Positions 1 to 64,000 of a DNA stretch of 64,000 nt are shown piece by piece. This DNA is from a virus (lineage: Duplodnaviria > Heunggongvirae > Uroviricota > Caudoviricetes). Under the pieces are notes generated by a model that did no database searches, was not told the origin of the DNA, and was given only the letters and a program-made list of their open reading frames with translations. The stretch covers positions 159,394-223,393 of IMG/VR virus record IMGVR_UViG_3300028584_000450; one strand, written 5' to 3'. The translations under genes and the position numbers were made by a program. How positions within the stretch are numbered: position 1 is the stretch's first letter; each line of letters opens with the position of its first letter.

Positions 1-466
1 GGAGTCTTATAATCAAAAAGAATGGGATGATATTAAATTTATACAAGATAATATATCAATCTCAAAATTTGGAGTTGTTCGCGGATTACATTATCAATTA
101 AATAATCCACAAGGAAAATTAGTCAGAGTATTATCTGGAAGAATATTTGATGTTGTCGTTGATATTAGAGTAGGTTCTCCAACATTCGGACAATGGAAAG
201 GGTTTTATCTATTTAGTATATCTGATCAACTATGGGTTCCTCCAGGATTTGCTCATGGATTTAGTGTACATAGTGAAAATGCAACTGTTCTTTATAAATG
301 TACTGATTATTATTGTTCAGCGGATTCTTATATAATTAATGTAAATGATCCTAACATTAATATTAGATGGGATTGTACAAAACCTATTATATCTGAAAGA
401 GATATGTGTGCTCCATATCTCAAAAACATAGATAATGAAAACCTCCCTAAATATATAAAGGATTAA
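1..466 (+). CDS. rmlC: dTDP-4-dehydrorhamnose 3,5-epimerase (RmlC), 5'-truncated at window edge
   Basis: Frame from nt 2. Cupin motifs RGLHYQ, GRIFDVVVDIRVGSPTFGQW and WVPPGFAHGF. TAA at 464-466. Confidence 0.9.
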   Translation, partial: ESYNQKEWDDIKFIQDNISISKFGVVRGLHYQLNNPQGKLVRVLSGRIFDVVVDIRVGSPTFGQWKGFYLFSISDQLWVPPGFAHGFSVHSENATVLYKCTDYYCSADSYIINVNDPNINIRWDCTKPIISERDMCAPYLKNIDNENLPKYIKD

Positions 467-732
467 TGATGGAAGTTGATGGAACCCAATGTGATACTCA
501 AGAATTCACAAATAAGAATATATTAAGACACCTTCTTGGAACATATAAAAATAATAAAACTCCACAAATATGTCAAGATTGTCTTAAACATATTAATGAA
601 GTTGATAAACTATCTGAACTTATTTGCAGATGGATAATTTCTGAAATTGCAATATATGAATTTAAAAACCAATTTAAACCAGATAATAATACAACAACTA
701 CGTTTTGTTTTAATCTGTGCAATGGTATTTGA
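466..732 (+). CDS. hypothetical Cys-rich small protein
   Basis: ATG overlaps rmlC stop (TAATG). 88-aa ORF with several CxxC pairs. No homology recognised. Confidence 0.3.
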   Translation: MMEVDGTQCDTQEFTNKNILRHLLGTYKNNKTPQICQDCLKHINEVDKLSELICRWIISEIAIYEFKNQFKPDNNTTTTFCFNLCNGI

Positions 733-784
733 TAAATTATACGGATATGATACAATTATCATATCCGTATTTTTTATAAATGTC

Positions 785-794
785 ATATAGATAT
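785..794 (+). promoter_or_regulatory. ATATAGATAT promoter-like motif
   Basis: Exact 10-mer in intergenic DNA. Member of a ~25-copy family. Confidence 0.4.
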
Positions 795-1037
795 TTATAA
801 TTATGAAAGATAAATGTAATTTTTTCTAAAGACATGAACATTATATTAATAACAGCGTGTCTTGAGAAATATTTTGTATCCGATTGGATATAAAACTATT
901 TCTTTGTTTTTTGAAACAAAGAAAAATAGATATACAACTTTTAGTAAGTAGATTTTCTAAGCTCCCAAGAATACATGTATCGGATTATTGTGGGATAATT
1001 TGATAACTAGACAATCTAAATGTTACGGTGGAGTGAA

Positions 1038-1079
1038 AGTGAGAATATTGTATAGGGGATGCAATATTCTCACTTTTTA
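1038..1079 (+). terminator. rho-independent terminator hairpin
   Basis: 13-bp stem AGTGAGAATATTG/CAATATTCTCACT, 11-nt loop, then TTTTT. Confidence 0.6.
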
Positions 1080-1144
1080 CCGATCAGATTAAAAATAAAT
1101 TAACACGGTTTTGCTGGTTGGAATCTATTATTTTTGACAATAAT

Positions 1145-1154
1145 ATAGAGATAT
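1145..1154 (+). promoter_or_regulatory. ATAGAGATAT promoter-like motif (variant)
   Basis: Variant of the ATATAGATAT family, 55 nt upstream of the first array gene. Confidence 0.4.
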
Positions 1155-1208
1155 AATATAATAGATACATTATAACCATTTTATTTAAATTTTATTGGAG
1201 CCTATTAT

Positions 1209-1733
1209 ATGAATAATAAACTATTAAATAAATTAAAATCTAGAATTATAGATGATTTTCGCTTTTTAACTGCAATGACACCAGAAGAGCAAACTCCGGA
1301 ACTTTGTAAATTTGCAATCGAGAGGAATCCAAATTCAATACAATATATGTATGATCAAACAGAGGAATTATGTAGGTTTGCAATAATGAATAATGTATGG
1401 AATTTTCAGCATATAAAAAATCCATCTATAGAATTATGTAGATTTGCAATTGAGAGAAATGGACATCTATTATCATACATAAAGAAACAAACACCAGAAT
1501 TATGTGAAATAGCAGTAATGGAAAATGGATTTGCATTAAGTCATGTACTAAACCAAACTCCGAAATTATGTAAACTTGCAATTGAACAAGATGGGGTAGT
1601 ATTAAAATATGTGAAAAATAAAACATTAGAATTATGCATGATTGCAATTAAACAAAATCAGAAAGCACTAAAATATGTAAATGAAACTAAATTCCCAGAA
1701 ATTCATGAATATTGGAGGTTACTATATGAATAA
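1209..1733 (+). CDS. DUF4116-like tandem-repeat protein, array paralog 1
   Basis: ~33-aa repeats QTPELCKFAIERNP..IQYMYDQTEELC. C-terminal KFPEIHEYWRLLYE. TAA overlaps next start. Confidence 0.8.
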   Translation: MNNKLLNKLKSRIIDDFRFLTAMTPEEQTPELCKFAIERNPNSIQYMYDQTEELCRFAIMNNVWNFQHIKNPSIELCRFAIERNGHLLSYIKKQTPELCEIAVMENGFALSHVLNQTPKLCKLAIEQDGVVLKYVKNKTLELCMIAIKQNQKALKYVNETKFPEIHEYWRLLYE

Positions 1734-2643
1734 TGAAATGTTAGAAAAATATAAAAAACAAATTATACAAAATATTGACATTTTACAGGATATACCAATA
1801 AAAGATCAAACTCGGGAACTTTGTGAGTTTGCAATTAATGCAAATCCATGGGCATTCAAATATATAAAAAACCAAACAAAAGATATTTGTAAACTTGCAA
1901 TTGAGAGACTTCCAAGTTCAATCCAATATATAAAAAAACAAACTCCGGAACTTTGTAAACTTGCAGTCAAGTTGAATCCATTGTGCATTCAGTATATAAT
2001 AAATCAAACTCCAAAACTCTGTAAATTTGCAATTGAGAGAAATGCATTTTGCATTGAACATATAAATGATCCAACTGAAGAATTGTGTAATTTTGCAATT
2101 AAAGTAGATCCAGAATCAATACGATATATAAAAAAACAAACTTCAGAACTATGCGAATTAGCTATTAAATCTAAACCACTCACAATTAAATATGTAAAAA
2201 GACAAACAAAAAAACTTTGTGAATTGGCAATAAAGAAAGATTGGTCTGCAATAGAACATGTAAGGAACCAAACAGAAGACTTGTGCAGATTTGCAATAAG
2301 GAAAGAACCATGGGCGATTCGATATATACATGACCAAACAGAAGAATTATGTAAAATTGTACTAAAAAAAGATCCAGCTGTAATAGAATACATAAAAAAT
2401 CAAACACCAGAAATCTGTAATTTTGCATTTGCAATAGATAGTCGTACATTTAAATATATAAATAATCCAACGGAAGAATTATGTAAAAATGCAATCGTCA
2501 ATGATATATCCACAATGGTATATATGAAATTAACAGAGGAAATATGTAAGTTTGCAATTGAATTTGATAGACATGCAATTTTATATCTCAACCCAACTAA
2601 ATATCCAGAAGCTATTGAATATTGGAGTCTATTATATGGATAA
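1726..2643 (+). CDS. DUF4116-like tandem-repeat protein, array paralog 2
   Basis: ATG 8 nt after GGAGG embedded in upstream EYWRLLY codons. Nine QTPELCK-type repeats. C-terminal EYWSLLYG. Confidence 0.8.
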   Translation: MNNEMLEKYKKQIIQNIDILQDIPIKDQTRELCEFAINANPWAFKYIKNQTKDICKLAIERLPSSIQYIKKQTPELCKLAVKLNPLCIQYIINQTPKLCKFAIERNAFCIEHINDPTEELCNFAIKVDPESIRYIKKQTSELCELAIKSKPLTIKYVKRQTKKLCELAIKKDWSAIEHVRNQTEDLCRFAIRKEPWAIRYIHDQTEELCKIVLKKDPAVIEYIKNQTPEICNFAFAIDSRTFKYINNPTEELCKNAIVNDISTMVYMKLTEEICKFAIEFDRHAILYLNPTKYPEAIEYWSLLYG

Positions 2644-3226
2644 TAAACGATTTGAAAAATATAAAAACCAACTTAGAAAAGATATTAGTATTTTAGAAAA
2701 TATCCCAATAGAGGATCAAACCAAAGAATTATATAGGTTTGCAATTGAATTGGATGCTAGTTCAATTCAATATATAAAGGATCAAACTCCAGAACTTTGT
2801 AAATTTGCAGTAACTGAAAATGGATGGAGCCTTGCTCATATAAAAGACCAAACTCCGGAATTATGTAAACTTGCTATTGAATCAGATCCATGGGCTATTA
2901 AAAATGTAAAAGATCAAACTCCCGAATTATGCGAATTAGCTATTAAATCTGACCCATGGGCGCTCAAATATATAACAAATCCAACTGAAGAATTATGCAA
3001 ATTAGCAGTTGAAAAAAATGCATGGACAATAAAATATGTAAAAAAACAAACTCCAGAATTATGTAAAATTGCAGTAACTCGCATGGTTGATGCATTTCAA
3101 CATGTAGAAATTTTAACTGAAGAATTATGTATGATTGCAATTAGGCAATCTCGGGATATAATAGGTCATATAGATGAAACTAAATTCCCACAAATTCATG
3201 AATATTGGAGATTATTATATGGATAG
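2636..3226 (+). CDS. DUF4116-like tandem-repeat protein, array paralog 3
   Basis: Same repeat and C-terminal motif. Start within ATGGATAA overlap. Confidence 0.8.
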   Translation: MDNKRFEKYKNQLRKDISILENIPIEDQTKELYRFAIELDASSIQYIKDQTPELCKFAVTENGWSLAHIKDQTPELCKLAIESDPWAIKNVKDQTPELCELAIKSDPWALKYITNPTEELCKLAVEKNAWTIKYVKKQTPELCKIAVTRMVDAFQHVEILTEELCMIAIRQSRDIIGHIDETKFPQIHEYWRLLYG

Positions 3227-4127
3227 TAAATCTAAACCAATAACATATATTGAATATGTCGAATTAAAATTGACTAACCAACCCACACATCATATGAATT
3301 CGATAGAAGATATGATATTTAAAGATGGATCTAAAATTAAAGATATAGAAAACCCATCAGAAAAATTATGCAAAATAGTAATAACTCAAAATGGAATGAA
3401 TATTCAATATATAAAGAATCAAACTAAAGACCTATGTCGATTAGCAATTCACAATCAACCATTATCAATTCAACACATAAAAGATCAAACTCCGGAATTA
3501 TGTGAAATTGCAGTTGAATTAAATATAACTGCATTGAAACATATAGTAAATCAAACTATGGAATTATGTACAACTGCAATATATCGACATCCACAAGCAA
3601 TATCATATATAAGAAACCAAATTCCAAAATTATGCACAACAGCAGTTATGCAAGATGGATTATCATTAAAGTATATAAAATACCAAACTAAATTACTTTG
3701 TAGACTTGCAGTTATGCAAAATCCATATGCATTTACATTTGTAAAAAAACAGACTTTACAGATATGTAAATTAGCGGTTAGTCGAGATGGGTATATGATT
3801 AATTTTGTAAAACATCAAACTCCAGAACTTTGTAAACTTGCGGTTAAGCAAAGTGGAATTTCAATCGTACATATAAAAAAACAAACTCCGGAACTTTGTA
3901 AACTTGCAGTAATGTCAGATAGTGTAGCATTAAAGTATATAAAATATCAAACTCCGGAAATATGTAAAATTGCAATTGAACAACAACCATCAATGTTACC
4001 ACATGTAAAAGATAAAACATTAGAATTATGTATGATTGCAATTAAACAAAATCGATTAACAATTGGGTGTATTAGTAAAACTAAATTCCCAGAAGCCCAC
4101 GAATATTGGAGGTTATTATATGAGTAA
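3219..4127 (+). CDS. DUF4116-like tandem-repeat protein, array paralog 4
   Basis: Same family. C-terminal KFPEAHEYWRLLYE. Confidence 0.8.
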   Translation: MDSKSKPITYIEYVELKLTNQPTHHMNSIEDMIFKDGSKIKDIENPSEKLCKIVITQNGMNIQYIKNQTKDLCRLAIHNQPLSIQHIKDQTPELCEIAVELNITALKHIVNQTMELCTTAIYRHPQAISYIRNQIPKLCTTAVMQDGLSLKYIKYQTKLLCRLAVMQNPYAFTFVKKQTLQICKLAVSRDGYMINFVKHQTPELCKLAVKQSGISIVHIKKQTPELCKLAVMSDSVALKYIKYQTPEICKIAIEQQPSMLPHVKDKTLELCMIAIKQNRLTIGCISKTKFPEAHEYWRLLYE

Positions 4128-4812
4128 GAAAAAACTTAAGAAAGAACTTAAGAAAAAAGTTAAAGTTAATTATTGTGTGGAATTACACAAACATATAATT
4201 ATGAAAGAACCATATTTAATTCAACATATGAAAATTCAACCTATAGAATTTTGTAAATTATTAATAGAACAAAACTCATGGTCTATCAAATATATAAGAG
4301 ACCAAACTCCGGAATTATGTAAACTTGCAATTGAGAGAAATCCAAATAATATAAGACATATAAGAAATCAAACTGAAGAATTATGTAAATTTGCAATTGA
4401 AAGAAGTGCAAGTGCAATCCAATATATAATAAACCAAACAGAAGACATCTGTAAACATGCAATTAGGTTTGATTCATATTCAATTAAATATATAAAGAAT
4501 CAAACCCCAGAATTATGTAGACTTGCAATTAATAAAAATGGTTGGTCGATACAACATATAAAAGATCAAACGGAAGAATTCTGTAAACTTGCAATAATGG
4601 ATAGTTGCACCTCAATTCAATTTATAAAAAATCAAACAGAAGAAATATGCAAATATTCAATCATACAATTACCAGGAACAATTAAATATATACGAAAGCC
4701 AACTAAAGAATTATGCATATTGGCAATTGAATTAAGTTCAAATGCAATTAATTACATTAATAAAAATAAATTCCCAGAAGCCCACGAATATTGGAGGTTA
4801 TTATATGGATAA
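4120..4812 (+). CDS. DUF4116-like tandem-repeat protein, array paralog 5
   Basis: Same family. Start after GGAGG. Confidence 0.8.
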   Translation: MSKKKLKKELKKKVKVNYCVELHKHIIMKEPYLIQHMKIQPIEFCKLLIEQNSWSIKYIRDQTPELCKLAIERNPNNIRHIRNQTEELCKFAIERSASAIQYIINQTEDICKHAIRFDSYSIKYIKNQTPELCRLAINKNGWSIQHIKDQTEEFCKLAIMDSCTSIQFIKNQTEEICKYSIIQLPGTIKYIRKPTKELCILAIELSSNAINYINKNKFPEAHEYWRLLYG

Positions 4813-5386
4813 TGTAAGTATTGGAGGATGTTATATGGATAAAGAAGAATTTAAAGCATTTAAATATGAAATTGATCAGAATCCTGAAAGATGTAAACGT
4901 GCAATTGAAATGGATGGGAAATTAATAATGCATGTGAGAGATCAAACAGAAGAGTTATGTAAAATTGCAATTGAAAGAAATCCATATGCAATCAAATTTA
5001 TAAGAAAACAAACTCCCGAATTATGTAAACTTGCAGTTAAACGAGATGGATATGTATTAGAATACATAAAAGATCAAACAGAAGAGATATGTGAATTAGC
5101 AGTTAAAGCAGATCCATGGTCAATTGAATTCGTAAAAAAACAAACTCCAGAATTATGCTTGACTGCGATAAGAACAAATGCAACTGCACTTGAATATATA
5201 GAAAATCAACCAGCATCACTTTGTAAACTTGCAGTTGAGTTAAATCCATGGGCGATTAAATATGTAAAAGACCAAACTATCGATCTATGTAAATTTGCAA
5301 TAGGACAAGATAAATTGATAATAACATATATAGATAAAAATAAATTCCCAGAAGTGTATGAATATTGGAGATTATTATATGGATAA
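4805..5386 (+). CDS. DUF4116-like tandem-repeat protein, array paralog 6
   Basis: Same family. Junction SD+ATG duplicated in tandem (alternative start 4835). Confidence 0.75.
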   Translation: MDNVSIGGCYMDKEEFKAFKYEIDQNPERCKRAIEMDGKLIMHVRDQTEELCKIAIERNPYAIKFIRKQTPELCKLAVKRDGYVLEYIKDQTEEICELAVKADPWSIEFVKKQTPELCLTAIRTNATALEYIENQPASLCKLAVELNPWAIKYVKDQTIDLCKFAIGQDKLIITYIDKNKFPEVYEYWRLLYG

Positions 5387-5903
5387 AGAACAATTTGAAA
5401 AATATAAAAACCAAATTTCAGAAAATATTACTATTTTCCAGGAACTCTCAATAGAAGACCAAACTCCAGAACTTTGCATGTTTGCAGTTGATAAATGTGC
5501 ATGGTCTATGCAATATGTAAAAAATCAATTTCCAGAATTATGCAAATTGGCAGTTGAACGAGATGGATGTTCAATCCAATATATAAGAGACCAAACTCCG
5601 GAATTATGTAAACTTGCCATTGAAGAAAACCCATATGCAATGGCATATATAATAGATCAAACAAAAGATTTATGTAAACTTGCAGTCACTCTAAATGGTC
5701 GGGCAATACAATATATGGAGGATCAAATTCCAGAATTATGTGAAACATCAGTGTTATATGAACCCCATCTGATTCAATTTATAAGAAAACCAACTATAGA
5801 ATTATGTAAACTTGCAATTGAACAAAATAAATTGGTGATAATGTATATAAATAAAAACAAATTCCCAGAAGTACATGAATATTGGAGATTATTATATGGA
5901 TAA
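5379..5903 (+). CDS. DUF4116-like tandem-repeat protein, array paralog 7
   Basis: Same family. Confidence 0.8.
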   Translation: MDKEQFEKYKNQISENITIFQELSIEDQTPELCMFAVDKCAWSMQYVKNQFPELCKLAVERDGCSIQYIRDQTPELCKLAIEENPYAMAYIIDQTKDLCKLAVTLNGRAIQYMEDQIPELCETSVLYEPHLIQFIRKPTIELCKLAIEQNKLVIMYINKNKFPEVHEYWRLLYG

Positions 5904-6426
5904 AGATGCGTTAAGAAATTATGAATCTAGAATTTTTAAAAACCCACATCTATTTAAGGATATGCCAGTTGAATATCAAACACCAACATTATGCAAATTT
6001 GCAATTGAACAGGTTCCACAATTATTAAAATATATAAGAAGACAAACCCCAACATTATGTAAAATTGCAATTCAGCAAAATCAATATGCATTAGAGTATG
6101 TAAGATACCAAACATACGATATATGTAAATTAGCAGTCACCCTAAATGGATTTGCAATTCGATTTGTAAAAAATCAAACAAAAGAATTATGCAAATTGGC
6201 AATTAAAGAAGATCCATGGTCTATTAAATATATAAAAGATCAAACTCCGGAATTATGCAATTTTGCAGTTAAATTACATGGACCCATAATAGGGAGTATA
6301 TCAGATGAATATATAACTACAGAGTTATGTATAACAGCAATTAAACAAAACCAAAATTCAATTGATTATATTAACAAAATTAAATTCCCAGAAGCCTATG
6401 ATTATTGGAGATTATTATATGGATAA
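5896..6426 (+). CDS. DUF4116-like tandem-repeat protein, array paralog 8
   Basis: Same family. Confidence 0.8.
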   Translation: MDKDALRNYESRIFKNPHLFKDMPVEYQTPTLCKFAIEQVPQLLKYIRRQTPTLCKIAIQQNQYALEYVRYQTYDICKLAVTLNGFAIRFVKNQTKELCKLAIKEDPWSIKYIKDQTPELCNFAVKLHGPIIGSISDEYITTELCITAIKQNQNSIDYINKIKFPEAYDYWRLLYG

Positions 6427-6916
6427 AAGAATGAATGAAGAAGAATATGAACAATTTAAATCTGGAATTAATCAAACTCCAGAACTATGTAAACGGGCAA
6501 TTAAACAATATGCATGGTCATTCAAATTTATAAAAAACCAAACTCTTGAACTATGTAAACTTGCAATTGAAAGAGATGCATATATAATAGAATATGTAAA
6601 CGATCAAACTCCAGAATTATGTAAATTAGCAATTGAGAGAAATGGATATTGCTTTCAATATGTAAAAGATCAAACTCCAGAGTTATGCGAACTTGCAGTT
6701 AAGAAAAATTCACTCATAATAGAATATGTAAAAGATCAGACACTAGAATTGTGTCGATTAGCAATATCAATCAACCCATGGACAATTAAATTGGTAAGAA
6801 AGCCAACTATAGAATTATATAAATTTGCAATTGAATTAAATCAACAATCAATACACTATATAGATGAAACTAAATTCCCAGAAGTACATGAATATTGGAG
6901 GTTATTATATGGATAA
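6419..6916 (+). CDS. DUF4116-like tandem-repeat protein, array paralog 9
   Basis: Same family. Confidence 0.8.
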   Translation: MDKRMNEEEYEQFKSGINQTPELCKRAIKQYAWSFKFIKNQTLELCKLAIERDAYIIEYVNDQTPELCKLAIERNGYCFQYVKDQTPELCELAVKKNSLIIEYVKDQTLELCRLAISINPWTIKLVRKPTIELYKFAIELNQQSIHYIDETKFPEVHEYWRLLYG

Positions 6917-7751
6917 CAAATTAATACATCAATTTATGTCTGGTGATGCACTACAACAATTTATATCTGGTGAAAATCAAACTCCAGAACTTTGCAATGA
7001 ATTGGTATATAAATATCCATGGATTATTGAACATGTAAAAAATCAAACCTGGAAATTATGTAAACTTGCAATTAAAGGAAATCCACTTACAATAAAATAT
7101 ATAAGAAACCAAACAAAAAAACTTTGTGAATTGGCAATTAAACAAGATGTAAGATCAATTCAACATATAAAAGATCAAACAGAAGACTTGTGTGAATTAG
7201 CAATTAAACAAAGTTCATCTGCAATTCAATTTATAAGGGAACATACAGAAAAATTATGTAAGCTTGCAATTGAAGAGCATCCATGGTCTATGCAATATGT
7301 AAGAAATCAAACTCCCGAAATATGCGAATTTGCAGTTAAAGAATATGGATGTACATTAAAATACATAAAGGACCAAACTCCGGAATTATGCAGACTTGCA
7401 ATCATTCAAGATGAATGTGCTCTAGAATATGTAAAAGAACAAACAGAAGAACTGTGCAAAATTGCAATAAAAAAAGATGGGTTAGTGTTAGAATATGTAA
7501 AAGTTCAAACAAAAAATCTGTGCGAACTTGCAATTATAGAAGATCCAAGATCAATGCAATATGTAAACGATCAAACTCCGGAATTATGCAAACTTGCGAT
7601 TAAATTAGATCCATGGATTATACAATTTATAAAAAATCCAACTATAGAACTATGTAAACTTGCTATTGAAATAGACAAATATTCAATACGATATATAGAT
7701 AATTATAAATTCCCAGAAATATATGAATATTGGAGATTATTGTATGGATAA
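6909..7751 (+). CDS. DUF4116-like tandem-repeat protein, array paralog 10
   Basis: Same family. Confidence 0.8.
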   Translation: MDNKLIHQFMSGDALQQFISGENQTPELCNELVYKYPWIIEHVKNQTWKLCKLAIKGNPLTIKYIRNQTKKLCELAIKQDVRSIQHIKDQTEDLCELAIKQSSSAIQFIREHTEKLCKLAIEEHPWSMQYVRNQTPEICEFAVKEYGCTLKYIKDQTPELCRLAIIQDECALEYVKEQTEELCKIAIKKDGLVLEYVKVQTKNLCELAIIEDPRSMQYVNDQTPELCKLAIKLDPWIIQFIKNPTIELCKLAIEIDKYSIRYIDNYKFPEIYEYWRLLYG

Positions 7752-8310
7752 TGAAAAAATGAGTAATAAAGAATTAAAATTATTCAAAGCTGGAATTAAT
7801 CAGACTCCAGAATCATGTAAACTTGCTATTGAATTATATCCACATCTACTTAAGTTTATAATAAACCAAACTCCCGAATTATGTAAACTTGCAATTGAAA
7901 GAGATGCATATTACATTCAATATGTAAAAGATCAAACAACAGAACTCTGTAAACTTGCTATTAGAGAAAACCAACATTGCATTCAATATGTAAAAGATCA
8001 AACAGAAGAATTATGTAAACTTGCAATTGAGGGAAATGCATATGCAATTTCACATATAAAAAATCCAACTGAAGAGATGTGTAAATTAGCAATTTTACGA
8101 AATCCATGGTCTATCAAATATATAAAAGACCAAACTCCCGAATTGTGTAAATTAACATTATTAGATGAACCATATATGATTAAATATATACGAAAACCAT
8201 CTATAGAATTATGCAAACGTGCAATTGAATTAAATAAATATTCAATTAATTATATAGATGAAACTAAATTCCCAGAAATTCATGAATATTGGAGGTTGTT
8301 ATATGGATAA
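7744..8310 (+). CDS. DUF4116-like tandem-repeat protein, array paralog 11
   Basis: Same family. Confidence 0.8.
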   Translation: MDNEKMSNKELKLFKAGINQTPESCKLAIELYPHLLKFIINQTPELCKLAIERDAYYIQYVKDQTTELCKLAIRENQHCIQYVKDQTEELCKLAIEGNAYAISHIKNPTEEMCKLAILRNPWSIKYIKDQTPELCKLTLLDEPYMIKYIRKPSIELCKRAIELNKYSINYIDETKFPEIHEYWRLLYG

Positions 8311-8743
8311 AGACGACGATATAAATCATCTTAGAGATCTTGAAGAATTTAAGTCTGGAATTGGACAAACAGAAACCAGATGTAAAGAATTAATATATCA
8401 ATATCCATGGGTGATTAAATATATAATCAATCAAACAGACGAACTTTGTAAATTTGCAATTAATCGAAGTGTATATTCATTTGTATATATAAAAAAACAA
8501 ACTCCAGAACTTTGCAAATTGGCAGTTGCGATTGATCCGAATATATTAGAATATATAGAAAATCAACCAACATCACTTTGTAAACTTGCAGTTGAGTTAA
8601 ATCCATGGGCGATTAAATATGTAAGGAATCAAACTCCCGATTTATGTAAACTTGCAATAGAATCTAACAAATGGACATTAAAATACATTGATAGAACTAA
8701 ATTCCCAGAAATGCGAGAATATTGGAGACTATTATATGATTAA
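8303..8743 (+). CDS. DUF4116-like tandem-repeat protein, array paralog 12
   Basis: Same family. Ends LLYD with no overlapping start. Confidence 0.8.
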   Translation: MDKDDDINHLRDLEEFKSGIGQTETRCKELIYQYPWVIKYIINQTDELCKFAINRSVYSFVYIKKQTPELCKLAVAIDPNILEYIENQPTSLCKLAVELNPWAIKYVRNQTPDLCKLAIESNKWTLKYIDRTKFPEMREYWRLLYD

Positions 8744-8780
8744 AAAGTATATGGTAAATTATGATACCGAGATCTAACAC

Positions 8781-8888
8781 TCGAATTATATAAATTTGCA
8801 ATTGAACGAAACCAATATATACTACATTCGATAGATACTCGAGAATTCCCAGAAATAAAAGAATATTGGGGTTTATTATATGGGTAAA
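8781..8888 (+). pseudogene. decayed C-terminal fragment of an array paralog
   Basis: Encodes LYKFAIERNQYILHSIDTREFPEIKEYWGLLYG with no N-terminal part. SD GGAGG mutated to GGGG. Confidence 0.6.
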
Positions 8889-9305
8889 AGAATTATGACT
8901 GAAAGTGAATGGATTGAGATGCTTGAAAATGCATCGGATGTTCGTACTCGATCATACGATAAAGATATGAAAACTATTATAGAAATAATGAATCATATTC
9001 CAAAACTATGCAAATTAGCTATTGAACAATATTCATGGGCATTCCAACATATAAGAAAACAAACCCCGGAGTTATGCAAATTTGCAGTTGAAAATAATCC
9101 ATGGTTAATAAAATTTGTAAGAAATCAAACCCCAGAATTATGTAAAATTGCAGTAGAATCAAATTGTTGGAATTTAGAATATATAAGGAATCCAACAAAA
9201 GAATTATATATATCTGCAATTAAACAAGATAAGAGAATAATTATAATAATAAATAAAATTAAATTCCCAGAAGTATATGAATATTGGAGGTTATTGTATG
9301 GATAA
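8880..9305 (+). CDS. DUF4116-like tandem-repeat protein, array paralog 13
   Basis: Divergent N-terminus, then the same repeats and C-terminal motif. Confidence 0.75.
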   Translation: MGKRIMTESEWIEMLENASDVRTRSYDKDMKTIIEIMNHIPKLCKLAIEQYSWAFQHIRKQTPELCKFAVENNPWLIKFVRNQTPELCKIAVESNCWNLEYIRNPTKELYISAIKQDKRIIIIINKIKFPEVYEYWRLLYG

Positions 9306-9741
9306 TGAAATGGATAATGAAATGAATGATGAAGAATATGAACAATTCAAATCTGGAATTAATCAAACTCCCGAACTATGTAAACAGGCAATTAAACAAT
9401 ATGTATGGGCAATACAATATGTAAAAGATCAAACAGAAGAGTTATGTAAACTTGCAATTGAAGAAAATGCATATGCAATTTCACACATAAAAAATCCAAC
9501 TGAAGAGATGTGTAAATTAGCAATTTTACGAGATTCATGGTCTATTAAATATATAAAAGATCAAACTCCTGAAATATGTAAATTGGCATTATTAAATGAA
9601 CCATACTTGATTCAACATATACGAAATCCAACTACAGAACTGTGTAAGTTTGCAATTAAACATAAGAGTGCAGCAATTGAATTTATCGATAGAGATAAAT
9701 TTCCAGAAGTATATGAATATTGGAGGTTATTATATGAATAA
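9298..9741 (+). CDS. DUF4116-like tandem-repeat protein, array paralog 14
   Basis: Same family. Confidence 0.8.
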   Translation: MDNEMDNEMNDEEYEQFKSGINQTPELCKQAIKQYVWAIQYVKDQTEELCKLAIEENAYAISHIKNPTEEMCKLAILRDSWSIKYIKDQTPEICKLALLNEPYLIQHIRNPTTELCKFAIKHKSAAIEFIDRDKFPEVYEYWRLLYE

Positions 9742-10108
9742 AGATGACGATATAAATCATCTTAGAGATATTGAAGATTTTATGTCTGATAAAAATCAAA
9801 CAGAACAAAAATGTAAAGATGTGCTTAATAATAATGGTTATATGTTAACATATGTAAAGAATCGAACTCCTGAATTATGTAAACTTGCAGTTATGACAAA
9901 TGGAGGCGCATTAGAATATGTAAAAGATCAAACACCTGAAATATGTAAACTTGCAATATTGCGTGATCCATGGGCAATTAAACATGTAAAAGAACAAACT
10001 CTGGAATTATGTAAATTTTCAATAGAATGCAATAAATTCACAATACAATATATTGATAAAGATAAATTTCCAGAAGCACACGAGTATTGGAGGTTATTAT
10101 ATGAATAA
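9734..10108 (+). CDS. DUF4116-like tandem-repeat protein, array paralog 15
   Basis: Same family. Confidence 0.8.
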   Translation: MNKDDDINHLRDIEDFMSDKNQTEQKCKDVLNNNGYMLTYVKNRTPELCKLAVMTNGGALEYVKDQTPEICKLAILRDPWAIKHVKEQTLELCKFSIECNKFTIQYIDKDKFPEAHEYWRLLYE

Positions 10109-10559
10109 AAAAACATTAGAAAAATATAAACGACAAATTCGAAAGGATGCTCCAAATATATTCAATATACCAATAGAAAATCAAACTCCGGAACTTTGCA
10201 TATATGCAATTAATATAAATCCATGGGCATTTCAATATATAACGAACCAAACTCCCGAAATATGTAAACGGGCAATAGAAGAAAATCCATGGATGATTGA
10301 ATATGTAAAAGATCAAACAGAAGAATTATGTAAACTTGCAATTAAACTACTTCCATATTCAATCAAATTCATAAAAGAACAAACAGAAGAATTATGTAAA
10401 TTAGCAATTAAATTAGATGCTCGTTGCATTCACTATGTAAAAAATCAAACAGAAGAAATATGTATATTAGCAGTTAAGAAAGATAAAATGTCAATACATA
10501 ATATTGATAAAGATAAATTCCCACAAGCACATGAATATTGGAGACTGTTATATGAATAA
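10101..10559 (+). CDS. DUF4116-like tandem-repeat protein, array paralog 16
   Basis: Same family. Confidence 0.8.
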   Translation: MNKKTLEKYKRQIRKDAPNIFNIPIENQTPELCIYAININPWAFQYITNQTPEICKRAIEENPWMIEYVKDQTEELCKLAIKLLPYSIKFIKEQTEELCKLAIKLDARCIHYVKNQTEEICILAVKKDKMSIHNIDKDKFPQAHEYWRLLYE

Positions 10560-11076
10560 AGATAAATTTGAAAAATATAAACAACAAATTTCAGAAAATA
10601 TGTATGTATTCCAGGATATACCAATAGAAGATCAAACTCCGGAGTTATGCTTGTTTGCAATTAATATAAATCCATGGGCATTTCAATTTATAACAGACCG
10701 ATCTCCCGAAATATGTAAACGGGCAATAGAAGAAAATCCATGGATGATTGAACTTATAGAAGATCAAACAGAAGAATTATGTAAACTTGCAATTAAACTA
10801 CTTCCAGTTTCATTTAAATTCATAATAAACCAAACTCCTGAATTATGTAAACTTGCAGTTGAAAGAAATGTATATTGTATTCAATATGTAAAAGATCAAA
10901 CGGAAGAATTATGTAAACTTGCAATTGAACAAGATGGGAAATTATTAAAATATGTGAAAAATAAAACATTAGAATTATGCATGATTGCAATTAAACAAGA
11001 TCGGTTAGCAATTAAACGTATTAGTAAAATTAAATTCCCACAAGCACATGAATATTGGAGACTATTATATGGCTAA
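10552..11076 (+). CDS. DUF4116-like tandem-repeat protein, array paralog 17
   Basis: Same family. Confidence 0.8.
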   Translation: MNKDKFEKYKQQISENMYVFQDIPIEDQTPELCLFAININPWAFQFITDRSPEICKRAIEENPWMIELIEDQTEELCKLAIKLLPVSFKFIINQTPELCKLAVERNVYCIQYVKDQTEELCKLAIEQDGKLLKYVKNKTLELCMIAIKQDRLAIKRISKIKFPQAHEYWRLLYG

Positions 11077-11677
11077 TGTAGACTATTATATGGATGATGG
11101 AGCGATAATAGTTGGTAATGTTAATATAGACGAAATGAAAAAAATAAAACACATAAGGAAAATTAATAAAAGTGAAGAAGAATCAAAATTAGCAATTAAA
11201 CAAAATCCATTTGCATTACAATATGTAGAACATCAAACTAAAGAATTATGTTTGCATGCAATTAAAAAATCACCATGGGCATTTGAATATGTAAAGGATC
11301 AAACAGAAGAAATATGTAAATTCGCAGTTGAACTAAGTCCTTTTACACTTAAATTTATAAAAGAGCAAACAGAAGAATTATGTACAATTGCAGTTAATTT
11401 AGTGCCATCAGTAATTAGATATGTAATAAATCAAACCCCGGAATTATGCATGTCTGCAATAAGAAAAGATGCATTATCATTAGAGTATATACAAGTTCAA
11501 ACAAAAGAACTTTGTGAAATTGCAGTTAAAATTAATCCATGGGCAATGAGATATATAAAAAATCCAACCATCCGATTATATAAACTTGCAATTGAACAAG
11601 AACCAAAGACAATCGAATATATTGATGAGACTAAATTTCCAGAAGCTCATGAGTATTGGAGATTACTATACGGCTAA
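11069..11677 (+). CDS. DUF4116-like tandem-repeat protein, array paralog 18 (last)
   Basis: Same family. C-terminal EYWRLLYG. No downstream paralog. Confidence 0.8.
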   Translation: MANVDYYMDDGAIIVGNVNIDEMKKIKHIRKINKSEEESKLAIKQNPFALQYVEHQTKELCLHAIKKSPWAFEYVKDQTEEICKFAVELSPFTLKFIKEQTEELCTIAVNLVPSVIRYVINQTPELCMSAIRKDALSLEYIQVQTKELCEIAVKINPWAMRYIKNPTIRLYKLAIEQEPKTIEYIDETKFPEAHEYWRLLYG

Positions 11678-11731
11678 CCTAAACACTATTTATTATCCCC
11701 ACATAATAAATGTAAATTTGGTTGATATTAA

Positions 11732-11744
11732 TTAACGGCAAAAT
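11732..11744 (+). promoter_or_regulatory. TTAACGGCAAAAT motif
   Basis: One of 8 same-orientation copies in the window. 40 nt upstream of the 11785 start. Confidence 0.35.
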
Positions 11745-11784
11745 CTGATAGTCCAATTATAAAAATCCCATTTGGAGGCAAAAA

Positions 11785-12228
11785 ATGAAAAAAGTGAAAA
11801 AAGTAAGTAAAACAATAGATACGATAAAGACATTCAAAATCTCCCCAGATACAGAATATGATATTGAATTTGATGAAGATGGGCCTTTCGATTGTCTAAT
11901 ACAAATTAGACATTTTGTATATGGTATAAGTAGCGTTGGTATTACAAAATTAAATCTAGACAATGTAATTAAAGATGCCGAAATTGTAGTTGCGACAGCT
12001 AAACTCACTGAAGATATTGAACCTATAATTAAAGAATTGGTATCAACATGCATTACAACTAGATATAAAGTAAAAGAAGTAGATGGTATCAATGATATAA
12101 CTACCAAAGTTAATCATATGATTAAAAATAAACCAGAATTATGGATAAATATAATTGGAGGAATGTCTGCTATTAGACAAATGCGCAATGAAGAAATTTT
12201 AAGCCTAAATGAACCTAAATGGAGTTAG
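11785..12228 (+). CDS. hypothetical protein
   Basis: ORF with GGAGG upstream. Confidence 0.6.
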   Translation: MKKVKKVSKTIDTIKTFKISPDTEYDIEFDEDGPFDCLIQIRHFVYGISSVGITKLNLDNVIKDAEIVVATAKLTEDIEPIIKELVSTCITTRYKVKEVDGINDITTKVNHMIKNKPELWINIIGGMSAIRQMRNEEILSLNEPKWS

Positions 12229-12241
12229 ATTCAATATTATA

Positions 12242-12251
12242 ATATAGATAT
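12242..12251 (+). promoter_or_regulatory. ATATAGATAT promoter-like motif
   Basis: Exact 10-mer, immediately followed by a hairpin. Confidence 0.4.
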
Positions 12252-12257
12252 TATTGA

Positions 12258-12298
12258 TTATAGGGAATGAGAAATCATTCCCTATAATTACTATTTTT
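12258..12298 (+). terminator. hairpin plus T-run (terminator or 5' leader structure)
   Basis: Stem TTATAGGGAATGA/TCATTCCCTATAA, GAAA loop, then a T-run. Confidence 0.5.
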
Positions 12299-12324
12299 AT
12301 TAATCAATCTAGGAGGTTTAACAT

Positions 12325-12759
12325 ATGACATATAACATGAAAGATATCGAATATATTAATTTTAATAAGATATATAATTGGGAATATTATATGGGATTTG
12401 CATATGATATGATAACGGATAAATTAATAGAGCGATCAATGGACTTCAATTTAAAAAATATTAATATAGACGATCATTGGTATCATCAAGAATTTTTTAA
12501 TGACCTAAATAAAAGTAAACGTGATGTAATAAAAATGCATGCTTATCGAATTGCAGCACTAGCAACAATTATTAAGAACAATTCAAATGAGATAATTACC
12601 CCTATTGATTTTGACTCAATTCGGTGGAATAATGGTTGTTCTGGAGTTCAAGATGGTAATCATAGAATCAGAGCATTTCAATTTCTAAAATATAAAAGTT
12701 TTCCAGCAAATTGTTCTGGAGAAGAATCTGAGATATTTAAGATAATCGATCTGGATTAA
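12325..12759 (+). CDS. ParB-like nuclease domain protein
   Basis: DGNHRIRAF motif (ParB/Srx D-G-x-H-R box). SD GGAGG upstream. Confidence 0.5.
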   Translation: MTYNMKDIEYINFNKIYNWEYYMGFAYDMITDKLIERSMDFNLKNINIDDHWYHQEFFNDLNKSKRDVIKMHAYRIAALATIIKNNSNEIITPIDFDSIRWNNGCSGVQDGNHRIRAFQFLKYKSFPANCSGEESEIFKIIDLD

Positions 12760-12783
12760 TTTAAACTAAAATATATAGATATT

Positions 12784-12793
12784 AGTAAAATAT
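12784..12793 (+). promoter_or_regulatory. ATATAGATAT promoter-like motif
   Basis: Exact 10-mer, about 30 nt upstream of the 12822 start. Confidence 0.4.
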
Positions 12794-12821
12794 AGATAAT
12801 GATTTATTTTTAGGAGAACGA

Positions 12822-13349
12822 ATGGCTAAATTTAGAGAAATAAAACAATATACACAAACACCATATTATCAAATAAATGTTAGTTGGGAAGAAGTTGAAA
12901 GTAAATTAGAATCAATATATAATAATAGGATGGGATATAAAGTTGAGTTAATTCCAGATTTCCAAAGAGGACATATCTGGTCTGAAAAGAAACAAATTGA
13001 ATATGTTGAATTTAAACTTCGTGGAGGTAATGGATCGAATGTATTAATTTGGAATTGCCCAGGATGGATGAACTCGTATATTGGTCCATATCAATTAGTA
13101 GATGGATTGCAACGAATCACAGCCGTGCAAAGATTTATGAAGAATGAAATTAAAGCCTGTGGATATTTGTATTCTGAATATGAAGATAGATTATTAAGTA
13201 ATTGTGAATTCGTATGGACAATTAATAATCTTAAATATAGACGAGATATACTACAATGGTATATTGAATTAAATTCTGGAGGTGTCGTTCATACACAAAA
13301 AGAAATAGATAGAATAAAATCGCTATTAGAAGTCGAACTTAAACTTTAA
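12822..13349 (+). CDS. DUF262 (ParB-like/GmrSD N-terminal) domain protein
   Basis: IPDFQRGHIW and VDGLQRITAV match the DUF262 signature motifs. Confidence 0.6.
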   Translation: MAKFREIKQYTQTPYYQINVSWEEVESKLESIYNNRMGYKVELIPDFQRGHIWSEKKQIEYVEFKLRGGNGSNVLIWNCPGWMNSYIGPYQLVDGLQRITAVQRFMKNEIKACGYLYSEYEDRLLSNCEFVWTINNLKYRRDILQWYIELNSGGVVHTQKEIDRIKSLLEVELKL

Positions 13350-13372
13350 AATTGTTGGAGCCTATTTAAAAA

Positions 13373-13930
13373 ATGATCGTTACGTTATCAGAACAGACAA
13401 AAGCGCACATAAAAACATTACGTCTATCGCCAAATACTTATTCATTTACAACTAGAGAATTGACACGAGCATATAAACGAGAAATCGTCAAAGCTCATCC
13501 AGAGAATGGTGGTTCTGATAGTAAATTACAAATAGTAAAATTTGCATATGATACCCTCAAATATATAGCAAATGATATCACCCCAGTATCAAAATATCAA
13601 ACATGTCCAGTATGTGAAGGCAATAAATTAATGATAATGAATAATAACTCAAAAAAGATCCCATGTCCAGATTGTGATACATTTCTTAATTCCAAAAATG
13701 AAATTGGTCCATCCGGAAAACAATCAATAAAATGTAAAGCATGTAATGGTGACGGAGTTTATAAACTGAAAAATGGTCGATTTGTACAATGCAAAAATTG
13801 TGATGGAATTGGTAAATTTATATTTAAATGTAAAAGTTGCAAAGGTACTAAATATATATCAGATCCAACGCAACCACCAGCAGTAACCCCATGTAGAAAT
13901 TGCAATGGAAGTGGAAAGATAGTAATTTAA
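13373..13930 (+). CDS. DnaJ-like protein: J-domain plus six CxxC(x)GxG zinc-finger motifs
   Basis: AYKREIVKAHPENGG...KFAYDTL is J-domain-like with HPE in place of HPD. CPVCEGNK, CKACNGDG, CKNCDGIG, CKSCKGTK and CRNCNGSG motifs. Confidence 0.6.
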   Translation: MIVTLSEQTKAHIKTLRLSPNTYSFTTRELTRAYKREIVKAHPENGGSDSKLQIVKFAYDTLKYIANDITPVSKYQTCPVCEGNKLMIMNNNSKKIPCPDCDTFLNSKNEIGPSGKQSIKCKACNGDGVYKLKNGRFVQCKNCDGIGKFIFKCKSCKGTKYISDPTQPPAVTPCRNCNGSGKIVI

Positions 13931-13941
13931 TTAAACTCAAA

Positions 13942-13979
13942 TCATAGGAATATATAACGTATTCCTATGATTATTTTTT
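13942..13979 (+). terminator. rho-independent terminator
   Basis: Stem TCATAGGAATA/ATTCCTATGA followed by TTATTTTTT. Confidence 0.6.
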
Positions 13980-13999
13980 ATAAAGGAATTCTCCAGATC

Positions 14000-14374
14000 A
14001 TGAAAAAGATAATATTAGATACTATTGATTTCATACCAGATATATTTATTGAAGAAGATTTAGATTATCATTTTGAATTTAATATATGTTTAGATATTAT
14101 ACCAGTTCAAATTCGAATTATAGAAATTAAAATAAATAGAGGATTTAGAAATATTTCTGAAATTAGAATTTTAGATGTTACCAATAATGTTAAACTTACG
14201 GTATTAAATGAATTAAAAGCAAGTGATGAGTTATCTGGAAGCATTAAAGCCCTATGGCCAAGTTTAATAGAAATGATTGCACATAAACATAAATTAAATC
14301 ATAATCATTTAGAGATAGCAAACTTATGGACTTTAATATTAACTAAATTCAATAAATTAACTATATCAAATTAA
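14000..14374 (+). CDS. hypothetical protein
   Basis: ORF. Start placed after the terminator hairpin (MKKIILDTI). Confidence 0.55.
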   Translation: MKKIILDTIDFIPDIFIEEDLDYHFEFNICLDIIPVQIRIIEIKINRGFRNISEIRILDVTNNVKLTVLNELKASDELSGSIKALWPSLIEMIAHKHKLNHNHLEIANLWTLILTKFNKLTISN

Positions 14375-14382
14375 GGAGAAAT

Positions 14383-15129
14383 ATGATAACTAAAACGCAA
14401 CTTGATGATAAGTTAAAAAGATTAAATATTAAATGTGAACTTGAATTTGATATAGAATCAATATTTAACGTTGATAAAGAATCAAACATTAATAAGATAA
14501 TATTAATGTCTAATGTCAATTATAAATTAAGATTTAATGTTAAAGATAGATCTACAATTTTTGTAATTCTATTATATTCTAATTCAAATCCATCCGAAAG
14601 CAATATTGAATATTATATTGAAGAAGCCCAAATTGATACTTCCGAAATTAAATATCAACTATATTGCAGAAGTGTAATTAATAAAAGACCATCATGCACT
14701 GCATATTATGCATATAAAGAAATGATGCATAGTTTAAATTATCTACCAAAATATCAACAATTAGGAAATATTAATGAATTAACAGAACTAATTAATAATA
14801 TTGTTGATCTAGTAACTATAGATATCGATAATGTTGATGATGTTGATAAAATTATAGAACCTATCGAACAAGAAAAATCATATAAGATAGTATTACATTA
14901 TACAACTGGATTGAAAGCCATATTATTTATAGTTAGATATAGTAAAGATGTTACTCATTTAATATTTACAGATCAATTAGAATTAAATATGGATGAATTT
15001 GCAGTCATAATAGCTGTAAAATCTCCAACTGTAATATATGGTGAATTATGGGAAATATGGAATCGTACAGTTAATATGATTATTGATAAGTATAAAGTAG
15101 AATATAAAAAATCTATAGAATCGAATTAA
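14383..15129 (+). CDS. hypothetical protein
   Basis: 248-aa ORF with SD AAGGAG upstream. Confidence 0.6.
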   Translation: MITKTQLDDKLKRLNIKCELEFDIESIFNVDKESNINKIILMSNVNYKLRFNVKDRSTIFVILLYSNSNPSESNIEYYIEEAQIDTSEIKYQLYCRSVINKRPSCTAYYAYKEMMHSLNYLPKYQQLGNINELTELINNIVDLVTIDIDNVDDVDKIIEPIEQEKSYKIVLHYTTGLKAILFIVRYSKDVTHLIFTDQLELNMDEFAVIIAVKSPTVIYGELWEIWNRTVNMIIDKYKVEYKKSIESN

Positions 15130-15156
15130 TATAATTCAATTATTTTTGTATAGTTT

Positions 15157-15166
15157 ATATAGATAT
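15157..15166 (+). promoter_or_regulatory. ATATAGATAT promoter-like motif
   Basis: Exact 10-mer. Confidence 0.4.
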
Positions 15167-15332
15167 ATAAGTTAGAATAGGTCTGAAAATCTTTAGGACT
15201 GTAAATATCAAAGATGATTTATTTGGAGGCAATGTAACCTATAATTATGAGGAGTGGTATCACCTAAGTATTGGATTAGAGATTAAAGTAGAGGTTGTAT
15301 TCGAAATAAATGCCAAAAAGGAAATTAAAACA

Positions 15333-15926
15333 ATGTTAAATTTAATAAATAGAAAATCAATTAAAGTATTAGTATTCATCGGTATGATTATGCTCGGTGG
15401 AGTAATCGGATATGGAGCATCAGTCGCAGTTAATGGATTTTCTAGAATTAATAAGTATCGCATTATTATAAAAAATAATGACATTGCTATTAATAACCTG
15501 AAAGCAGAAATGAAGCAAAATGTCAGTGTTATTGGTGAGCTTAAAGAAACGATAAATGATCTCAAAGAAGATATTGGTCTTGTTGATTCAAAATTGGATT
15601 TTCAAGATATCGAGAAAGTTAAGATAACATTCTATGCACCATCAGAAGGTGGGATAAATTCAAATGGTGATCCAAGTAAAACTGCCATTTTGAAAAAACC
15701 AATTTCAGGAAGAACGTGTGCTATAAGCACTGCTCTTTACGAAAAAGGTTGGTTATTCCATAAAGTTTATGTAGATGGGATTGGTATCTTTGAGGCCACA
15801 GATAGAATGAATACTAAAGTCAAGGGTATGCAAGTTGATATCTGCACAACTTCTAGTAGAAAGGCTAGAAAATTGACCCCAAAACATCGGGCAATAATTG
15901 TCAAACTTGAGCGCTTAAAGGATTAG
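15333..15926 (+). CDS. membrane-anchored 3D-domain (MltA/YocH-like) protein, possible cell-wall lytic enzyme
   Basis: N-terminal TM helix. KITFYAPSEGG...GRTCAIS...VYVDGIGIFEATDRM..VDI resembles the 3D domain. Confidence 0.45.
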   Translation: MLNLINRKSIKVLVFIGMIMLGGVIGYGASVAVNGFSRINKYRIIIKNNDIAINNLKAEMKQNVSVIGELKETINDLKEDIGLVDSKLDFQDIEKVKITFYAPSEGGINSNGDPSKTAILKKPISGRTCAISTALYEKGWLFHKVYVDGIGIFEATDRMNTKVKGMQVDICTTSSRKARKLTPKHRAIIVKLERLKD

Positions 15927-15935
15927 AAAAATAAT

Positions 15936-15968
15936 GCATGGGATGAAATTAAAAGTTTCATCCCATGC
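15936..15968 (+). terminator. terminator hairpin
   Basis: Stem GCATGGGATGAAA/TTTCATCCCATGC, loop TTAAAAG. No strong T-run follows. Confidence 0.5.
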
Positions 15969-16067
15969 AAATAACCTATAGGAAAAACCATTAATGTGGG
16001 AGATAATATTGATTTCAACTCTAATATTATTATTAGAGAAAATTATAAACTAATAATAGGATATTAA

Positions 16068-16598
16068 ATGAAAACTCGAAGACATTTACTAATATCGGAT
16101 ACACATTTTGGACACTTTAAACTAGTTAATTCTGGATATCGTCCAGATGGATTTGAAATTCAAATATTAGATAATTTACATAAGGTTAGCATCCCAACAG
16201 ATATATTAATATGCCTTGGAGATGTAAGTTTTTATAGACATGAAATTTGGCAAAAGAAATTACTCAAATCATTTAATGGGACACATGCATGGTTGGTTAA
16301 AGGAAATCATGATTACCAATCAGACAATTGGTATTTGAATATTGGATGGGATTTTGTGGGCGAACAAATTTCTCTGACTCGGTTTAAAAAGAAAATTTTA
16401 TTTACTCACATCCCAATGGACGATATTAGTAAATGGGATTTAAATATTCACGGGCACATGCATAGTGGTGTTCATCATCCTGAAATCAAATTAGCTGGAA
16501 AGCATAAATTAATATCTATGGAGAATAACAATTATCATCCAACAATATTACAAGATATATGCAATGAACCGATAATAGGAGAGTTAAATGAACATTAA
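16068..16598 (+). CDS. calcineurin-like metallophosphoesterase
   Basis: Motifs ISDTHFGH, GDV, GNHD, THIP, GHMH. Confidence 0.8.
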   Translation: MKTRRHLLISDTHFGHFKLVNSGYRPDGFEIQILDNLHKVSIPTDILICLGDVSFYRHEIWQKKLLKSFNGTHAWLVKGNHDYQSDNWYLNIGWDFVGEQISLTRFKKKILFTHIPMDDISKWDLNIHGHMHSGVHHPEIKLAGKHKLISMENNNYHPTILQDICNEPIIGELNEH

Positions 16599-17214
16599 AA
16601 TATTTATAAGTAAAGATAATTCACCAATATCGAAATCAAAAGATTCCCGATTTTTTAAACAATTTGTCGTATTTAAAGATAAGAAGTTCTGGATAGATGA
16701 GAATGGAGAATATAATGAATTATCGGATAATATATATAAATATATATTATGGGTTGCTGGAGAAGATAATATAGAATATATAAATTTATTATCTGATGAA
16801 GTGGAAAAGAAATTAAAAATTCTAATATTAAATCATTTAGATACATTTATTGAATCGAAAGATGAAATAATAAACTTTCTTAAAAATTTCAATCACATTT
16901 CAGATTATAAACCAGAAATTAAAGAAAGCCGGATTGTGTTATTTAATTCAAAAAAAATAAAGATCATAGAAACTAAAAATGGAGTGAAAATTAATGGATT
17001 TACAATCAATAAGAATACAAATCCAATACATTTTCCAGAAGTAATAAAAGAACAAATGGGTATAGATGAACTCATATCATTGGTAAATACAATAAATGGT
17101 AAATTATCTAAATTTAGAATAATATATAAAGATCCATATAAAGAACCACATAAAGCTGAAGATCCACAATTATATTATGGAATTACAGTTATCGATAAAC
17201 CACAACCTAAATAG
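16588..17214 (+). CDS. hypothetical protein
   Basis: Start overlaps the upstream stop. Confidence 0.6.
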   Translation: MNIKIFISKDNSPISKSKDSRFFKQFVVFKDKKFWIDENGEYNELSDNIYKYILWVAGEDNIEYINLLSDEVEKKLKILILNHLDTFIESKDEIINFLKNFNHISDYKPEIKESRIVLFNSKKIKIIETKNGVKINGFTINKNTNPIHFPEVIKEQMGIDELISLVNTINGKLSKFRIIYKDPYKEPHKAEDPQLYYGITVIDKPQPK

Positions 17215-17222
17215 GAATAAAT

Positions 17223-17459
17223 ATGTTTAATATTAAATTTGATCCAGGAAAACGAAAATACGAATACCAAATTAATAAAATGAGGTTTACGATTATAAAT
17301 AGAGGAAATTATAATTGGGAAATTATCACATGTAAAAGACATACACTTTTATTTCCATTTATTGTTTGGGAATGTGGAGAATGTTCAACTATAGATGAAA
17401 GAAATCTTATTGATAAATCAATTGGTGAAATACTTCTATATTCATTAACTACAAAATAA
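17223..17459 (+). CDS. hypothetical protein
   Basis: ORF with CxxC pair. Confidence 0.5.
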   Translation: MFNIKFDPGKRKYEYQINKMRFTIINRGNYNWEIITCKRHTLLFPFIVWECGECSTIDERNLIDKSIGEILLYSLTTK

Positions 17460-17470
17460 GAAGATTAATT

Positions 17471-17740
17471 ATGGCTGAATATATATCAGTAGAAGATCTA
17501 ATAAATCTAAAAGCAAAAGATATGAAAACTGCTATTAAAAAACAAGCAGTATTCATAATCAATAATTCAAAATTATCAATATTAAAATTATCCAAAAATA
17601 GATGGAAAGTTATACTTGAGCATAAACGGGAAAAGTCGTGGATATTTAAATTCAAGACAATCAAAACCCAAATAATTAATGAAGATGACCTGAAAAATAT
17701 GACCCTTGGAGATATTATAATAACTTTATATTCGACGTAA
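17471..17740 (+). CDS. hypothetical protein
   Basis: ORF. Confidence 0.5.
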   Translation: MAEYISVEDLINLKAKDMKTAIKKQAVFIINNSKLSILKLSKNRWKVILEHKREKSWIFKFKTIKTQIINEDDLKNMTLGDIIITLYST

Positions 17741-17754
17741 TATTATATTGTTTG

Positions 17755-17764
17755 ATATAGATAT
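17755..17764 (+). promoter_or_regulatory. ATATAGATAT promoter-like motif
   Basis: Exact 10-mer. Confidence 0.4.
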
Positions 17765-17821
17765 TATCAAATATAGGATACAGTTTAATAAACCCACATT
17801 TATTAATTGGAGAAAATAATT

Positions 17822-18034
17822 ATGTCACAAATGGATGGATCGCTAATCAATAGCATCGCGATGATGATGGTAAGAGAAGATAAAACAAAACATTTAAATG
17901 TTTTATCTTCAAGATATGAAACTTTTGTTGTTGTTAATATTCTAGATTTTTCAATAAAATTCACGGACATATCAACACCAAATACAATTGAAAGATCAAA
18001 GTTGATTGAATTGGTAGGTGCTAAATGTATATGA
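17822..18034 (+). CDS. hypothetical protein
   Basis: ATG after TTGGAG. The ORF-track start at 17807 is a TTG. Confidence 0.5.
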   Translation: MSQMDGSLINSIAMMMVREDKTKHLNVLSSRYETFVVVNILDFSIKFTDISTPNTIERSKLIELVGAKCI

Positions 18035-18264
18035 AGAATATAATCGAATTCACATATACCAAAATAAAAGCAATTGGATTCGATACAATGGTATTCGATA
18101 TTACTGGATCAGTATTCATTCATGATAAAAATGGATGGTTTCAAATAGATACTAATTGGTTTACAGTTAAATTAGAACAGCCTCCGGTTATTAATGGTAT
18201 GGTTGTTAAATTTTCAGCAGATGGGGATTCACCATATGAATACTCAGTTGAAATGGTCAGCTAA
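18025..18264 (+). CDS. hypothetical protein
   Basis: Overlapping start. Confidence 0.5.
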   Translation: MYMKNIIEFTYTKIKAIGFDTMVFDITGSVFIHDKNGWFQIDTNWFTVKLEQPPVINGMVVKFSADGDSPYEYSVEMVS

Positions 18265-18298
18265 TTCGTAAATCAAATCTGTCATTTTAAATTATTTG

Positions 18299-18308
18299 AT
18301 AGAGATAT
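18299..18308 (+). promoter_or_regulatory. ATAGAGATAT promoter-like motif (variant)
   Basis: Variant 10-mer. Confidence 0.3.
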
Positions 18309-18437
18309 TAATTTACATAGTTCCATTTGGAATATTTTTTGAAATCTCGTAAAAAAGGAAGGTGCATCATGCTCTGATGTGACAATAGAATTAGTATTAT
18401 AAACAATTATATAGAGCATCATAAATATATAATATTA

Positions 18438-18456
18438 TAATACGACTAACTTATAG
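18438..18456 (+). promoter_or_regulatory. T7-promoter-like sequence TAATACGACTAACTTATAG
   Basis: First 10 nt identical to the T7 phi10 consensus TAATACGACT; remainder has 1 mismatch and 1 insertion. Could be chance. Confidence 0.2.
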
Positions 18457-18466
18457 ATTATATAGT

Positions 18467-18618
18467 AGGACGGTCTGAAGAGCCGAATTAATTTAGATAG
18501 TTGGCTGAATTAATCCAATATTTAAATTAGACAAATCAAAGAAGGACGGTCTGATGAGCCGAAGTAATCTAAATAATTGGCTGAATTAATCCAATATTTA
18601 AATTAGATAATGTAGAGG
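18467..18618 (+). repeat. 2 x 76-bp tandem direct repeat; candidate small RNA
   Basis: Units 18467-18542 and 18543-18618 are ~90% identical (GGACGGTCTGAWGAGCCGAA...TTGGCTGAATTAATCCAATATTTAAATTAGA). Confidence 0.6.
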
Positions 18619-18653
18619 GTGTCAATAATGACACCCTCTTCACATTTTTTTAT
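18615..18653 (+). terminator. rho-independent terminator
   Basis: Stem GAGGGTGTCA/TGACACCCTC, loop ATAA, then TTCACATTTTTTTATTTT. Confidence 0.75.
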
Positions 18654-18663
18654 TTTCAATTTA

Positions 18664-18673
18664 ATATAGATAT
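18664..18673 (+). promoter_or_regulatory. ATATAGATAT promoter-like motif
   Basis: Exact 10-mer. Confidence 0.4.
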
Positions 18674-18714
18674 TGTAGATTGTAATCATGATAATTATTT
18701 AATTGGAGATAAAA

Positions 18715-19035
18715 ATGTCATTCAATAACAAAGATTTAATGTTAGAAACAATTGCAGTATTGACAGTAATAATTGGTCGTAGTTCAGACCGCCAGAAAAC
18801 TAGATTAAAAAAAGTATTCACTGATAATTCAGAAAATGCTATTGTCTTGGCGAGATGTTTTAATTATCCGAAAATAATAATACCAACACATCAGGTAATA
18901 TTAGATGATATAGGAGTAGAATCATATATCGTCGATGATGAAGAATATAGATTTGGTTGGATTTCTTTAGAGAAAGCCGAAAGAGAGAGAATTGATCAAA
19001 TCACCGGACAATTATTACTGGAAAGTTCGTTTTAA
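18715..19035 (+). CDS. hypothetical protein
   Basis: ATG after TTGGAGATAAAA. The ORF-track start at 18703 is a TTG. Confidence 0.55.
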   Translation: MSFNNKDLMLETIAVLTVIIGRSSDRQKTRLKKVFTDNSENAIVLARCFNYPKIIIPTHQVILDDIGVESYIVDDEEYRFGWISLEKAERERIDQITGQLLLESSF

Positions 19036-19042
19036 TATAAAT

Positions 19043-19065
19043 GGAGGAGAATAAATATCTCCTCC
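19043..19065 (+). terminator. terminator hairpin
   Basis: Stem GGAGGAGA/TCTCCTCC, loop ATAAATA. Confidence 0.45.
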
Positions 19066-19255
19066 ACATATAATTTTAATAGGTATATTTAATAGAATCT
19101 GAAAGACTATAATTTGTTATGTTCAAAATTAGTTTAAAGGCATACATAGATAATCTCAAGCATAGTTCGCAAATAATTCCAAACTCCGAAAATTTCAAAT
19201 ACAAATATACTAAATAATTAGATATAAATTATATTTTTTTATTTGGAGCGACAAT

Positions 19256-19507
19256 ATGAGACTTATAATTGCCGAAAAAGTTGTTTTTTTAGAAATAGAA
19301 AAAAACCGGTATCGGGTACTTAAGACAAATTTAATACCAACAAACATCAAGCATATACATCAATTAGGCATAGCTTCGCAGTCATATAAATGTTGCCATA
19401 ATACAGATTATCTTTCTCAACAAAGATGTAAAATATGCGAACGATTCATGTGCAAAAATTGTATTAGGAATAACAAATGTCCTCATTGTGGACTGGACTT
19501 ATATTAA
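19256..19507 (+). CDS. Cys-rich zinc-finger-like small protein
   Basis: C-terminus CCHNTDYLSQQRCKICERFMCKNCIRNNKCPHC. Confidence 0.5.
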   Translation: MRLIIAEKVVFLEIEKNRYRVLKTNLIPTNIKHIHQLGIASQSYKCCHNTDYLSQQRCKICERFMCKNCIRNNKCPHCGLDLY

Positions 19508-19517
19508 CCAGTAAAAA

Positions 19518-19563
19518 AATTCCCAGAAATAGAAATTTAATTATTCTATTTCTGGGAATTTTT
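19518..19563 (+). terminator. rho-independent terminator
   Basis: 17-bp stem AATTCCCAGAAATAGAA/TTCTATTTCTGGGAATT, then TTTT. Confidence 0.75.
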
Positions 19564-19606
19564 ACCGATAATTTACCATAAAAGTTATATGAGTTTTAGA
19601 TATTTA

Positions 19607-19616
19607 ATAGAGATAT
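19607..19616 (+). promoter_or_regulatory. ATAGAGATAT promoter-like motif (variant)
   Basis: Variant 10-mer. Confidence 0.35.
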
Positions 19617-19668
19617 TATTACGTATAGACAATAATGTCTATATAAACTTATAATGAGGAGAATTACC

Positions 19669-19881
19669 ATGAGACAATGTTCAGTATGTATGAAAATGAA
19701 GGATGAGAGTGAGTTCGACGGGTTCGAATTCGCAGCGGATAATTGCAACGACTGTTTCCTGGAGGAGGATTATGAATCCTCCGAACTAATCGAAATAGAT
19801 AGGATGCTCGAAGAGCATCCATTGGAGGGTCCAATAGAGAAACCCTGGGAGACATCTCCACTGGAGAGGTCCACAAATTAA
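19669..19881 (+). CDS. hypothetical acidic zinc-ribbon protein (GC-elevated)
   Basis: ATG after AGGAG. CSVCM...CNDC. Locally higher GC. Confidence 0.45.
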   Translation: MRQCSVCMKMKDESEFDGFEFAADNCNDCFLEEDYESSELIEIDRMLEEHPLEGPIEKPWETSPLERSTN

Positions 19882-19887
19882 CCTTGA

Positions 19888-19922
19888 GGGGTGAATTGAA
19901 TCTAATAAATTCAATTCACCCC
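19888..19922. terminator. bidirectional terminator hairpin between convergent genes
   Basis: 14-bp stem GGGGTGAATTGAAT/ATTCAATTCACCCC, with a T/A run nearby. Confidence 0.6.
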
Positions 19923-19952
19923 ACCAGGTAAGTTATTTTTTTAAAAATATAT

Positions 19953-20426
19953 CTAAACAATAACAATATTAACTCCATAAGATTCCATACATTTTTTTGC
20001 TGTCGGAAATTTAATTTCACTATGAACAGGAATTGTTGCAGATATACTTCTATATTCACCGTGCAATCCAGATGTAACTGGAGAAAATGTAGATACATCA
20101 GTAATTGTATATATGCTACATGGATGATTCATTAAATGTGATAATTTCTTTGGTATTTTAAATATACCTTTCCAGATTTTAGAATTTGCAGATGTATATA
20201 TATGTGAAGAGAATTCAATACCAAAACTATCATCCCATGGGAATGTAAATGCAGAACATACATTTCTAGAAGTTGCAGCATATATCCATTTTTTACCTAA
20301 TGAAGATCCACTATTTGAGATATTATGAATCGAATGCAATTCTTTTAAGTTCGAAATATGAGATGCATGATATAAGATTGTTGGTTTTTTCACATTATTA
20401 GTTAATACTAAATCATTTATAGTCAT
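19953..20426 (-). CDS. hypothetical protein sharing N-terminal MTINDLVLTNNVK module with neighbour
   Basis: 157-aa ORF. First 13 codons plus RBS-proximal sequence are identical to 20437..20919. Confidence 0.55.
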   Translation of the reverse strand: MTINDLVLTNNVKKPTILYHASHISNLKELHSIHNISNSGSSLGKKWIYAATSRNVCSAFTFPWDDSFGIEFSSHIYTSANSKIWKGIFKIPKKLSHLMNHPCSIYTITDVSTFSPVTSGLHGEYRSISATIPVHSEIKFPTAKKCMESYGVNIVIV

Positions 20427-20436
20427 TTAATTATTC

Positions 20437-20919
20437 CTATATTATTTTAGATGCTATATATTCACAAAATTTCTCTTCATCTAACTTAGTATTACCATAT
20501 GTAGTATTTTTTATAGAATCGATATATACAGTTGTAAAATTAACTAATAATCGTTTATATTTTTCTTTCTCACCAACAGTTAATATATGTTTATATATTT
20601 CATGTGATAGTTCATGCGCGGTTAATAGTCGTTGAAATTTTATAATATTCGTATTTTTCATATTATAAAATTTACTTACTTTTTCTAAATGATCTAAATC
20701 TCCTACATTAATTGATTTATTTTTTTGCCAATTACCACCACAAGCATATGGATTCATTTTAGGATTTGGTTTTCCATTATCAAAATAACATCCATTTTTA
20801 ATATTAATCTTCATATAAGATATATCATATCCAAACATTTGTTTAATTTTAAGTTTTATATCATCTAATGAATTATTTAATTTCACATTATTAGTTAATA
20901 CTAAATCATTTATAGTCAT
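20437..20919 (-). CDS. hypothetical protein with HExxH motif (possible ImmA/IrrE-like metallopeptidase)
   Basis: AHELSHEIYKH motif. Shared N-terminal module with 19953..20426. Confidence 0.45.
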   Translation of the reverse strand: MTINDLVLTNNVKLNNSLDDIKLKIKQMFGYDISYMKINIKNGCYFDNGKPNPKMNPYACGGNWQKNKSINVGDLDHLEKVSKFYNMKNTNIIKFQRLLTAHELSHEIYKHILTVGEKEKYKRLLVNFTTVYIDSIKNTTYGNTKLDEEKFCEYIASKII

Positions 20920-21501
20920 TTAATTCCCTCTCTTTTCAATTCTGGATTTAGTTACAGGTAAATAATCACTAAATGTAACAATCTGCGGAAGTTTTATGAA
21001 TACTAATTTTGAAGTTTTATATAACTGCTCTATATGTTTTGGATCCTGAAATTTAGACATAACAAGTTTAATATCCGTATCAGAATTGAGTTTCTTAATA
21101 TATGATTTGCCAACTTGAATAATTGTGCTCTTAGACAAATCATCTATAGTATAGCAAATGCGATATTTCAGATCATTTGGAAATGCAAATAAATCAATGG
21201 GAGTTAAATAAATCCCATAATTACCAGTATAATTTTGGTTTAATATTGATCTATAAAATTGATTATACATATATTCCCAGTATATATTGGCATTGTTAAT
21301 TTTATCATTAGTTATGCCTGGTAACTTTTTAGATATTGCTCGCTTTGAATAATCATCAATTTGATTCGGTAATATTAATGTGCTAATTGGAAGTAATCGT
21401 TTATTCGCTAATATCTTATTTAATGATTCATCATCGAATAAATAATGATAAATAGGTGATTTTAATTGTACTGCTTCTAATATTAAAGTATTGATATCCA
21501 T
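20920..21501 (-). CDS. hypothetical protein
   Basis: 193-aa ORF, first gene of a 3-gene minus-strand operon. Confidence 0.55.
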   Translation of the reverse strand: MDINTLILEAVQLKSPIYHYLFDDESLNKILANKRLLPISTLILPNQIDDYSKRAISKKLPGITNDKINNANIYWEYMYNQFYRSILNQNYTGNYGIYLTPIDLFAFPNDLKYRICYTIDDLSKSTIIQVGKSYIKKLNSDTDIKLVMSKFQDPKHIEQLYKTSKLVFIKLPQIVTFSDYLPVTKSRIEKRGN

Positions 21502-21546
21502 ATGAATATATCCTAATAAAAGTATTTTTGATTAGATTAGATAGGT

Positions 21547-21556
21547 TATATCTATT
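21547..21556 (-). promoter_or_regulatory. reverse-orientation ATAGATATAA promoter-like motif
   Basis: Only reverse-complement copy of the family. Lies upstream of the minus-strand operon start. Confidence 0.35.
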
Positions 21557-21603
21557 TTTTAGTTAATATTGAACCGGACATATTAAAAATTTACACTCAT
21601 TGT

Positions 21604-21613
21604 ATAGAGATAT
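21604..21613 (+). promoter_or_regulatory. ATAGAGATAT promoter-like motif (variant)
   Basis: Variant 10-mer in the divergent region. Confidence 0.35.
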
Positions 21614-21696
21614 AAATAAGTATATAGTCAGTTTTATTTTAATCAACTTAATCAAAAAAGGAGATCGATCATGTACGAAATAAAAATATTAATTAG

Positions 21697-21747
21697 TATA
21701 TAGTCAATATATAGTTAATATATAGTCAATTCAATTCAATTCAATTT
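21697..21747 (+). promoter_or_regulatory. tandem operator-like repeats: 3 x TATATAGT(C/T)AA then 4 x TCAAT
   Basis: 11-bp period x3, then 5-bp period x4, ending 15 nt before the 21762 start. Related half-site repeated in the palindrome at 22724. Confidence 0.45.
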
Positions 21748-21761
21748 AAAGGAGAGTAATC

Positions 21762-22721
21762 ATGCATAAAGTAATAATATCGAATAGCTTCGTTACCATG
21801 GCAGAAAATGTACCGACCCATACTGTTGAAGCTGAGTATGGTGATAATTGTGTATATGGAACGAAACTAACTCTAGCCCATCATGGGTCTAGGTCAGAAA
21901 GTCCATGTCCATGCCTTGGAGATAATATTAAAGACCAAGCAGAGGGCATAATAATTGGAATATCCCATATTGATATGGATACCCTCGGTGGTATTTATCG
22001 AATACTGGGATTAAAATCCCCAGATCTTCAACCTAATGATGTGGAGACAATGTTTTGGAACATGGTCGCTAAAATTGATATCTTAGGATATCATAAACTA
22101 GACGAAATCAGAGAACAAATGTGGTTGGAGTTGGAGTATCCAGATACAATAGGCTCGGCTCTTGAGTTTTTCAATGAGCGTTGGGGATATCTATTGGAGA
22201 TTCTCCATGGTATGTATGCCTGGTTTGGAAAAAATGAAATAACAATCCCAGAGGATGGGAGCATCCATGATTGTACATTTCACATAAATGAAGGTTGCAG
22301 AGTTCTTGATGTTCTGGGACTTGGTGATCTAAAAAATGATGAGTTTAAAAGACTCAACCAAGATGGCATTGCTTGGAAAAAAGACCAGGATGATTTAAAT
22401 GCAAAAACCCTAGTCGAAGATATTCCGGGAATTATTGCATTCCGGGTATCAGATAAATTTGTAAACCACATGTATATCTCGCCAACAGGAACCCCTTATC
22501 TTGGGGTTGTTGGATTTGATAATCAAGTCGGATCTATCACAATATCATTGATGGATCCAATTGAAGGGGTTGATTGTTGTCAGATTATGCAACAGTTTTA
22601 TGGTCCCCATGCTGGTGGTCATAAGGGTATCGCCGGAAGCCCAAGAAATCTAAAAGTGACTCAGGATGAGGGTTTCAAAATGTTTAAGATATTCGGAAAT
22701 ATCATTAAACAGAATATTTAA
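21762..22721 (+). CDS. putative DHH/DHHA1-family phosphoesterase-like protein (GC-elevated)
   Basis: GISHIDMDTLGG (DHH motif I-like), AHHG, and C-terminal HAGGHKGIAGSP (DHHA1 GGGH..AAG-like). Motifs are degenerate. Confidence 0.35.
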   Translation: MHKVIISNSFVTMAENVPTHTVEAEYGDNCVYGTKLTLAHHGSRSESPCPCLGDNIKDQAEGIIIGISHIDMDTLGGIYRILGLKSPDLQPNDVETMFWNMVAKIDILGYHKLDEIREQMWLELEYPDTIGSALEFFNERWGYLLEILHGMYAWFGKNEITIPEDGSIHDCTFHINEGCRVLDVLGLGDLKNDEFKRLNQDGIAWKKDQDDLNAKTLVEDIPGIIAFRVSDKFVNHMYISPTGTPYLGVVGFDNQVGSITISLMDPIEGVDCCQIMQQFYGPHAGGHKGIAGSPRNLKVTQDEGFKMFKIFGNIIKQNI

Positions 22722-22723
22722 TC

Positions 22724-22763
22724 AATTGGACTATATAATAATAACATATTATATAGTCCAATT
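22724..22763. promoter_or_regulatory. perfect palindrome with 17-bp arms (terminator/operator)
   Basis: AATTGGACTATATAATA-6 nt-TATTATATAGTCCAATT. Shares TATATAGTC with the repeats at 21697. Confidence 0.5.
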
Positions 22764-22800
22764 AACTATTTTTTAATCTAAACATAACAGGAGATATAAT

Positions 22801-23259
22801 ATGAATACGATAACTGGAGATTTAATCGAATTTGCTGAAAATGGACAGTTTGAAGTTATAATCCACGGATGCAATTGTTTCTGTCAGATGGGAGCTGGAA
22901 TAGCAAAACAAATAAAATCAGAATATCCAGAAGCATATCAAGAAGATTGTAAAACTAAAAAAGGAGATAAATCTAAACTTGGCAACTATTCATGGAAACT
23001 GGTTACTGGAAAATACGAATGGAAATTCATAATAATTAATGCATATACACAATACCACTATGGTAGAGGTATACATGCTGATTATAATTCAATTCGATCT
23101 GTATTTAAATCAATAAAACAAAATTTCAATACTTGTAAAATAGCATATCCAAAAATCGGAGCTGGAATGGCGGGTGGTGATTGGAATGTAATAAAATCTA
23201 TAATAGAAGAAGAATTATCTGGATGTGACCATACATTAGTTATATTACCCAATAAATAG
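22801..23259 (+). CDS. macro-domain (ADP-ribose binding/hydrolase-like) protein
   Basis: VIIHGCNCFCQMGAGIAKQI resembles macro VxxNAAN..GGGVxGAI. IAYPKIGAGMAGGDW resembles IAFPxISTGxYG. Confidence 0.5.
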   Translation: MNTITGDLIEFAENGQFEVIIHGCNCFCQMGAGIAKQIKSEYPEAYQEDCKTKKGDKSKLGNYSWKLVTGKYEWKFIIINAYTQYHYGRGIHADYNSIRSVFKSIKQNFNTCKIAYPKIGAGMAGGDWNVIKSIIEEELSGCDHTLVILPNK

Positions 23260-23281
23260 TTATATTGGTTTATACTATTTC

Positions 23282-23291
23282 ATATAGATAT
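23282..23291 (+). promoter_or_regulatory. ATATAGATAT promoter-like motif
   Basis: Exact 10-mer inside a duplicated promoter/leader cassette. Confidence 0.45.
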
Positions 23292-23378
23292 TGATAAGTA
23301 ATAAAAAAGAACTTAATTCACATTCCGTGAGTTAAGTTCATTCACAGCCCGTTTGGGCATAGAAGAAGGAGAATTATT

Positions 23379-23576
23379 ATGGATTATGTGATCGAGTTAA
23401 TCAAATATGTCCCTACCGAACCTAGAAAGTTTGGTAGGGTTATTTCAACAAACAAACAGGCCCTGAGAATTTGGGGCATGTTGGTGAAAACAATTGGGGT
23501 AGTCGATTCAGTCGACTATCCCAATTTAGTAGAAACAGAAAGAACTGGGTATTGCTTGAACGTCCGCAATATCTAG
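23379..23576 (+). CDS. small protein, paralog of 24088..24270
   Basis: MDYxIxLIK...ALRIW...YCLxxRN is shared with 24088..24270. Upstream ~115 bp duplicated. Confidence 0.55.
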   Translation: MDYVIELIKYVPTEPRKFGRVISTNKQALRIWGMLVKTIGVVDSVDYPNLVETERTGYCLNVRNI

Positions 23577-23900
23577 TCTTTCCAAGGGGATTTCACCCGG
23601 ACAATAAAAGTCCGTGCCTCTTAACTGACGGTCTAATTTAGTTAATTAGACCCACCTTCTACGGTGAAAAAGAACCACTTGAAGCCTGGATAGACAGAGT
23701 GGGGTAAGTAGGAGCGCAAAGCCGGCACGGGGTGAATTAGACACATCCTAGGACCGGTGCGGAAGTAAAAGATCCCAATGACAATAAGTGGATCAATGTC
23801 GAAGTTCGGAATATGGAGACCAATCAATAATATATCAGTGATGATATAGATAATGCATTGGATTAAAGAGCGAGGCAGAGCCGCTACGCCATATTCACTA

Positions 23901-23961
23901 CCTATCTTCAAGGGAAGATAGGTAGAGGTCTCTAGGATTCCTAGAGAACCGCTATTTTTTT
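23901..23961 (+). terminator. double-hairpin terminator
   Basis: CCTATCTTC-AAGG-GAAGATAGG and GGTCTCTAGG-ATT-CCTAGAGAACC, then TATTTTTTT. Identical copy at 24309. Confidence 0.7.
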
Positions 23962-23992
23962 GATAAATAGTTATATTGGTTTATACTATTTC

Positions 23993-24002
23993 ATATAGAT
24001 AT
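23993..24002 (+). promoter_or_regulatory. ATATAGATAT promoter-like motif
   Basis: Second copy of the duplicated cassette. Confidence 0.45.
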
Positions 24003-24087
24003 TGATAAGCAATAAAAGAACTTAATTCACATTCCGTGAGTTAAGTTCATTCACAACCCATTTGGGCATAGAAGAAGGAGAATTATT

Positions 24088-24270
24088 ATGGATTATGAAA
24101 TTCAATTAATTAAGTGCCTCGGAAGTGAAAGGCTTGTGGTTGAAATAAATCAAAATGCTCTCCGAATTTGGAGAGCATTAATGAATACTTGTGGGCATGC
24201 ATTTGAATGTCCACAAGTAGTTAATACACACGATGGGGTTAGTTATTGCCTAGATATACGTAATAACTAA
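24088..24270 (+). CDS. small protein, paralog of 23379..23576
   Basis: See 23379. Confidence 0.55.
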   Translation: MDYEIQLIKCLGSERLVVEINQNALRIWRALMNTCGHAFECPQVVNTHDGVSYCLDIRNN

Positions 24271-24308
24271 ACTCCCACGCCCTGAATAAGGCATAAAACT
24301 ATTCACTA

Positions 24309-24369
24309 CCTATCTTCAAGGGAAGATAGGTAGAGGTCTCTAGGATTCCTAGAGAACCGCTATTTTTTT
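24309..24369 (+). terminator. double-hairpin terminator (copy 2)
   Basis: Same two hairpins plus T-run. Confidence 0.7.
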
Positions 24370-24389
24370 ATATAATTTTATATAATTTT

Positions 24390-24399
24390 ATATAGATAT
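24390..24399 (+). promoter_or_regulatory. ATATAGATAT promoter-like motif
   Basis: Exact 10-mer at the head of a ~90-nt leader duplicated at 25966. Confidence 0.45.
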
Positions 24400-24482
24400 T
24401 AATTAACATAATATGGAGTTGTTCCAATTATATTTGTTTAATTCAACGCCCAATTGGGCATCGAAATTGGAGGTTTGATATA

Positions 24483-25901
24483 ATGGATTTATCATATCGT
24501 TCGAACGAAGTATTTAATGTAGAAAATAACATCACTATCGATCTTCCTACTGGAGTTACATACTCCAGGGAAGTGATAAAAGAAGATAAATCTTCTCCAT
24601 TGAAATTCCCAACATGGAAATCATGGGCTGGATTAGAGGGATGGTGCGATACCATCGAGAAAAAGTTTAATTGGTCCAGAAATAGGGCATTTATTGCCCT
24701 GATGGATCCGGAAAAGGATTGTGACTGGGTTTCTGAGTTATCAGAATCTCAGTGTGATTTAATTGTCGAGAGTCTTAGGTCACCATTTAAAGTGACCTGG
24801 AATCGAGAAAAAGTTAAGATTTGGATTAAGAAATATAACCAGATGATATATCTTAACCAATGGTTAGAATGTCCATTGGATGAAAGATTCAAACCCAAAT
24901 CAAGAAAGGGGTTTGATTTGGCTATAACCCTATCGGTTAGACCAACACCATTTATAATAGCGTGGTTTAATCGCCTAGAGGCTAAAGACTACCATCGATA
25001 TTCACATACCGATATGTGGGTATTGATGATATTGGGGAGAACATCTCCAAAACTATCTAAGTTGTATGACCACATATATGGTATTGACACCACATATTTT
25101 GATAATTCTGAAGAATTCAAGGAAATCTGCAATCAAATTGACTTGAAATATATGAAGTTCTCATCTAAAGGAGAAATAAAAGCTCTTCTAGATGCGGGAG
25201 TTCATCCAACAACTCTAGTCGGGAAAGAGTTTACTAAGGCAGAAGCATGCCAAATGGTAAAAACAAGATCTAGTTATACATTACCTGAACTGAAATCTAC
25301 AAAGCTCAGGATGTATATGAGCACCCTCAACATCCCGGTAGGGTGGTATGAAGAAATCCGTAGTAGGGAAGTTGCGGATTGGGCAAATTCCCATGTAGAA
25401 AAATTGGACCGCACAAGGGAAATCCACGGTCCAGCTGGTGCAATGCAAACAATGCATTATCATCAGCTTTTATATAAGGTAACCCCAGGTATGTTACCTC
25501 AAGGACCTAAAACTGCTTGGAGAAAAGTTATAGGTAGTCTTGAAGAAGTAGCGCGTCTACAGATTCAAGAAGAATTGGGGAAGAATGTTGAATTACCACA
25601 ACTCAAACATCCAGAGATGTTTGATGTTGAAAGAATCAAGACTTCTTTCGAATTAAAGAAAGAAGGTGAATTGATGGGCCATTGCGTTGGTGGGTATGTA
25701 CGATCTTGTTTAAGCAAGAAATCATATATATACCACATTGGGGATGTTGCTCCAAAAGGGGCGACGTTAGAAGTATGTTATGTCCAAAGCAAATTTACAG
25801 CTCAACAGATGTTTATGTGGAAAGATAAACCTGCAGATGCAGATCTGTGGGAAATTGCAAATCTATTGGTGGCAAGCATCAATAGAACAAAGCAAAAATA
25901 G
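24483..25901 (+). CDS. PcfJ-like protein
   Basis: C-terminal KEGELMGHCVGGYVRSCLSKKSYIYHI matches the PcfJ family signature (EG..M.HCVG.Y). 472 aa, GC-elevated. Confidence 0.5.
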   Translation: MDLSYRSNEVFNVENNITIDLPTGVTYSREVIKEDKSSPLKFPTWKSWAGLEGWCDTIEKKFNWSRNRAFIALMDPEKDCDWVSELSESQCDLIVESLRSPFKVTWNREKVKIWIKKYNQMIYLNQWLECPLDERFKPKSRKGFDLAITLSVRPTPFIIAWFNRLEAKDYHRYSHTDMWVLMILGRTSPKLSKLYDHIYGIDTTYFDNSEEFKEICNQIDLKYMKFSSKGEIKALLDAGVHPTTLVGKEFTKAEACQMVKTRSSYTLPELKSTKLRMYMSTLNIPVGWYEEIRSREVADWANSHVEKLDRTREIHGPAGAMQTMHYHQLLYKVTPGMLPQGPKTAWRKVIGSLEEVARLQIQEELGKNVELPQLKHPEMFDVERIKTSFELKKEGELMGHCVGGYVRSCLSKKSYIYHIGDVAPKGATLEVCYVQSKFTAQQMFMWKDKPADADLWEIANLLVASINRTKQK

Positions 25902-25913
25902 TAGAGTAAATAA

Positions 25914-25960
25914 GTTACTCCAAGATTATTAGTCTTGGAGTAACTTCACTATTTTTTATA
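25914..25960 (+). terminator. rho-independent terminator
   Basis: Stem GTTACTCCAAGA/TCTTGGAGTAAC, then TTCACTATTTTTTAT. Confidence 0.7.
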
Positions 25961-25965
25961 TTTTT

Positions 25966-25975
25966 ATATAGATAT
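25966..25975 (+). promoter_or_regulatory. ATATAGATAT promoter-like motif
   Basis: Exact 10-mer in a duplicated leader. Confidence 0.45.
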
Positions 25976-26054
25976 TAATTAACATAATATGGAGTTGTTC
26001 CAATTATATTTATTTAATTCATAGCCTATTTTGGCATCGAAAAGGAGATTTAGA

Positions 26055-26657
26055 ATGAAGACTGAAACCCAAACTTGCCCCTATTGTAATTCAGAAAATG
26101 TAACAAGATACAGAGGAAATGATGATGAATTCCTTTGTAAAGAATGTGCAGTTAGAGAAATTTCAGGAATGTTATATGATGCAGAACCTGAAGAAATTGC
26201 CACACTTCGGAGAAAATGCGAAGATGTTATTCGTAAAGACAAAAAAATCAGAAGCGAATTGATCATAAATATGTTACTTCGCGGTAACATAAATCTAAAT
26301 CTGGATATACCAGATATCCCACAAAAGAAAAAGAAAGTAGCTCGGCCAGAATGTTTCAATTTGGCCCCGAATGTAGTGGTATTAAATATGCCCAATAAAC
26401 ATGTGTATGCTTCAAAGATATTTGTTGATGGACTTGAAGCGATATTTATTAATGACGAAATCATTTCTATTGATGGAAAAATCAATAAAAATGGAGAATT
26501 AACATCATCTAAATATCAGATATGGTTTAGATGTATGTCATTGAAAATGGCAGTATCTACTGGGATAATCAATGATTGTCCTAAAATTAAAGATTTTAAA
26601 ATAAGAGTCAATCAAAATGGAGAGACAATTAAATGCGAATTAGAAAAAAGTGTATAA
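26055..26657 (+). CDS. hypothetical protein with N-terminal zinc ribbon
   Basis: ATG after AAAGGAGA. CPYCNSEN...CKEC. The ORF-track start at 26031 is a TTG. Confidence 0.6.
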   Translation: MKTETQTCPYCNSENVTRYRGNDDEFLCKECAVREISGMLYDAEPEEIATLRRKCEDVIRKDKKIRSELIINMLLRGNINLNLDIPDIPQKKKKVARPECFNLAPNVVVLNMPNKHVYASKIFVDGLEAIFINDEIISIDGKINKNGELTSSKYQIWFRCMSLKMAVSTGIINDCPKIKDFKIRVNQNGETIKCELEKSV

Positions 26658-26809
26658 CAATAATAGAGTTAGATGAAAAGGAGCTGGATTGGCTTATAAG
26701 ATTAATGAGACATTCACCACAAACATGTGATGATGCCGAAATAAGAAATAAATTCTTAATTGAATTAACTGGAGAAGAATTCACAATAACTCCAGAAGAT
26801 TACGATTAA
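26633..26809 (+). CDS. small protein, paralog of 39663..39842
   Basis: 58 aa. ELDEKELDWLIRLM parallels KLNESEFTWLIKFL. Overlaps the upstream gene by 25 nt. Confidence 0.4.
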   Translation: MRIRKKCITIIELDEKELDWLIRLMRHSPQTCDDAEIRNKFLIELTGEEFTITPEDYD

Positions 26810-26823
26810 TTTTAACTGATTTA

Positions 26824-26833
26824 ATATAGATAT
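26824..26833 (+). promoter_or_regulatory. ATATAGATAT promoter-like motif
   Basis: Exact 10-mer. Confidence 0.4.
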
Positions 26834-26882
26834 TAAATCACAGTGGATAATGATATTCACATAATTTTAAGGAATTATTAAT

Positions 26883-27233
26883 ATGGATATTAATGTTATC
26901 CTGAATAAGCAGCATAAGTTGCTGCCAGATCAGGAACGAGTCCTTGCCGACATATTCGGTAAGGATTCATGGACCATCGTGTCAATCCCAGAAGCGGGGT
27001 TGACAGCTAACCAACAGGAAGAATTGGTTAGAACATTGACCGGTGTGGTGGTGTTTGCCAGCTGCCCACCGGTAATGGTGAAGGTAGCTGTTGAGGCAGC
27101 TACTAGCACCATCGATGGTGAAGATTGGATATATGAAGTGTTGGTCTTCGGTAATGACGTTCGGGAGAAGAAGGAACTCCCGAACGGACGCGTTATCTCG
27201 GTAATGGCCCAGACGGGCTGGTATCTGAGATGA
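26883..27233 (+). CDS. hypothetical protein (GC-elevated)
   Basis: 116-aa ORF. GC-rich codons contrast with neighbours. Confidence 0.55.
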   Translation: MDINVILNKQHKLLPDQERVLADIFGKDSWTIVSIPEAGLTANQQEELVRTLTGVVVFASCPPVMVKVAVEAATSTIDGEDWIYEVLVFGNDVREKKELPNGRVISVMAQTGWYLR

Positions 27234-27250
27234 TCTAGGAGTGGATATAT

Positions 27251-27781
27251 ATGAATTTATATATATCCACTTCTATCCATCATTTAGTTTTTTATTTAAA
27301 TTATATAACTAATAGGTTTATTTTTATGGACAATATAATTACTTTCAATGACATGTGTGTTAAAAATTCTAAATATAAACACAAAAATTTTGTAGTTTAT
27401 AAAGGAATTGCTGTTGAATTTCTAGGAGAATCTATTCCTGGATGTGAAGTTATGGAAATTTCACATAGTGAAAACATTGGCTGTCATTATTGGATATGTC
27501 AATTAGCCCCCGAAGTATCAACATTAAATCTAACTCCAAATTTTAAACTAGAAGGAAACTACTACATATCAGATAAGTTATATAATGATGTGATAAGTAG
27601 ACCTGATTTTAAGAAATTGGAAGAAATTGAAACTAAAATTTGGGAATATTCACCAAAAATACAATCAAGTATAATTAAATCTATCAGAGAACAGGATACA
27701 AATTTATTGGATATGTTTCTGGATATGAATACGCTCCAAGATGAGCTCGTTACAGAATATATAAAATCAATAAAATTTTAA
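27251..27781 (+). CDS. hypothetical protein
   Basis: ORF after AGGAG. Alternative start at 27326. Confidence 0.5.
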   Translation: MNLYISTSIHHLVFYLNYITNRFIFMDNIITFNDMCVKNSKYKHKNFVVYKGIAVEFLGESIPGCEVMEISHSENIGCHYWICQLAPEVSTLNLTPNFKLEGNYYISDKLYNDVISRPDFKKLEEIETKIWEYSPKIQSSIIKSIREQDTNLLDMFLDMNTLQDELVTEYIKSIKF

Positions 27782-27798
27782 AAGTAATTGGAGGCAAA

Positions 27799-28092
27799 AT
27801 GATGGGCAAAAAGTATAAGAAAAATCATGCGAAAGATCGGTCAGTAATAACAGCTAAAACCTGTGAATTAAAATCATTATTGACTGCATTTAATCGCAGC
27901 TATCTAAATGATCGCAATACCGGAATTTATGATTGCGGTATCATAAATGGATTAATTCTGGCAATTTCAGTTCTTGAAAATACAGAACCAGAATTCATTA
28001 CACCATCCGAATCAAGAACGTATGATATCTATTCGGATATTGCTAAAACTACTCCGAATCTCGTGAGCATTTCAAATTCAATTAATTATTAA
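27799..28092 (+). CDS. hypothetical protein
   Basis: ORF after TGGAGGC. Confidence 0.55.
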   Translation: MMGKKYKKNHAKDRSVITAKTCELKSLLTAFNRSYLNDRNTGIYDCGIINGLILAISVLENTEPEFITPSESRTYDIYSDIAKTTPNLVSISNSINY

Positions 28093-28096
28093 TGAC

Positions 28097-28150
28097 AATG
28101 GTCCATAATCTAAACAATTATGGACCATTAAATATTATTTTTGTTTTTAG
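28097..28150 (+). terminator. rho-independent terminator
   Basis: Stem AATGGTCCATAAT/ATTATGGACCATT, then ATTATTTTTGTTTTT. Confidence 0.7.
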
Positions 28151-28165
28151 AAATTGGAGAAAATC

Positions 28166-28426
28166 ATGCAAGTTATAGTAATTCTAAATAAACCACTTTT
28201 TCCAGAACAAGAAAAATTCATATTAGATGAATATAAAACTTCATATTCAACAATAAATATTCCAAAGATAGGATGGACATTAAAAGAAATGCGGAAGATA
28301 GTTAATGCTTTCGATAATAACTCAATAATTGTGTTCACATCGAATATTCCAAAAATGGTTGAGTATATAACTCAACGGTTAGATAAACATCCAAAATTAA
28401 TACTAAAAATTAAATTATTGGATTAA
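28166..28426 (+). CDS. hypothetical protein
   Basis: ATG after TTGGAGAAAATC. Confidence 0.5.
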   Translation: MQVIVILNKPLFPEQEKFILDEYKTSYSTINIPKIGWTLKEMRKIVNAFDNNSIIVFTSNIPKMVEYITQRLDKHPKLILKIKLLD

Positions 28427-28453
28427 AATTTTATCTTTAATTTATAAATATTC

Positions 28454-28463
28454 ATATAGATAT
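28454..28463 (+). promoter_or_regulatory. ATATAGATAT promoter-like motif
   Basis: Exact 10-mer. Confidence 0.4.
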
Positions 28464-28544
28464 TAATAAACATAACGTATATACGCATTTTATTAATTTT
28501 TCGAAAAAACAGAGTAAATAATCTATATCACTATATAAAAGTTA

Positions 28545-28554
28545 ATATAGATAT
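28545..28554 (+). promoter_or_regulatory. ATATAGATAT promoter-like motif
   Basis: Exact 10-mer. Confidence 0.4.
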
Positions 28555-28862
28555 TGATATTTAGATTCCAGATCAATTACGATTTGGATAAATGGAGGAG
28601 GAACCCATCATGCACAAAGCATGTGGTTTAACAAAAAGGGAGCTTTTGGAAGGGTTGAAGTTTTTGACCCTCCAAAAATATCCAGAGGTGGAGATTTATG
28701 TCTCCACCTCGAAAAAATTAAACTCTCCCTTTCTTGAAAAAGAAAGGGAGCAGAAGTTAGAGGAAATGCCCTCTAACTAGTCGAAATCTGCTTCGAATAT
28801 TAAGTTATATTCGGAGCAGCTTCGACACTTCAATTTTATTTTAAACAATAAAGGACACCCAC

Positions 28863-29198
28863 ATGTCAAATGAACAATGTTTAAAAATCACAAAAATGAA
28901 TGACAAACGAGATATGTTCCGAATTAAAACTAAATTTGGTACATTATCATTTATCGATGATGATTGGCACATAATCTCAGACACCGGTAATGTAATAAAA
29001 GGAAAAATTACAGATGTCATGACTCTTACAAAAAACGTAATAGAACCATTTCCATTTAGTCAACCAGTAATGAATATAGATATTGATGAATTTGAGAATT
29101 GGCTTACTTGTGTTATGGATGATAAATTTTCAAGATTCATAACTAAAGTAATAACAAATACAACAATAACTGAAATTGAACTTGATCTGGAGAATTGA
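28863..29198 (+). CDS. hypothetical protein
   Basis: 111-aa ORF. Confidence 0.55.
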   Translation: MSNEQCLKITKMNDKRDMFRIKTKFGTLSFIDDDWHIISDTGNVIKGKITDVMTLTKNVIEPFPFSQPVMNIDIDEFENWLTCVMDDKFSRFITKVITNTTITEIELDLEN

Positions 29199-29201
29199 AA
29201 A

Positions 29202-29816
29202 ATGAATATATATTTAACAAATGAAATTAAAGCACGAATTATAAACAACATTGACTTGCACATAGATAAAGAATATTCTAAATTAGATATTATGAAAAAA
29301 ATTAGATATCATGAAGTTGAATTAGCAAATGCTATACGCGGATGGGTTAATTGTAAATATCCAAAATCTGAAATGGATATTATAAAAAAGCATAATTTAC
29401 ATAACAGTTATACATATATAACTTTATATCGCACAACAGCAAATGGAATTTGGATATTTGCATCATCTTATAGACATTATGCAAATTTGATATTTGAACA
29501 TCCAATTGAAATACCAAACTCTGTAAAATTAGAAGATATTATTTCAGAGAATTATTTAGATGAAGCGCTATCCCTAATGGATATGACTGACAAAGTAGAT
29601 TATGAAAAAATAAAAATTCTAAGAGATGCAACATCCAAAATTTCAAAGTTTAAAAGATTATATCCATTTATGATAAATCTTCCCCAATTTAAAAAGTTTA
29701 TACCTATAGAATTTTTATCCGAAAATATGATTTATCAAGAATCTACCCCACTAATTAAATATAATCCAGAAATCAATATTCCACAAATTGAATATGGAGA
29801 ATTAAAAAATGCCTAA
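29202..29816 (+). CDS. hypothetical protein, 3-gene paralog family member A
   Basis: MNIYLTNEIKARI... Shares the layout and C-terminal LPQFKKFIP with the two downstream genes. Confidence 0.6.
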   Translation: MNIYLTNEIKARIINNIDLHIDKEYSKLDIMKKIRYHEVELANAIRGWVNCKYPKSEMDIIKKHNLHNSYTYITLYRTTANGIWIFASSYRHYANLIFEHPIEIPNSVKLEDIISENYLDEALSLMDMTDKVDYEKIKILRDATSKISKFKRLYPFMINLPQFKKFIPIEFLSENMIYQESTPLIKYNPEINIPQIEYGELKNA

Positions 29817-30315
29817 ATATTTAACAGTAATGATTAAAGAGCAGATTAAAAGAAATATTGAATTTGAATTAAAAAATACAAATATTTCAAAATGTCTCGA
29901 ATCCGAAATACAAGAATTATCAGATGATATAATTAAATACGTTAATTATAATTATCCATTCCACGATATGAACATTATTAAAAAGTACAGACTAGAAAGG
30001 ACATATAATAGTATATGTGTTGGATATTATAAAAATGAATTAGGATATGGACGAAGTAATAAACCTCATATGTTCTTAATATTCAATCCAGCAATAGAAT
30101 TACCAACATCAGAACCTCTCATTAATATAATTATCCATAATTATAAAGATAGAGTTACGCTCCTGATAGAAAAATCTGACAATATCAAATCGAAATTTAA
30201 CAAATTGATAAATTCTCGCATGTCTATTATTCGACGATATATAAAGGTTGATAATTTAATAGCAAAACATCCTGAATTTGAAAAATACTTACCTGAATAT
30301 ATAGAAGAGGTTTAA
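29809..30315 (+). CDS. hypothetical protein, 3-gene paralog family member B
   Basis: MPKYLTVMIKEQIKRNIEFEL... C-terminal HPEFEKYLP. Confidence 0.6.
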   Translation: MPKYLTVMIKEQIKRNIEFELKNTNISKCLESEIQELSDDIIKYVNYNYPFHDMNIIKKYRLERTYNSICVGYYKNELGYGRSNKPHMFLIFNPAIELPTSEPLINIIIHNYKDRVTLLIEKSDNIKSKFNKLINSRMSIIRRYIKVDNLIAKHPEFEKYLPEYIEEV

Positions 30316-30318
30316 AAA

Positions 30319-30912
30319 ATGAATCCATTCCTAACAAATGCAATTAAAATCGATATTAGACATAATATCAAAGAATATGTTAATTCTCAATACGTAAATA
30401 TTGATGAAGTCAAAGAAATTGAATTTTGGACTCGGAAATTAACGTCAGATATTGAAAATGCTGTAAATGATATGTATCCAAAAGAAGATATGTGGATATT
30501 AAAAAAATATAGTGTTGAAAAATCACATAGAGAAATAAAAATCAATATAAGAGATGGTGGGAAAAGTATACAACTAATGTATTATAAATTAGAAATTCCA
30601 AGTATAACATTTAAATTTAATAATACAATATTAATACCAGCTTCGGCTGATCTATTTACCATCATCAAACACAATTTTCTCGAGAGAACAATTCAGATGA
30701 TTAATATGAATTGGGATATCGAATGTGAGAAATTAACCATTGTAGGTGCATATATGGCACAAGTTAATAAATTTAAAAAGATCAGCGCTTTACTTTCAGC
30801 ACATCCTGATTTCGAACGGTTTATACCGAAAGAAAGCCAACCAATAATACCATCGATATTAACTCCATCAGAACAGATGCGTATCGAATTTGAAAAGAAT
30901 ATAATAAAATAG
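30319..30912 (+). CDS. hypothetical protein, 3-gene paralog family member C
   Basis: MNPFLTNAIKIDIRHNIKEYV... C-terminal HPDFERFIP. Confidence 0.6.
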   Translation: MNPFLTNAIKIDIRHNIKEYVNSQYVNIDEVKEIEFWTRKLTSDIENAVNDMYPKEDMWILKKYSVEKSHREIKINIRDGGKSIQLMYYKLEIPSITFKFNNTILIPASADLFTIIKHNFLERTIQMINMNWDIECEKLTIVGAYMAQVNKFKKISALLSAHPDFERFIPKESQPIIPSILTPSEQMRIEFEKNIIK

Positions 30913-30921
30913 GACACATAT

Positions 30922-31119
30922 ATGCAAAGACTAAAAGTATTTGGAACTATAATATGTATATTCGGATGGTTGGGATTATCATTTATGCATCTCGCAACTA
31001 TATCATATCTTCATTCAATGAATATGGAATCAATGAAAGAAATAGGAATGTGTCTCTTTGAATTATTCGCAGCTGCATATTTTGCCGAACAACTAGTAGA
31101 TTACATAAAAAGGAAATAA
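30922..31119 (+). CDS. small membrane protein
   Basis: Two predicted TM helices. First gene of the SPFH operon. Confidence 0.5.
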   Translation: MQRLKVFGTIICIFGWLGLSFMHLATISYLHSMNMESMKEIGMCLFELFAAAYFAEQLVDYIKRK

Positions 31120-31121
31120 TC

Positions 31122-31376
31122 GTGCCTAAAAATAAAGTATTAAACAAAATAACAATAGCATTTTTCATAACAATGATAGTAATTATACAATTTACTTTAC
31201 TGGCAATAATAATGATTACTGGATTGTGTGTATTTCTAGAAGATAGAATTTGGGGTTCATTAATTACCGGAATTTCAATTTGCATTCCTATAGTGTATAT
31301 TGAAATAATAGTATTAAAAATATTAGTTCGGAATAAATATAACACACAAATAGAAATAGGAGATAATTGTGAGTAA
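31122..31376 (+). CDS. small membrane protein (possible NfeD-like partner)
   Basis: Hydrophobic 84 aa, overlapping the next gene. Confidence 0.5.
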   Translation: MPKNKVLNKITIAFFITMIVIIQFTLLAIIMITGLCVFLEDRIWGSLITGISICIPIVYIEIIVLKILVRNKYNTQIEIGDNCE

Positions 31377-31575
31377 AACAAAATTACTTTGGTTATATAT
31401 CAAAATAATCTGGCTTATGCTTATTGTAGTTTCGTTATATGGGTTTATGATCCCGGCATTAATTTCAGCAGCAAATACTGAATTGGTTTTACTAGGTGGG
31501 TTTTTGATATTTATATCATTTCCCTTAATGTTCTATATGGTATATCTTATAATCAGAGGAGTTAGAAATAAATGA
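31369..31575 (+). CDS. small membrane protein
   Basis: Hydrophobic 68 aa. ATGA overlap with the SPFH gene. Confidence 0.5.
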   Translation: MSKTKLLWLYIKIIWLMLIVVSLYGFMIPALISAANTELVLLGGFLIFISFPLMFYMVYLIIRGVRNK

Positions 31576-32432
31576 AAAAGAGTTTAGTTCTACTAATTGC
31601 AATTCTATCCATCATGGCAACTACAACATCTTGCACAAAAGTACCTGCAGGATATGTAGGAGTAAAAGTATATCTTCTTGGAGGCTCAAAAGGAGTTGAA
31701 ACTGAACAACTTACAGTTGGACGGTATTGGATCGGATTCAATGAAGAACTTTATCTTTTCCCAATATTTACACAGAATTATGTTTGGACAAAAGATGTAA
31801 CTGAAGGTAGTGAAACTGATGAAGCTATCTCATTCCAGACTATAGAGGGTATGAGTGTTAGTGCAGATGTTGGAATTTCATATGCAGTTAAAAAAGATAA
31901 AGTATCTGTGATATTCCAGAAATACCGGAAGCAGATAGAAGAAATTACGGATATATATCTTCGAAATATGGTTAGAGATGCATTTGTATCTTTATCATCA
32001 ACCCGTCCAGTTGAAGATGTGTATGGAGCAGGTAAAGCCAACCTACTTAAAGGTGTAGAAGATTATGTTCGCTCACAATGTGGAGATATGTTTGATATAG
32101 AACGGATATATCTTGTTGGAGATTTGAGATTGCCACCCCAGGTCACAGATGCATTAAATGCTAAGATCCAGGCAACTCAGAAAGCACAGCAGATTGAGAA
32201 TGAAATTCGTTCAGCTAAAGCATCTGCCGAGAAAGTAATTGCAGAAGCAAATGGACGTGCTCGGTCAATCTTACTTGTTGCAGAATCCCAGGCTAAAGCG
32301 AATAAAATTCTCGTTGAATCATTAACCCCAGAACAAATGATTCAATATGAAGCACTTAAAAAATGGAATGGTCAGTTACCCACAACTATGGTCCCTAATG
32401 GAGCTGTTCCATTCATAAATACAGTGCAATAA
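31572..32432 (+). CDS. SPFH/band-7 (prohibitin/HflK-like) lipoprotein
   Basis: Signal peptide plus Cys (TTSC). SPFH core and C-terminal coiled-coil (IQATQKAQQIENEIRSAKASAEKVIAEANGRARS). GC-elevated. Confidence 0.7.
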   Translation: MKKSLVLLIAILSIMATTTSCTKVPAGYVGVKVYLLGGSKGVETEQLTVGRYWIGFNEELYLFPIFTQNYVWTKDVTEGSETDEAISFQTIEGMSVSADVGISYAVKKDKVSVIFQKYRKQIEEITDIYLRNMVRDAFVSLSSTRPVEDVYGAGKANLLKGVEDYVRSQCGDMFDIERIYLVGDLRLPPQVTDALNAKIQATQKAQQIENEIRSAKASAEKVIAEANGRARSILLVAESQAKANKILVESLTPEQMIQYEALKKWNGQLPTTMVPNGAVPFINTVQ

Positions 32433-32476
32433 TCGCCAATTTTGCCCATTTTCGTTATATGGCTATACCGATTATT

Positions 32477-32486
32477 ATAGAGATAT
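32477..32486 (+). promoter_or_regulatory. ATAGAGATAT promoter-like motif (variant)
   Basis: 45 nt upstream of 32531. Confidence 0.35.
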
Positions 32487-32530
32487 AGATAGGTATTGAA
32501 TTTAACTTAATCTTTAAGGAGGTTAAAAAA

Positions 32531-32695
32531 ATGGGTAAGAATAGTATAATTAAGACGGAAGTGGTTACAATAGACCGCTTCCGGTTGAAAGAACGTCCCG
32601 CCTGTATTATATCGGGCGGAAAGATATACTCTGGGTGGATCCAATCCACCCGGAGAAATTGCCTAGTTCCCGTGCTAAAGACGGGAAGTAAGTAA
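32531..32695 (+). CDS. hypothetical small protein in GC-rich, hairpin-dense island
   Basis: ATG after AAGGAGG. 54 codons. TAA abuts the next ATG. Confidence 0.4.
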   Translation: MGKNSIIKTEVVTIDRFRLKERPACIISGGKIYSGWIQSTRRNCLVPVLKTGSK

Positions 32696-32905
32696 ATGGC
32701 CGGCGTCGAGCTGGTCAGTTATTCTCCAGACTGCTTAACTGCGGTCTGGAGAATAATGGAGGATGACATGGCAGTTCAGAGATTTTCTGAATTGCAGAAA
32801 AACCCACACACTGTGGTTAGCGATAACCGCATTGAAGTGGGAACTCTAACTAGAGTTGGATATTGGCTTCGGCCAATGTCTGATTCTAGTTGGATTAGAC
32901 AATAG
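32696..32905 (+). CDS. hypothetical small protein (GC-rich island)
   Basis: 69-aa ORF starting immediately after the upstream stop. Confidence 0.4.
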   Translation: MAGVELVSYSPDCLTAVWRIMEDDMAVQRFSELQKNPHTVVSDNRIEVGTLTRVGYWLRPMSDSSWIRQ

Positions 32906-32906
32906 A

Positions 32907-32950
32907 ATTAGAGAGAGTTAATAAAATAACTCTCTCTAATAAACTATTTT
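32907..32950 (+). terminator. rho-independent terminator
   Basis: Stem ATTAGAGAGAGTTA/TAACTCTCTCTAAT, then AAACTATTTTT. Confidence 0.65.
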
Positions 32951-32977
32951 TATTTCAATATAATAGGAAACATAATC

Positions 32978-33112
32978 ATGAGAAGATATACTAAATTTCT
33001 AATTCGCAGTAAGAAACGTAGAGAATTCATATTTAATACCATGCTTATTATATGGTCTGGATTCATTATAATTATGATAATTGATAATTGCATTACTCAG
33101 CAACTGTATTAA
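32978..33112 (+). CDS. small membrane protein (44 aa)
   Basis: ATG after AGGAAACATAATC. Hydrophobic core. Confidence 0.35.
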   Translation: MRRYTKFLIRSKKRREFIFNTMLIIWSGFIIIMIIDNCITQQLY

Positions 33113-33123
33113 TTAGTAATTTT

Positions 33124-33133
33124 ATATAGATAT
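33124..33133 (+). promoter_or_regulatory. ATATAGATAT promoter-like motif
   Basis: Exact 10-mer. Confidence 0.4.
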
Positions 33134-33172
33134 AAGAGTTAAATCGTAGTTTTTATTAATAATTTAAATAGG

Positions 33173-33511
33173 ATGAATAAAATGACATTAGAACAAGTAG
33201 TTCCAATACTATTACCGATTATGGTTACAACTTTATGGAGCATTGTAATAATAATATTCATAAAAGAGAATACAAAATCAATATCAAAACCAAGGTATAT
33301 TAACGAAACGAATAACATTTGTAAAAATTGTAATTATTGGAATGAAGAACTTAATTATTGTTTAAAAATTGGAGGCGTTGTATTTGGTAATATTGCAGAA
33401 ATATATGTACCTAATGAACAACAATACAATAACATGAAAGATGGGATACTTAAATGCCAAGGTGAATTTGGATGTAAGTTATTTTCATCTAAACAAATTA
33501 ATTTAAATTAA
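33173..33511 (+). CDS. membrane-anchored Cys-rich protein
   Basis: N-terminal TM helix. CKNCNYW...CLK...CQGEFGC. Confidence 0.55.
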   Translation: MNKMTLEQVVPILLPIMVTTLWSIVIIIFIKENTKSISKPRYINETNNICKNCNYWNEELNYCLKIGGVVFGNIAEIYVPNEQQYNNMKDGILKCQGEFGCKLFSSKQINLN

Positions 33512-33523
33512 ATAGGACTATAA

Positions 33524-33709
33524 ATGAAAACTGTGAATTTAATTATAATTGCATTCACTGTAGTTATGCTTGCTGCATTTGCAGGGATAATCGCTGAAAA
33601 GTCAATCCCTAACTTTATTATTTCGAATCCACAAAAAATAATATGTGTCAACGGATATGAATATCAACTCATTATAGATGTTAATAATATTCCAAAAATA
33701 TGCAAATAG
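33524..33709 (+). CDS. small membrane protein
   Basis: N-terminal TM helix. Confidence 0.45.
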   Translation: MKTVNLIIIAFTVVMLAAFAGIIAEKSIPNFIISNPQKIICVNGYEYQLIIDVNNIPKICK

Positions 33710-33719
33710 GAGATAATTC

Positions 33720-34037
33720 ATGAATTATAAAACATATCTAGAAAGAAAAAATGCACTAACTGCCCAATTTCACATTGATGATAATAATCTAATACGAGAA
33801 TATGCATTAGCTAATAGTTCTGTTAAAATTGGAGATATTATATTATCAGAAACTAAACGGATTAAAGTTGATATGATATATACTCAAGTAACAGGCATGC
33901 TTATACCAGAATGTTTGTATGATGGATTTAGAATGACAAATTCTGGAAGTTTTTATAAATCAGGAATAAGATCAAGTATCAAACAACAAGATGTTAGAAA
34001 AGTAATCAATATAAATGAAAACCAGGAGATAATATAA
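33720..34037 (+). CDS. hypothetical protein
   Basis: ORF after AGGAGATAATTC. Confidence 0.55.
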   Translation: MNYKTYLERKNALTAQFHIDDNNLIREYALANSSVKIGDIILSETKRIKVDMIYTQVTGMLIPECLYDGFRMTNSGSFYKSGIRSSIKQQDVRKVININENQEII

Positions 34038-34186
34038 TGGATACAATTTCAGTAACAGACTTTTACCCAACCCACGGTGCATTATGTCCAAGTTGCGAAC
34101 ATGTAATAGTATCAGACGACATGCCAGAAATAGGTGAAGATGTATATTGTGATAATTGTGATACAGAATTTACAGTAACAGAATAA
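34037..34186 (+). CDS. small zinc-ribbon protein (49 aa), paralog of 34202..34375
   Basis: TAATG overlap. CPSCEHV...CDNCD. Confidence 0.45.
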   Translation: MDTISVTDFYPTHGALCPSCEHVIVSDDMPEIGEDVYCDNCDTEFTVTE

Positions 34187-34201
34187 TTAGGAGATAATAT
34201 A

Positions 34202-34375
34202 ATGGAAATGATATCGATTGAAGATTTCTGGATAGAAGATGGAGTATATTATACATTATGTCCAAATTGTGCACATGTAATATCAATAGATCATAAACCA
34301 CAAATAGAAGATAATGAAATATATAAAGATCATTGTGATTGTGGTGTTGAATTTATGATAACAAAAATGCAATAG
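34202..34375 (+). CDS. small zinc-ribbon protein (57 aa), paralog of 34037..34186
   Basis: CPNCAHV...CDCG after AGGAGATAAT. Confidence 0.45.
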   Translation: MEMISIEDFWIEDGVYYTLCPNCAHVISIDHKPQIEDNEIYKDHCDCGVEFMITKMQ

Positions 34376-34388
34376 GATTAGAATATAA

Positions 34389-34670
34389 ATGCAATATGAA
34401 GAATATGTCAACGAATGTAATAAATTACTAGATGATTATAAAAAAAAGAAATTAGTCATTGATATAGAATATGCATTATCTGCAAATAATATCAATATAA
34501 ATGATATGATTGAAGATAATCATGGAAATGTGATGACCGTTAAAAAAATTGAAATAGAAGAAGATACTGGAGATTGTATTTATTTTGGATCCCCATATAA
34601 ATATGGTATATCATGTCACGATGTGATGGAAATTTTACCGAAACATGCAATAAATGGGAGAATATCATAA
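34389..34670 (+). CDS. hypothetical protein
   Basis: 93-aa ORF. Confidence 0.5.
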   Translation: MQYEEYVNECNKLLDDYKKKKLVIDIEYALSANNININDMIEDNHGNVMTVKKIEIEEDTGDCIYFGSPYKYGISCHDVMEILPKHAINGRIS

Positions 34671-35272
34671 TGAAAAAATTTACTGGATTTGAAGGTTATG
34701 ATTGTGTATCTTGTATGGGAAATGGAGGCTGCAATGAATGGATTGGATCAAGTATTAAATGTAATGGGAAATATTATGCAAATAAAGAAGAAGTAATGAT
34801 GATGTTAAGTCAGTATAACATATTTAAAACGCCACCAAGATTAAAATTCATCCCAGGAGATAATGTATTTAGCACCGTCTATGGAAATGGATGTGTTATT
34901 GAAATAAATCCAGACTTACATTATCCAGTTAAAGTTAGATTTGAATCCGATGTGATAATGTCATATTTGTATAATGGAAAATTTAATGAAATTGATGCGT
35001 TCAGATCATTATTCTTTGGACATTATCTAAAACTAAGCATTGAAGAAATAATCCCAAAAAGAGCCCTAATAAAAACAGTGTGGATTGTTATGAATTATGA
35101 TACCGAAACAAATAAAATATCATATTCAGAATTTATCCAAAAAAATCAAGCAGATGCCAATTATACCGATACTAAATATAAAGGATCTTTACCTCCATTT
35201 AAAATGGATTTAAACATAACAAATATAGATCATATGGGAACAATTTTATATCATCTATTAACACGTAAATAA
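34670..35272 (+). CDS. YYANKEQV/HGHD-family protein 1
   Basis: MKKFTGFEGYDCVSCMGNGGCNEW...KYYANKEEVMMML...FFGHYLKL. Leader duplicated at 35281. Confidence 0.65.
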   Translation: MKKFTGFEGYDCVSCMGNGGCNEWIGSSIKCNGKYYANKEEVMMMLSQYNIFKTPPRLKFIPGDNVFSTVYGNGCVIEINPDLHYPVKVRFESDVIMSYLYNGKFNEIDAFRSLFFGHYLKLSIEEIIPKRALIKTVWIVMNYDTETNKISYSEFIQKNQADANYTDTKYKGSLPPFKMDLNITNIDHMGTILYHLLTRK

Positions 35273-35297
35273 AAACAATAAATGGGAGAATATCATA

Positions 35298-35900
35298 ATG
35301 AAAAAATTTACTGATCTTGAAGGTTATAATTGCTTATCTTGTATGGGGAATGGATGTTGCGATGAATGGATGCAAGGTAGAACTAATCCATGTGGGGGTA
35401 AATATTATGCAAATAAAGAAGAAACAGAAGTATTGCTTGAATGGTATAATATGATATCTCCTCCGCGACTAAAATTTAGAGTTGGCGACGATGTATTCAG
35501 CACAAACTTCGGAAATGGATGTGTTACTCAAGTCGATTCTAGCCAAACGTATCCAGTTTTAGTTAAATTTGAATGTGGAAAACTCGAATCATTCTTAACT
35601 AATGGAAAGCTCAAAGGTTTCGATGAATTCAGATCATTATTCTTTGGACATAATCTAAAAGTAATCGTCAATGAAATAAATCCAGAAAGAATGTATACTA
35701 CAGTATGGGTTGTCATGACTATTGATGTTGCGACAAATAAAATTTATCATTTATCATTTGTCGACTATCAAGATGCAAATGAATATTATGAATTCAATGA
35801 CCAACATGGGAGTCTACCACCAATTAATGTTAATATAAAAGATAAAGATGATATTAAAGAGATTCTAAATCAAATGTTAACAAATAAAACTAATAAATAG
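35298..35900 (+). CDS. YYANKEQV/HGHD-family protein 2
   Basis: Close paralog of 34670 (MKKFTDLEGYNCLSCMGNGCCDEW...YYANKEETEVLLEW...FFGHNLKV). Confidence 0.65.
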   Translation: MKKFTDLEGYNCLSCMGNGCCDEWMQGRTNPCGGKYYANKEETEVLLEWYNMISPPRLKFRVGDDVFSTNFGNGCVTQVDSSQTYPVLVKFECGKLESFLTNGKLKGFDEFRSLFFGHNLKVIVNEINPERMYTTVWVVMTIDVATNKIYHLSFVDYQDANEYYEFNDQHGSLPPINVNIKDKDDIKEILNQMLTNKTNK

Positions 35901-35908
35901 GAAATAGT

Positions 35909-36553
35909 ATGATACAATTCGATAAACCTAGAGGATTTGATTGCGATACATGCATGGGTGGTAGAAATCCAGGTGAACCATGGATTGATCTATCATGTCA
36001 AGAATGGAAAACTGCAATAAGAGCAACTGAACCTTGCGATGGAAGATATTACGCCCATCGAGAACAGGTTGAAGTAATGCTCAAATGGAAAGAAGATGCT
36101 CTTAAAAATAAACGTAAATTTAAAATAGGAGATAAAGTCACAGTACTTATACGACAACACAGAAAAATTACTAATATCATGGATGATGTTATGAATTATC
36201 CAATATGTATTGAGATGGAAGATGGAAAGGAAATCACATGTACTAGTGAAGGCAAAATGCTCAATCAGAATACATATAGATCCGTATTCCATGGACATGA
36301 TCTAGAGATTGAAGTTAAAGAAAAATTCCCAATTGAAGAAAATTGGATTGTTAATGGTTTTGTAAAGATGTATGAATCTATTTGTGAAATACCAACAACA
36401 TTTAATTTTACATCTGGAGTTGAAGCTTTACAGTTTATTAAATCATCAAAATTAGAAAAATCAAACATCAGAATTACTTCAGATCCAATTAGAATAGAAA
36501 ATAAACATAATAATATTGGATCAATTAAAAAAACTAACTTCAGGAGTATATAA
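35909..36553 (+). CDS. YYANKEQV/HGHD-family protein 3
   Basis: CDTCMGG...RYYAHREQVEVMLKW...FHGHDLEIEVKEKFP. Confidence 0.6.
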   Translation: MIQFDKPRGFDCDTCMGGRNPGEPWIDLSCQEWKTAIRATEPCDGRYYAHREQVEVMLKWKEDALKNKRKFKIGDKVTVLIRQHRKITNIMDDVMNYPICIEMEDGKEITCTSEGKMLNQNTYRSVFHGHDLEIEVKEKFPIEENWIVNGFVKMYESICEIPTTFNFTSGVEALQFIKSSKLEKSNIRITSDPIRIENKHNNIGSIKKTNFRSI

Positions 36554-36555
36554 AA

Positions 36556-37347
36556 ATGGGTGAAGTTATACTTTGTAAAAATTGTAAATATTGGATTAAA
36601 GGTAAAACCAAATGCATAAGAATATACCATAATTGTCAAATTAAAAAAGATGGTTTTGGACCTAAACCTAAAGTTGATGAATATTGGGAATTTAAAACTG
36701 GACCTGATTTCGGATGTGTTTATGGTCGAGCAATTAAAGACTCACCAACTAAAGAAGTCATTTTTAAAGAATACAATAATAGGGTTTGGTTAAATGAGCT
36801 AGACTCATCTTCAACTGGATCCATTGTAACTTTCGATGGAAAATCACAATGGAGAAATGATCCTCCGGAGACAAGAGAATCATGGGTTGAAATTGGAGAT
36901 TGCCATGATAAGGTTAAGATTCACAGATGTCATAAAGATACCCAGGAAACGTATCTGAAGAAAATAGAAAAAATGCGAAATGCATTAGATGAGTATATTA
37001 TACATCTAAAATCAACAATAATCGAAACCCCAACCCCACCAGAAACACCACCAGAAGCTCTAACCCCAAAAGAAGAGCCAAAAACACGGATACCAGGTAT
37101 TCCAGTACTTGATTCATTGAATGATAATATAAAATATTATATAAACACTATGGATCTTGAGAACCCCAAGAAAATGGACTCAAATATAAAAAGTATTGAA
37201 ACTCTTTTAAAAGTAATGGACTTATATAAAATCGAAGATAATTGTGCAGAACCACCAATAGAACCAACACCACCAATAACTCGAGAAACACACGTAGACC
37301 TGGAAGGACCAGAGCCACCTCCAAATCGAATATTAAGTTATAGATAA
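36556..37347 (+). CDS. hypothetical protein with Cys-rich N-terminus and Pro/Thr-rich C-terminal region
   Basis: CKNCKYW..C..YHNC. TPTPPETPPEALTPKEEP and EPPIEPTPPITRE low-complexity tracts. Confidence 0.55.
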   Translation: MGEVILCKNCKYWIKGKTKCIRIYHNCQIKKDGFGPKPKVDEYWEFKTGPDFGCVYGRAIKDSPTKEVIFKEYNNRVWLNELDSSSTGSIVTFDGKSQWRNDPPETRESWVEIGDCHDKVKIHRCHKDTQETYLKKIEKMRNALDEYIIHLKSTIIETPTPPETPPEALTPKEEPKTRIPGIPVLDSLNDNIKYYINTMDLENPKKMDSNIKSIETLLKVMDLYKIEDNCAEPPIEPTPPITRETHVDLEGPEPPPNRILSYR

Positions 37348-37410
37348 ACTAAATAATAGAAAATTCTCCCAGATTAAGCCTACACTTAGTCTGGGAGTAT
37401 TACAAAATAT

Positions 37411-37420
37411 ATAGAGATAT
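37411..37420 (+). promoter_or_regulatory. ATAGAGATAT promoter-like motif (variant)
   Basis: Variant 10-mer. Confidence 0.35.
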
Positions 37421-37478
37421 TAATAGTAAATAAAGCTTTTGGCTTTAAATTTTTATTTTAATATAATAGGAGATAATC

Positions 37479-37667
37479 ATGAGTACAACACCAAAAGTAG
37501 TATCAGATGGAGCAAATTTGTCTATAGAACTAATGGTATTAGCTGATAAAATGAGAGAAGGAAAGGTAATACCAATGAATATAATACATGAAAATACCGG
37601 ATCTGCAGGCATTATATCAGATAGAAAATTTATGAAATTATCATTTGAATATACCGAAGACATTTAA
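37479..37667 (+). CDS. hypothetical small protein
   Basis: ORF after AGGAGATAATC. Confidence 0.45.
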   Translation: MSTTPKVVSDGANLSIELMVLADKMREGKVIPMNIIHENTGSAGIISDRKFMKLSFEYTEDI

Positions 37668-37682
37668 TAAATAGGAGATATA

Positions 37683-38222
37683 ATGCTAAAACACAATGAT
37701 GATGGGAAAGTATGTACAACTTGCATAGGATATAATAACTGTGACTGTTCGCAATGGGTTATAAATTGTAAAGATGATCTAACTGGTTGTCTAAATGTGA
37801 ATAATTATAAATTTTATGCCAATAAAAAACAAGTTGAAGCCATGCTCGAATGGATCGATAATAAAAAATTTAAAGCCGGTGATAAAATCAGCAGAATATC
37901 AGTCGATGAAGGGTATATAATTCACGAAAGCGATGATCAAAATAGAGAAAATATTGCGGAATTTAAAAATGGCGAACGTGTCTTATTTAACCGAAATGAA
38001 GAAGGCAAACGCACAATCTTCCATGGACATGACCTTAAAATTGCTGTCAATGAAAATATTCCAAATAGACCTCGTTATATTTGGATGGTTGTTTATATGC
38101 ATGCATGCTCCACAGATGACGAATGTAAAGTATGTCATAGTGAAGATGAGGCTATAGATTTTTATAATAAATGTGCAATCCCATTGGCTAAACCAATTAA
38201 AGTCGAAATTATAGAAAATTAA
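37683..38222 (+). CDS. YYANKEQV/HGHD-family protein 4
   Basis: CTTCIGYNNCDCSQW...FYANKKQVEAMLEW...FHGHDLKIAVNENIP. Confidence 0.6.
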   Translation: MLKHNDDGKVCTTCIGYNNCDCSQWVINCKDDLTGCLNVNNYKFYANKKQVEAMLEWIDNKKFKAGDKISRISVDEGYIIHESDDQNRENIAEFKNGERVLFNRNEEGKRTIFHGHDLKIAVNENIPNRPRYIWMVVYMHACSTDDECKVCHSEDEAIDFYNKCAIPLAKPIKVEIIEN

Positions 38223-38235
38223 AGGAGATTTCAAA

Positions 38236-38655
38236 ATGACATGGTATGATATGAGTAGAAATAATGCAGATGTAAAATGTCCAGGATTTAAATCCGGAGA
38301 TAAAATCACCAGAATAACAATAAATGAAGGTCATATAATTAATGGAGATAAAGATACATATAACCACAATAATACTGCAATATTAAATAATGGCGAAACT
38401 ATAACTTTCGCTAAAGATATGAGGAATAATCGCACGGTCTTTCATGGACATGATATTGTAATTAACGTCGGAGAAAAAACTCCAATTAGAACCATACCAT
38501 TATGGGTTGTTATATGCAAGCAACCCAATAAAACCTCAACATATGCTGTTGAGTTTACAAAGGAAGCAAATGCAATAGAATTTTATGATACAAAAGAATT
38601 GCACATTCTATCAAGACCAATTAGAGTAGAAGTTCCAGAATCCTCCAATATATAA
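38236..38655 (+). CDS. YYANKEQV/HGHD-family protein 5 (C-terminal half only)
   Basis: FHGHDIVINVGEKTPIRT...RVEVPE. Lacks the Cys-rich N-terminal module. Confidence 0.55.
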   Translation: MTWYDMSRNNADVKCPGFKSGDKITRITINEGHIINGDKDTYNHNNTAILNNGETITFAKDMRNNRTVFHGHDIVINVGEKTPIRTIPLWVVICKQPNKTSTYAVEFTKEANAIEFYDTKELHILSRPIRVEVPESSNI

Positions 38656-38670
38656 AAAAAGGAGCAGCAT

Positions 38671-38913
38671 ATGGGTGCAGCAAAACGACGAGGAACTAAA
38701 GCCGAAAGACAAGTATTGGCAATAAAAAAAGAAGAAGAAATTCGCACACAAAAATATTTAGAATGGAAGAAGATAGAAGATTCAAAGACTCCTGAACAGA
38801 AATCATTAGAAAAAAAGAATAAACTAAAGAGAGATCAGCTTATGACACAATTATTGGGGTTTGGATTGGGTTTTGGTGGTGTTAGTTTATTAGATAGGAA
38901 TCTTAGAAAATAG
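38671..38913 (+). CDS. small basic protein with C-terminal TM helix
   Basis: Lys/Arg-rich N-terminus. GFGLGFGGVSLL. Confidence 0.45.
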   Translation: MGAAKRRGTKAERQVLAIKKEEEIRTQKYLEWKKIEDSKTPEQKSLEKKNKLKRDQLMTQLLGFGLGFGGVSLLDRNLRK

Positions 38914-38920
38914 GAGAGTT

Positions 38921-39106
38921 ATGATATACTCGATATATCGTGATCGAATGTATGATCAAATAATAAACTTTATATCCGTTATATATAATTGGATTAGCAG
39001 TTTAACTACATTTGACATAATGGTAATTTCAGCAGTCATATTTGGTATCAGTGCAATTTTATCTCTGATCGTTATGTATCATTCAATATATAATTATCTC
39101 AATTAA
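38921..39106 (+). CDS. small membrane protein
   Basis: Hydrophobic 61 aa. Confidence 0.4.
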   Translation: MIYSIYRDRMYDQIINFISVIYNWISSLTTFDIMVISAVIFGISAILSLIVMYHSIYNYLN

Positions 39107-39119
39107 ATGGAGTGGATAA

Positions 39120-39269
39120 ATGAGTTTTTACATAATATTAAATATTATGTTTTCGATCTCACTTGTAATAATTATTGGCGTTTTGGGTTTTATTATATAT
39201 CTTAATAAAATATCTAATGATGAAGTAATAAAACTATATGAGGATGTTTGGAAATGGCTGCTGAAATGA
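39120..39269 (+). CDS. small membrane protein (49 aa)
   Basis: ATG after GGAGTGGATAA. Hydrophobic. TGA overlaps the next ATG. Confidence 0.35.
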   Translation: MSFYIILNIMFSISLVIIIGVLGFIIYLNKISNDEVIKLYEDVWKWLLK

Positions 39270-39652
39270 TGAAAACCATGATAAAAATAAGAGAAGATAT
39301 TTCAGAAAAAGTGCATAATAATTGGGTATCCAGTAAATTAAAAGAAGGATTTCATGCACCTATTGATTGTAAAAGTCATAATGCAAATGCAGCAATACAA
39401 CATGAAATGAAATCGTTAGATTTCTATACGTTTCCGAAACATTTTGAATTCTGCCCAAGATGCAAAGGACATTTATATCCATATTCAGAATTGTCAGATA
39501 ATATGAAAGAAAAAGCCAGAATTGTTGTTGATAATATGCTAAATTCCATATGGGAATTAGTCGAAGAGAAAGAAAATGCCGAAGAGAAAGATGAAGATAG
39601 TATAGTTGGTTTAAAGAGCATATTAAATTTAGTCAAAAAACTAATAAGATAG
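39266..39652 (+). CDS. RyR-domain-like protein with zinc-ribbon insert, family member 1
   Basis: VHNNWVSSKLKEGFHAPIDC...CPRCKGHLYPYSELSDNMKEKARIVV parallels RyR-domain HE.W...GW.YG...LVPY..L.EE.K. ATGA overlap start. Confidence 0.45.
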   Translation: MMKTMIKIREDISEKVHNNWVSSKLKEGFHAPIDCKSHNANAAIQHEMKSLDFYTFPKHFEFCPRCKGHLYPYSELSDNMKEKARIVVDNMLNSIWELVEEKENAEEKDEDSIVGLKSILNLVKKLIR

Positions 39653-39662
39653 GATTGGATTA

Positions 39663-39842
39663 ATGGAAATTACACATGAAAAACTCACGGTTATAAAATT
39701 AAACGAATCTGAATTCACCTGGCTTATAAAATTTCTAGAGAAACCAACAGAAAACGATAGTAAAATGCGAGATGATATGGTTTTCAGTTTAACTGGAAAT
39801 CGATTGACTCCATCATATAACAGTCTAGATAAGAGAGGATAA
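39663..39842 (+). CDS. small protein, paralog of 26633..26809
   Basis: 59 aa. KLNESEFTWLIKFLEKP. Confidence 0.4.
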   Translation: MEITHEKLTVIKLNESEFTWLIKFLEKPTENDSKMRDDMVFSLTGNRLTPSYNSLDKRG

Positions 39843-39849
39843 TAATCAA

Positions 39850-40170
39850 ATGGGTAATATCATAGAAGTTCAACTCGTTTATGATCTGAAAAATGATACA
39901 TTTGAAATAACGGGTAACTCAATTAACCCAAGAGAAATAGTCTCTAAATTTCTACGAACTCAAATAGGAGCTGATAGAACTAAAGAAGATAATGATTTAC
40001 CAATAGATCGAGATAAATATACAATTTTAATATATTTGGATCTAAGTAATGATAAATTTCTAGTTAGCCATGATTGTGGATCTAAAAGTCTACGAGAAGG
40101 TATATTATCCCGATTCATAACATGCAAATCTGCGAAAAGGAATATTACATCGATCTATAATGTACAATAA
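39850..40170 (+). CDS. hypothetical protein
   Basis: 106-aa ORF. Confidence 0.5.
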   Translation: MGNIIEVQLVYDLKNDTFEITGNSINPREIVSKFLRTQIGADRTKEDNDLPIDRDKYTILIYLDLSNDKFLVSHDCGSKSLREGILSRFITCKSAKRNITSIYNVQ

Positions 40171-40186
40171 ATAGGAAAGAAATTAA

Positions 40187-40372
40187 ATGAGCTTGACAAC
40201 AATAACAAATATAATGGGATTTATTGTAATAGGATCATGCATTGTGCTCACTTTATATACAGTAATAGACAATCATATATTCAATAAAAGGAGAGCAAAA
40301 AGACTAAAAAATATAGATCGCTTAATCTCAGCATTAAATCAAATCCCACCCATCAAAATACAAAAAAAATAG
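40187..40372 (+). CDS. small membrane protein
   Basis: TM helix plus basic tail. Confidence 0.4.
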   Translation: MSLTTITNIMGFIVIGSCIVLTLYTVIDNHIFNKRRAKRLKNIDRLISALNQIPPIKIQKK

Positions 40373-40384
40373 GAGATAATCAAA

Positions 40385-40774
40385 TTGGGATGTATATTTC
40401 TAATTATTATAGGAAGCATCATAGGAAGTATCATAGGTATTGCAATAGCAATATTCGGGTCTAACTCAAAGAAATTACCAATAGTACTATTTATACTAGG
40501 CAGCAGTCTTATATTGCCAGTAGATAGCATTGCCAGAGATATGACTTATCAAGAATATCAAGAATATCAAGATTACCAAGATTATAAGGAGAATAGAAGG
40601 GAAGAAAGAAGAGAACGTAGAAGAGATAATGTTCGAATCATTAGAGAATATAGAAGAGTTATTGAAGAACAATATTATATACCGGATGAAGATTATTATT
40701 ACTATGTTCCACCGAAAAGACACTATCCTCGTCGATATTATAGACCAGCAGTTAGAGTTTATTATACTAATTAA
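40385..40774 (+). CDS. membrane protein with Tyr/Arg/Glu-rich low-complexity tail
   Basis: N-terminal TM helices, then YQEYQEYQDYQDY...RREERRERRRD...YYYYVPPKRHYPRRYYRP. Confidence 0.45.
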   Translation: MGCIFLIIIGSIIGSIIGIAIAIFGSNSKKLPIVLFILGSSLILPVDSIARDMTYQEYQEYQDYQDYKENRREERRERRRDNVRIIREYRRVIEEQYYIPDEDYYYYVPPKRHYPRRYYRPAVRVYYTN

Positions 40775-40880
40775 ATGGGAAGAACAAAATAGAAACAACA
40801 ATATACAGTATATGTACAGTAGTTATATTCATGTGTATAATCGTGGTTATTTATGTAATAACAGATAATTAGGAGAAATT

Positions 40881-41159
40881 ATGACACGAGATGAAATAAA
40901 ACTCGAGAAACAGAAGCTCGATTCAGCCGTAGATGAATTTGCAAAAGAAATGAAAGCCCGTCTACATGAAAAAGTCGACGAAGGTTTTAGAGGATGGGAC
41001 TCCCTAGAATTAGATGAACATTCAGTTCCGTTTAATATGCTATATAAAGCAGAAAGCATATTTAATAAATTGTCCAGAAAACAAATTTTACCTAATAAGA
41101 CAATGTTTGATTTGAGCAATTATGCAATGATGATTTGGTATAATATTAAATCTAAATAG
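40881..41159 (+). CDS. hypothetical protein
   Basis: ORF after AGGAGAAATT. Confidence 0.5.
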   Translation: MTRDEIKLEKQKLDSAVDEFAKEMKARLHEKVDEGFRGWDSLELDEHSVPFNMLYKAESIFNKLSRKQILPNKTMFDLSNYAMMIWYNIKSK

Positions 41160-41167
41160 GAATAATT

Positions 41168-41482
41168 ATGGATCTTAATGTTTTAGAAGGAAAAACAATT
41201 CAATTTCTTGAGTTGGACGCAGGACAAATTAAATTCACATTACATGATGGTGATATATTTATGTTATCTAATCATAATAGATCCGATAATAATAGCCTAT
41301 ATATCGACGTATATAATGGATCTGGTGATGTGGCAGATCTTATAGACAGTCCTATTGTTCAATTTGAAAAACTACCAGATACAGAAGATACATACCTTCT
41401 CATAACAGAGAAATCTGGATTTACAATTAAATGGGCTAATCCAGATGTAGTATTTGAAAAATTGATATATTTGAAGAATTAG
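41168..41482 (+). CDS. hypothetical protein
   Basis: ORF after AGGAATAATT. Confidence 0.5.
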   Translation: MDLNVLEGKTIQFLELDAGQIKFTLHDGDIFMLSNHNRSDNNSLYIDVYNGSGDVADLIDSPIVQFEKLPDTEDTYLLITEKSGFTIKWANPDVVFEKLIYLKN

Positions 41483-41509
41483 CTAATCCATAAAATAGGA
41501 TCAAATATA

Positions 41510-41842
41510 ATGGATATTACGAAATTCGACGAAAAGATAATTAAATTAATTAGAAGTCGTGAATCCCTATTAGTAAATTTAGAACTAATTACAAAAAGAA
41601 TTCATGAATTTTGGCTTATTGAAAGAGCAAAAAAAGGGTTTCATCCTCCTACACAATGTCCAAATATGGACGTATCAGAATCACAGAAATCCTTAGAATC
41701 TGGTATGTTTTGTGATAAATGCGATATAAATATGTATCCATATACATATATATCCGAAGAAGTTAAAAATAGACGTAGAGAATCAATAATATCATTTATT
41801 GAGGAACTAAATAAATTTGAAGGGTTAATAGACGATAAATAG
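41510..41842 (+). CDS. RyR-domain-like protein with zinc-ribbon insert, family member 2
   Basis: IHEFWLIERAKKGFHPPTQC...CDKCDINMYPYTYISEEVKNRRRESI. Confidence 0.45.
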   Translation: MDITKFDEKIIKLIRSRESLLVNLELITKRIHEFWLIERAKKGFHPPTQCPNMDVSESQKSLESGMFCDKCDINMYPYTYISEEVKNRRRESIISFIEELNKFEGLIDDK

Positions 41843-41851
41843 GAGGATGAA

Positions 41852-42166
41852 ATGACACAAAGCACGATATCAAAATTAATGAATGAAGAGAAAGCAATCG
41901 AAAATAATATAGATTCAATAGCTGAGAAAATTCACAATTATTGGATTAATATGAAGAAATCAGATGGATCTCATAGTCCAGATGAATGTGATTCTCTCTG
42001 TGCAACTGAAAGACGAGAACTTGGTGGACTTGAGACTCCAGATTTTAATAGATATTGTGATAAATGCAATACAAGCATGTATCCATATAAATACCTGCCT
42101 GAAGAGGCCAAAGATGCAAGTCGAAATGTAGTTTCTGCTTTAGTTAAAGTAATTAATAATAATTAA
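41852..42166 (+). CDS. RyR-domain-like protein with zinc-ribbon insert, family member 3
   Basis: IAEKIHNYWINMKKSDGSHSPDEC...YCDKCNTSMYPYKYLPEEAKDASRNVV. Confidence 0.5.
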   Translation: MTQSTISKLMNEEKAIENNIDSIAEKIHNYWINMKKSDGSHSPDECDSLCATERRELGGLETPDFNRYCDKCNTSMYPYKYLPEEAKDASRNVVSALVKVINNN

Positions 42167-42192
42167 TAATTAATTAAATAGGAGATAATACA

Positions 42193-42522
42193 ATGGAACT
42201 GAAACAAGTAGCTGAACAGAAAATGGAAATCATAATTACCGCCCATAATAAATGGGTACATATCAAATATCTCCAGGGATTCCATTCACCACATGAATGT
42301 ACTTCCAAAAAAGCACAATTAAGTCAAAGCGAATCGATAAGAACTGAAAATTTCTATCAATTTCCGAAATTTATAAAATATTGCGATAAATGCAATACAA
42401 GTATGTATCCATTCTCTGAATTACCAGAACCCGTTAAAGAATATAGACGAGAGATCATATCGTCAATATTAGATGTAATTGTTGAATTGGAAGAGATCGA
42501 AAAAATTGAAGAATTAGTTTAA
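42193..42522 (+). CDS. RyR-domain-like protein with zinc-ribbon insert, family member 4
   Basis: AHNKWVHIKYLQGFHSPHEC...YCDKCNTSMYPFSELPEPVKEYRREII. Confidence 0.5.
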   Translation: MELKQVAEQKMEIIITAHNKWVHIKYLQGFHSPHECTSKKAQLSQSESIRTENFYQFPKFIKYCDKCNTSMYPFSELPEPVKEYRREIISSILDVIVELEEIEKIEELV

Positions 42523-42535
42523 ATAGGAGAAATAA

Positions 42536-43003
42536 ATGACTGTATTTGCAGAAGGACAAAAGGTTGGTTATATTGAAAGAAATGAAACTACTGTAATCGA
42601 TCTGACAATAGTTGAAATTCGTAAACATTGGGTAAGTGCCGAAGATGATGAAGGTGGTAGATATCACATTGAAGCGGATAGTCTCGAATGTCGAGATGGA
42701 ATTGCATTCACATATGATAATGATAAAGAATATGAGGAGAAGAAAGAACGCATAATTAAATTAAACAGTCTAATCATCAATTTAGAATCTAAATACAATA
42801 CAATTTCAATAAAAACATTAGATAATATGCAAAATCTATTGGAAAAGATTTGGGTTAAGGTTCCTAGAACCCCCACTAAAGATGGAATGTGGCATATTAT
42901 ATGTCCAAATTGTAATAATCTGGGAACTGTATATAAGAACCCACATAGTATGGATTTTGTAAAATGTTATAGATGCTATCGCGATCTGTATATATCAGAA
43001 TAA
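42536..43003 (+). CDS. hypothetical protein with C-terminal zinc ribbon
   Basis: CPNCNN...CYRCYRD. Confidence 0.55.
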   Translation: MTVFAEGQKVGYIERNETTVIDLTIVEIRKHWVSAEDDEGGRYHIEADSLECRDGIAFTYDNDKEYEEKKERIIKLNSLIINLESKYNTISIKTLDNMQNLLEKIWVKVPRTPTKDGMWHIICPNCNNLGTVYKNPHSMDFVKCYRCYRDLYISE

Positions 43004-43036
43004 TCAAATAAACACATAAATAGGACATAATATAAA

Positions 43037-43198
43037 ATGGATGCTACAGTAACGGTTTCAGTAGAAGAATATACTAAATTAATCCAAGCAAGAACTAAAC
43101 TTCAATGTCTAGAAAATTGCGGTGTTGACAATTGGAGTGGATATGACGAAGCTATGGAAGATTACTATCGTGAAATTGATGTCGAAGAAGAAAAATAA
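43037..43198 (+). CDS. small acidic protein (53 aa)
   Basis: ATG after AATAGGACATAATATAAA. Ends GAA GAA GAA AAA TAA. Confidence 0.4.
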   Translation: MDATVTVSVEEYTKLIQARTKLQCLENCGVDNWSGYDEAMEDYYREIDVEEEK

Positions 43199-43500
43199 AA
43201 GGAGATAAGAAAATAGATAGAAAATCTTACGACCATAAGCGTAAGACTCTTCGAAATAAGCACAGGAAAGAGCTACTTGATCTTGAAAAAGAATATGTAG
43301 CTCTTTCCGAATTCAAAGTCGGAGATATAATCACAGATGAAAAAACATCTTTAAAGATAGAATTCATTTTATTAGATACGTTCCATGATTATATTTACTT
43401 CGGACAAGCATATACTCGAACTGGTCAAGCTTATAAACGAAAAAAGCAAGTTCATATAATTCAGTTTAAATCAACCCACATATATAAACTAAATAAATAG
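43180..43500 (+). CDS. ORF with no ATG start, -1 frame relative to 43037..43198 (possible frameshift product or non-canonical start)
   Basis: 106 sense codons. AAAAGGAGAT SD at 43197-43206. First codons after the SD are ATA/GAT. Confidence 0.3.
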   Translation, partial: CRRRKIKGDKKIDRKSYDHKRKTLRNKHRKELLDLEKEYVALSEFKVGDIITDEKTSLKIEFILLDTFHDYIYFGQAYTRTGQAYKRKKQVHIIQFKSTHIYKLNK

Positions 43501-43512
43501 GACATAATTTCA

Positions 43513-43818
43513 ATGAATAGTAAAATAAAAGAATATAAAGCAAAAATAGAAGCAGAAAAAGTCAGACATCAGATTTGTAAGAAAGTAATAAACCACGAAT
43601 ATGCAATGGATAATAACATAATTCAAATTTCAGATGAAATAACAGATCATAATCTTCGAATTATTGTAACTCACATAGATCATTATACACCAGTAGGAAA
43701 ATTGCCAGAATGCATATATGTAGGTGAAGTACCCAGTAAAGATGAAGGTCCCCGAATGAGAGGCTATATACTTCAGAGTGATGTTAAAAGTCGAAATGGA
43801 GCTAAATATTATAAATAA
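43513..43818 (+). CDS. hypothetical protein
   Basis: ORF after AATAGGACATAATTTCA. Confidence 0.5.
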   Translation: MNSKIKEYKAKIEAEKVRHQICKKVINHEYAMDNNIIQISDEITDHNLRIIVTHIDHYTPVGKLPECIYVGEVPSKDEGPRMRGYILQSDVKSRNGAKYYK

Positions 43819-44029
43819 AATAAAAATATTAGAAATTATCATTGGTCTTGCATTCGGAATTACAATAGGTACGATTATATTCATACTAATACTCAGTATT
43901 AATGAATGTAAAGATAATATGATAATATTATTGTTAATTGCATTTATATTTGGAAATCTAATATGTATAACATATCGAGTATTTAATAGAGTTATACATA
44001 AAATATATAATTATAAACACAATAAATAG
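43778..44029 (+). CDS. small membrane protein
   Basis: Two TM helices. Overlaps the upstream gene; start uncertain (43778 or 43796). Confidence 0.4.
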   Translation: MMLKVEMELNIINKIKILEIIIGLAFGITIGTIIFILILSINECKDNMIILLLIAFIFGNLICITYRVFNRVIHKIYNYKHNK

Positions 44030-44041
44030 GAGATAAATAAA

Positions 44042-44494
44042 ATGACCAATCCAGCAAGTGGTAAAATGAAATTGCAAGTATGTATTAGTGAAGATAAAGA
44101 ATTTAGAACATTAGTTCGGGATTTAATTACCGGTGGTGTGAAATCAATACTGAAAGAAGAACTTCTCGAAATAACAGCAAATGTAATTAAAGATGTAGCA
44201 AAACCAAGCCAACATACAATACACAATGCTGTAGAAAGATATGCATCGAAAGCATATAAAGAAGCTGTAGCAATTGCCGCTGATAGACTTGTTGAGGAAT
44301 ATAAAGTTAAATTGCAAGAATTTTTTGAATCTCAGAAAGAAGAACTTAATAAGAAGATGTATGAATATGCAACAACTCATCTAAATGATGAATTATTCGA
44401 TATGGCTCTTGGAGAAATATCTAAACGAGTATTGAAAATTCCAATTAGTGTTAATCTGAATGGAGAATATCAAGAAATAAATACAAAACCATAA
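44042..44494 (+). CDS. hypothetical protein
   Basis: ORF after AGGAGATAAATAAA. Confidence 0.55.
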   Translation: MTNPASGKMKLQVCISEDKEFRTLVRDLITGGVKSILKEELLEITANVIKDVAKPSQHTIHNAVERYASKAYKEAVAIAADRLVEEYKVKLQEFFESQKEELNKKMYEYATTHLNDELFDMALGEISKRVLKIPISVNLNGEYQEINTKP

Positions 44495-44513
44495 TAAATA
44501 GGACATAAGCAAA

Positions 44514-45104
44514 ATGCTAAATTGGAATGAAGATAATATGGGTTGTAAATCATGTTGTGGATTCACAAAAAATTTGGAATGTTCAGTTTGGCTAAAAGAG
44601 ATAGGAGTTCAATCTTCTTGTAATCCAAACTTTGGAAAAGTATATTACGCTAACAAAGAACAGGTGGATGCTATGCTTCAATGGATTGAAGAAAAAACTA
44701 AAGCTAAAGTCAAAGAAACCCCCGCACCTAAGTTCCAAGTGGGAGATAAGGTCAGTTATGTAATAACATTGGAAGGTAAAATAACCTCTATTGAAGATGG
44801 TTTTAAATATCCTATAGGGGTTGATTTTTGTGTTGGGAATAGACGTTTCAACTTAAAAGGTGAATGTAGCGAAGGATGTGGTTGTGTATTGCATCAAGGG
44901 CATGATTTAGAAGTTATAGTTAAAGAAAAACCTAAAAAGACTACTCGTGATGTTTGGGTCGTCATATGCTTTGATCCAAAAAAAGGGATTTATAATAGAA
45001 CTTTTGATTCAACAGATGCCAATAAGGAATATTTCCAGTCCTTTTGTGAATCTAATAAACATCAGATTCTATCACAGCCCATTAAGGTGGAGGTTCCAGA
45101 ATGA
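44514..45104 (+). CDS. YYANKEQV/HGHD-family protein 6
   Basis: CKSCCGF..C..W...VYYANKEQVDAMLQW...HQGHDLEVIVKEKPKKT...KVEVPE. Confidence 0.6.
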   Translation: MLNWNEDNMGCKSCCGFTKNLECSVWLKEIGVQSSCNPNFGKVYYANKEQVDAMLQWIEEKTKAKVKETPAPKFQVGDKVSYVITLEGKITSIEDGFKYPIGVDFCVGNRRFNLKGECSEGCGCVLHQGHDLEVIVKEKPKKTTRDVWVVICFDPKKGIYNRTFDSTDANKEYFQSFCESNKHQILSQPIKVEVPE

Positions 45105-45721
45105 GTGAAACTAAAATGCTAAGATGGGATGAAGATTGTAAAGGATGCTGGACATGTATGTGGCGTAGAGAAGAAGATAATTCTTGTGTATTGCGCCATA
45201 AATTAGGAAAAAGTAAAATGTGCCTTCCACAACAGAAGATGAGTTATTATGCTAACAAGGACCAGGTTGAGGGTATGTTTGAGTGGTATGAATGGAAAGC
45301 TAACGAGAAAGCCAAAGCTGAAGCCAAAGAGAAAGAGATTCCTGAATTTCAGGTAGGGGATGAAGTAAGTATCATACAATCATATCGTGGAGATATAGTT
45401 CATATTCACGATGAAAAACACTCTAATACCCCAATCACTGTTAAATTAAAAGATGGACATGTTCGTCATCTAAACTTAAAAGGAAAACTAAAGGGTCAGG
45501 GTCGTATACTTTATCATGGTCATAATCCAGAAGTTATAGTTAAAGAGACTCTTCCCGTAAGACCTAAAAAGACTCGGGAAGCTTGGATTGTTGTTTTTAA
45601 GCACTCACCTGCAGGTAATATATATAGTGAAGTTTGTGATACGGAAGTTGCCGCTATTAAATTTTTAAGTGTAATTGCGGTACCATTATTATCTCCCATG
45701 AAGATAGAGGTTGAAGAATGA
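45101..45721 (+). CDS. YYANKEQV/HGHD-family protein 7
   Basis: ATGA overlap. CWTCMW...YYANKDQVEGMFEW...YHGHNPEVIVKETLPVRPKKT...KIEVEE. Confidence 0.6.
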   Translation: MSETKMLRWDEDCKGCWTCMWRREEDNSCVLRHKLGKSKMCLPQQKMSYYANKDQVEGMFEWYEWKANEKAKAEAKEKEIPEFQVGDEVSIIQSYRGDIVHIHDEKHSNTPITVKLKDGHVRHLNLKGKLKGQGRILYHGHNPEVIVKETLPVRPKKTREAWIVVFKHSPAGNIYSEVCDTEVAAIKFLSVIAVPLLSPMKIEVEE

Positions 45722-46656
45722 ATGAAAATAAAAGCAAATCCAAATCCAAAAAAATAAACAAAATCAAAAAATGGGATGAAGATGGAGGAGGATGTTTGAC
45801 ATGCATGTGGCGTAAAGAAGAAGATAATTCTTGTATGGTTCGCCTCGAATTAGGAAAAAATAAAAAATGTCATCCAGAACAGAGCGGTAGAAAGTGTTGC
45901 TATGCTAATAAAGAACAAATTACGGATATGCTTCAGTGGAGCGAAGCTAAATCTAAAACTAATGAGATACCTAAATTCCAAGTGGGTGATGCTGTTAGTG
46001 TTATAAATAGCGTTGATTGTTTTGAAACATATGTTACAGATTTAAAGGGTTGTTATGACCATTCTGTTTATGTCAAATGGAAATCAGGATCATGTATGGG
46101 GTTTAAAAAAGATGGAACCAGAGAAAGTGATAAAATCAAACTCTACCATGGTCACGATCTAGAAGCATATGTTAAGGAGAAACTCCCAGTAAGACTAAAA
46201 AAGAATCAGGATGATATTGAAGAAAAATCTAAAGCTAAAGCCAAAAAACCATGGTGCGCATTCCGAGTTGGAGATCCAATATATAGCATACGAAAAGGAA
46301 ATGCAATCATTGCCAAAATAGCACCTGATGAATCATATCCCATTAAGATATTATTTCCTAATGGACATGAAGAGGTTAGAACTATTGATGGTAAATTTAT
46401 CAAATCTGATAAATTTAGAGACATTTATCATGGACATGATTTGGATATAGCATCATTAGAGAAAATACCAATAAGACCAAAAAAGATACGTGAAGATTGG
46501 GTAATACTCTTTCTTGAGATGGATGCAGATGGTATGTATAGTAAATCTTTTACTGGAGTTCGAGGTGAAGAGAAAGCCATGGAACTCTATGATTTTTATA
46601 AGAGTAAAGGAAAAGTAATATCATATCCAATCAAGGTAGAGGTTGAAGAAGAATGA
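45718..46656 (+). CDS. YYANKEQV/HGHD-family protein 8 (tandem double-domain)
   Basis: ATGA overlap. Two HGHDL units (YHGHDLEAYVKEKLPVRLKK and YHGHDLDIASLEKIPIRPKK). Ends KVEVEEE. Confidence 0.6.
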   Translation: MNENKSKSKSKKINKIKKWDEDGGGCLTCMWRKEEDNSCMVRLELGKNKKCHPEQSGRKCCYANKEQITDMLQWSEAKSKTNEIPKFQVGDAVSVINSVDCFETYVTDLKGCYDHSVYVKWKSGSCMGFKKDGTRESDKIKLYHGHDLEAYVKEKLPVRLKKNQDDIEEKSKAKAKKPWCAFRVGDPIYSIRKGNAIIAKIAPDESYPIKILFPNGHEEVRTIDGKFIKSDKFRDIYHGHDLDIASLEKIPIRPKKIREDWVILFLEMDADGMYSKSFTGVRGEEKAMELYDFYKSKGKVISYPIKVEVEEE

Positions 46657-46892
46657 AAGAATATGGAGAAGGCAATGGTCATGTTCACCTTATGTCTCAA
46701 CTTAACTCACATAGATCTTTATGTGATCTTGCATTTGATTATTATTCAGGTGAAGAATACCATGATTATGTTGAACAAAGTAAAGGAACATCGGATGAAA
46801 TTGTTAGAACAGACAAGACTATTGTTACATGTCCAGAATGCATTACAGAAATTAATAATTGCATAGGAGTTAAATTTAAGGGGGAAGAATGA
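46653..46892 (+). CDS. hypothetical protein with zinc ribbon
   Basis: ATGA overlap. CPECITEINNC. Confidence 0.5.
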   Translation: MKEYGEGNGHVHLMSQLNSHRSLCDLAFDYYSGEEYHDYVEQSKGTSDEIVRTDKTIVTCPECITEINNCIGVKFKGEE

Positions 46893-47155
46893 ATTGGTTA
46901 ATACCATTTCAAAAATACCCAGGGTTAGATTGGACATACTCTATCCTTATTATGTGGTATTTAGGATTAATGTTTAGCTTTACGATATCAACGACAGTTG
47001 GAGCTATTGCCTACAACGAGTCCTCAAATAAGAAAACGTATATAGCAATGTTTGTGACTGGATGTTGTGGGGCCACTTTCTTTTGGTGGCTTTCCTGGCT
47101 GATAACTGGAAAACCAATATGGGATATAGCTACCAAATTAAATCAAACATTATAA
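46889..47155 (+). CDS. membrane protein
   Basis: ATGA overlap. Three TM helices. Confidence 0.5.
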   Translation: MNWLIPFQKYPGLDWTYSILIMWYLGLMFSFTISTTVGAIAYNESSNKKTYIAMFVTGCCGATFFWWLSWLITGKPIWDIATKLNQTL

Positions 47156-47168
47156 TGGATAAAACAAA

Positions 47169-47375
47169 ATGAAAATAACAATAGGATTTTGGATTATCCC
47201 ATTGATTATAACTATCTTCTTTTGGGCAAAGTGGTATATTAGAGAGTCCCATGGATCGAGCGGATCAACTGGCAATTTGAATGATAGTACATATGAATTT
47301 ATTCTTGCTATCACAGCAACATTATTGGTTTGGTTATTATATTTTGCAAGTATGTATTTTTTAACTTTATTGTGA
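47169..47375 (+). CDS. small membrane protein flanked by 29-bp direct repeats
   Basis: Two TM helices. ATTAAATCAAACATTATAATGGATAAAAC at 47138-47166 and 47389-47417. Confidence 0.45.
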   Translation: MKITIGFWIIPLIITIFFWAKWYIRESHGSSGSTGNLNDSTYEFILAITATLLVWLLYFASMYFLTLL

Positions 47376-47433
47376 TATATCTAACAGATTAAATCAAACA
47401 TTATAATGGATAAAACCTAGTTGGTAAAAAATT

Positions 47434-47479
47434 GGGAAGATATAGTTAAATACTATATCTTCCCAAGTTATATTTTTGT
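47434..47479 (+). terminator. rho-independent terminator
   Basis: Stem GGGAAGATATAGT/ACTATATCTTCCC, then AAGTTATATTTTTG. Confidence 0.7.
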
Positions 47480-47508
47480 CTAAATTTTGAATTATTTAGT
47501 ATAGATAT

Positions 47509-47518
47509 TTATAATTAT
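47509..47518 (+). promoter_or_regulatory. GTATAGATAT promoter-like motif (variant)
   Basis: 9 of 10 match to the family. Confidence 0.3.
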
Positions 47519-47566
47519 AGAACAGAACTCATAATTAACTTTAACTCAAGTCTAATAGGAGATCTT

Positions 47567-47845
47567 ATGAAATTTGCAATTGTAATACATGAAGATGATA
47601 TATTGAATATCGATGAGATTGTTACAATCTGTAGTTTTTGTGAGAGTTGGGATATATTCAGAATCTCAAATTCGACTAATTTAGGAAGACTGGTTGAATC
47701 AGTTAAACCGTATTGTCAAGTAATTGTAATACACCCAAATGATTTAGAGTTAAGGTTTTGGAAAACTATAAATAAAAATCTCGAAGTATTAATATTGAGA
47801 TTTAAACCAAATGGGGTTTCAAATTTAGAATCGATAATCAATTAG
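47567..47845 (+). CDS. hypothetical protein
   Basis: ORF after TAGGAGATCTT. Confidence 0.5.
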   Translation: MKFAIVIHEDDILNIDEIVTICSFCESWDIFRISNSTNLGRLVESVKPYCQVIVIHPNDLELRFWKTINKNLEVLILRFKPNGVSNLESIIN

Positions 47846-47848
47846 TAT

Positions 47849-47882
47849 ATGGGCAGTAGACTAGTTTCAATCTACTGCCCAT
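47849..47882. terminator. bidirectional terminator hairpin
   Basis: Stem ATGGGCAGTAGA/TCTACTGCCCAT, between convergent 47567(+) and the MCP(-). Confidence 0.6.
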
Positions 47883-47885
47883 TGT

Positions 47886-49943
47886 TTACGCTTTAAACGT
47901 TCCAAGAATTGCTTTGAGTTTACCCGAAAGTTCGGATAGCTCAATAGCTTTATTATTTATTTGAGAACTATTATTCGATATATCTTGAGCTGAATGATCC
48001 ACATGAGCAATGTCGCTTGCAATTTCACCAGAAGCAACACTAACTTGACTTAGATTTTCACCAACTTCACTTATACCTAATGATGCATTATTAATATTAC
48101 TTGAAATCTCAACAGTAACTGCAGATTGTTCTTCAACAGAAGTAGCAATGTTAGATACAATAGAATTTATATCATTAATAATAAGTGAAATCTCAGATAT
48201 TTCAGATATAGTTATATTTGTAGTAGTTTGAACTTCTATGATAGTTTTTTGAATCGTAGAAGTTGCCGCTGCTGTCTGTTTTGCAAGTTCTTTTATTTCA
48301 GATGCAACCACAGCAAACCCTTTACCAGCTTCTCCAGCCCTTGCAGCTTCAATTGTAGCATTAAGAGCAAGAAGATTGGTTTGTTCTGAAATAGCATTAA
48401 TTACAGATGTTATTTGTTCAATCTCCTGAGCAGCTTTTCCAAGATTTACTATAGATGTACTAACTTTAGAAGCAACAGTTACCGCATTCTCACTAACACA
48501 TCTGGCTTTTTCTGAATTAATAGCAATCTCATTAATAGTCGATGTCATCTCTTCAGTAGCAGCTGCTACCATATTAATGTTAGATGAAGCTTCTTCCATT
48601 GCTGCTGCAACAGAACTTATATTAGATGTCATCTCTTCAGTAGCAGAGGCAACTGCTCCAGACTTTTCTGATGCATCTTTAGCTCCAGAAGACATAATAT
48701 TTGATATAGAAAGTAAAGATACAGACGAAGTATCCAATGTTATTGCATCAGTTGTGATGGTTTTTATAAGTCCTTGCAATTTTTCCATAAATAAATTAAA
48801 TGCTTTGCAAAGATTACCAATTTCATCACCACTTGAAACATTAAGACGCTTAGTTGTATCCCCTTCACCTTCAGCAATATCATATAATCCAGAAACAACA
48901 CAATTTATTGGATTGACGATAATAACACTCGCAATAAAATAAATAACAACAAATAAAATAACTAAAGCCATAATTGAAATTATAATTGTTATATTTCGAA
49001 GAGAATATACATCTGCCATAATCTCATTTACTGGAATAACAATACCAATAGTCCAAACAGTTCCAGTTCGCCCAGGCTTTATTGGAGAAAATACCAAAAC
49101 ACTTTTTTTGCCACTAATTACTGAAATGCGTTCTTCTGTAATTGGTTCTCCTCGAAGAAGTAAATCATATGCTGGTAAACTTATAAATTCTTGAATACTT
49201 CGTCCGATAATATCTTTCTTTGGATGCGCAATAATAGTTCCGGTATCAGATATTAAACATCCATATCCACTAGTATATGGTTTAATATTAAGGACAAGCT
49301 CTTGCATTTTATCTATAGAGAAATCAACACCAGCAACACCGATTATTGAATTTTGATTCTTTATAGGAACACTAACACTTAAAATGGATATAGTTTGTCC
49401 ACTAATGGTGTAATTAACAGGAGGTAATATCACTTCAGTACCAAGTGCTCTTGGTTTTGTATAATATCCAGTATATGTATTATCTTCAGGTTCAGGACAT
49501 GGTTCTATATGTGTACCTTCAATTCGATTCCAATATGGAAGAAACCGACCCTTAGAATCATGACCCTTATGATCAATAAAGTTAATATCAGGACCAAGTA
49601 TATTTGGTTCTAATACCGTCCATACACCAAGATAATCTGGATTATCAACAAGCATATCTTTTAACATTAAAACTAACATATCTCGATCTAACGGTATCTT
49701 CTGAGTTAATAATCCAGAAAATATTTGGGATAATGTTCTTGCCGAACCCAATGTCGCATCAAGTTCAATTCGAACTTCAGTAGCATATCGACTTGCCATT
49801 TGTGCTGTCTTTTCAAATGCAATCTTCTTAGAGGTTGAATATGTTCTATTTATCGTTATAAAGTTCGAAATAACAAGTGTTATAAATAAAACAGAACATA
49901 TCAAAATCAATAGTTTGCCCTGTAAACCTATTTTTTTACCCAT
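47886..49943 (-). CDS. methyl-accepting chemotaxis protein (dCache-type sensor, HAMP, MCP signalling domain)
   Basis: N-terminal TM, ~270-aa periplasmic Cache-like region, second TM, HAMP. Highly conserved [35 protein letters not shown]. Confidence 0.9.
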
Positions 49944-49966
49944 TATAAAACCTATTTTTTAATTAA

Positions 49967-52900
49967 TTATTTTCTTCGATATCCATATATGACTTTAACA
50001 CGAATTTCCTCATATTCATACCGCATAACTGTCCGTAAATTCACCGGCGCCCCAGTGTTTTCAGTAAAAGAAAGACAAAGCCCAGAATCAATAATAGACC
50101 CACGTACAGAAATGGTTCTACCAATAACAGTAGGGGTGAATTTCGAAATCGTTGGAAAGCACCAGAAGAATTCATAACTCTGGGAAGTAAATTTGAAATT
50201 TGAGTAATTACGTAAAAAACTAGTACTATGCCAATAATCATTGTCGGTATGTAAATGCTCCAAAATATATTCATATGGTAAATACCTCCTATCATTTGAA
50301 TTTGGTATAAATGGAAATGATTCTGAATCATTATTCCATGGTATAAGTCGGCTTACCGTTGGTATTGAATTATGGATGTTAATAAAGCTCATAGTACGAG
50401 CATATGAGGTTGAAATATCACTTGGATTTCGCAATGTCATATCTGGATGCCATGTTGTTACAACAAGAGAAAATTCAGCAAACCCAATTTGAATTGGATT
50501 GTAATTTTGATTATAAATATCAGGACATTTTATAAAATTTGGATTTGGAGGTAATACTAAACCAGTTCCTCCCAAAGTTCCAGTACATCCAGTACCTCCG
50601 GTTATAATTGGCCAATACCCAGTTCCACCAGTTGTTCCAATAGTCGATCCAATATCTCCAGTTCCTCCAGTTGTTACACCAACACCTCCGGTCCCACCAG
50701 TACCACTTAAATATTCCTCACAATATAAAGTTCTTCTATATTCTAAACAACAAACTCTCATTATTCCAGTAAATTTATGATTAACATCAAATTGCACCTC
50801 TAAATATTGCAAATTAACATAATAAATCTTCAACGGATGAACTCTAAGATTTTGCTCATTATAGAATATTAATTTAGGATTAAAATTCATATTATGCCGC
50901 AATGTAATCCATTCTGCAGATTCGTAATAAATTGCACTAGTATTTGTTGCTGAATCTTCACCAAGAATATTATAATCAGCATAAGTAGTACAAGTATCTC
51001 GGCTCTTAGAATTTTTGCAGGCACAATTTTTATTTTCATTATATAAGCTACAAAAAATGTTTGTCTTATCTTGTTCTGTAGATACAGTAGATATTTTACA
51101 AAATCCACGCTCTGGTTTATCGAATATAATTTGTATCGAATTATTATCTATAAACTTTATAGTTCTTGGGTTAAGTGTTAATGGTGGTGGGTATGTTGTG
51201 TCAAATGCTGGAGAAAGTAAATAATCATCCAGAGTTGCCGTTGAATATCCATACGTTCGTATTACTATAGAAGTAGTATTAAGATTATGGTGAATATCCC
51301 AAGTACAAGAATCATAGAATACATTAGGTTCATATTTCTCAATGAGACTTAAATTAGAACTAATATCAATTACATCTCCAGCTTCATTGATTGCATATGG
51401 AGGACTTTCTCCACGAACCCCCATACCTAATGGAACTGAATATGTATATGTATCAATATAGTTAGTTGGAATATAATTAGTTTTATACCCACTTTTATCA
51501 ATAATATAAATTGTTCCAGAAAACCGAAACGGAATTGAAATGTTAGAAGCATTAGGATTATAAGTTATTAACTCGACCTTTATTTTTTGAGGGGTTATAT
51601 AACCCAACAAAAGGGTATGGTTATTAAATTGGTCAATATCAACGCTATCATCAGGAACTACCATAGTATCTAAATCAATACTATCAAGGTTATGTGTTAT
51701 TGTAAAACGACTTGTCTTATTTGTCACTTTAAGAATATACATATTTCGACAGTTACAATTACCATACTCAGTATAAACTGGGTCTTGAAATGGATTTGAT
51801 GGTTCAAATGTAGGCATGTGATCGTAAATATAGACCTTGCCGCTTACTGGTTCATCAAAATGCAACTCTAATCGTGTAGTGTCGATATATGTGATTTTAT
51901 TCGGAACATATTTCTTCCCACTTAAAGAAATGATTGGAGAAATATAAAGATCGTAACTATCAAAATAATGTTCTATGTACCAAGTTTTAGTACCATTTTT
52001 TCGGGAATGGATATAAGCCCCAAAAGCAAGTTTGTCTGTTGGTTTGGTTATTGCATTAACTACCGAAGTTCCAAATTTAATGGAATCTTTGGATAATATT
52101 GGATATGTATCTAAGATTGCAACTGATTCGGATTCTAAATTAGGACCATCAATATTAAATGAATTATCTATAATCGAATACATCCCAGATATTATATCAT
52201 TCTCTTCATCCAACCATACATCCTCAGAGAATATATCAGTATATCCATGAGAACCCATAACATCTAATAATGGATATTCAATAAATTCTTCATTAGGAAC
52301 TACATGTGGAAATGGAATTGGAATAGGTTCTAAAGAGCCACTTATCTCCTCTATTAAGACAATATGAACTTTAGAAATTACAGGAACTAAATCAATACTC
52401 GGTTGATTACGAACTTTAATATTACACTCAACAGTAATAATATTATCTGATTCTCCATGATATTTAAGAACATAAAAATTTATTTTACAGAACAACAAAT
52501 TTGCCGAATGAGAATAAATACTATTAGCTTTTATAACTAATGTATTTCTATCTGGTCTAAATGAAACTAAATTATAATCATTCCCGTACGAAATAGTCTC
52601 TACATTTGGAAATAAATAGGGACTCGTAATCTTTAAAGTAATCGTCTCTATATTCACAGAATGAGCATCATAAATATTAATTGGTAATGAGAAATCTTGA
52701 CCAGCATAAGAGATAATATTTTTAAGTTTGATATAAGGGTTAAAAATAATATTGTCTGGAGGAATATAGTTTAGTTTTTCTATTACTATTTCCTCTTCTG
52801 GGGTTATTAAGAAATATTGATTATCTATTTTAACATGAGAATCATAATATTGTTTGTTATAATGTTCTGAATCATAGTTATATGAATAATAGTGAGATAG

Positions 52901-55900
52901 GTAAATATGGTAATTATAATAAAAGATATCATTTATATAAGTAAACTCTGGTATGGTTATTTCATTTATATTTGGATCTAATAACTCAGATGTATATGAT
53001 ATTGAATGATTTAATATAGTGTAAAACTCATTCAATGGAGTTACGGTGGTCTCAAATACTAGGTAAAAAATCTTTGAGTCGCATCTCTCTTTATTTAACG
53101 GCAGAATGTCCTCATGATATTCACTATTGGGAAATATCTTCTGATTATATATCTGAAATGAACATTCTATGAGATTCGACTCATCTAAAATATTTGGAAC
53201 AATTACTGGGCTGTGTGAAATATCTATCATGGGGGTTTCTGCAGGATCTACTGGAGGGACTGTTCTGAAATCAAACCAATCAGAAACAAGTTTTGGCGGG
53301 GTTGTAAAAATACTTGAGTCATACTTAACAGAATAAATATCCATAAAAATGTCATACGTTCCACTATCTGAATAAACTATTGGAATAATTACGGGGCGCA
53401 CCTTATTTGTTAGGCCTAACCCTATGACTAAACTAGGCATTTTATCGATATAACTATAACTATCATCGATTATTACTGTTGGTTTTTTCCATAAAAGTTT
53501 TACACTTCCAATTAAATTATCTAAATTAAATTTAATATGAGAGTCACTCGTCGCAAATGGATTTCCATTCTGATTCTTATGAGTAATCACTAAACAATCT
53601 CTAGAAAATAATAGATCATAATTAGGAATAGGATTACCAATTCTATCAAAACATTTTATATCTAATCGATTATAAATATCATATAAATACTCAAGTTTTA
53701 ACTGTAATACTTCCTCTGGAGTTAAATCTGGACCAAAGTAATCTGAAAGATAATACCGATATTCATCTTTACTACTAATTAAACTACTTAAGTTAATTAC
53801 CCAATACTTACTTGTATAATGATGTAATAATAATCTAGTTACTGAATAATCTATATCCATTGTACTACTAAATATATGACATATACCATTCTGTAATATT
53901 AGTTTATCAGGATTAGTATCACAATGAAAGTACAATATTATTTGATCCTTATTAATTACTAATATATTTTTTGGTATTATTGGATTATTATATTGGTTAA
54001 AACATTCTATTCTTATATTTGTTGTATTTAGGTTATGATTTATCTCCCATAAGTACTTAGGCTTTATTATATAATGAGTGTAGAGATGATTATATTTATT
54101 ATTTAACGGCAAAATATATTTATTTCGCTCGACAATTAGGGCTTGAGTTGAGTATTTCCCTAATCCAATATAAGTTCTCGCTGGTCTATATAATATAAAG
54201 TTGGAAGAATCATTAACAACATCAAGTTCAAATTTAATTAAACGATCTAATGCAACATATCGATTCATCAATGAATATTTATTATTTACTTCTATGTCAT
54301 CTGTGAATATCAATGGCATAGGTAAATGTGGATCAATATAATTGACTTCATAATTAAAATAGTACAATTGATATTTATATGAGAATTCATCTACGGTTAA
54401 ATTAGTATCAGAGAATGGTGTAAGTGGATTATAATCCAATTTTGCTGGAGTATAGTACACTTTCGGAATAAGTACAGTTGGAATCGGTAATCTATGTGAA
54501 TAATTATACTTAGTATAAGGATCGTTAATTCTATTATCAAATGGATTACTAATTATATTATAAGATCTGGACGCCAATAAAGTACCTGTACCATCAACAT
54601 CTATCGGAGTATCGTCTGGATCGAATAATGAAATTGGAACTATATCATGATCTAATAAATCATTTCGGGATACTGAAATTGAACCTGCTGTTTTAATATA
54701 TACAATGTTTGGATCTGAACATGGTATTGTATCATCTATAGAATCTGATTCTACTAAATCGGTTCTATGTTTGAAAAAATAAATTAATGAAAGGTTACAA
54801 GTAACAGATTTAACATAGAATTCAACAGTAGTATTATCTGTAGAAGGACTAAATATTAAATCATTACTATTTAAACCATGATGAATTGACCAATATGAAT
54901 TACTAAATGCAAATGTATTTGTATATAAATCTTTAGTACTATCATTTGTATTTATTAAACTCTGACTCTGAGGAATATCACACTCAATTTCTACATAACC
55001 ACTTGAACTCCATGGAATTAAAAATACATGGTCTTCTTGTCTTAATAATGTAACTCTAATTGAATAATTATCTATAATATCTAATTGATAAAATACTCTA
55101 TTTGGATTAGTATAATCTTGTGTTAAATTATTTGGAAATGTAAATAATGATAGATCTAGTAAATCAATAAAAGATAATATATCATCAGACCATACTTTTA
55201 TCTTAATTGCTTGGGTATTTAAATTATGTACTATATCCCATTTATGTTGATTATTTATTTGTTTGAATTGTAATATTGTTTTATTCTTTATATAGTAAGG
55301 TTTTATACAAGTATTGCAATTATCCGTTATGGATGGATTGATCGTTATATAACCTTTATATTTATTATCAAAGGTTAAAGTTAAATGATTGTTTATGATA
55401 TCTATTTTTAACGGCGAAATTGAGCGTCCGAAGATGTCAAAACAATTAATAACGATCTTATCATAGAACTCCCCTGTCACATCCATCTTATAAATAGCAT
55501 CTGGTGATGGAGAACATGTTTTATCTGGAGTGAAAAATTCATCATAATTAAAACTACAAGTCCAGATATGTGAGTAAAAGCGTTCTATATAAACAAATGA
55601 AGCACAATCAATATTAGATACAACTACTTCTGCATCTTGAGAATAAAATGTCAAATCTTTAAGTACAGCATTATGATTATCTACTAGTTGAACATCATTA
55701 TAATTTAAATAAAAAGGTGAATACCAAGAGTCATATATATTGATCAAAATAAAAGGAGAATCGAGATTGTGATTAACGTTATAATTAATAATATTCTCTT
55801 CATAGACAATATATCTATCATTTGGAGACGAATTTATCACAGAATAACAGCATTGAGTAGACCCACTTCCGGTATGGCCGGTTCTTCCAGGATTACCAAT

Positions 55901-56125
55901 ATTACCAGTACCACCAGTCTCGCCTACAACACCTTGAGAACCAGGATCACCAGTACCGCCAGTTGGACCAACACTTAATCCCAACCAACCTCTCTTTAAA
56001 CCAAAAATAAAACTTTTATCTAGAATATTCATTATTTTACCATATGAAAAATTTGGATTTGATTCTGGTAAACTATCTAAAGGTTTTATCTTTATGTTAC
56101 TAATATTTGGATTATATATTTTCAT
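49967..56125 (-). CDS. giant collagen-like repeat protein (2052 aa), putative fibre/host-recognition protein
   Basis: Gly-X-Y runs near both ends (GPTGGTGDPGSQGVVGETGGTGNIGNPGRTGHTG; GTGGTGGVGVTTGGTGDIGSTIGTTGGTG). N-terminal FGLKRGWLGL domain shared with 57306..58172. Confidence 0.75.
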   Translation of the reverse strand: MKIYNPNISNIKIKPLDSLPESNPNFSYGKIMNILDKSFIFGLKRGWLGLSVGPTGGTGDPGSQGVVGETGGTGNIGNPGRTGHTGSGSTQCCYSVINSSPNDRYIVYEENIINYNVNHNLDSPFILINIYDSWYSPFYLNYNDVQLVDNHNAVLKDLTFYSQDAEVVVSNIDCASFVYIERFYSHIWTCSFNYDEFFTPDKTCSPSPDAIYKMDVTGEFYDKIVINCFDIFGRSISPLKIDIINNHLTLTFDNKYKGYITINPSITDNCNTCIKPYYIKNKTILQFKQINNQHKWDIVHNLNTQAIKIKVWSDDILSFIDLLDLSLFTFPNNLTQDYTNPNRVFYQLDIIDNYSIRVTLLRQEDHVFLIPWSSSGYVEIECDIPQSQSLINTNDSTKDLYTNTFAFSNSYWSIHHGLNSNDLIFSPSTDNTTVEFYVKSVTCNLSLIYFFKHRTDLVESDSIDDTIPCSDPNIVYIKTAGSISVSRNDLLDHDIVPISLFDPDDTPIDVDGTGTLLASRSYNIISNPFDNRINDPYTKYNYSHRLPIPTVLIPKVYYTPAKLDYNPLTPFSDTNLTVDEFSYKYQLYYFNYEVNYIDPHLPMPLIFTDDIEVNNKYSLMNRYVALDRLIKFELDVVNDSSNFILYRPARTYIGLGKYSTQALIVERNKYILPLNNKYNHLYTHYIIKPKYLWEINHNLNTTNIRIECFNQYNNPIIPKNILVINKDQIILYFHCDTNPDKLILQNGICHIFSSTMDIDYSVTRLLLHHYTSKYWVINLSSLISSKDEYRYYLSDYFGPDLTPEEVLQLKLEYLYDIYNRLDIKCFDRIGNPIPNYDLLFSRDCLVITHKNQNGNPFATSDSHIKFNLDNLIGSVKLLWKKPTVIIDDSYSYIDKMPSLVIGLGLTNKVRPVIIPIVYSDSGTYDIFMDIYSVKYDSSIFTTPPKLVSDWFDFRTVPPVDPAETPMIDISHSPVIVPNILDESNLIECSFQIYNQKIFPNSEYHEDILPLNKERCDSKIFYLVFETTVTPLNEFYTILNHSISYTSELLDPNINEITIPEFTYINDIFYYNYHIYLSHYYSYNYDSEHYNKQYYDSHVKIDNQYFLITPEEEIVIEKLNYIPPDNIIFNPYIKLKNIISYAGQDFSLPINIYDAHSVNIETITLKITSPYLFPNVETISYGNDYNLVSFRPDRNTLVIKANSIYSHSANLLFCKINFYVLKYHGESDNIITVECNIKVRNQPSIDLVPVISKVHIVLIEEISGSLEPIPIPFPHVVPNEEFIEYPLLDVMGSHGYTDIFSEDVWLDEENDIISGMYSIIDNSFNIDGPNLESESVAILDTYPILSKDSIKFGTSVVNAITKPTDKLAFGAYIHSRKNGTKTWYIEHYFDSYDLYISPIISLSGKKYVPNKITYIDTTRLELHFDEPVSGKVYIYDHMPTFEPSNPFQDPVYTEYGNCNCRNMYILKVTNKTSRFTITHNLDSIDLDTMVVPDDSVDIDQFNNHTLLLGYITPQKIKVELITYNPNASNISIPFRFSGTIYIIDKSGYKTNYIPTNYIDTYTYSVPLGMGVRGESPPYAINEAGDVIDISSNLSLIEKYEPNVFYDSCTWDIHHNLNTTSIVIRTYGYSTATLDDYLLSPAFDTTYPPPLTLNPRTIKFIDNNSIQIIFDKPERGFCKISTVSTEQDKTNIFCSLYNENKNCACKNSKSRDTCTTYADYNILGEDSATNTSAIYYESAEWITLRHNMNFNPKLIFYNEQNLRVHPLKIYYVNLQYLEVQFDVNHKFTGIMRVCCLEYRRTLYCEEYLSGTGGTGGVGVTTGGTGDIGSTIGTTGGTGYWPIITGGTGCTGTLGGTGLVLPPNPNFIKCPDIYNQNYNPIQIGFAEFSLVVTTWHPDMTLRNPSDISTSYARTMSFINIHNSIPTVSRLIPWNNDSESFPFIPNSNDRRYLPYEYILEHLHTDNDYWHSTSFLRNYSNFKFTSQSYEFFWCFPTISKFTPTVIGRTISVRGSIIDSGLCLSFTENTGAPVNLRTVMRYEYEEIRVKVIYGYRRK

Positions 56126-56206
56126 TTATTCTGAAGTCCTTATATAATTTGTATGTTATATACAGGAATACTATCATTTATAGTATTTATATAATCATTG
56201 ATAATG

Positions 56207-56218
56207 AACGGCAAAAAT
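56207..56218 (+). promoter_or_regulatory. AACGGCAAAAAT motif
   Basis: Member of the clustered AACGGCAAAAT family. Confidence 0.35.
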
Positions 56219-56251
56219 TATGGTTTTATCAATAACTATACAAAGATTATA

Positions 56252-56262
56252 AACGGCAAAAT
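56252..56262 (+). promoter_or_regulatory. AACGGCAAAAT motif
   Basis: Exact 11-mer. Confidence 0.35.
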
Positions 56263-56294
56263 CTAAATTGTCTGGAAAAATAATCAAATCCGTC

Positions 56295-56304
56295 ATATAG
56301 ATAT
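56295..56304 (+). promoter_or_regulatory. ATATAGATAT promoter-like motif
   Basis: Exact 10-mer, 43 nt upstream of 56347. Confidence 0.4.
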
Positions 56305-56346
56305 TATACAATAGTATATAATAACTTTAATTTGGAGGGTTAAAAA

Positions 56347-56616
56347 ATGGACAAAATTGAAATACCATGGGCTGAAATAACTATCGGTGCCGCAGGTCAA
56401 ATGATCGGCGGTAGTTGCACAATGGTGATTGGGGCATTGCTCGAAAGAACTCCATTCACTGCAATTGGAATTCTGATGGTTGTTGTGATTGGTTGTCTTT
56501 TACTGAATAGGTTAAACTACTATTCAAAAAAGGTAAAGGATAATAAAGCACATATGTTCCTTGGAGTATTTATCGGTGTGATTATAATCACCGCGGCAAT
56601 CAATAGACAACATTAA
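56347..56616 (+). CDS. small membrane protein
   Basis: Two or three TM helices. GGAGGG SD. Confidence 0.5.
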   Translation: MDKIEIPWAEITIGAAGQMIGGSCTMVIGALLERTPFTAIGILMVVVIGCLLLNRLNYYSKKVKDNKAHMFLGVFIGVIIITAAINRQH

Positions 56617-56623
56617 AAAGGAG

Positions 56624-57010
56624 ATGGAGATGGACCTATTCATTGATAATGATAGAAGAAATATTGAAAGGATTAATTGCATATCGAGTTTAATAATTGG
56701 TATATTGGTCTCTTACTTTATCATCGGAATGGTGATTTGGTATGGAGGACAATTCATTCCAATATTAAATATGGATGATTTTAAAGTTGGAGCTGGAAAA
56801 ATAGTACTAACTAATGGGTTACTAATAATTACAGAAATTAATGAATCACTCATTATACTTCTACTAGCAGCTCATACCGGATTGGTATTGTTCATTAATC
56901 CTAAGGCAGAAACACCATGGCGGATTAAACAGAATGTGTTAATTAAAAAGAACCTAACATATGGGATGGTTCTGGGAAGTATAATATTAATAATTAACAT
57001 ATTGGTGTGA
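56624..57010 (+). CDS. membrane protein
   Basis: Three or four TM helices. AAAGGAGATGG SD. Confidence 0.5.
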   Translation: MEMDLFIDNDRRNIERINCISSLIIGILVSYFIIGMVIWYGGQFIPILNMDDFKVGAGKIVLTNGLLIITEINESLIILLLAAHTGLVLFINPKAETPWRIKQNVLIKKNLTYGMVLGSIILIINILV

Positions 57011-57173
57011 TATAAATGGACTAGATAAGGAAATTATATCTTTATCTAGTCCAAATATATCATAAACTTTTTTTATTGTTAATATTAAATAGATAAATAA
57101 ATAAACAATAAATATATTAACTGTCAAGGCTATTATTTTCTCAACCACAAGCATATTTTTATAATTGGTATTT

Positions 57174-57184
57174 AACGGCAAAAT
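57174..57184 (+). promoter_or_regulatory. AACGGCAAAAT motif
   Basis: Exact 11-mer. Confidence 0.35.
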
Positions 57185-57230
57185 TTGTGGGATTATAATG
57201 GTAAATAGTTATGGTATTATTAAATAATGA

Positions 57231-57240
57231 ATATAGATAT
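57231..57240 (+). promoter_or_regulatory. ATATAGATAT promoter-like motif
   Basis: Exact 10-mer. Confidence 0.35.
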
Positions 57241-57305
57241 ATGGTATTATAATATTTAAAGATACAGTTCCTACAATAGTGGATTAATACCTGTGTGTTT
57301 AAATA

Positions 57306-58172
57306 TTATTGTACCAGAAAATAGAATATCTGAAGATGTATTTTTTTACCAGTTGGAATGGATTTTGGTATATTAATATATGCTTCAGTAACATTAGAAA
57401 ATAATTGAATGTACATATTTTTATCAATAATAGCAGAGATAGATTGTCCAGTATCATTATATGCAAGGTTTATAAATGCCCCATTTGTTTTTTTTGGATA
57501 AAATAGGGATGGTTGAAGAGCCAATATATTACCTGGAGAAGGTAAATATATACCATTGATCTGTTCAGATATTAAAATATTTGTAACGGCAAAATCAAAA
57601 GAATTATAATGTGATTTTATTTCAACTTGTAGTTGGGATGTATCTACACCAGTCAAAATAAGATCTATAATAGCTATAGAATTTTCTCCAGTTCCATCAC
57701 CATGATAGGTTCCAACTCCATATGCAGAGCCAGTTCCACCAGTATGCCCAGTACCTCCAGTACCAGCCGTCGATCCAGTACCTCCAGTACCTCCGGAAAT
57801 ACTTCCAGTCCCTGGACTCCCAGTACCTCCAGTAGGCCCAAATCCACCAGTACCTCCAGTAGGTCCAGTACCTCCAGTAGGTCCAGTACCTCCAGTGGTT
57901 CCACGACAACCAGTTGCTCCAGTTGCTCCAGTTTGACCATGAAGTCCAATAGGACCAGTTCCACCACATCTTCCGGTTCCACCAAGAACACTTACACCAT
58001 CTGGCATTAAATCATCTCTAAGTTTCAACCATCCAGTTTGTAATCCAAAATAGAAATTATCATGATCATGGACATAAATAATTCTACCAATAAAAGGAAC
58101 TCCCCAATCGGGAAGTGTAGGAAAAGCTTCAACTGGAAGATAATCAATAATATCTCCACCATATATTTCCAT
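57306..58172 (-). CDS. collagen-like repeat protein (288 aa)
   Basis: ~100-aa G-X-Y tract ([34 protein letters not shown]...). N-terminal domain homologous to the giant protein ([10 protein letters not shown]). Confidence 0.75.
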
Positions 58173-58200
58173 ATTGTTTCCTATTTTTTTAAAATATTAT

Positions 58201-58210
58201 GTATAGATAT
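58201..58210 (+). promoter_or_regulatory. GTATAGATAT promoter-like motif (variant)
   Basis: 9 of 10 match. 44 nt upstream of 58254. Confidence 0.3.
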
Positions 58211-58253
58211 ATAACAATAGGTATTATCTATCAATTATATTGGAGGCAAAAAA

Positions 58254-59039
58254 ATGACCAAACCAACATTGTCCGAAATTGAAGTTAAAGAAATATTAAC
58301 TAGGTTGCCAGAAATGGCATATATTTCAGAAATGAAATATGGCCGAAATACAAAATCATTCTGGGTTAGATTACCAGGATGTAGAATGGATAAAAAGCTA
58401 CAAAAATCATTTACATATAGTAAATGTGGGAGTAAAGAGAATTCACTACTCCAAGCTAAATTATGGAGAGATAAACAATATATAAAAGGAATTAAAGCTG
58501 GTTTGTTTCTAGAATATTTTTACAGTTACCCGACTAGAAATTTAATAAGAAAACCAAAAAATGGAAGACTTGGGATATTCATATATAATAATATCCATAA
58601 AGTTATACGAAATGGAAAATTATATGACATTCGAGAATATGCATATGTTGCATCTTGGATTGAATATGATCACCAAAAAAATGAATATACCCGTAAAAGT
58701 GTGCGGAAGTTCTTTTCAATAAACAAATATGGAAAGGAAGAAGCAAAAAGGCTGGCCATCGAAGCACGAACTAATATAGAAAAATATTTAAACTCTAGAA
58801 AACATAAGGATTTACGAAAAAAGTGGATGGACCTGAGAAATAAAAGCATATTGTCTAAATTAGGTCCAATGACATATATAATTGAGACAATATCTGGATT
58901 TAGAGTACATATTCCAGGTAAGAGACCAAAAAGTTTTCACATCAATAAACATATTGATGGAAGAGATGAAGCATTGTTCTGGGCTCAAGATTGGAGAGAT
59001 GATATAATCATCGACTCTAAAACCAAAATTAAAGATTAA
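58254..59039 (+). CDS. putative DNA-binding protein with repeated AP2-like modules
   Basis: Repeated KSFWVRLPG...LWRDK, YGKEEAKRLAIEAR and GFRVHIPGKRPKSFHINKHIDGRDEALFWAQDWRDD segments resemble AP2/integrase-type DNA-binding domains. Confidence 0.35.
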   Translation: MTKPTLSEIEVKEILTRLPEMAYISEMKYGRNTKSFWVRLPGCRMDKKLQKSFTYSKCGSKENSLLQAKLWRDKQYIKGIKAGLFLEYFYSYPTRNLIRKPKNGRLGIFIYNNIHKVIRNGKLYDIREYAYVASWIEYDHQKNEYTRKSVRKFFSINKYGKEEAKRLAIEARTNIEKYLNSRKHKDLRKKWMDLRNKSILSKLGPMTYIIETISGFRVHIPGKRPKSFHINKHIDGRDEALFWAQDWRDDIIIDSKTKIKD

Positions 59040-59044
59040 AAAAG

Positions 59045-59094
59045 ATGGACCAATTAATTAATTATAATTAATTGGTCCATTGACTTTTTTTATT
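59045..59094. terminator. bidirectional rho-independent terminator
   Basis: 36-nt palindrome ATGGACCAATTAATTA-ATTA-TAATTAATTGGTCCAT, then TGACTTTTTTTATT. Confidence 0.75.
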
Positions 59095-59983
59095 ATCGAT
59101 ATTCAAGATCGGGTTTATCTTTCTTTATCACGGGAGCTAATTTTTGTGCAAGTTTAAGTTGAACTTGAACTTGATTTTCACCGAGGTTTGGAACTGCTTG
59201 ACCAGGATTATAACTAGTTCCGCAATTCATTTTAACTATCGGTGCTTGCAACGCTATTAAAACATTTGCTCCAATACCATATACTAATGCAGCACTGCAA
59301 AGTGCAGATAATTTGGCAATCTCAAACCGCATTTTACCAGAATAATCATACACATTTTTATCAACCCGCTGATGAGCAGAGCCACCAACTTCAATCTTTT
59401 GATCTTTATCAACATGACAATTGTATTCTTTCTTAATAGAAATACCAAGGTTATCATCACTATATAAATGATATCCATCTTCATTAATTATTGTCGTTGT
59501 ACGAAGTTCATTATAATATAGATGAATTGAATTTGGAATTAATGCTCCAGTTAATCCTGGACCTGAAGTTTCTTCAAGTACAATAAACATATTATGTTTC
59601 TTAGGAGTTTTAAATAACAAATACATATCATCTCGATCATTAGTACTTACTGGGGCACCTACACCAATTTTAAGAATACAATCTAAAATCTGATCTGACA
59701 TTATTCGGTCAATATATCCAGTATTTAGATCATCTTCATAAAATTTAATCATTACACAGGTTCCAGGCTGAACTGGTTTATATTCCCCATAAAGACTATC
59801 ATCACTTCCAGTATATCTCCACTTATGGATATGATTTTTAACCCAAATACCTTCAGTTTTAGTCATTAATGGTTGAAGTTCAGGAATATGTACTTTATAT
59901 CTGCCCTGATTTTTAGGATCAATAGGAGGCAATGTTATTGCATGATATTCATTTTCACGTAAACTTCGGCCATGATTACTCAT
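59093..59983 (-). CDS. putative structural protein
   Basis: 296-aa ORF in a co-directional block with collagen-like genes. No motif recognised. Confidence 0.5.
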   Translation of the reverse strand: MSNHGRSLRENEYHAITLPPIDPKNQGRYKVHIPELQPLMTKTEGIWVKNHIHKWRYTGSDDSLYGEYKPVQPGTCVMIKFYEDDLNTGYIDRIMSDQILDCILKIGVGAPVSTNDRDDMYLLFKTPKKHNMFIVLEETSGPGLTGALIPNSIHLYYNELRTTTIINEDGYHLYSDDNLGISIKKEYNCHVDKDQKIEVGGSAHQRVDKNVYDYSGKMRFEIAKLSALCSAALVYGIGANVLIALQAPIVKMNCGTSYNPGQAVPNLGENQVQVQLKLAQKLAPVIKKDKPDLEYR

Positions 59984-59984
59984 T

Positions 59985-60518
59985 TTAATTTACTCTGGTT
60001 ATTCTAGCAGATGATTTATATGTTGTGTCTTTTTTTACTCCACCAAGTAAAAGGCTTGGATGTTTATAATCCGATTTACGAACACTAATATTTAAAATGG
60101 TTTTATCAGAAAATCCTTTACAACCTTTAAAATTAGTTAATTGAAATCCATGTTCGAAAATACGGTAGAACCAATCAAATAATCGTCCTTTTTTAGGCCT
60201 TCCAAAGAAATGTGTAATAACTTCACAAGTTCCAGACTTCTCAACAGTAAATTCCACTTGATCTGCATTTTTAGCAGCAATAATATACCCATTAGTACTA
60301 ATATCTGGAGTATTAAATACTGCATCTTCTGCAGTGTAGAATAAAAATGATGGGTTAAGATTTGCAACCATTCTGAGATTATTCAACACAATCCCTTTAT
60401 TTGGTACATCTCCAAATGATAATGAAACTAGATCAAATGGAATTGTTCCACTTCTCCAAGGAACTTTATCGTAATTAATTGATTCCAAAACTAAACTATT
60501 GATGTTTTGAATTTCCAT
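59985..60518 (-). CDS. putative structural protein
   Basis: 177-aa ORF, 1-nt intergenic gap. Confidence 0.5.
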   Translation of the reverse strand: MEIQNINSLVLESINYDKVPWRSGTIPFDLVSLSFGDVPNKGIVLNNLRMVANLNPSFLFYTAEDAVFNTPDISTNGYIIAAKNADQVEFTVEKSGTCEVITHFFGRPKKGRLFDWFYRIFEHGFQLTNFKGCKGFSDKTILNISVRKSDYKHPSLLLGGVKKDTTYKSSARITRVN

Positions 60519-60523
60519 TAATA

Positions 60524-60967
60524 TTACTGTCCTGTAGGTTCTTTATAGTTATGCATATCTGCAACATTTCGGCTCATAGGAGCAGGAGTAATTACCATCG
60601 TTCTAGGAACTTTAATTATTTTTGCTTCATAATCCATTATATTTCCAGTTCCAGCAGGTTTAATATTAAAATTATGTCCGGGATCAACAGGATAACCTTG
60701 AGGTGTAGCAATAGTCGTAATTCCATGCTGTTCAATAACACGCCCTTTAATAATGTTTGCAAACTGTAAAAGATCTTTAAATATATAAGTTTCAGTATGT
60801 GTTATCTTATTTCGAATTTCCCAAAATAACTCTTCCAATTTTCCATTGTAATCTACTAGAAATTCATCATAATCTCCAGCAAAAAATTCATTACCCTGAC
60901 CAACAAGAGATCCACCAGTTGTTTTAACTCGGCTCAGAATATCTGAAACTGCAATAAAATCACTCAT
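60524..60967 (-). CDS. putative structural protein
   Basis: 147-aa ORF. Confidence 0.5.
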   Translation of the reverse strand: MSDFIAVSDILSRVKTTGGSLVGQGNEFFAGDYDEFLVDYNGKLEELFWEIRNKITHTETYIFKDLLQFANIIKGRVIEQHGITTIATPQGYPVDPGHNFNIKPAGTGNIMDYEAKIIKVPRTMVITPAPMSRNVADMHNYKEPTGQ

Positions 60968-61110
60968 TATAAATTCTCCAAATATAGTTAAATGTTAGTA
61001 TTGATATTGGTGATTGTATTTATCAACAACATTAATACAGATATAAAAATTATAATACGGTAAGTTTAAGTTTGTAAATCTAATATCTTTATTTTAATGT
61101 TAGGAGGTTT

Positions 61111-61347
61111 TTGATGAAAGTGGATTATTTAACTGCACGATTAACGGTTCATATTCCCATTTCAATAACGTTTCCAGAAGGATTACTTCAGAAAATTATT
61201 GATCAGACTGATGGTGGTGATACTAAATTAATTAATCATTATCGAGAGATAATTAAGAATCAAGCAAATATGGCCCTCAATGAATTACCAAAATCAACAC
61301 ATATAACAAAAAGTAATGTTCCAGCATTAATCGAAAATATCGATTAA
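61111..61347 (+). CDS. hypothetical protein
   Basis: ORF after TTAGGAGGTTTTTG. Confidence 0.5.
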   Translation: MMKVDYLTARLTVHIPISITFPEGLLQKIIDQTDGGDTKLINHYREIIKNQANMALNELPKSTHITKSNVPALIENID

Positions 61348-61422
61348 TAGACAAAATAGGTAGAATTTAACAAATTTTACCTATTTTTTACCTATAAGAA
61401 TTATATTACTTTTAAATATTAT

Positions 61423-61432
61423 ATATAGATAT
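61423..61432 (+). promoter_or_regulatory. ATATAGATAT promoter-like motif
   Basis: Exact 10-mer. Confidence 0.4.
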
Positions 61433-61488
61433 ATGTAGTTAAGGATTATCCAATAATGGATAATTAAAACCATAAAGTTGGAGGCGAA

Positions 61489-61803
61489 ATGTTTAATCAT
61501 AGAGTAGTGCGAGTAGTGAAAAGTGTAATTATTGGTGGTGCCGGCTTTGCCGGGGCCATCATAGCCCTTGGAGCAGTTGCTCCAGTAGCACCAGTAGTTG
61601 CTGGTGCTACTGGAGTTGGTGTAGCAATTAGCGGTAACGCTATGGTATCAAAAGGCGTTGCCGTGATCTCTACGTTAATCGTCAGCATGGCAATGGCTGA
61701 GGCTACTGTCGATATGGTATCGGCATTAACCTCCCAATCGGCGTTAAATGCAACCTGGGAGAAACAGCAGGCTGGAGAACCAACTCCAGCAGCTGCTTCA
61801 TAA
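61489..61803 (+). CDS. Gly/Ala-rich small hydrophobic protein
   Basis: VIIGGAGFAGAIIALGAVAPVAPVVAGATGVGVAISG. GC-rich codons. TTGGAGGCGAA SD. Confidence 0.5.
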   Translation: MFNHRVVRVVKSVIIGGAGFAGAIIALGAVAPVAPVVAGATGVGVAISGNAMVSKGVAVISTLIVSMAMAEATVDMVSALTSQSALNATWEKQQAGEPTPAAAS

Positions 61804-61810
61804 ATAATGA

Positions 61811-61856
61811 AGCCTGGACTAAACATCCAGGCTCATTAGCTTTTATTTTTTTATTT
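61811..61856. terminator. bidirectional rho-independent terminator
   Basis: Stem AGCCTGGA/TCCAGGCT, then CATTAGCTTTTATTTTTTTATTT. Confidence 0.7.
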
Positions 61857-62543
61857 AACAATAACAGGTTCTGGTTGAACTACTATCGTAGGCGGAGAGG
61901 TACTATCGGTAGTAGTAGTATTATCATAATTGGTTCTACCATCAGTAGTAGTAGTAGTATTATCATAATTGGTTCTACCATCAGTAGTAGTATTATCATA
62001 ATTAGTACGACTATCAGTACTTGTAGTTGCAGTGCTTGTAGTTGCAGTGCTTGTAGTTGCAGTATCTGCATTATCTGAATTTGAATGTTCTGTAACAGAA
62101 CCATCTCCCTCAACATGCTTTGTTGTTACATTTATACTATTTTCAGAATCCTTCTTAACTGTAATAGGAGAATTATCTCCACTATTATATGAAGTTGTTC
62201 CAATTCTATCTAAAACATGACCGATAGCCCAACCACCACCAAATATCTTAATTGCTGCTGAATTAAGAATAGTATCAGTAGTTTGAACAAAAGCATTTGG
62301 TTCAGCAACAACTGGCATTGGAGCTACTTGACTATGATTATAAACGGTGAACACTTCTCCTGATTTCGCAGTCATTGTAGCGATTTTATTATTTGTATTT
62401 GCAATAGCCCAGGCTTTAGAGGCTTCTCCTTTTGCTTGCCACATTGCAGCATCAGCATTATACTTTGCATCAGAAACAAATAAAGAACAACCATGACAAA
62501 AAATAAGCAGAATAAAAATAATACAATATATAATTTTATTCAT
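61851..62543 (-). CDS. lipoprotein with Thr-rich tandem repeats
   Basis: Signal peptide plus Cys (FCHGCS). TATTSTATTSTATTST and 3 x DGRTNYDNTTTT, encoded by tandem DNA repeats at ~61900-62080. Confidence 0.6.
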   Translation of the reverse strand: MNKIIYCIIFILLIFCHGCSLFVSDAKYNADAAMWQAKGEASKAWAIANTNNKIATMTAKSGEVFTVYNHSQVAPMPVVAEPNAFVQTTDTILNSAAIKIFGGGWAIGHVLDRIGTTSYNSGDNSPITVKKDSENSINVTTKHVEGDGSVTEHSNSDNADTATTSTATTSTATTSTDSRTNYDNTTTDGRTNYDNTTTTTDGRTNYDNTTTTDSTSPPTIVVQPEPVIVK

Positions 62544-62554
62544 AAATAAACTCC

Positions 62555-63523
62555 TTATAATCCAAATACAGAAGTGACATCATAAGACATATTATCAATC
62601 AATTTATAAATTTCAACTTCTATTTTATTCTGTAAATCACTAGATACTGCAGCAACATTAAGAGTTGGAAATGGATATTTTGAAACTATAGACAAAGCAA
62701 TCAAATAATCTAAAGTAGAAGTCATTGCATAAAATCCAGTAGGCTTCAATATTGAAATTGCTTTCATCATAAGAAGAGGAGGAGATTCATTAATTATCTT
62801 AAAATCAATCCAAGCTTTAAAGATATCTCGCATATATGTATATTTTTGAAGATGAACAATTAATGGATCAACTTCTTTCTGTAATGATGTGCTAATTCGA
62901 CGATAAGTATATTCTTTAGCTAAATCATGATTAACTTTGATTAGAAATCGATAAAAGAAATAAGAACATAAAACATCTAGAAATTCTTTTTGACGAGGAG
63001 ATAATGTGACTGACTTTGATAATAATTTAAGACACAAAAAGTTAACATATTTAATTATATCCCCATGTAGTTTTATATTATTTTTTATCTCTTTAGTATG
63101 AACCCTTACTGTTGCTCTTATAAATTCGAAATATGTAGCGTAAAATGCAGATTCTATTCTACTTGTTTCCCCTGTTTCTGGATCTATATCTAATTCTACG
63201 ACATCTAACAATACTCCAGCAAACTTAATTCTATTAATAATAAATGATCCTAAAATTCCATTTTTACTAGGACTGCTAAAATCTCTACCTAAAAATATAA
63301 GGTTTCTATCTATTAATTTTTGAACGGCAGATTTTGCATGTGTTTTCGGAATTTTTACAATAAATGAATTTAATGTGTTTCTGAAAGTGTCATATAAAAG
63401 TTTATTATCGCTATTTCCAGGTGTCATAATTAATAATTTACGTTCACCAACAAAAATTGGTAAATTCATATCTTCAGGATCAACAGAGGTAGGATCAAAT
63501 ATTGATGTGTTTTGATATTTCAT
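62555..63523 (-). CDS. hypothetical protein
   Basis: 322-aa ORF. Confidence 0.55.
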   Translation of the reverse strand: MKYQNTSIFDPTSVDPEDMNLPIFVGERKLLIMTPGNSDNKLLYDTFRNTLNSFIVKIPKTHAKSAVQKLIDRNLIFLGRDFSSPSKNGILGSFIINRIKFAGVLLDVVELDIDPETGETSRIESAFYATYFEFIRATVRVHTKEIKNNIKLHGDIIKYVNFLCLKLLSKSVTLSPRQKEFLDVLCSYFFYRFLIKVNHDLAKEYTYRRISTSLQKEVDPLIVHLQKYTYMRDIFKAWIDFKIINESPPLLMMKAISILKPTGFYAMTSTLDYLIALSIVSKYPFPTLNVAAVSSDLQNKIEVEIYKLIDNMSYDVTSVFGL

Positions 63524-63529
63524 AAAAAG

Positions 63530-63874
63530 TCATTCCTTCTCAAAAGCTAAAATAGAAATAATTGAAGAGTTTGATGGAGCACAAATGCTTCCATTTAAAT
63601 ATTCAGTATTAAATTGATAAATCGTTCCAAGATCATTACACATCAATACAATTGGATAATAGTATTGATTTTTATATGTATCATCACAAAATTGATGTGG
63701 GTTGAAATTCCAATTTTGATTATCAAAGGCTACCGTTTTGGCACCCAGGACTAATGATAGTTTATTTTTAAAAAAAATATTCGAATGAGGTGTTTTTTTA
63801 AACTCATTAAATATAATTTTGGAAACCGACGATAATCCTGAATAATGATTGACTAAATTCGATGTAGTTCTCAT
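63530..63874 (-). CDS. hypothetical protein
   Basis: 114-aa ORF. Confidence 0.5.
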   Translation of the reverse strand: MRTTSNLVNHYSGLSSVSKIIFNEFKKTPHSNIFFKNKLSLVLGAKTVAFDNQNWNFNPHQFCDDTYKNQYYYPIVLMCNDLGTIYQFNTEYLNGSICAPSNSSIISILAFEKE

Positions 63875-63903
63875 GACATCCCCATATTTTTTTTAAATAT
63901 TTT

Positions 63904-63913
63904 ATATAGATAT
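63904..63913 (+). promoter_or_regulatory. ATATAGATAT promoter-like motif
   Basis: Exact 10-mer near the window end. Confidence 0.35.
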
Positions 63914-64000
63914 ATTGTATTATCAATAATAGAGATTAGTTATATGAGTTACATAACATTCTCAGTTATTTTCTTAATAGTTTTAATTAATTTAATGGAG

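Follow-up and report, generated by a model that had tools for sequence, protein, structure and literature searches.

In the window (the whole 64,000-nt stretch of phage DNA that was analysed), two collagen-like fibre genes lie on the minus strand on either side of an oppositely oriented cassette, and an AP2-like gene follows (Table 1). No homologue of the giant fibre gene was found among 5.8 billion proteins. The main promoter of the phage is the word TATAGATAT, which is distinct from the motif described here, is likewise polar, over-represented and lineage-wide, and is absent at both fibre genes. The 221-nt region 5' of the giant gene holds two motif copies. The window and its flanks (84 kb examined) yielded no genes for an initiator, a terminase or ParA/ParB partition, the window gave no MotA/AsiA or gp55 homologue, and no NusG paralogue was identified.

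Table 1. Motif copies, genes and local signals in the window.
Feature	Position	Strand	Remarks
Motif copy, exact	11734..11744	+	Top matrix score, 25.5 bits; intergenic, 57 nt past the last gene of a + strand paralogue array, 51 nt 5' of the ATG at 11785
DUF262/GmrSD_N protein	12822-13349		ParB-like fold
Giant fibre-like gene, 2052 aa	49967..56125	-	Collagen-like Gly-X-Y runs close to both ends; repeated W-x-I-x-H-N-L-N domains
Motif copy, AACGGCAGAAT	53097..53107	+	Within giant gene; sense ATT CTG CCG TTA AAT = I-L-P-L-N
Motif copy, exact	54105..54115	+	Within giant gene; sense ATT TTG CCG TTA AAT = I-L-P-L-N
Motif copy, AACGGCGAAAT	55410..55420	+	Within giant gene; sense ATT TCG CCG TTA AAA = I-S-P-L-K
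Imperfect inverted repeat	56180..56244	.	Arms of ~20 bp (…ATAGTTATTGATAA / TTATCAATGATTAT…) enclosing the 56207 copy; folding z-score -4.7
Motif copy, AACGGCAAAAA	56207..56217	+	Divergent intergenic, in inverted-repeat loop; 82 nt 5' of the giant gene's minus-strand ATG
Motif copy, exact	56252..56262	+	45 nt from the 56207 copy; 127 nt 5' of the giant gene's minus-strand ATG; 44 nt 5' of the TATAGATAT promoter at 56296
TATAGATAT promoter of cassette	56296	+	
Two-gene cassette, 89-aa and 128-aa membrane proteins	56347..57010	+	Opposite orientation to fibre genes
Terminator hairpin of cassette	57008-57062		Followed by a T run
Motif copy, exact	57174..57184	+	Convergent intergenic, flanked by two terminator-like hairpins; 58 nt 5' of an orphan TATAGATAT at 57232
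Hairpin, 26-nt arms	57242..57316	.	Overlaps the 288-aa gene stop codon; terminator-like for the minus strand
Collagen-like tail-fibre gene, 288 aa	57306..58172	-	phrog_5073 'tail fiber protein' match, E = 7e-12
Motif copy, exact	57585..57595	+	Within 288-aa gene; sense GAT TTT GCC GTT ACA = D-F-A-V-T
Triple AP2-like beta-beta-beta-alpha protein	58254..59039	+	Candidate binder only; gene missing from related phages
Weak variant, AACGGCAGATT, 17 bits	63323..63333	+	Within 322-aa gene; sense TCT GCC GTT CAA AAA = S-A-V-Q-K

The repeat is real and far beyond chance. The exact motif, AACGGCAAAAT, occurs five times in the window, always on the + strand, where 0.05 copies were expected, and none of 100 shuffles reached five or more. 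Three further + strand copies differ by one mismatch, and seven of these eight strong copies fall within 4.5 kb over the two fibre genes. On the coding (minus) strand of these genes the word reads 5'-TTTTGCCGTTnAAAA-3', also given as 5'-(T)TTTGCCGTTnAAAA-3', of which AACGGCAAAAT is the reverse complement; the flank consensus is TATTT-AACGGCAAAAT. With a weight matrix the eight sites scored 21-25.5 bits and all other sequence at most 17 bits, the weak + strand variants lying at 63323 and, beyond the window, at -5078 and 73002. The sole one-mismatch match on the minus strand, at 6260 (AACTGCAAAAT), has a broken core. Moreover, in the window and flanks (80.7 kb) the AACGGC core was found 13 times on the + strand and once on the other. 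These counts bear out the preliminary description, which had reported eight clustered copies of one orientation, seven of them in 4.5 kb, and a chance expectation well below 1; its remark that they are usually preceded by TTT applies to four of the eight.

Apart from one close pair (56207/56252, 45 bp), the copies in the cluster are separated by 411-1305 bp. The intragenic copies (53097, 54105, 55410, 57585, 63323, 73002 and -5078), strong and weak alike, all have the sense orientation of the minus-strand genes that contain them. Across 47 kb of + strand genes no copy of either orientation occurs except the intergenic one at 11734, which is the sole strong copy beyond the cluster; the others outside the fibre locus are weak variants. 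In the window, the remaining minus-strand operons (59093-60967 and 61851-63874) lack a strong copy, as does the upstream region of the 288-aa gene.

The three copies in the 2052-aa gene share one codon frame, ATT-(TTG/TCG/CTG)-CCG-TTA-AA(T/A) or I-[L/S]-P-L-[N/K], and stand 1305 and 1008 nt apart, distances divisible by 3; the other frame is used by the 288-aa gene copy alone. The earlier statement that the copies lie in different frames was thus right for the latter and wrong for the three in the giant gene. Since the third frame would make a TAA stop, this sharing carries little weight. In the phage and its relatives together, two frames (x-A-V and x-P-L/F) and intergenic positions are occupied, and because the copies span non-coding DNA and two reading frames, the word is conserved at the DNA level, as had been proposed. 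The codons forced by the motif had also been called otherwise rare; in the 288-aa gene the only GCC codon is the motif copy, and in the giant gene CCG accounts for 12 of 124 Pro codons, three of them in motifs. A shared RNA fold and promoter partner elements are absent: no common RNA structure was found around the copies, and from -40 to +45 nothing further is conserved, including any -35/-10 or initiation-region partner.

Syntenic contigs (L206, L207, L209, L210 and L211) of uncultivated jumbo phages with 40-50% protein identity were scanned with a matrix built from the eight sites of the window alone. The strand of the structural genes gave 15 matches and its complement 2, where ~1.7 were expected with both strands summed (~10x), and the GCCGTT core was 5-10x over-represented; L211 carries 12 GCCGTT in 12 kb, and its motif matches at >=12 bits have a strand ratio of 6:2. 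The phages carrying the word have a genome GC of 26-32%, and the word itself has a GC-rich core and ~20 bits of information. The 322-aa gene of four phages has an orthologous copy, weak in the window and full in L206, L207 and L210, which uses GCC, a rare codon that supplies 11% of Ala codons. Furthermore, L211 was compared with L212/L213, to which it is 88% identical overall: motif-like copies differ at 2 of 96 nt, against a background divergence of 12%, and GCCGTT without the flanks at 7 of 48 nt; the reversed L211 copies at 6616 and 8589 are likewise conserved. Copies in oppositely oriented genes of the relatives mostly hold their DNA-strand orientation (L207 17455; degenerate L211 3135 and 4190), that at L211 3542 being the sole one flipped with its gene, and several precede a start codon by 17-117 nt (L211 5519 and 10506; L207 1508 and 6882; L206 6110). 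These data demonstrate the existence, significance, polarity, lineage conservation, purifying selection and frame independence of the word. The word is dispersed and strand-polar, is kept by selection at the nucleotide level throughout the lineage and is densest in this cluster, which does not represent iterons of an origin, a pac site or a centromere.

The preliminary description had favoured a replication origin, packaging or partition site. The direct same-orientation repeats, with the 45-bp tandem pair at 56207/56252, and the DUF262/GmrSD_N protein of ParB-like fold would suit origin iterons, terminase (pac) sites or a partition centromere, and phage T4 has an origin inside its tail-fibre gene 34. 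However, spacings of 411-1305 bp are unlike iterons, the 84 kb examined contain no initiator, terminase or ParA, and cumulative GC skew only tracks gene orientation, with no inflection at 56-57.6 kb. Iteron origins, pac sites and parS arrays likewise consist of direct repeats of a protein-sized word, but the present copies are not arrayed in tandem, not confined to a single locus and not beside initiator, terminase or partition genes. Because at least five related contigs carry the word at dispersed positions, on both strands and within conserved genes, an origin or pac site at one locus is largely refuted, and this reading is highly improbable. The cluster may still be a regulator binding array, as was also suggested at the time. 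Another reading makes the copies operators of the triple-AP2 protein, which would bind the GCCG core (putative target TTTTGCCGTTAAAT) and repress the fibre locus by a CasPR-like roadblock. The AP2 gene and the nearest copy are 660 nt apart, the protein matches Pfam AP2 (E = 2.9e-7), and its AlphaFold model (pLDDT 82) predicts three beta-beta-beta-alpha units. Short G/C-rich motifs are frequent targets of AP2 domains, and CasPR AP2 proteins bind short G/C-containing sites within coding DNA and stall elongating RNA polymerase (preprint 10.64898/2026.02.23.707548). CasPR acts on host cas genes through one 30-bp site and has a CapR zinc domain (preprint 10.64898/2026.02.23.707548), whereas here many sites lie in the phage's own genes, the CapR/Zn domain is absent and relatives without the AP2 gene keep the motif. 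In addition, the Pfam score of 31.1 bits falls short of the curated cut-off (33.3 bits), and the match that Foldseek gave to PfSIP2 lacks significance. A word-seeded search returned no homologue, exhaustive HMMER gave only matches of <=39% identity in unrelated phages and mobile elements, at whose loci the motif was not seen, and genes at the equivalent position in related phages encode non-AP2 proteins. Since the relatives lack the gene, the protein is a weak candidate binder, and we consider its operators quite improbable.

It is improbable, too, that the word has no local function and that the cluster marks mosaic ancestry, the fibre segment having been acquired recently from a relative with about one copy per kb genome-wide. 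Fibre genes are typically swapped between phages, L211 has such a density (12 GCCGTT in 12 kb), outside the fibre locus the window phage has only weak variants, and the giant gene lacks a detectable homologue; however, the question of function is merely shifted to the donor, the 7:0 bias in orientation exceeds the 6:2 of L211 at >=12 bits, copies stand in non-coding DNA on either side of the inserted cassette, and the cluster borders show no compositional break. A second, middle or late class of compact promoter, which fires along the minus strand and is recognised by a phage RNA polymerase or sigma-like factor conserved in the lineage, would account for a word that is polar, over-represented and lineage-wide like TATAGATAT, for the copies 82 and 127 nt upstream of a giant gene that has no TATAGATAT, and for the relatives' copies close to start codons. 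We doubt it, as placement before gene starts is only weakly enriched (~7 of 23 late-strand copies within ~130 nt upstream, against roughly 17% at random), the three copies deep in the 6.2-kb gene are not followed by an in-frame ribosome-binding site and start codon, the conserved 322-aa gene copy is ~780 nt from the next start, and the motif is missing at other minus-strand operon starts; the earlier view that this is not an ordinary promoter is upheld by these placements and by the missing partner element. The T4 MotA box (TTTGCTTTA), to which TTTGCCGTTnA bears a superficial likeness, and the T4 late promoter (TATAAATA) are also short phage-specific words, polar with gene direction and often inside upstream genes, but the motif has no -10 at the required distance and most copies are not upstream of genes. 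The main rival to a reading in terms of transcription, unlikely but deserving more weight, is a Chi-like or 'architecture-imparting' polar word read by a host or phage enzyme tracking from a DNA end (RecBCD/AddAB or a recombination machine), at which degradation would be attenuated and recombination stimulated. The 5-10x over-representation of a ~20-bit word with a GC-rich core in genomes of 26-32% GC, the polarity (8:0 in the window, 15:2 in relatives), the near-random placement relative to gene starts and frames, the DNA-strand orientation held by the 11734 copy and by copies in opposite genes, and the conservation of reversed copies all point this way. Chi and the KOPS/SRS skewed oligomers are, like the motif, short, GC-rich, over-represented, strand-polar and intragenic regardless of frame or gene starts; their sequences are unrelated, however, and the motif is near-absent from the 47-kb early-type region, with one copy in 47 kb of + strand genes, so that it is not genome-wide. 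Known Chi sequences are 5-8 nt and lack the T-run and A-run flanks that are conserved here. If the word is Chi-like, the seven-site fibre patch would be a recombination hotspot for swapping host-range modules.

Our tentative preference is for a polar signal that acts on late-strand transcription, either through a protein roadblock or by ops-like pausing; we infer both that the transcription machinery reads the word and the sign of the effect. Transcription complexes travelling along the late (minus) strand would meet the word in cis. A conserved protein occupying this short recognition site might form a polar roadblock, for which CasPR gives a precedent of proteins halting RNA polymerase at sites within coding DNA (preprint 10.64898/2026.02.23.707548). 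Alternatively, an elongation factor might read the non-template strand, making the word an ops-like pause or reloading site. In either case, seven serial sites would set the transcription that passes the two fibre genes and the opposite, terminator-flanked two-gene insert. Sites of the ops/RfaH type resemble the motif as orientation-dependent, 12-nt-class non-template-strand signals of long, AT-rich, horizontally acquired operons that involve no RNA structure, but ops (GGCGGTAGnnTG) is unrelated in sequence and usually stands once or twice in a 5' leader, whereas the motif is mostly intragenic. To our knowledge, ~1 copy per kb exceeds the density of any known ops-type system.

The sense orientation of every intragenic copy and the lack of TATAGATAT at the fibre genes speak for transcription, whereas the 11734 copy, oriented opposite to the local + strand genes, and the operons at 59093-60967 and 61851-63874 and the 288-aa upstream region, all without a strong copy, speak against it. 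The conserved reversed copies L211 6616 and 8589 are unexpected under a purely sense-strand or RNA-level signal. The DNA-strand orientation kept in the relatives' opposite genes fits a DNA-strand process, or read-through transcription, as well as it fits the reading that we prefer.

The clustered, same-orientation word reported in the preliminary description was found to be real and statistically strong. The 11-mer AACGGCAAAAT occurs exactly five times in the window, at 11734, 54105, 56252, 57174 and 57585 and only on the + strand, against an expected count of 0.05 from dinucleotide-preserving shuffles of the window. Three further copies with one mismatch are present on the same strand (53097, 55410 and 56207), so that the orientation within the window is 8:0, and seven of the eight copies fall within 53097-57595. 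The single one-mismatch match on the minus strand has a broken GC core. Moreover, the flanks lengthen the motif to approximately 16 nt (TATTT-AACGGCAAAAT), and weight-matrix scores of 21-25.5 bits for the eight copies were obtained, compared with 17 bits or less for all other positions.

The copies inside the collagen-like genes had been described as lying in different reading frames. This holds between the two fibre genes and not within the larger one: the three copies of the 2052-aa giant gene share a single codon frame, I-[L/S]-P-L-[N/K], and the 288-aa gene carries its copy in a second frame, while the third frame of the motif yields a TAA stop. Chance or a coding artefact was ruled out by the shuffles, the intergenic copies and the use of two frames. 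A relic of domain duplication in the giant protein was also rejected, as the motif peptides do not occupy equivalent places within the W-x-I-x-H-N-L-N repeats and the copies differ in their flanking DNA. Deletion variants between in-frame copies were dismissed because the database held no shorter homologue of the giant protein, and a recombination breakpoint at the motif was dismissed because strain SNPs are scattered. Furthermore, IMG/VR scans with TTTAACGGCAAAAT, a two-copy pattern and TTTGCCGTTCAAAAAT returned only unrelated single matches or coding N-G-K repeats, which excluded a widespread viral element, and literature matches to the word were primers only. By sequence the word fits no known family; its behaviour resembles that of the known polar words Chi and ops.

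Features of the fibre locus, leftward along the minus strand, with example positions of the promoter-like word (window coordinates)
Feature	Position	Strand	Remarks
288-aa collagen-like fibre gene	58172 to 57306	-	holds copy 57585
Hairpin ending the 288-aa gene	57242-57316		
Intergenic stretch between 288-aa gene and cassette			holds copy 57174
Membrane-protein cassette, two genes	56347-57010	+	own promoter word and own terminator hairpin (57008-57062)
Region upstream of giant gene, 221 nt			holds copies 56252 and 56207
Inverted repeat, 20-bp arms (ATAGTTATTGATAA... / ...TTATCAATGATTAT)	56180-56244		loop holds copy 56207; z = -4.7
Giant fibre-like gene, 2052 aa	56125 to 49967	-	holds copies 55410, 54105 and 53097
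Methyl-accepting chemotaxis-type protein, full length	47886-49943	-	dCache, HAMP, MCPsignal; phrog_8572; directly after giant gene, same strand
TATAGATAT-type word, examples	12243, 12774, 17756, 18665, 23283, 23994, 24391, 25967, 26825, 28546, 33125, 47500, 56296, 58202, 61424, 63905		

The window belongs to a phage-like metagenomic genome larger than 120 kb. JGI samples 3300028549 and 3300033562, as well as SRR21758068, contain near-identical (99.9%) contigs, and for this phage a contig of 256,898 bp is on record. The sequence examined extended from -6.8 kb to 76.9 kb in window coordinates, with 6.8 kb of left flank and 12.9 kb of right flank. Most window ORFs belong to no known family, and the matches include Band_7, Macro, RyR, a methyl-accepting chemotaxis-like protein and tail-fibre PHROGs. 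No relatives were found among cultured phages (INPHARED), in IMG/VR or in a GTDB genome scan, and searches with the fibre (including the giant), AP2 and spike proteins detected none. Two proteins did have relatives, namely a 685-aa protein encoded immediately beyond the right edge of the window and a 322-aa protein (62555-63523), at 33-52% identity, on large contigs and in the same gene order. These contigs comprised L206 (334.5 kb, NCBI, JBINOJ010001092.1), L207 (258 kb, ENA, ERZ27262924 k141_300951) and the JGI contigs L209-L213.

In these relatives (26-32% GC), the GCCGTT core, as the word reads on the structural-gene strand, is over-represented 5-10 times, and its flanks match those in the window, with T at -1 and -2 and an A run from +7 to +11. 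A matrix built from the eight window sites only matched the structural-gene strand 15 times and the opposite strand twice, compared with approximately 1.7 matches expected for both strands together, placing the word about 10 times above expectation. Moreover, the 322-aa gene carries a copy at one shared position in L206, L207, L210 and the window (in the window as the weak variant 63323). It is encoded GCC-GTT (A-V), and GCC accounts for 11% of the Ala codons in the window's genes. The L211 clade lacks this copy, and a reversed copy using the codon CGG sits 15 nt away. Between L211 and L212/L213, which are 88% identical overall, motif-like copies differ at 2 of 96 positions, compared with 7 of 48 for GCCGTT occurrences lacking the flanks. 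The conserved position, polarity, excess and low divergence show that the word is a lineage-wide, strand-polar element under selection at the nucleotide level. A 14-nt string, TTGAACGGCAGATT, was also observed in the 322-aa gene of both L211 (6611) and the window (63323), at matching protein positions to within about 20 nt; it is sense in L211 (codons E-R-Q) and antisense in the window.

The lineage also carries a separate promoter-like word, TA(T/G)AGATAT(T), whose exact form TATAGATAT occurs 24 times on the + strand and 3 times on the minus strand of 80.7 kb. It lies almost always 46-100 nt ahead of start codons, its orientation tracks the genes, it has no -35 element, and it was found in the related contigs too. 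This word is probably the main (early-type) promoter of the lineage. The early promoters of jumbo phages with their own RNA polymerases have been described as an AT-rich word of about 10 nt centred near -10 (PMC7598289), a description that TA(T/G)AGATAT fits. Among the structural genes, it is missing from the fibre genes and present at the cassette, the AP2 gene and other + strand genes. An orphan TATAGATAT at 57232-57240 is followed by no + strand ORF, is directed, antisense, at the 3' end of the 288-aa gene, directly next to its hairpin, and may drive an antisense RNA. Some other, dimeric regulator might use the inverted repeat in the divergent promoter region as its operator. In addition, two near-identical pairs of promoter cassettes were noted (23250-23330 and 23960-24040; 24360-24440 and 25940-26020), each consisting of TATAGATAT with about 40 nt of conserved flank per side, which resemble the mobile promoter/stem-loop cassettes of T4-type phages.

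The preliminary description had favoured a replication origin, a packaging site or a partition array, and this preference was not supported. Iteron origins contain at least three tandem direct repeats (about 17-22 bp) in helical phase within a few hundred bp, at a single locus adjoining an initiator gene and a skew inflection; here, one pair of copies is 45 bp apart, the remaining copies are separated by 411-1305 bp, a search of 85 ORFs revealed no Rep or initiator family, and the GC skew, proposed as a check, mirrors gene orientation only. Packaging sites (pac/cos) lie in or adjoining terminase genes at virion DNA ends, and no terminase gene was found from -6.8 kb to 76.9 kb. A parS or plasmid-type centromere adjoins a ParA-ParB (or equivalent) operon; no ParA was found, and the sole related match was a GmrSD_N/DUF262 protein 40 kb off. 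Because the word is moreover dispersed in the relatives, a unique origin, packaging site or centromere does not fit, and such a function of the cluster is considered very improbable. A compact promoter, which would be expected close to gene starts, at a regular upstream spacing and accompanied by conserved partner or initiation elements, is improbable. About 7 of 23 late-strand copies lie within approximately 130 nt upstream of a start, no conserved partner elements occur between -40 and +45 of the motif, and the internal copies are followed by no ribosome-binding site with an in-frame start, so that the classical promoter reading is weakly supported. Slightly less probable still is an operator for the triple-AP2-like protein (58254-59039, +). 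This protein is encoded by the same element, matches Pfam AP2 at E = 2.9e-7 (below the curated cut-off) and is modelled as three beta-beta-beta-alpha units, and phage AP2 proteins can block RNA polymerase from within coding DNA (preprint 10.64898/2026.02.23.707548). Against this, the relatives have the motif and no AP2 homologue, and the loci of AP2 homologues lack the motif.

A word read one way along the late-gene strand could be served by two kinds of machine, namely transcription complexes or end-tracking DNA enzymes. The reading ranked first, though tentatively, is a polar transcription signal of a roadblock or ops-like kind. It is favoured because the word is nearly absent from the 47-kb + strand gene block, all intragenic copies in this phage are in sense orientation, two copies lie upstream of the giant gene, and copies flank both sides of the terminator-flanked foreign cassette. 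The likeness to ops/RfaH concerns possible working and not membership: the ops consensus GGCGGTAGnnTG stands in a 5' leader, whereas the window word differs in sequence and only 2 of its 8 copies are in a leader. A Chi-like word is ranked second and is judged unlikely. Placement within genes is near random, the DNA-strand orientation is kept by the copy at 11734 and by copies inside oppositely oriented genes, reversed copies are conserved, and both the excess and the strand skew (15:2 in the relatives) are as in Chi; however, the word does not spread over the whole replicon, the 47-kb + strand gene block having a single copy. Mosaic ancestry with no local function is given the same low standing as the compact promoter. 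A wider proposal, rather doubtful as a whole, is that this uncultivated jumbo-phage lineage (about 250-330 kb) possesses a strand-polar signal word of its own, Chi-like or ops-like, concentrated in giant tail-fibre genes. Such a word might make host-range genes a recombination hotspot, or might sustain or throttle late transcription along fibre genes of 6 kb and past inserted foreign cassettes, and either would be a cis-acting system so far undescribed in such phages.

Knowledge of middle and late control signals in jumbo phages is sparse, and a review of their RNA polymerases places middle and late promoters beyond bioinformatic prediction (PMC7598289). The present case is a compact, selectively maintained, strand-polar word from a lineage known only from metagenomes, concentrated in host-range-determining genes. 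Should transcription be under its control, it would provide a way into the late-gene regulation of such phages; should it be Chi-like, it would account for the exchange of fibre modules and name the host's hotspot sequence. Together with TATAGATAT, the word provides a sequence signature by which members of the lineage may be recognised.

Several other candidates were rejected or judged unlikely. Nested genes from internal starts were discounted, given the sequence downstream of the internal copies. A host-type promoter is judged unlikely because a sigma-70 scan was at chance level (47 vs 47.6 expected) and nothing is conserved from -40 to +45, and no consistent sigma-28, sigma-54, ECF, SPO1-late or Bacteroidetes spacing was seen by eye at the motif. 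An RNA structural element does not fit: a search of 49-60 kb for known RNA families at E <= 1 gave one spurious snoRNA match only, and no common fold was found among the eight copies. DNA uptake sequences (DUS/USS), which occur at about one copy per kb in roughly equal orientations in naturally competent hosts, were rejected on the strong polarity, the density being similar in L211. The AP2 family itself consists of two-AP2-domain proteins of about 190 aa from phages and mobile elements (58 representative clusters at E <= 0.001), set among early-type or accessory genes of unrelated phages and also, on a bacterial contig, within a mobile element that carries ParB_N/DUF932; pattern searches with this family met alignments too diverse for scanning or found nothing.

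Two families of paralogues were also observed. About 17 overlapping + strand genes (phrog_5925 / phrog_17056, faint DUF4116) form an array at window positions 1-11677, with gene overlaps of 8 or 29 nt and common DNA words such as TGTAAACTTGC (29 copies). The right flank (66978-70685 in window coordinates; 3190-6897 of the flanking contig L194) encodes small minus-strand proteins that all end in ...AAKKYLSRRKK and have a DNA repeat, GTCTAGAAAGATATTTCTTAGC, in common (5 copies). Two independent JGI contigs of this phage break off at a strand switch, one stopping at 19948 and the other beginning at 20407, and this may be a strain-variable or hard-to-assemble spot. Finally, the ribosome-binding context AAATAGGAGATAA(T), unusually long and invariant, was found at 31354, 33704, 36123, 37669, 40367, 42176 and 44024, which argues for a host with strong Shine-Dalgarno use and thus not one of the Bacteroidota.
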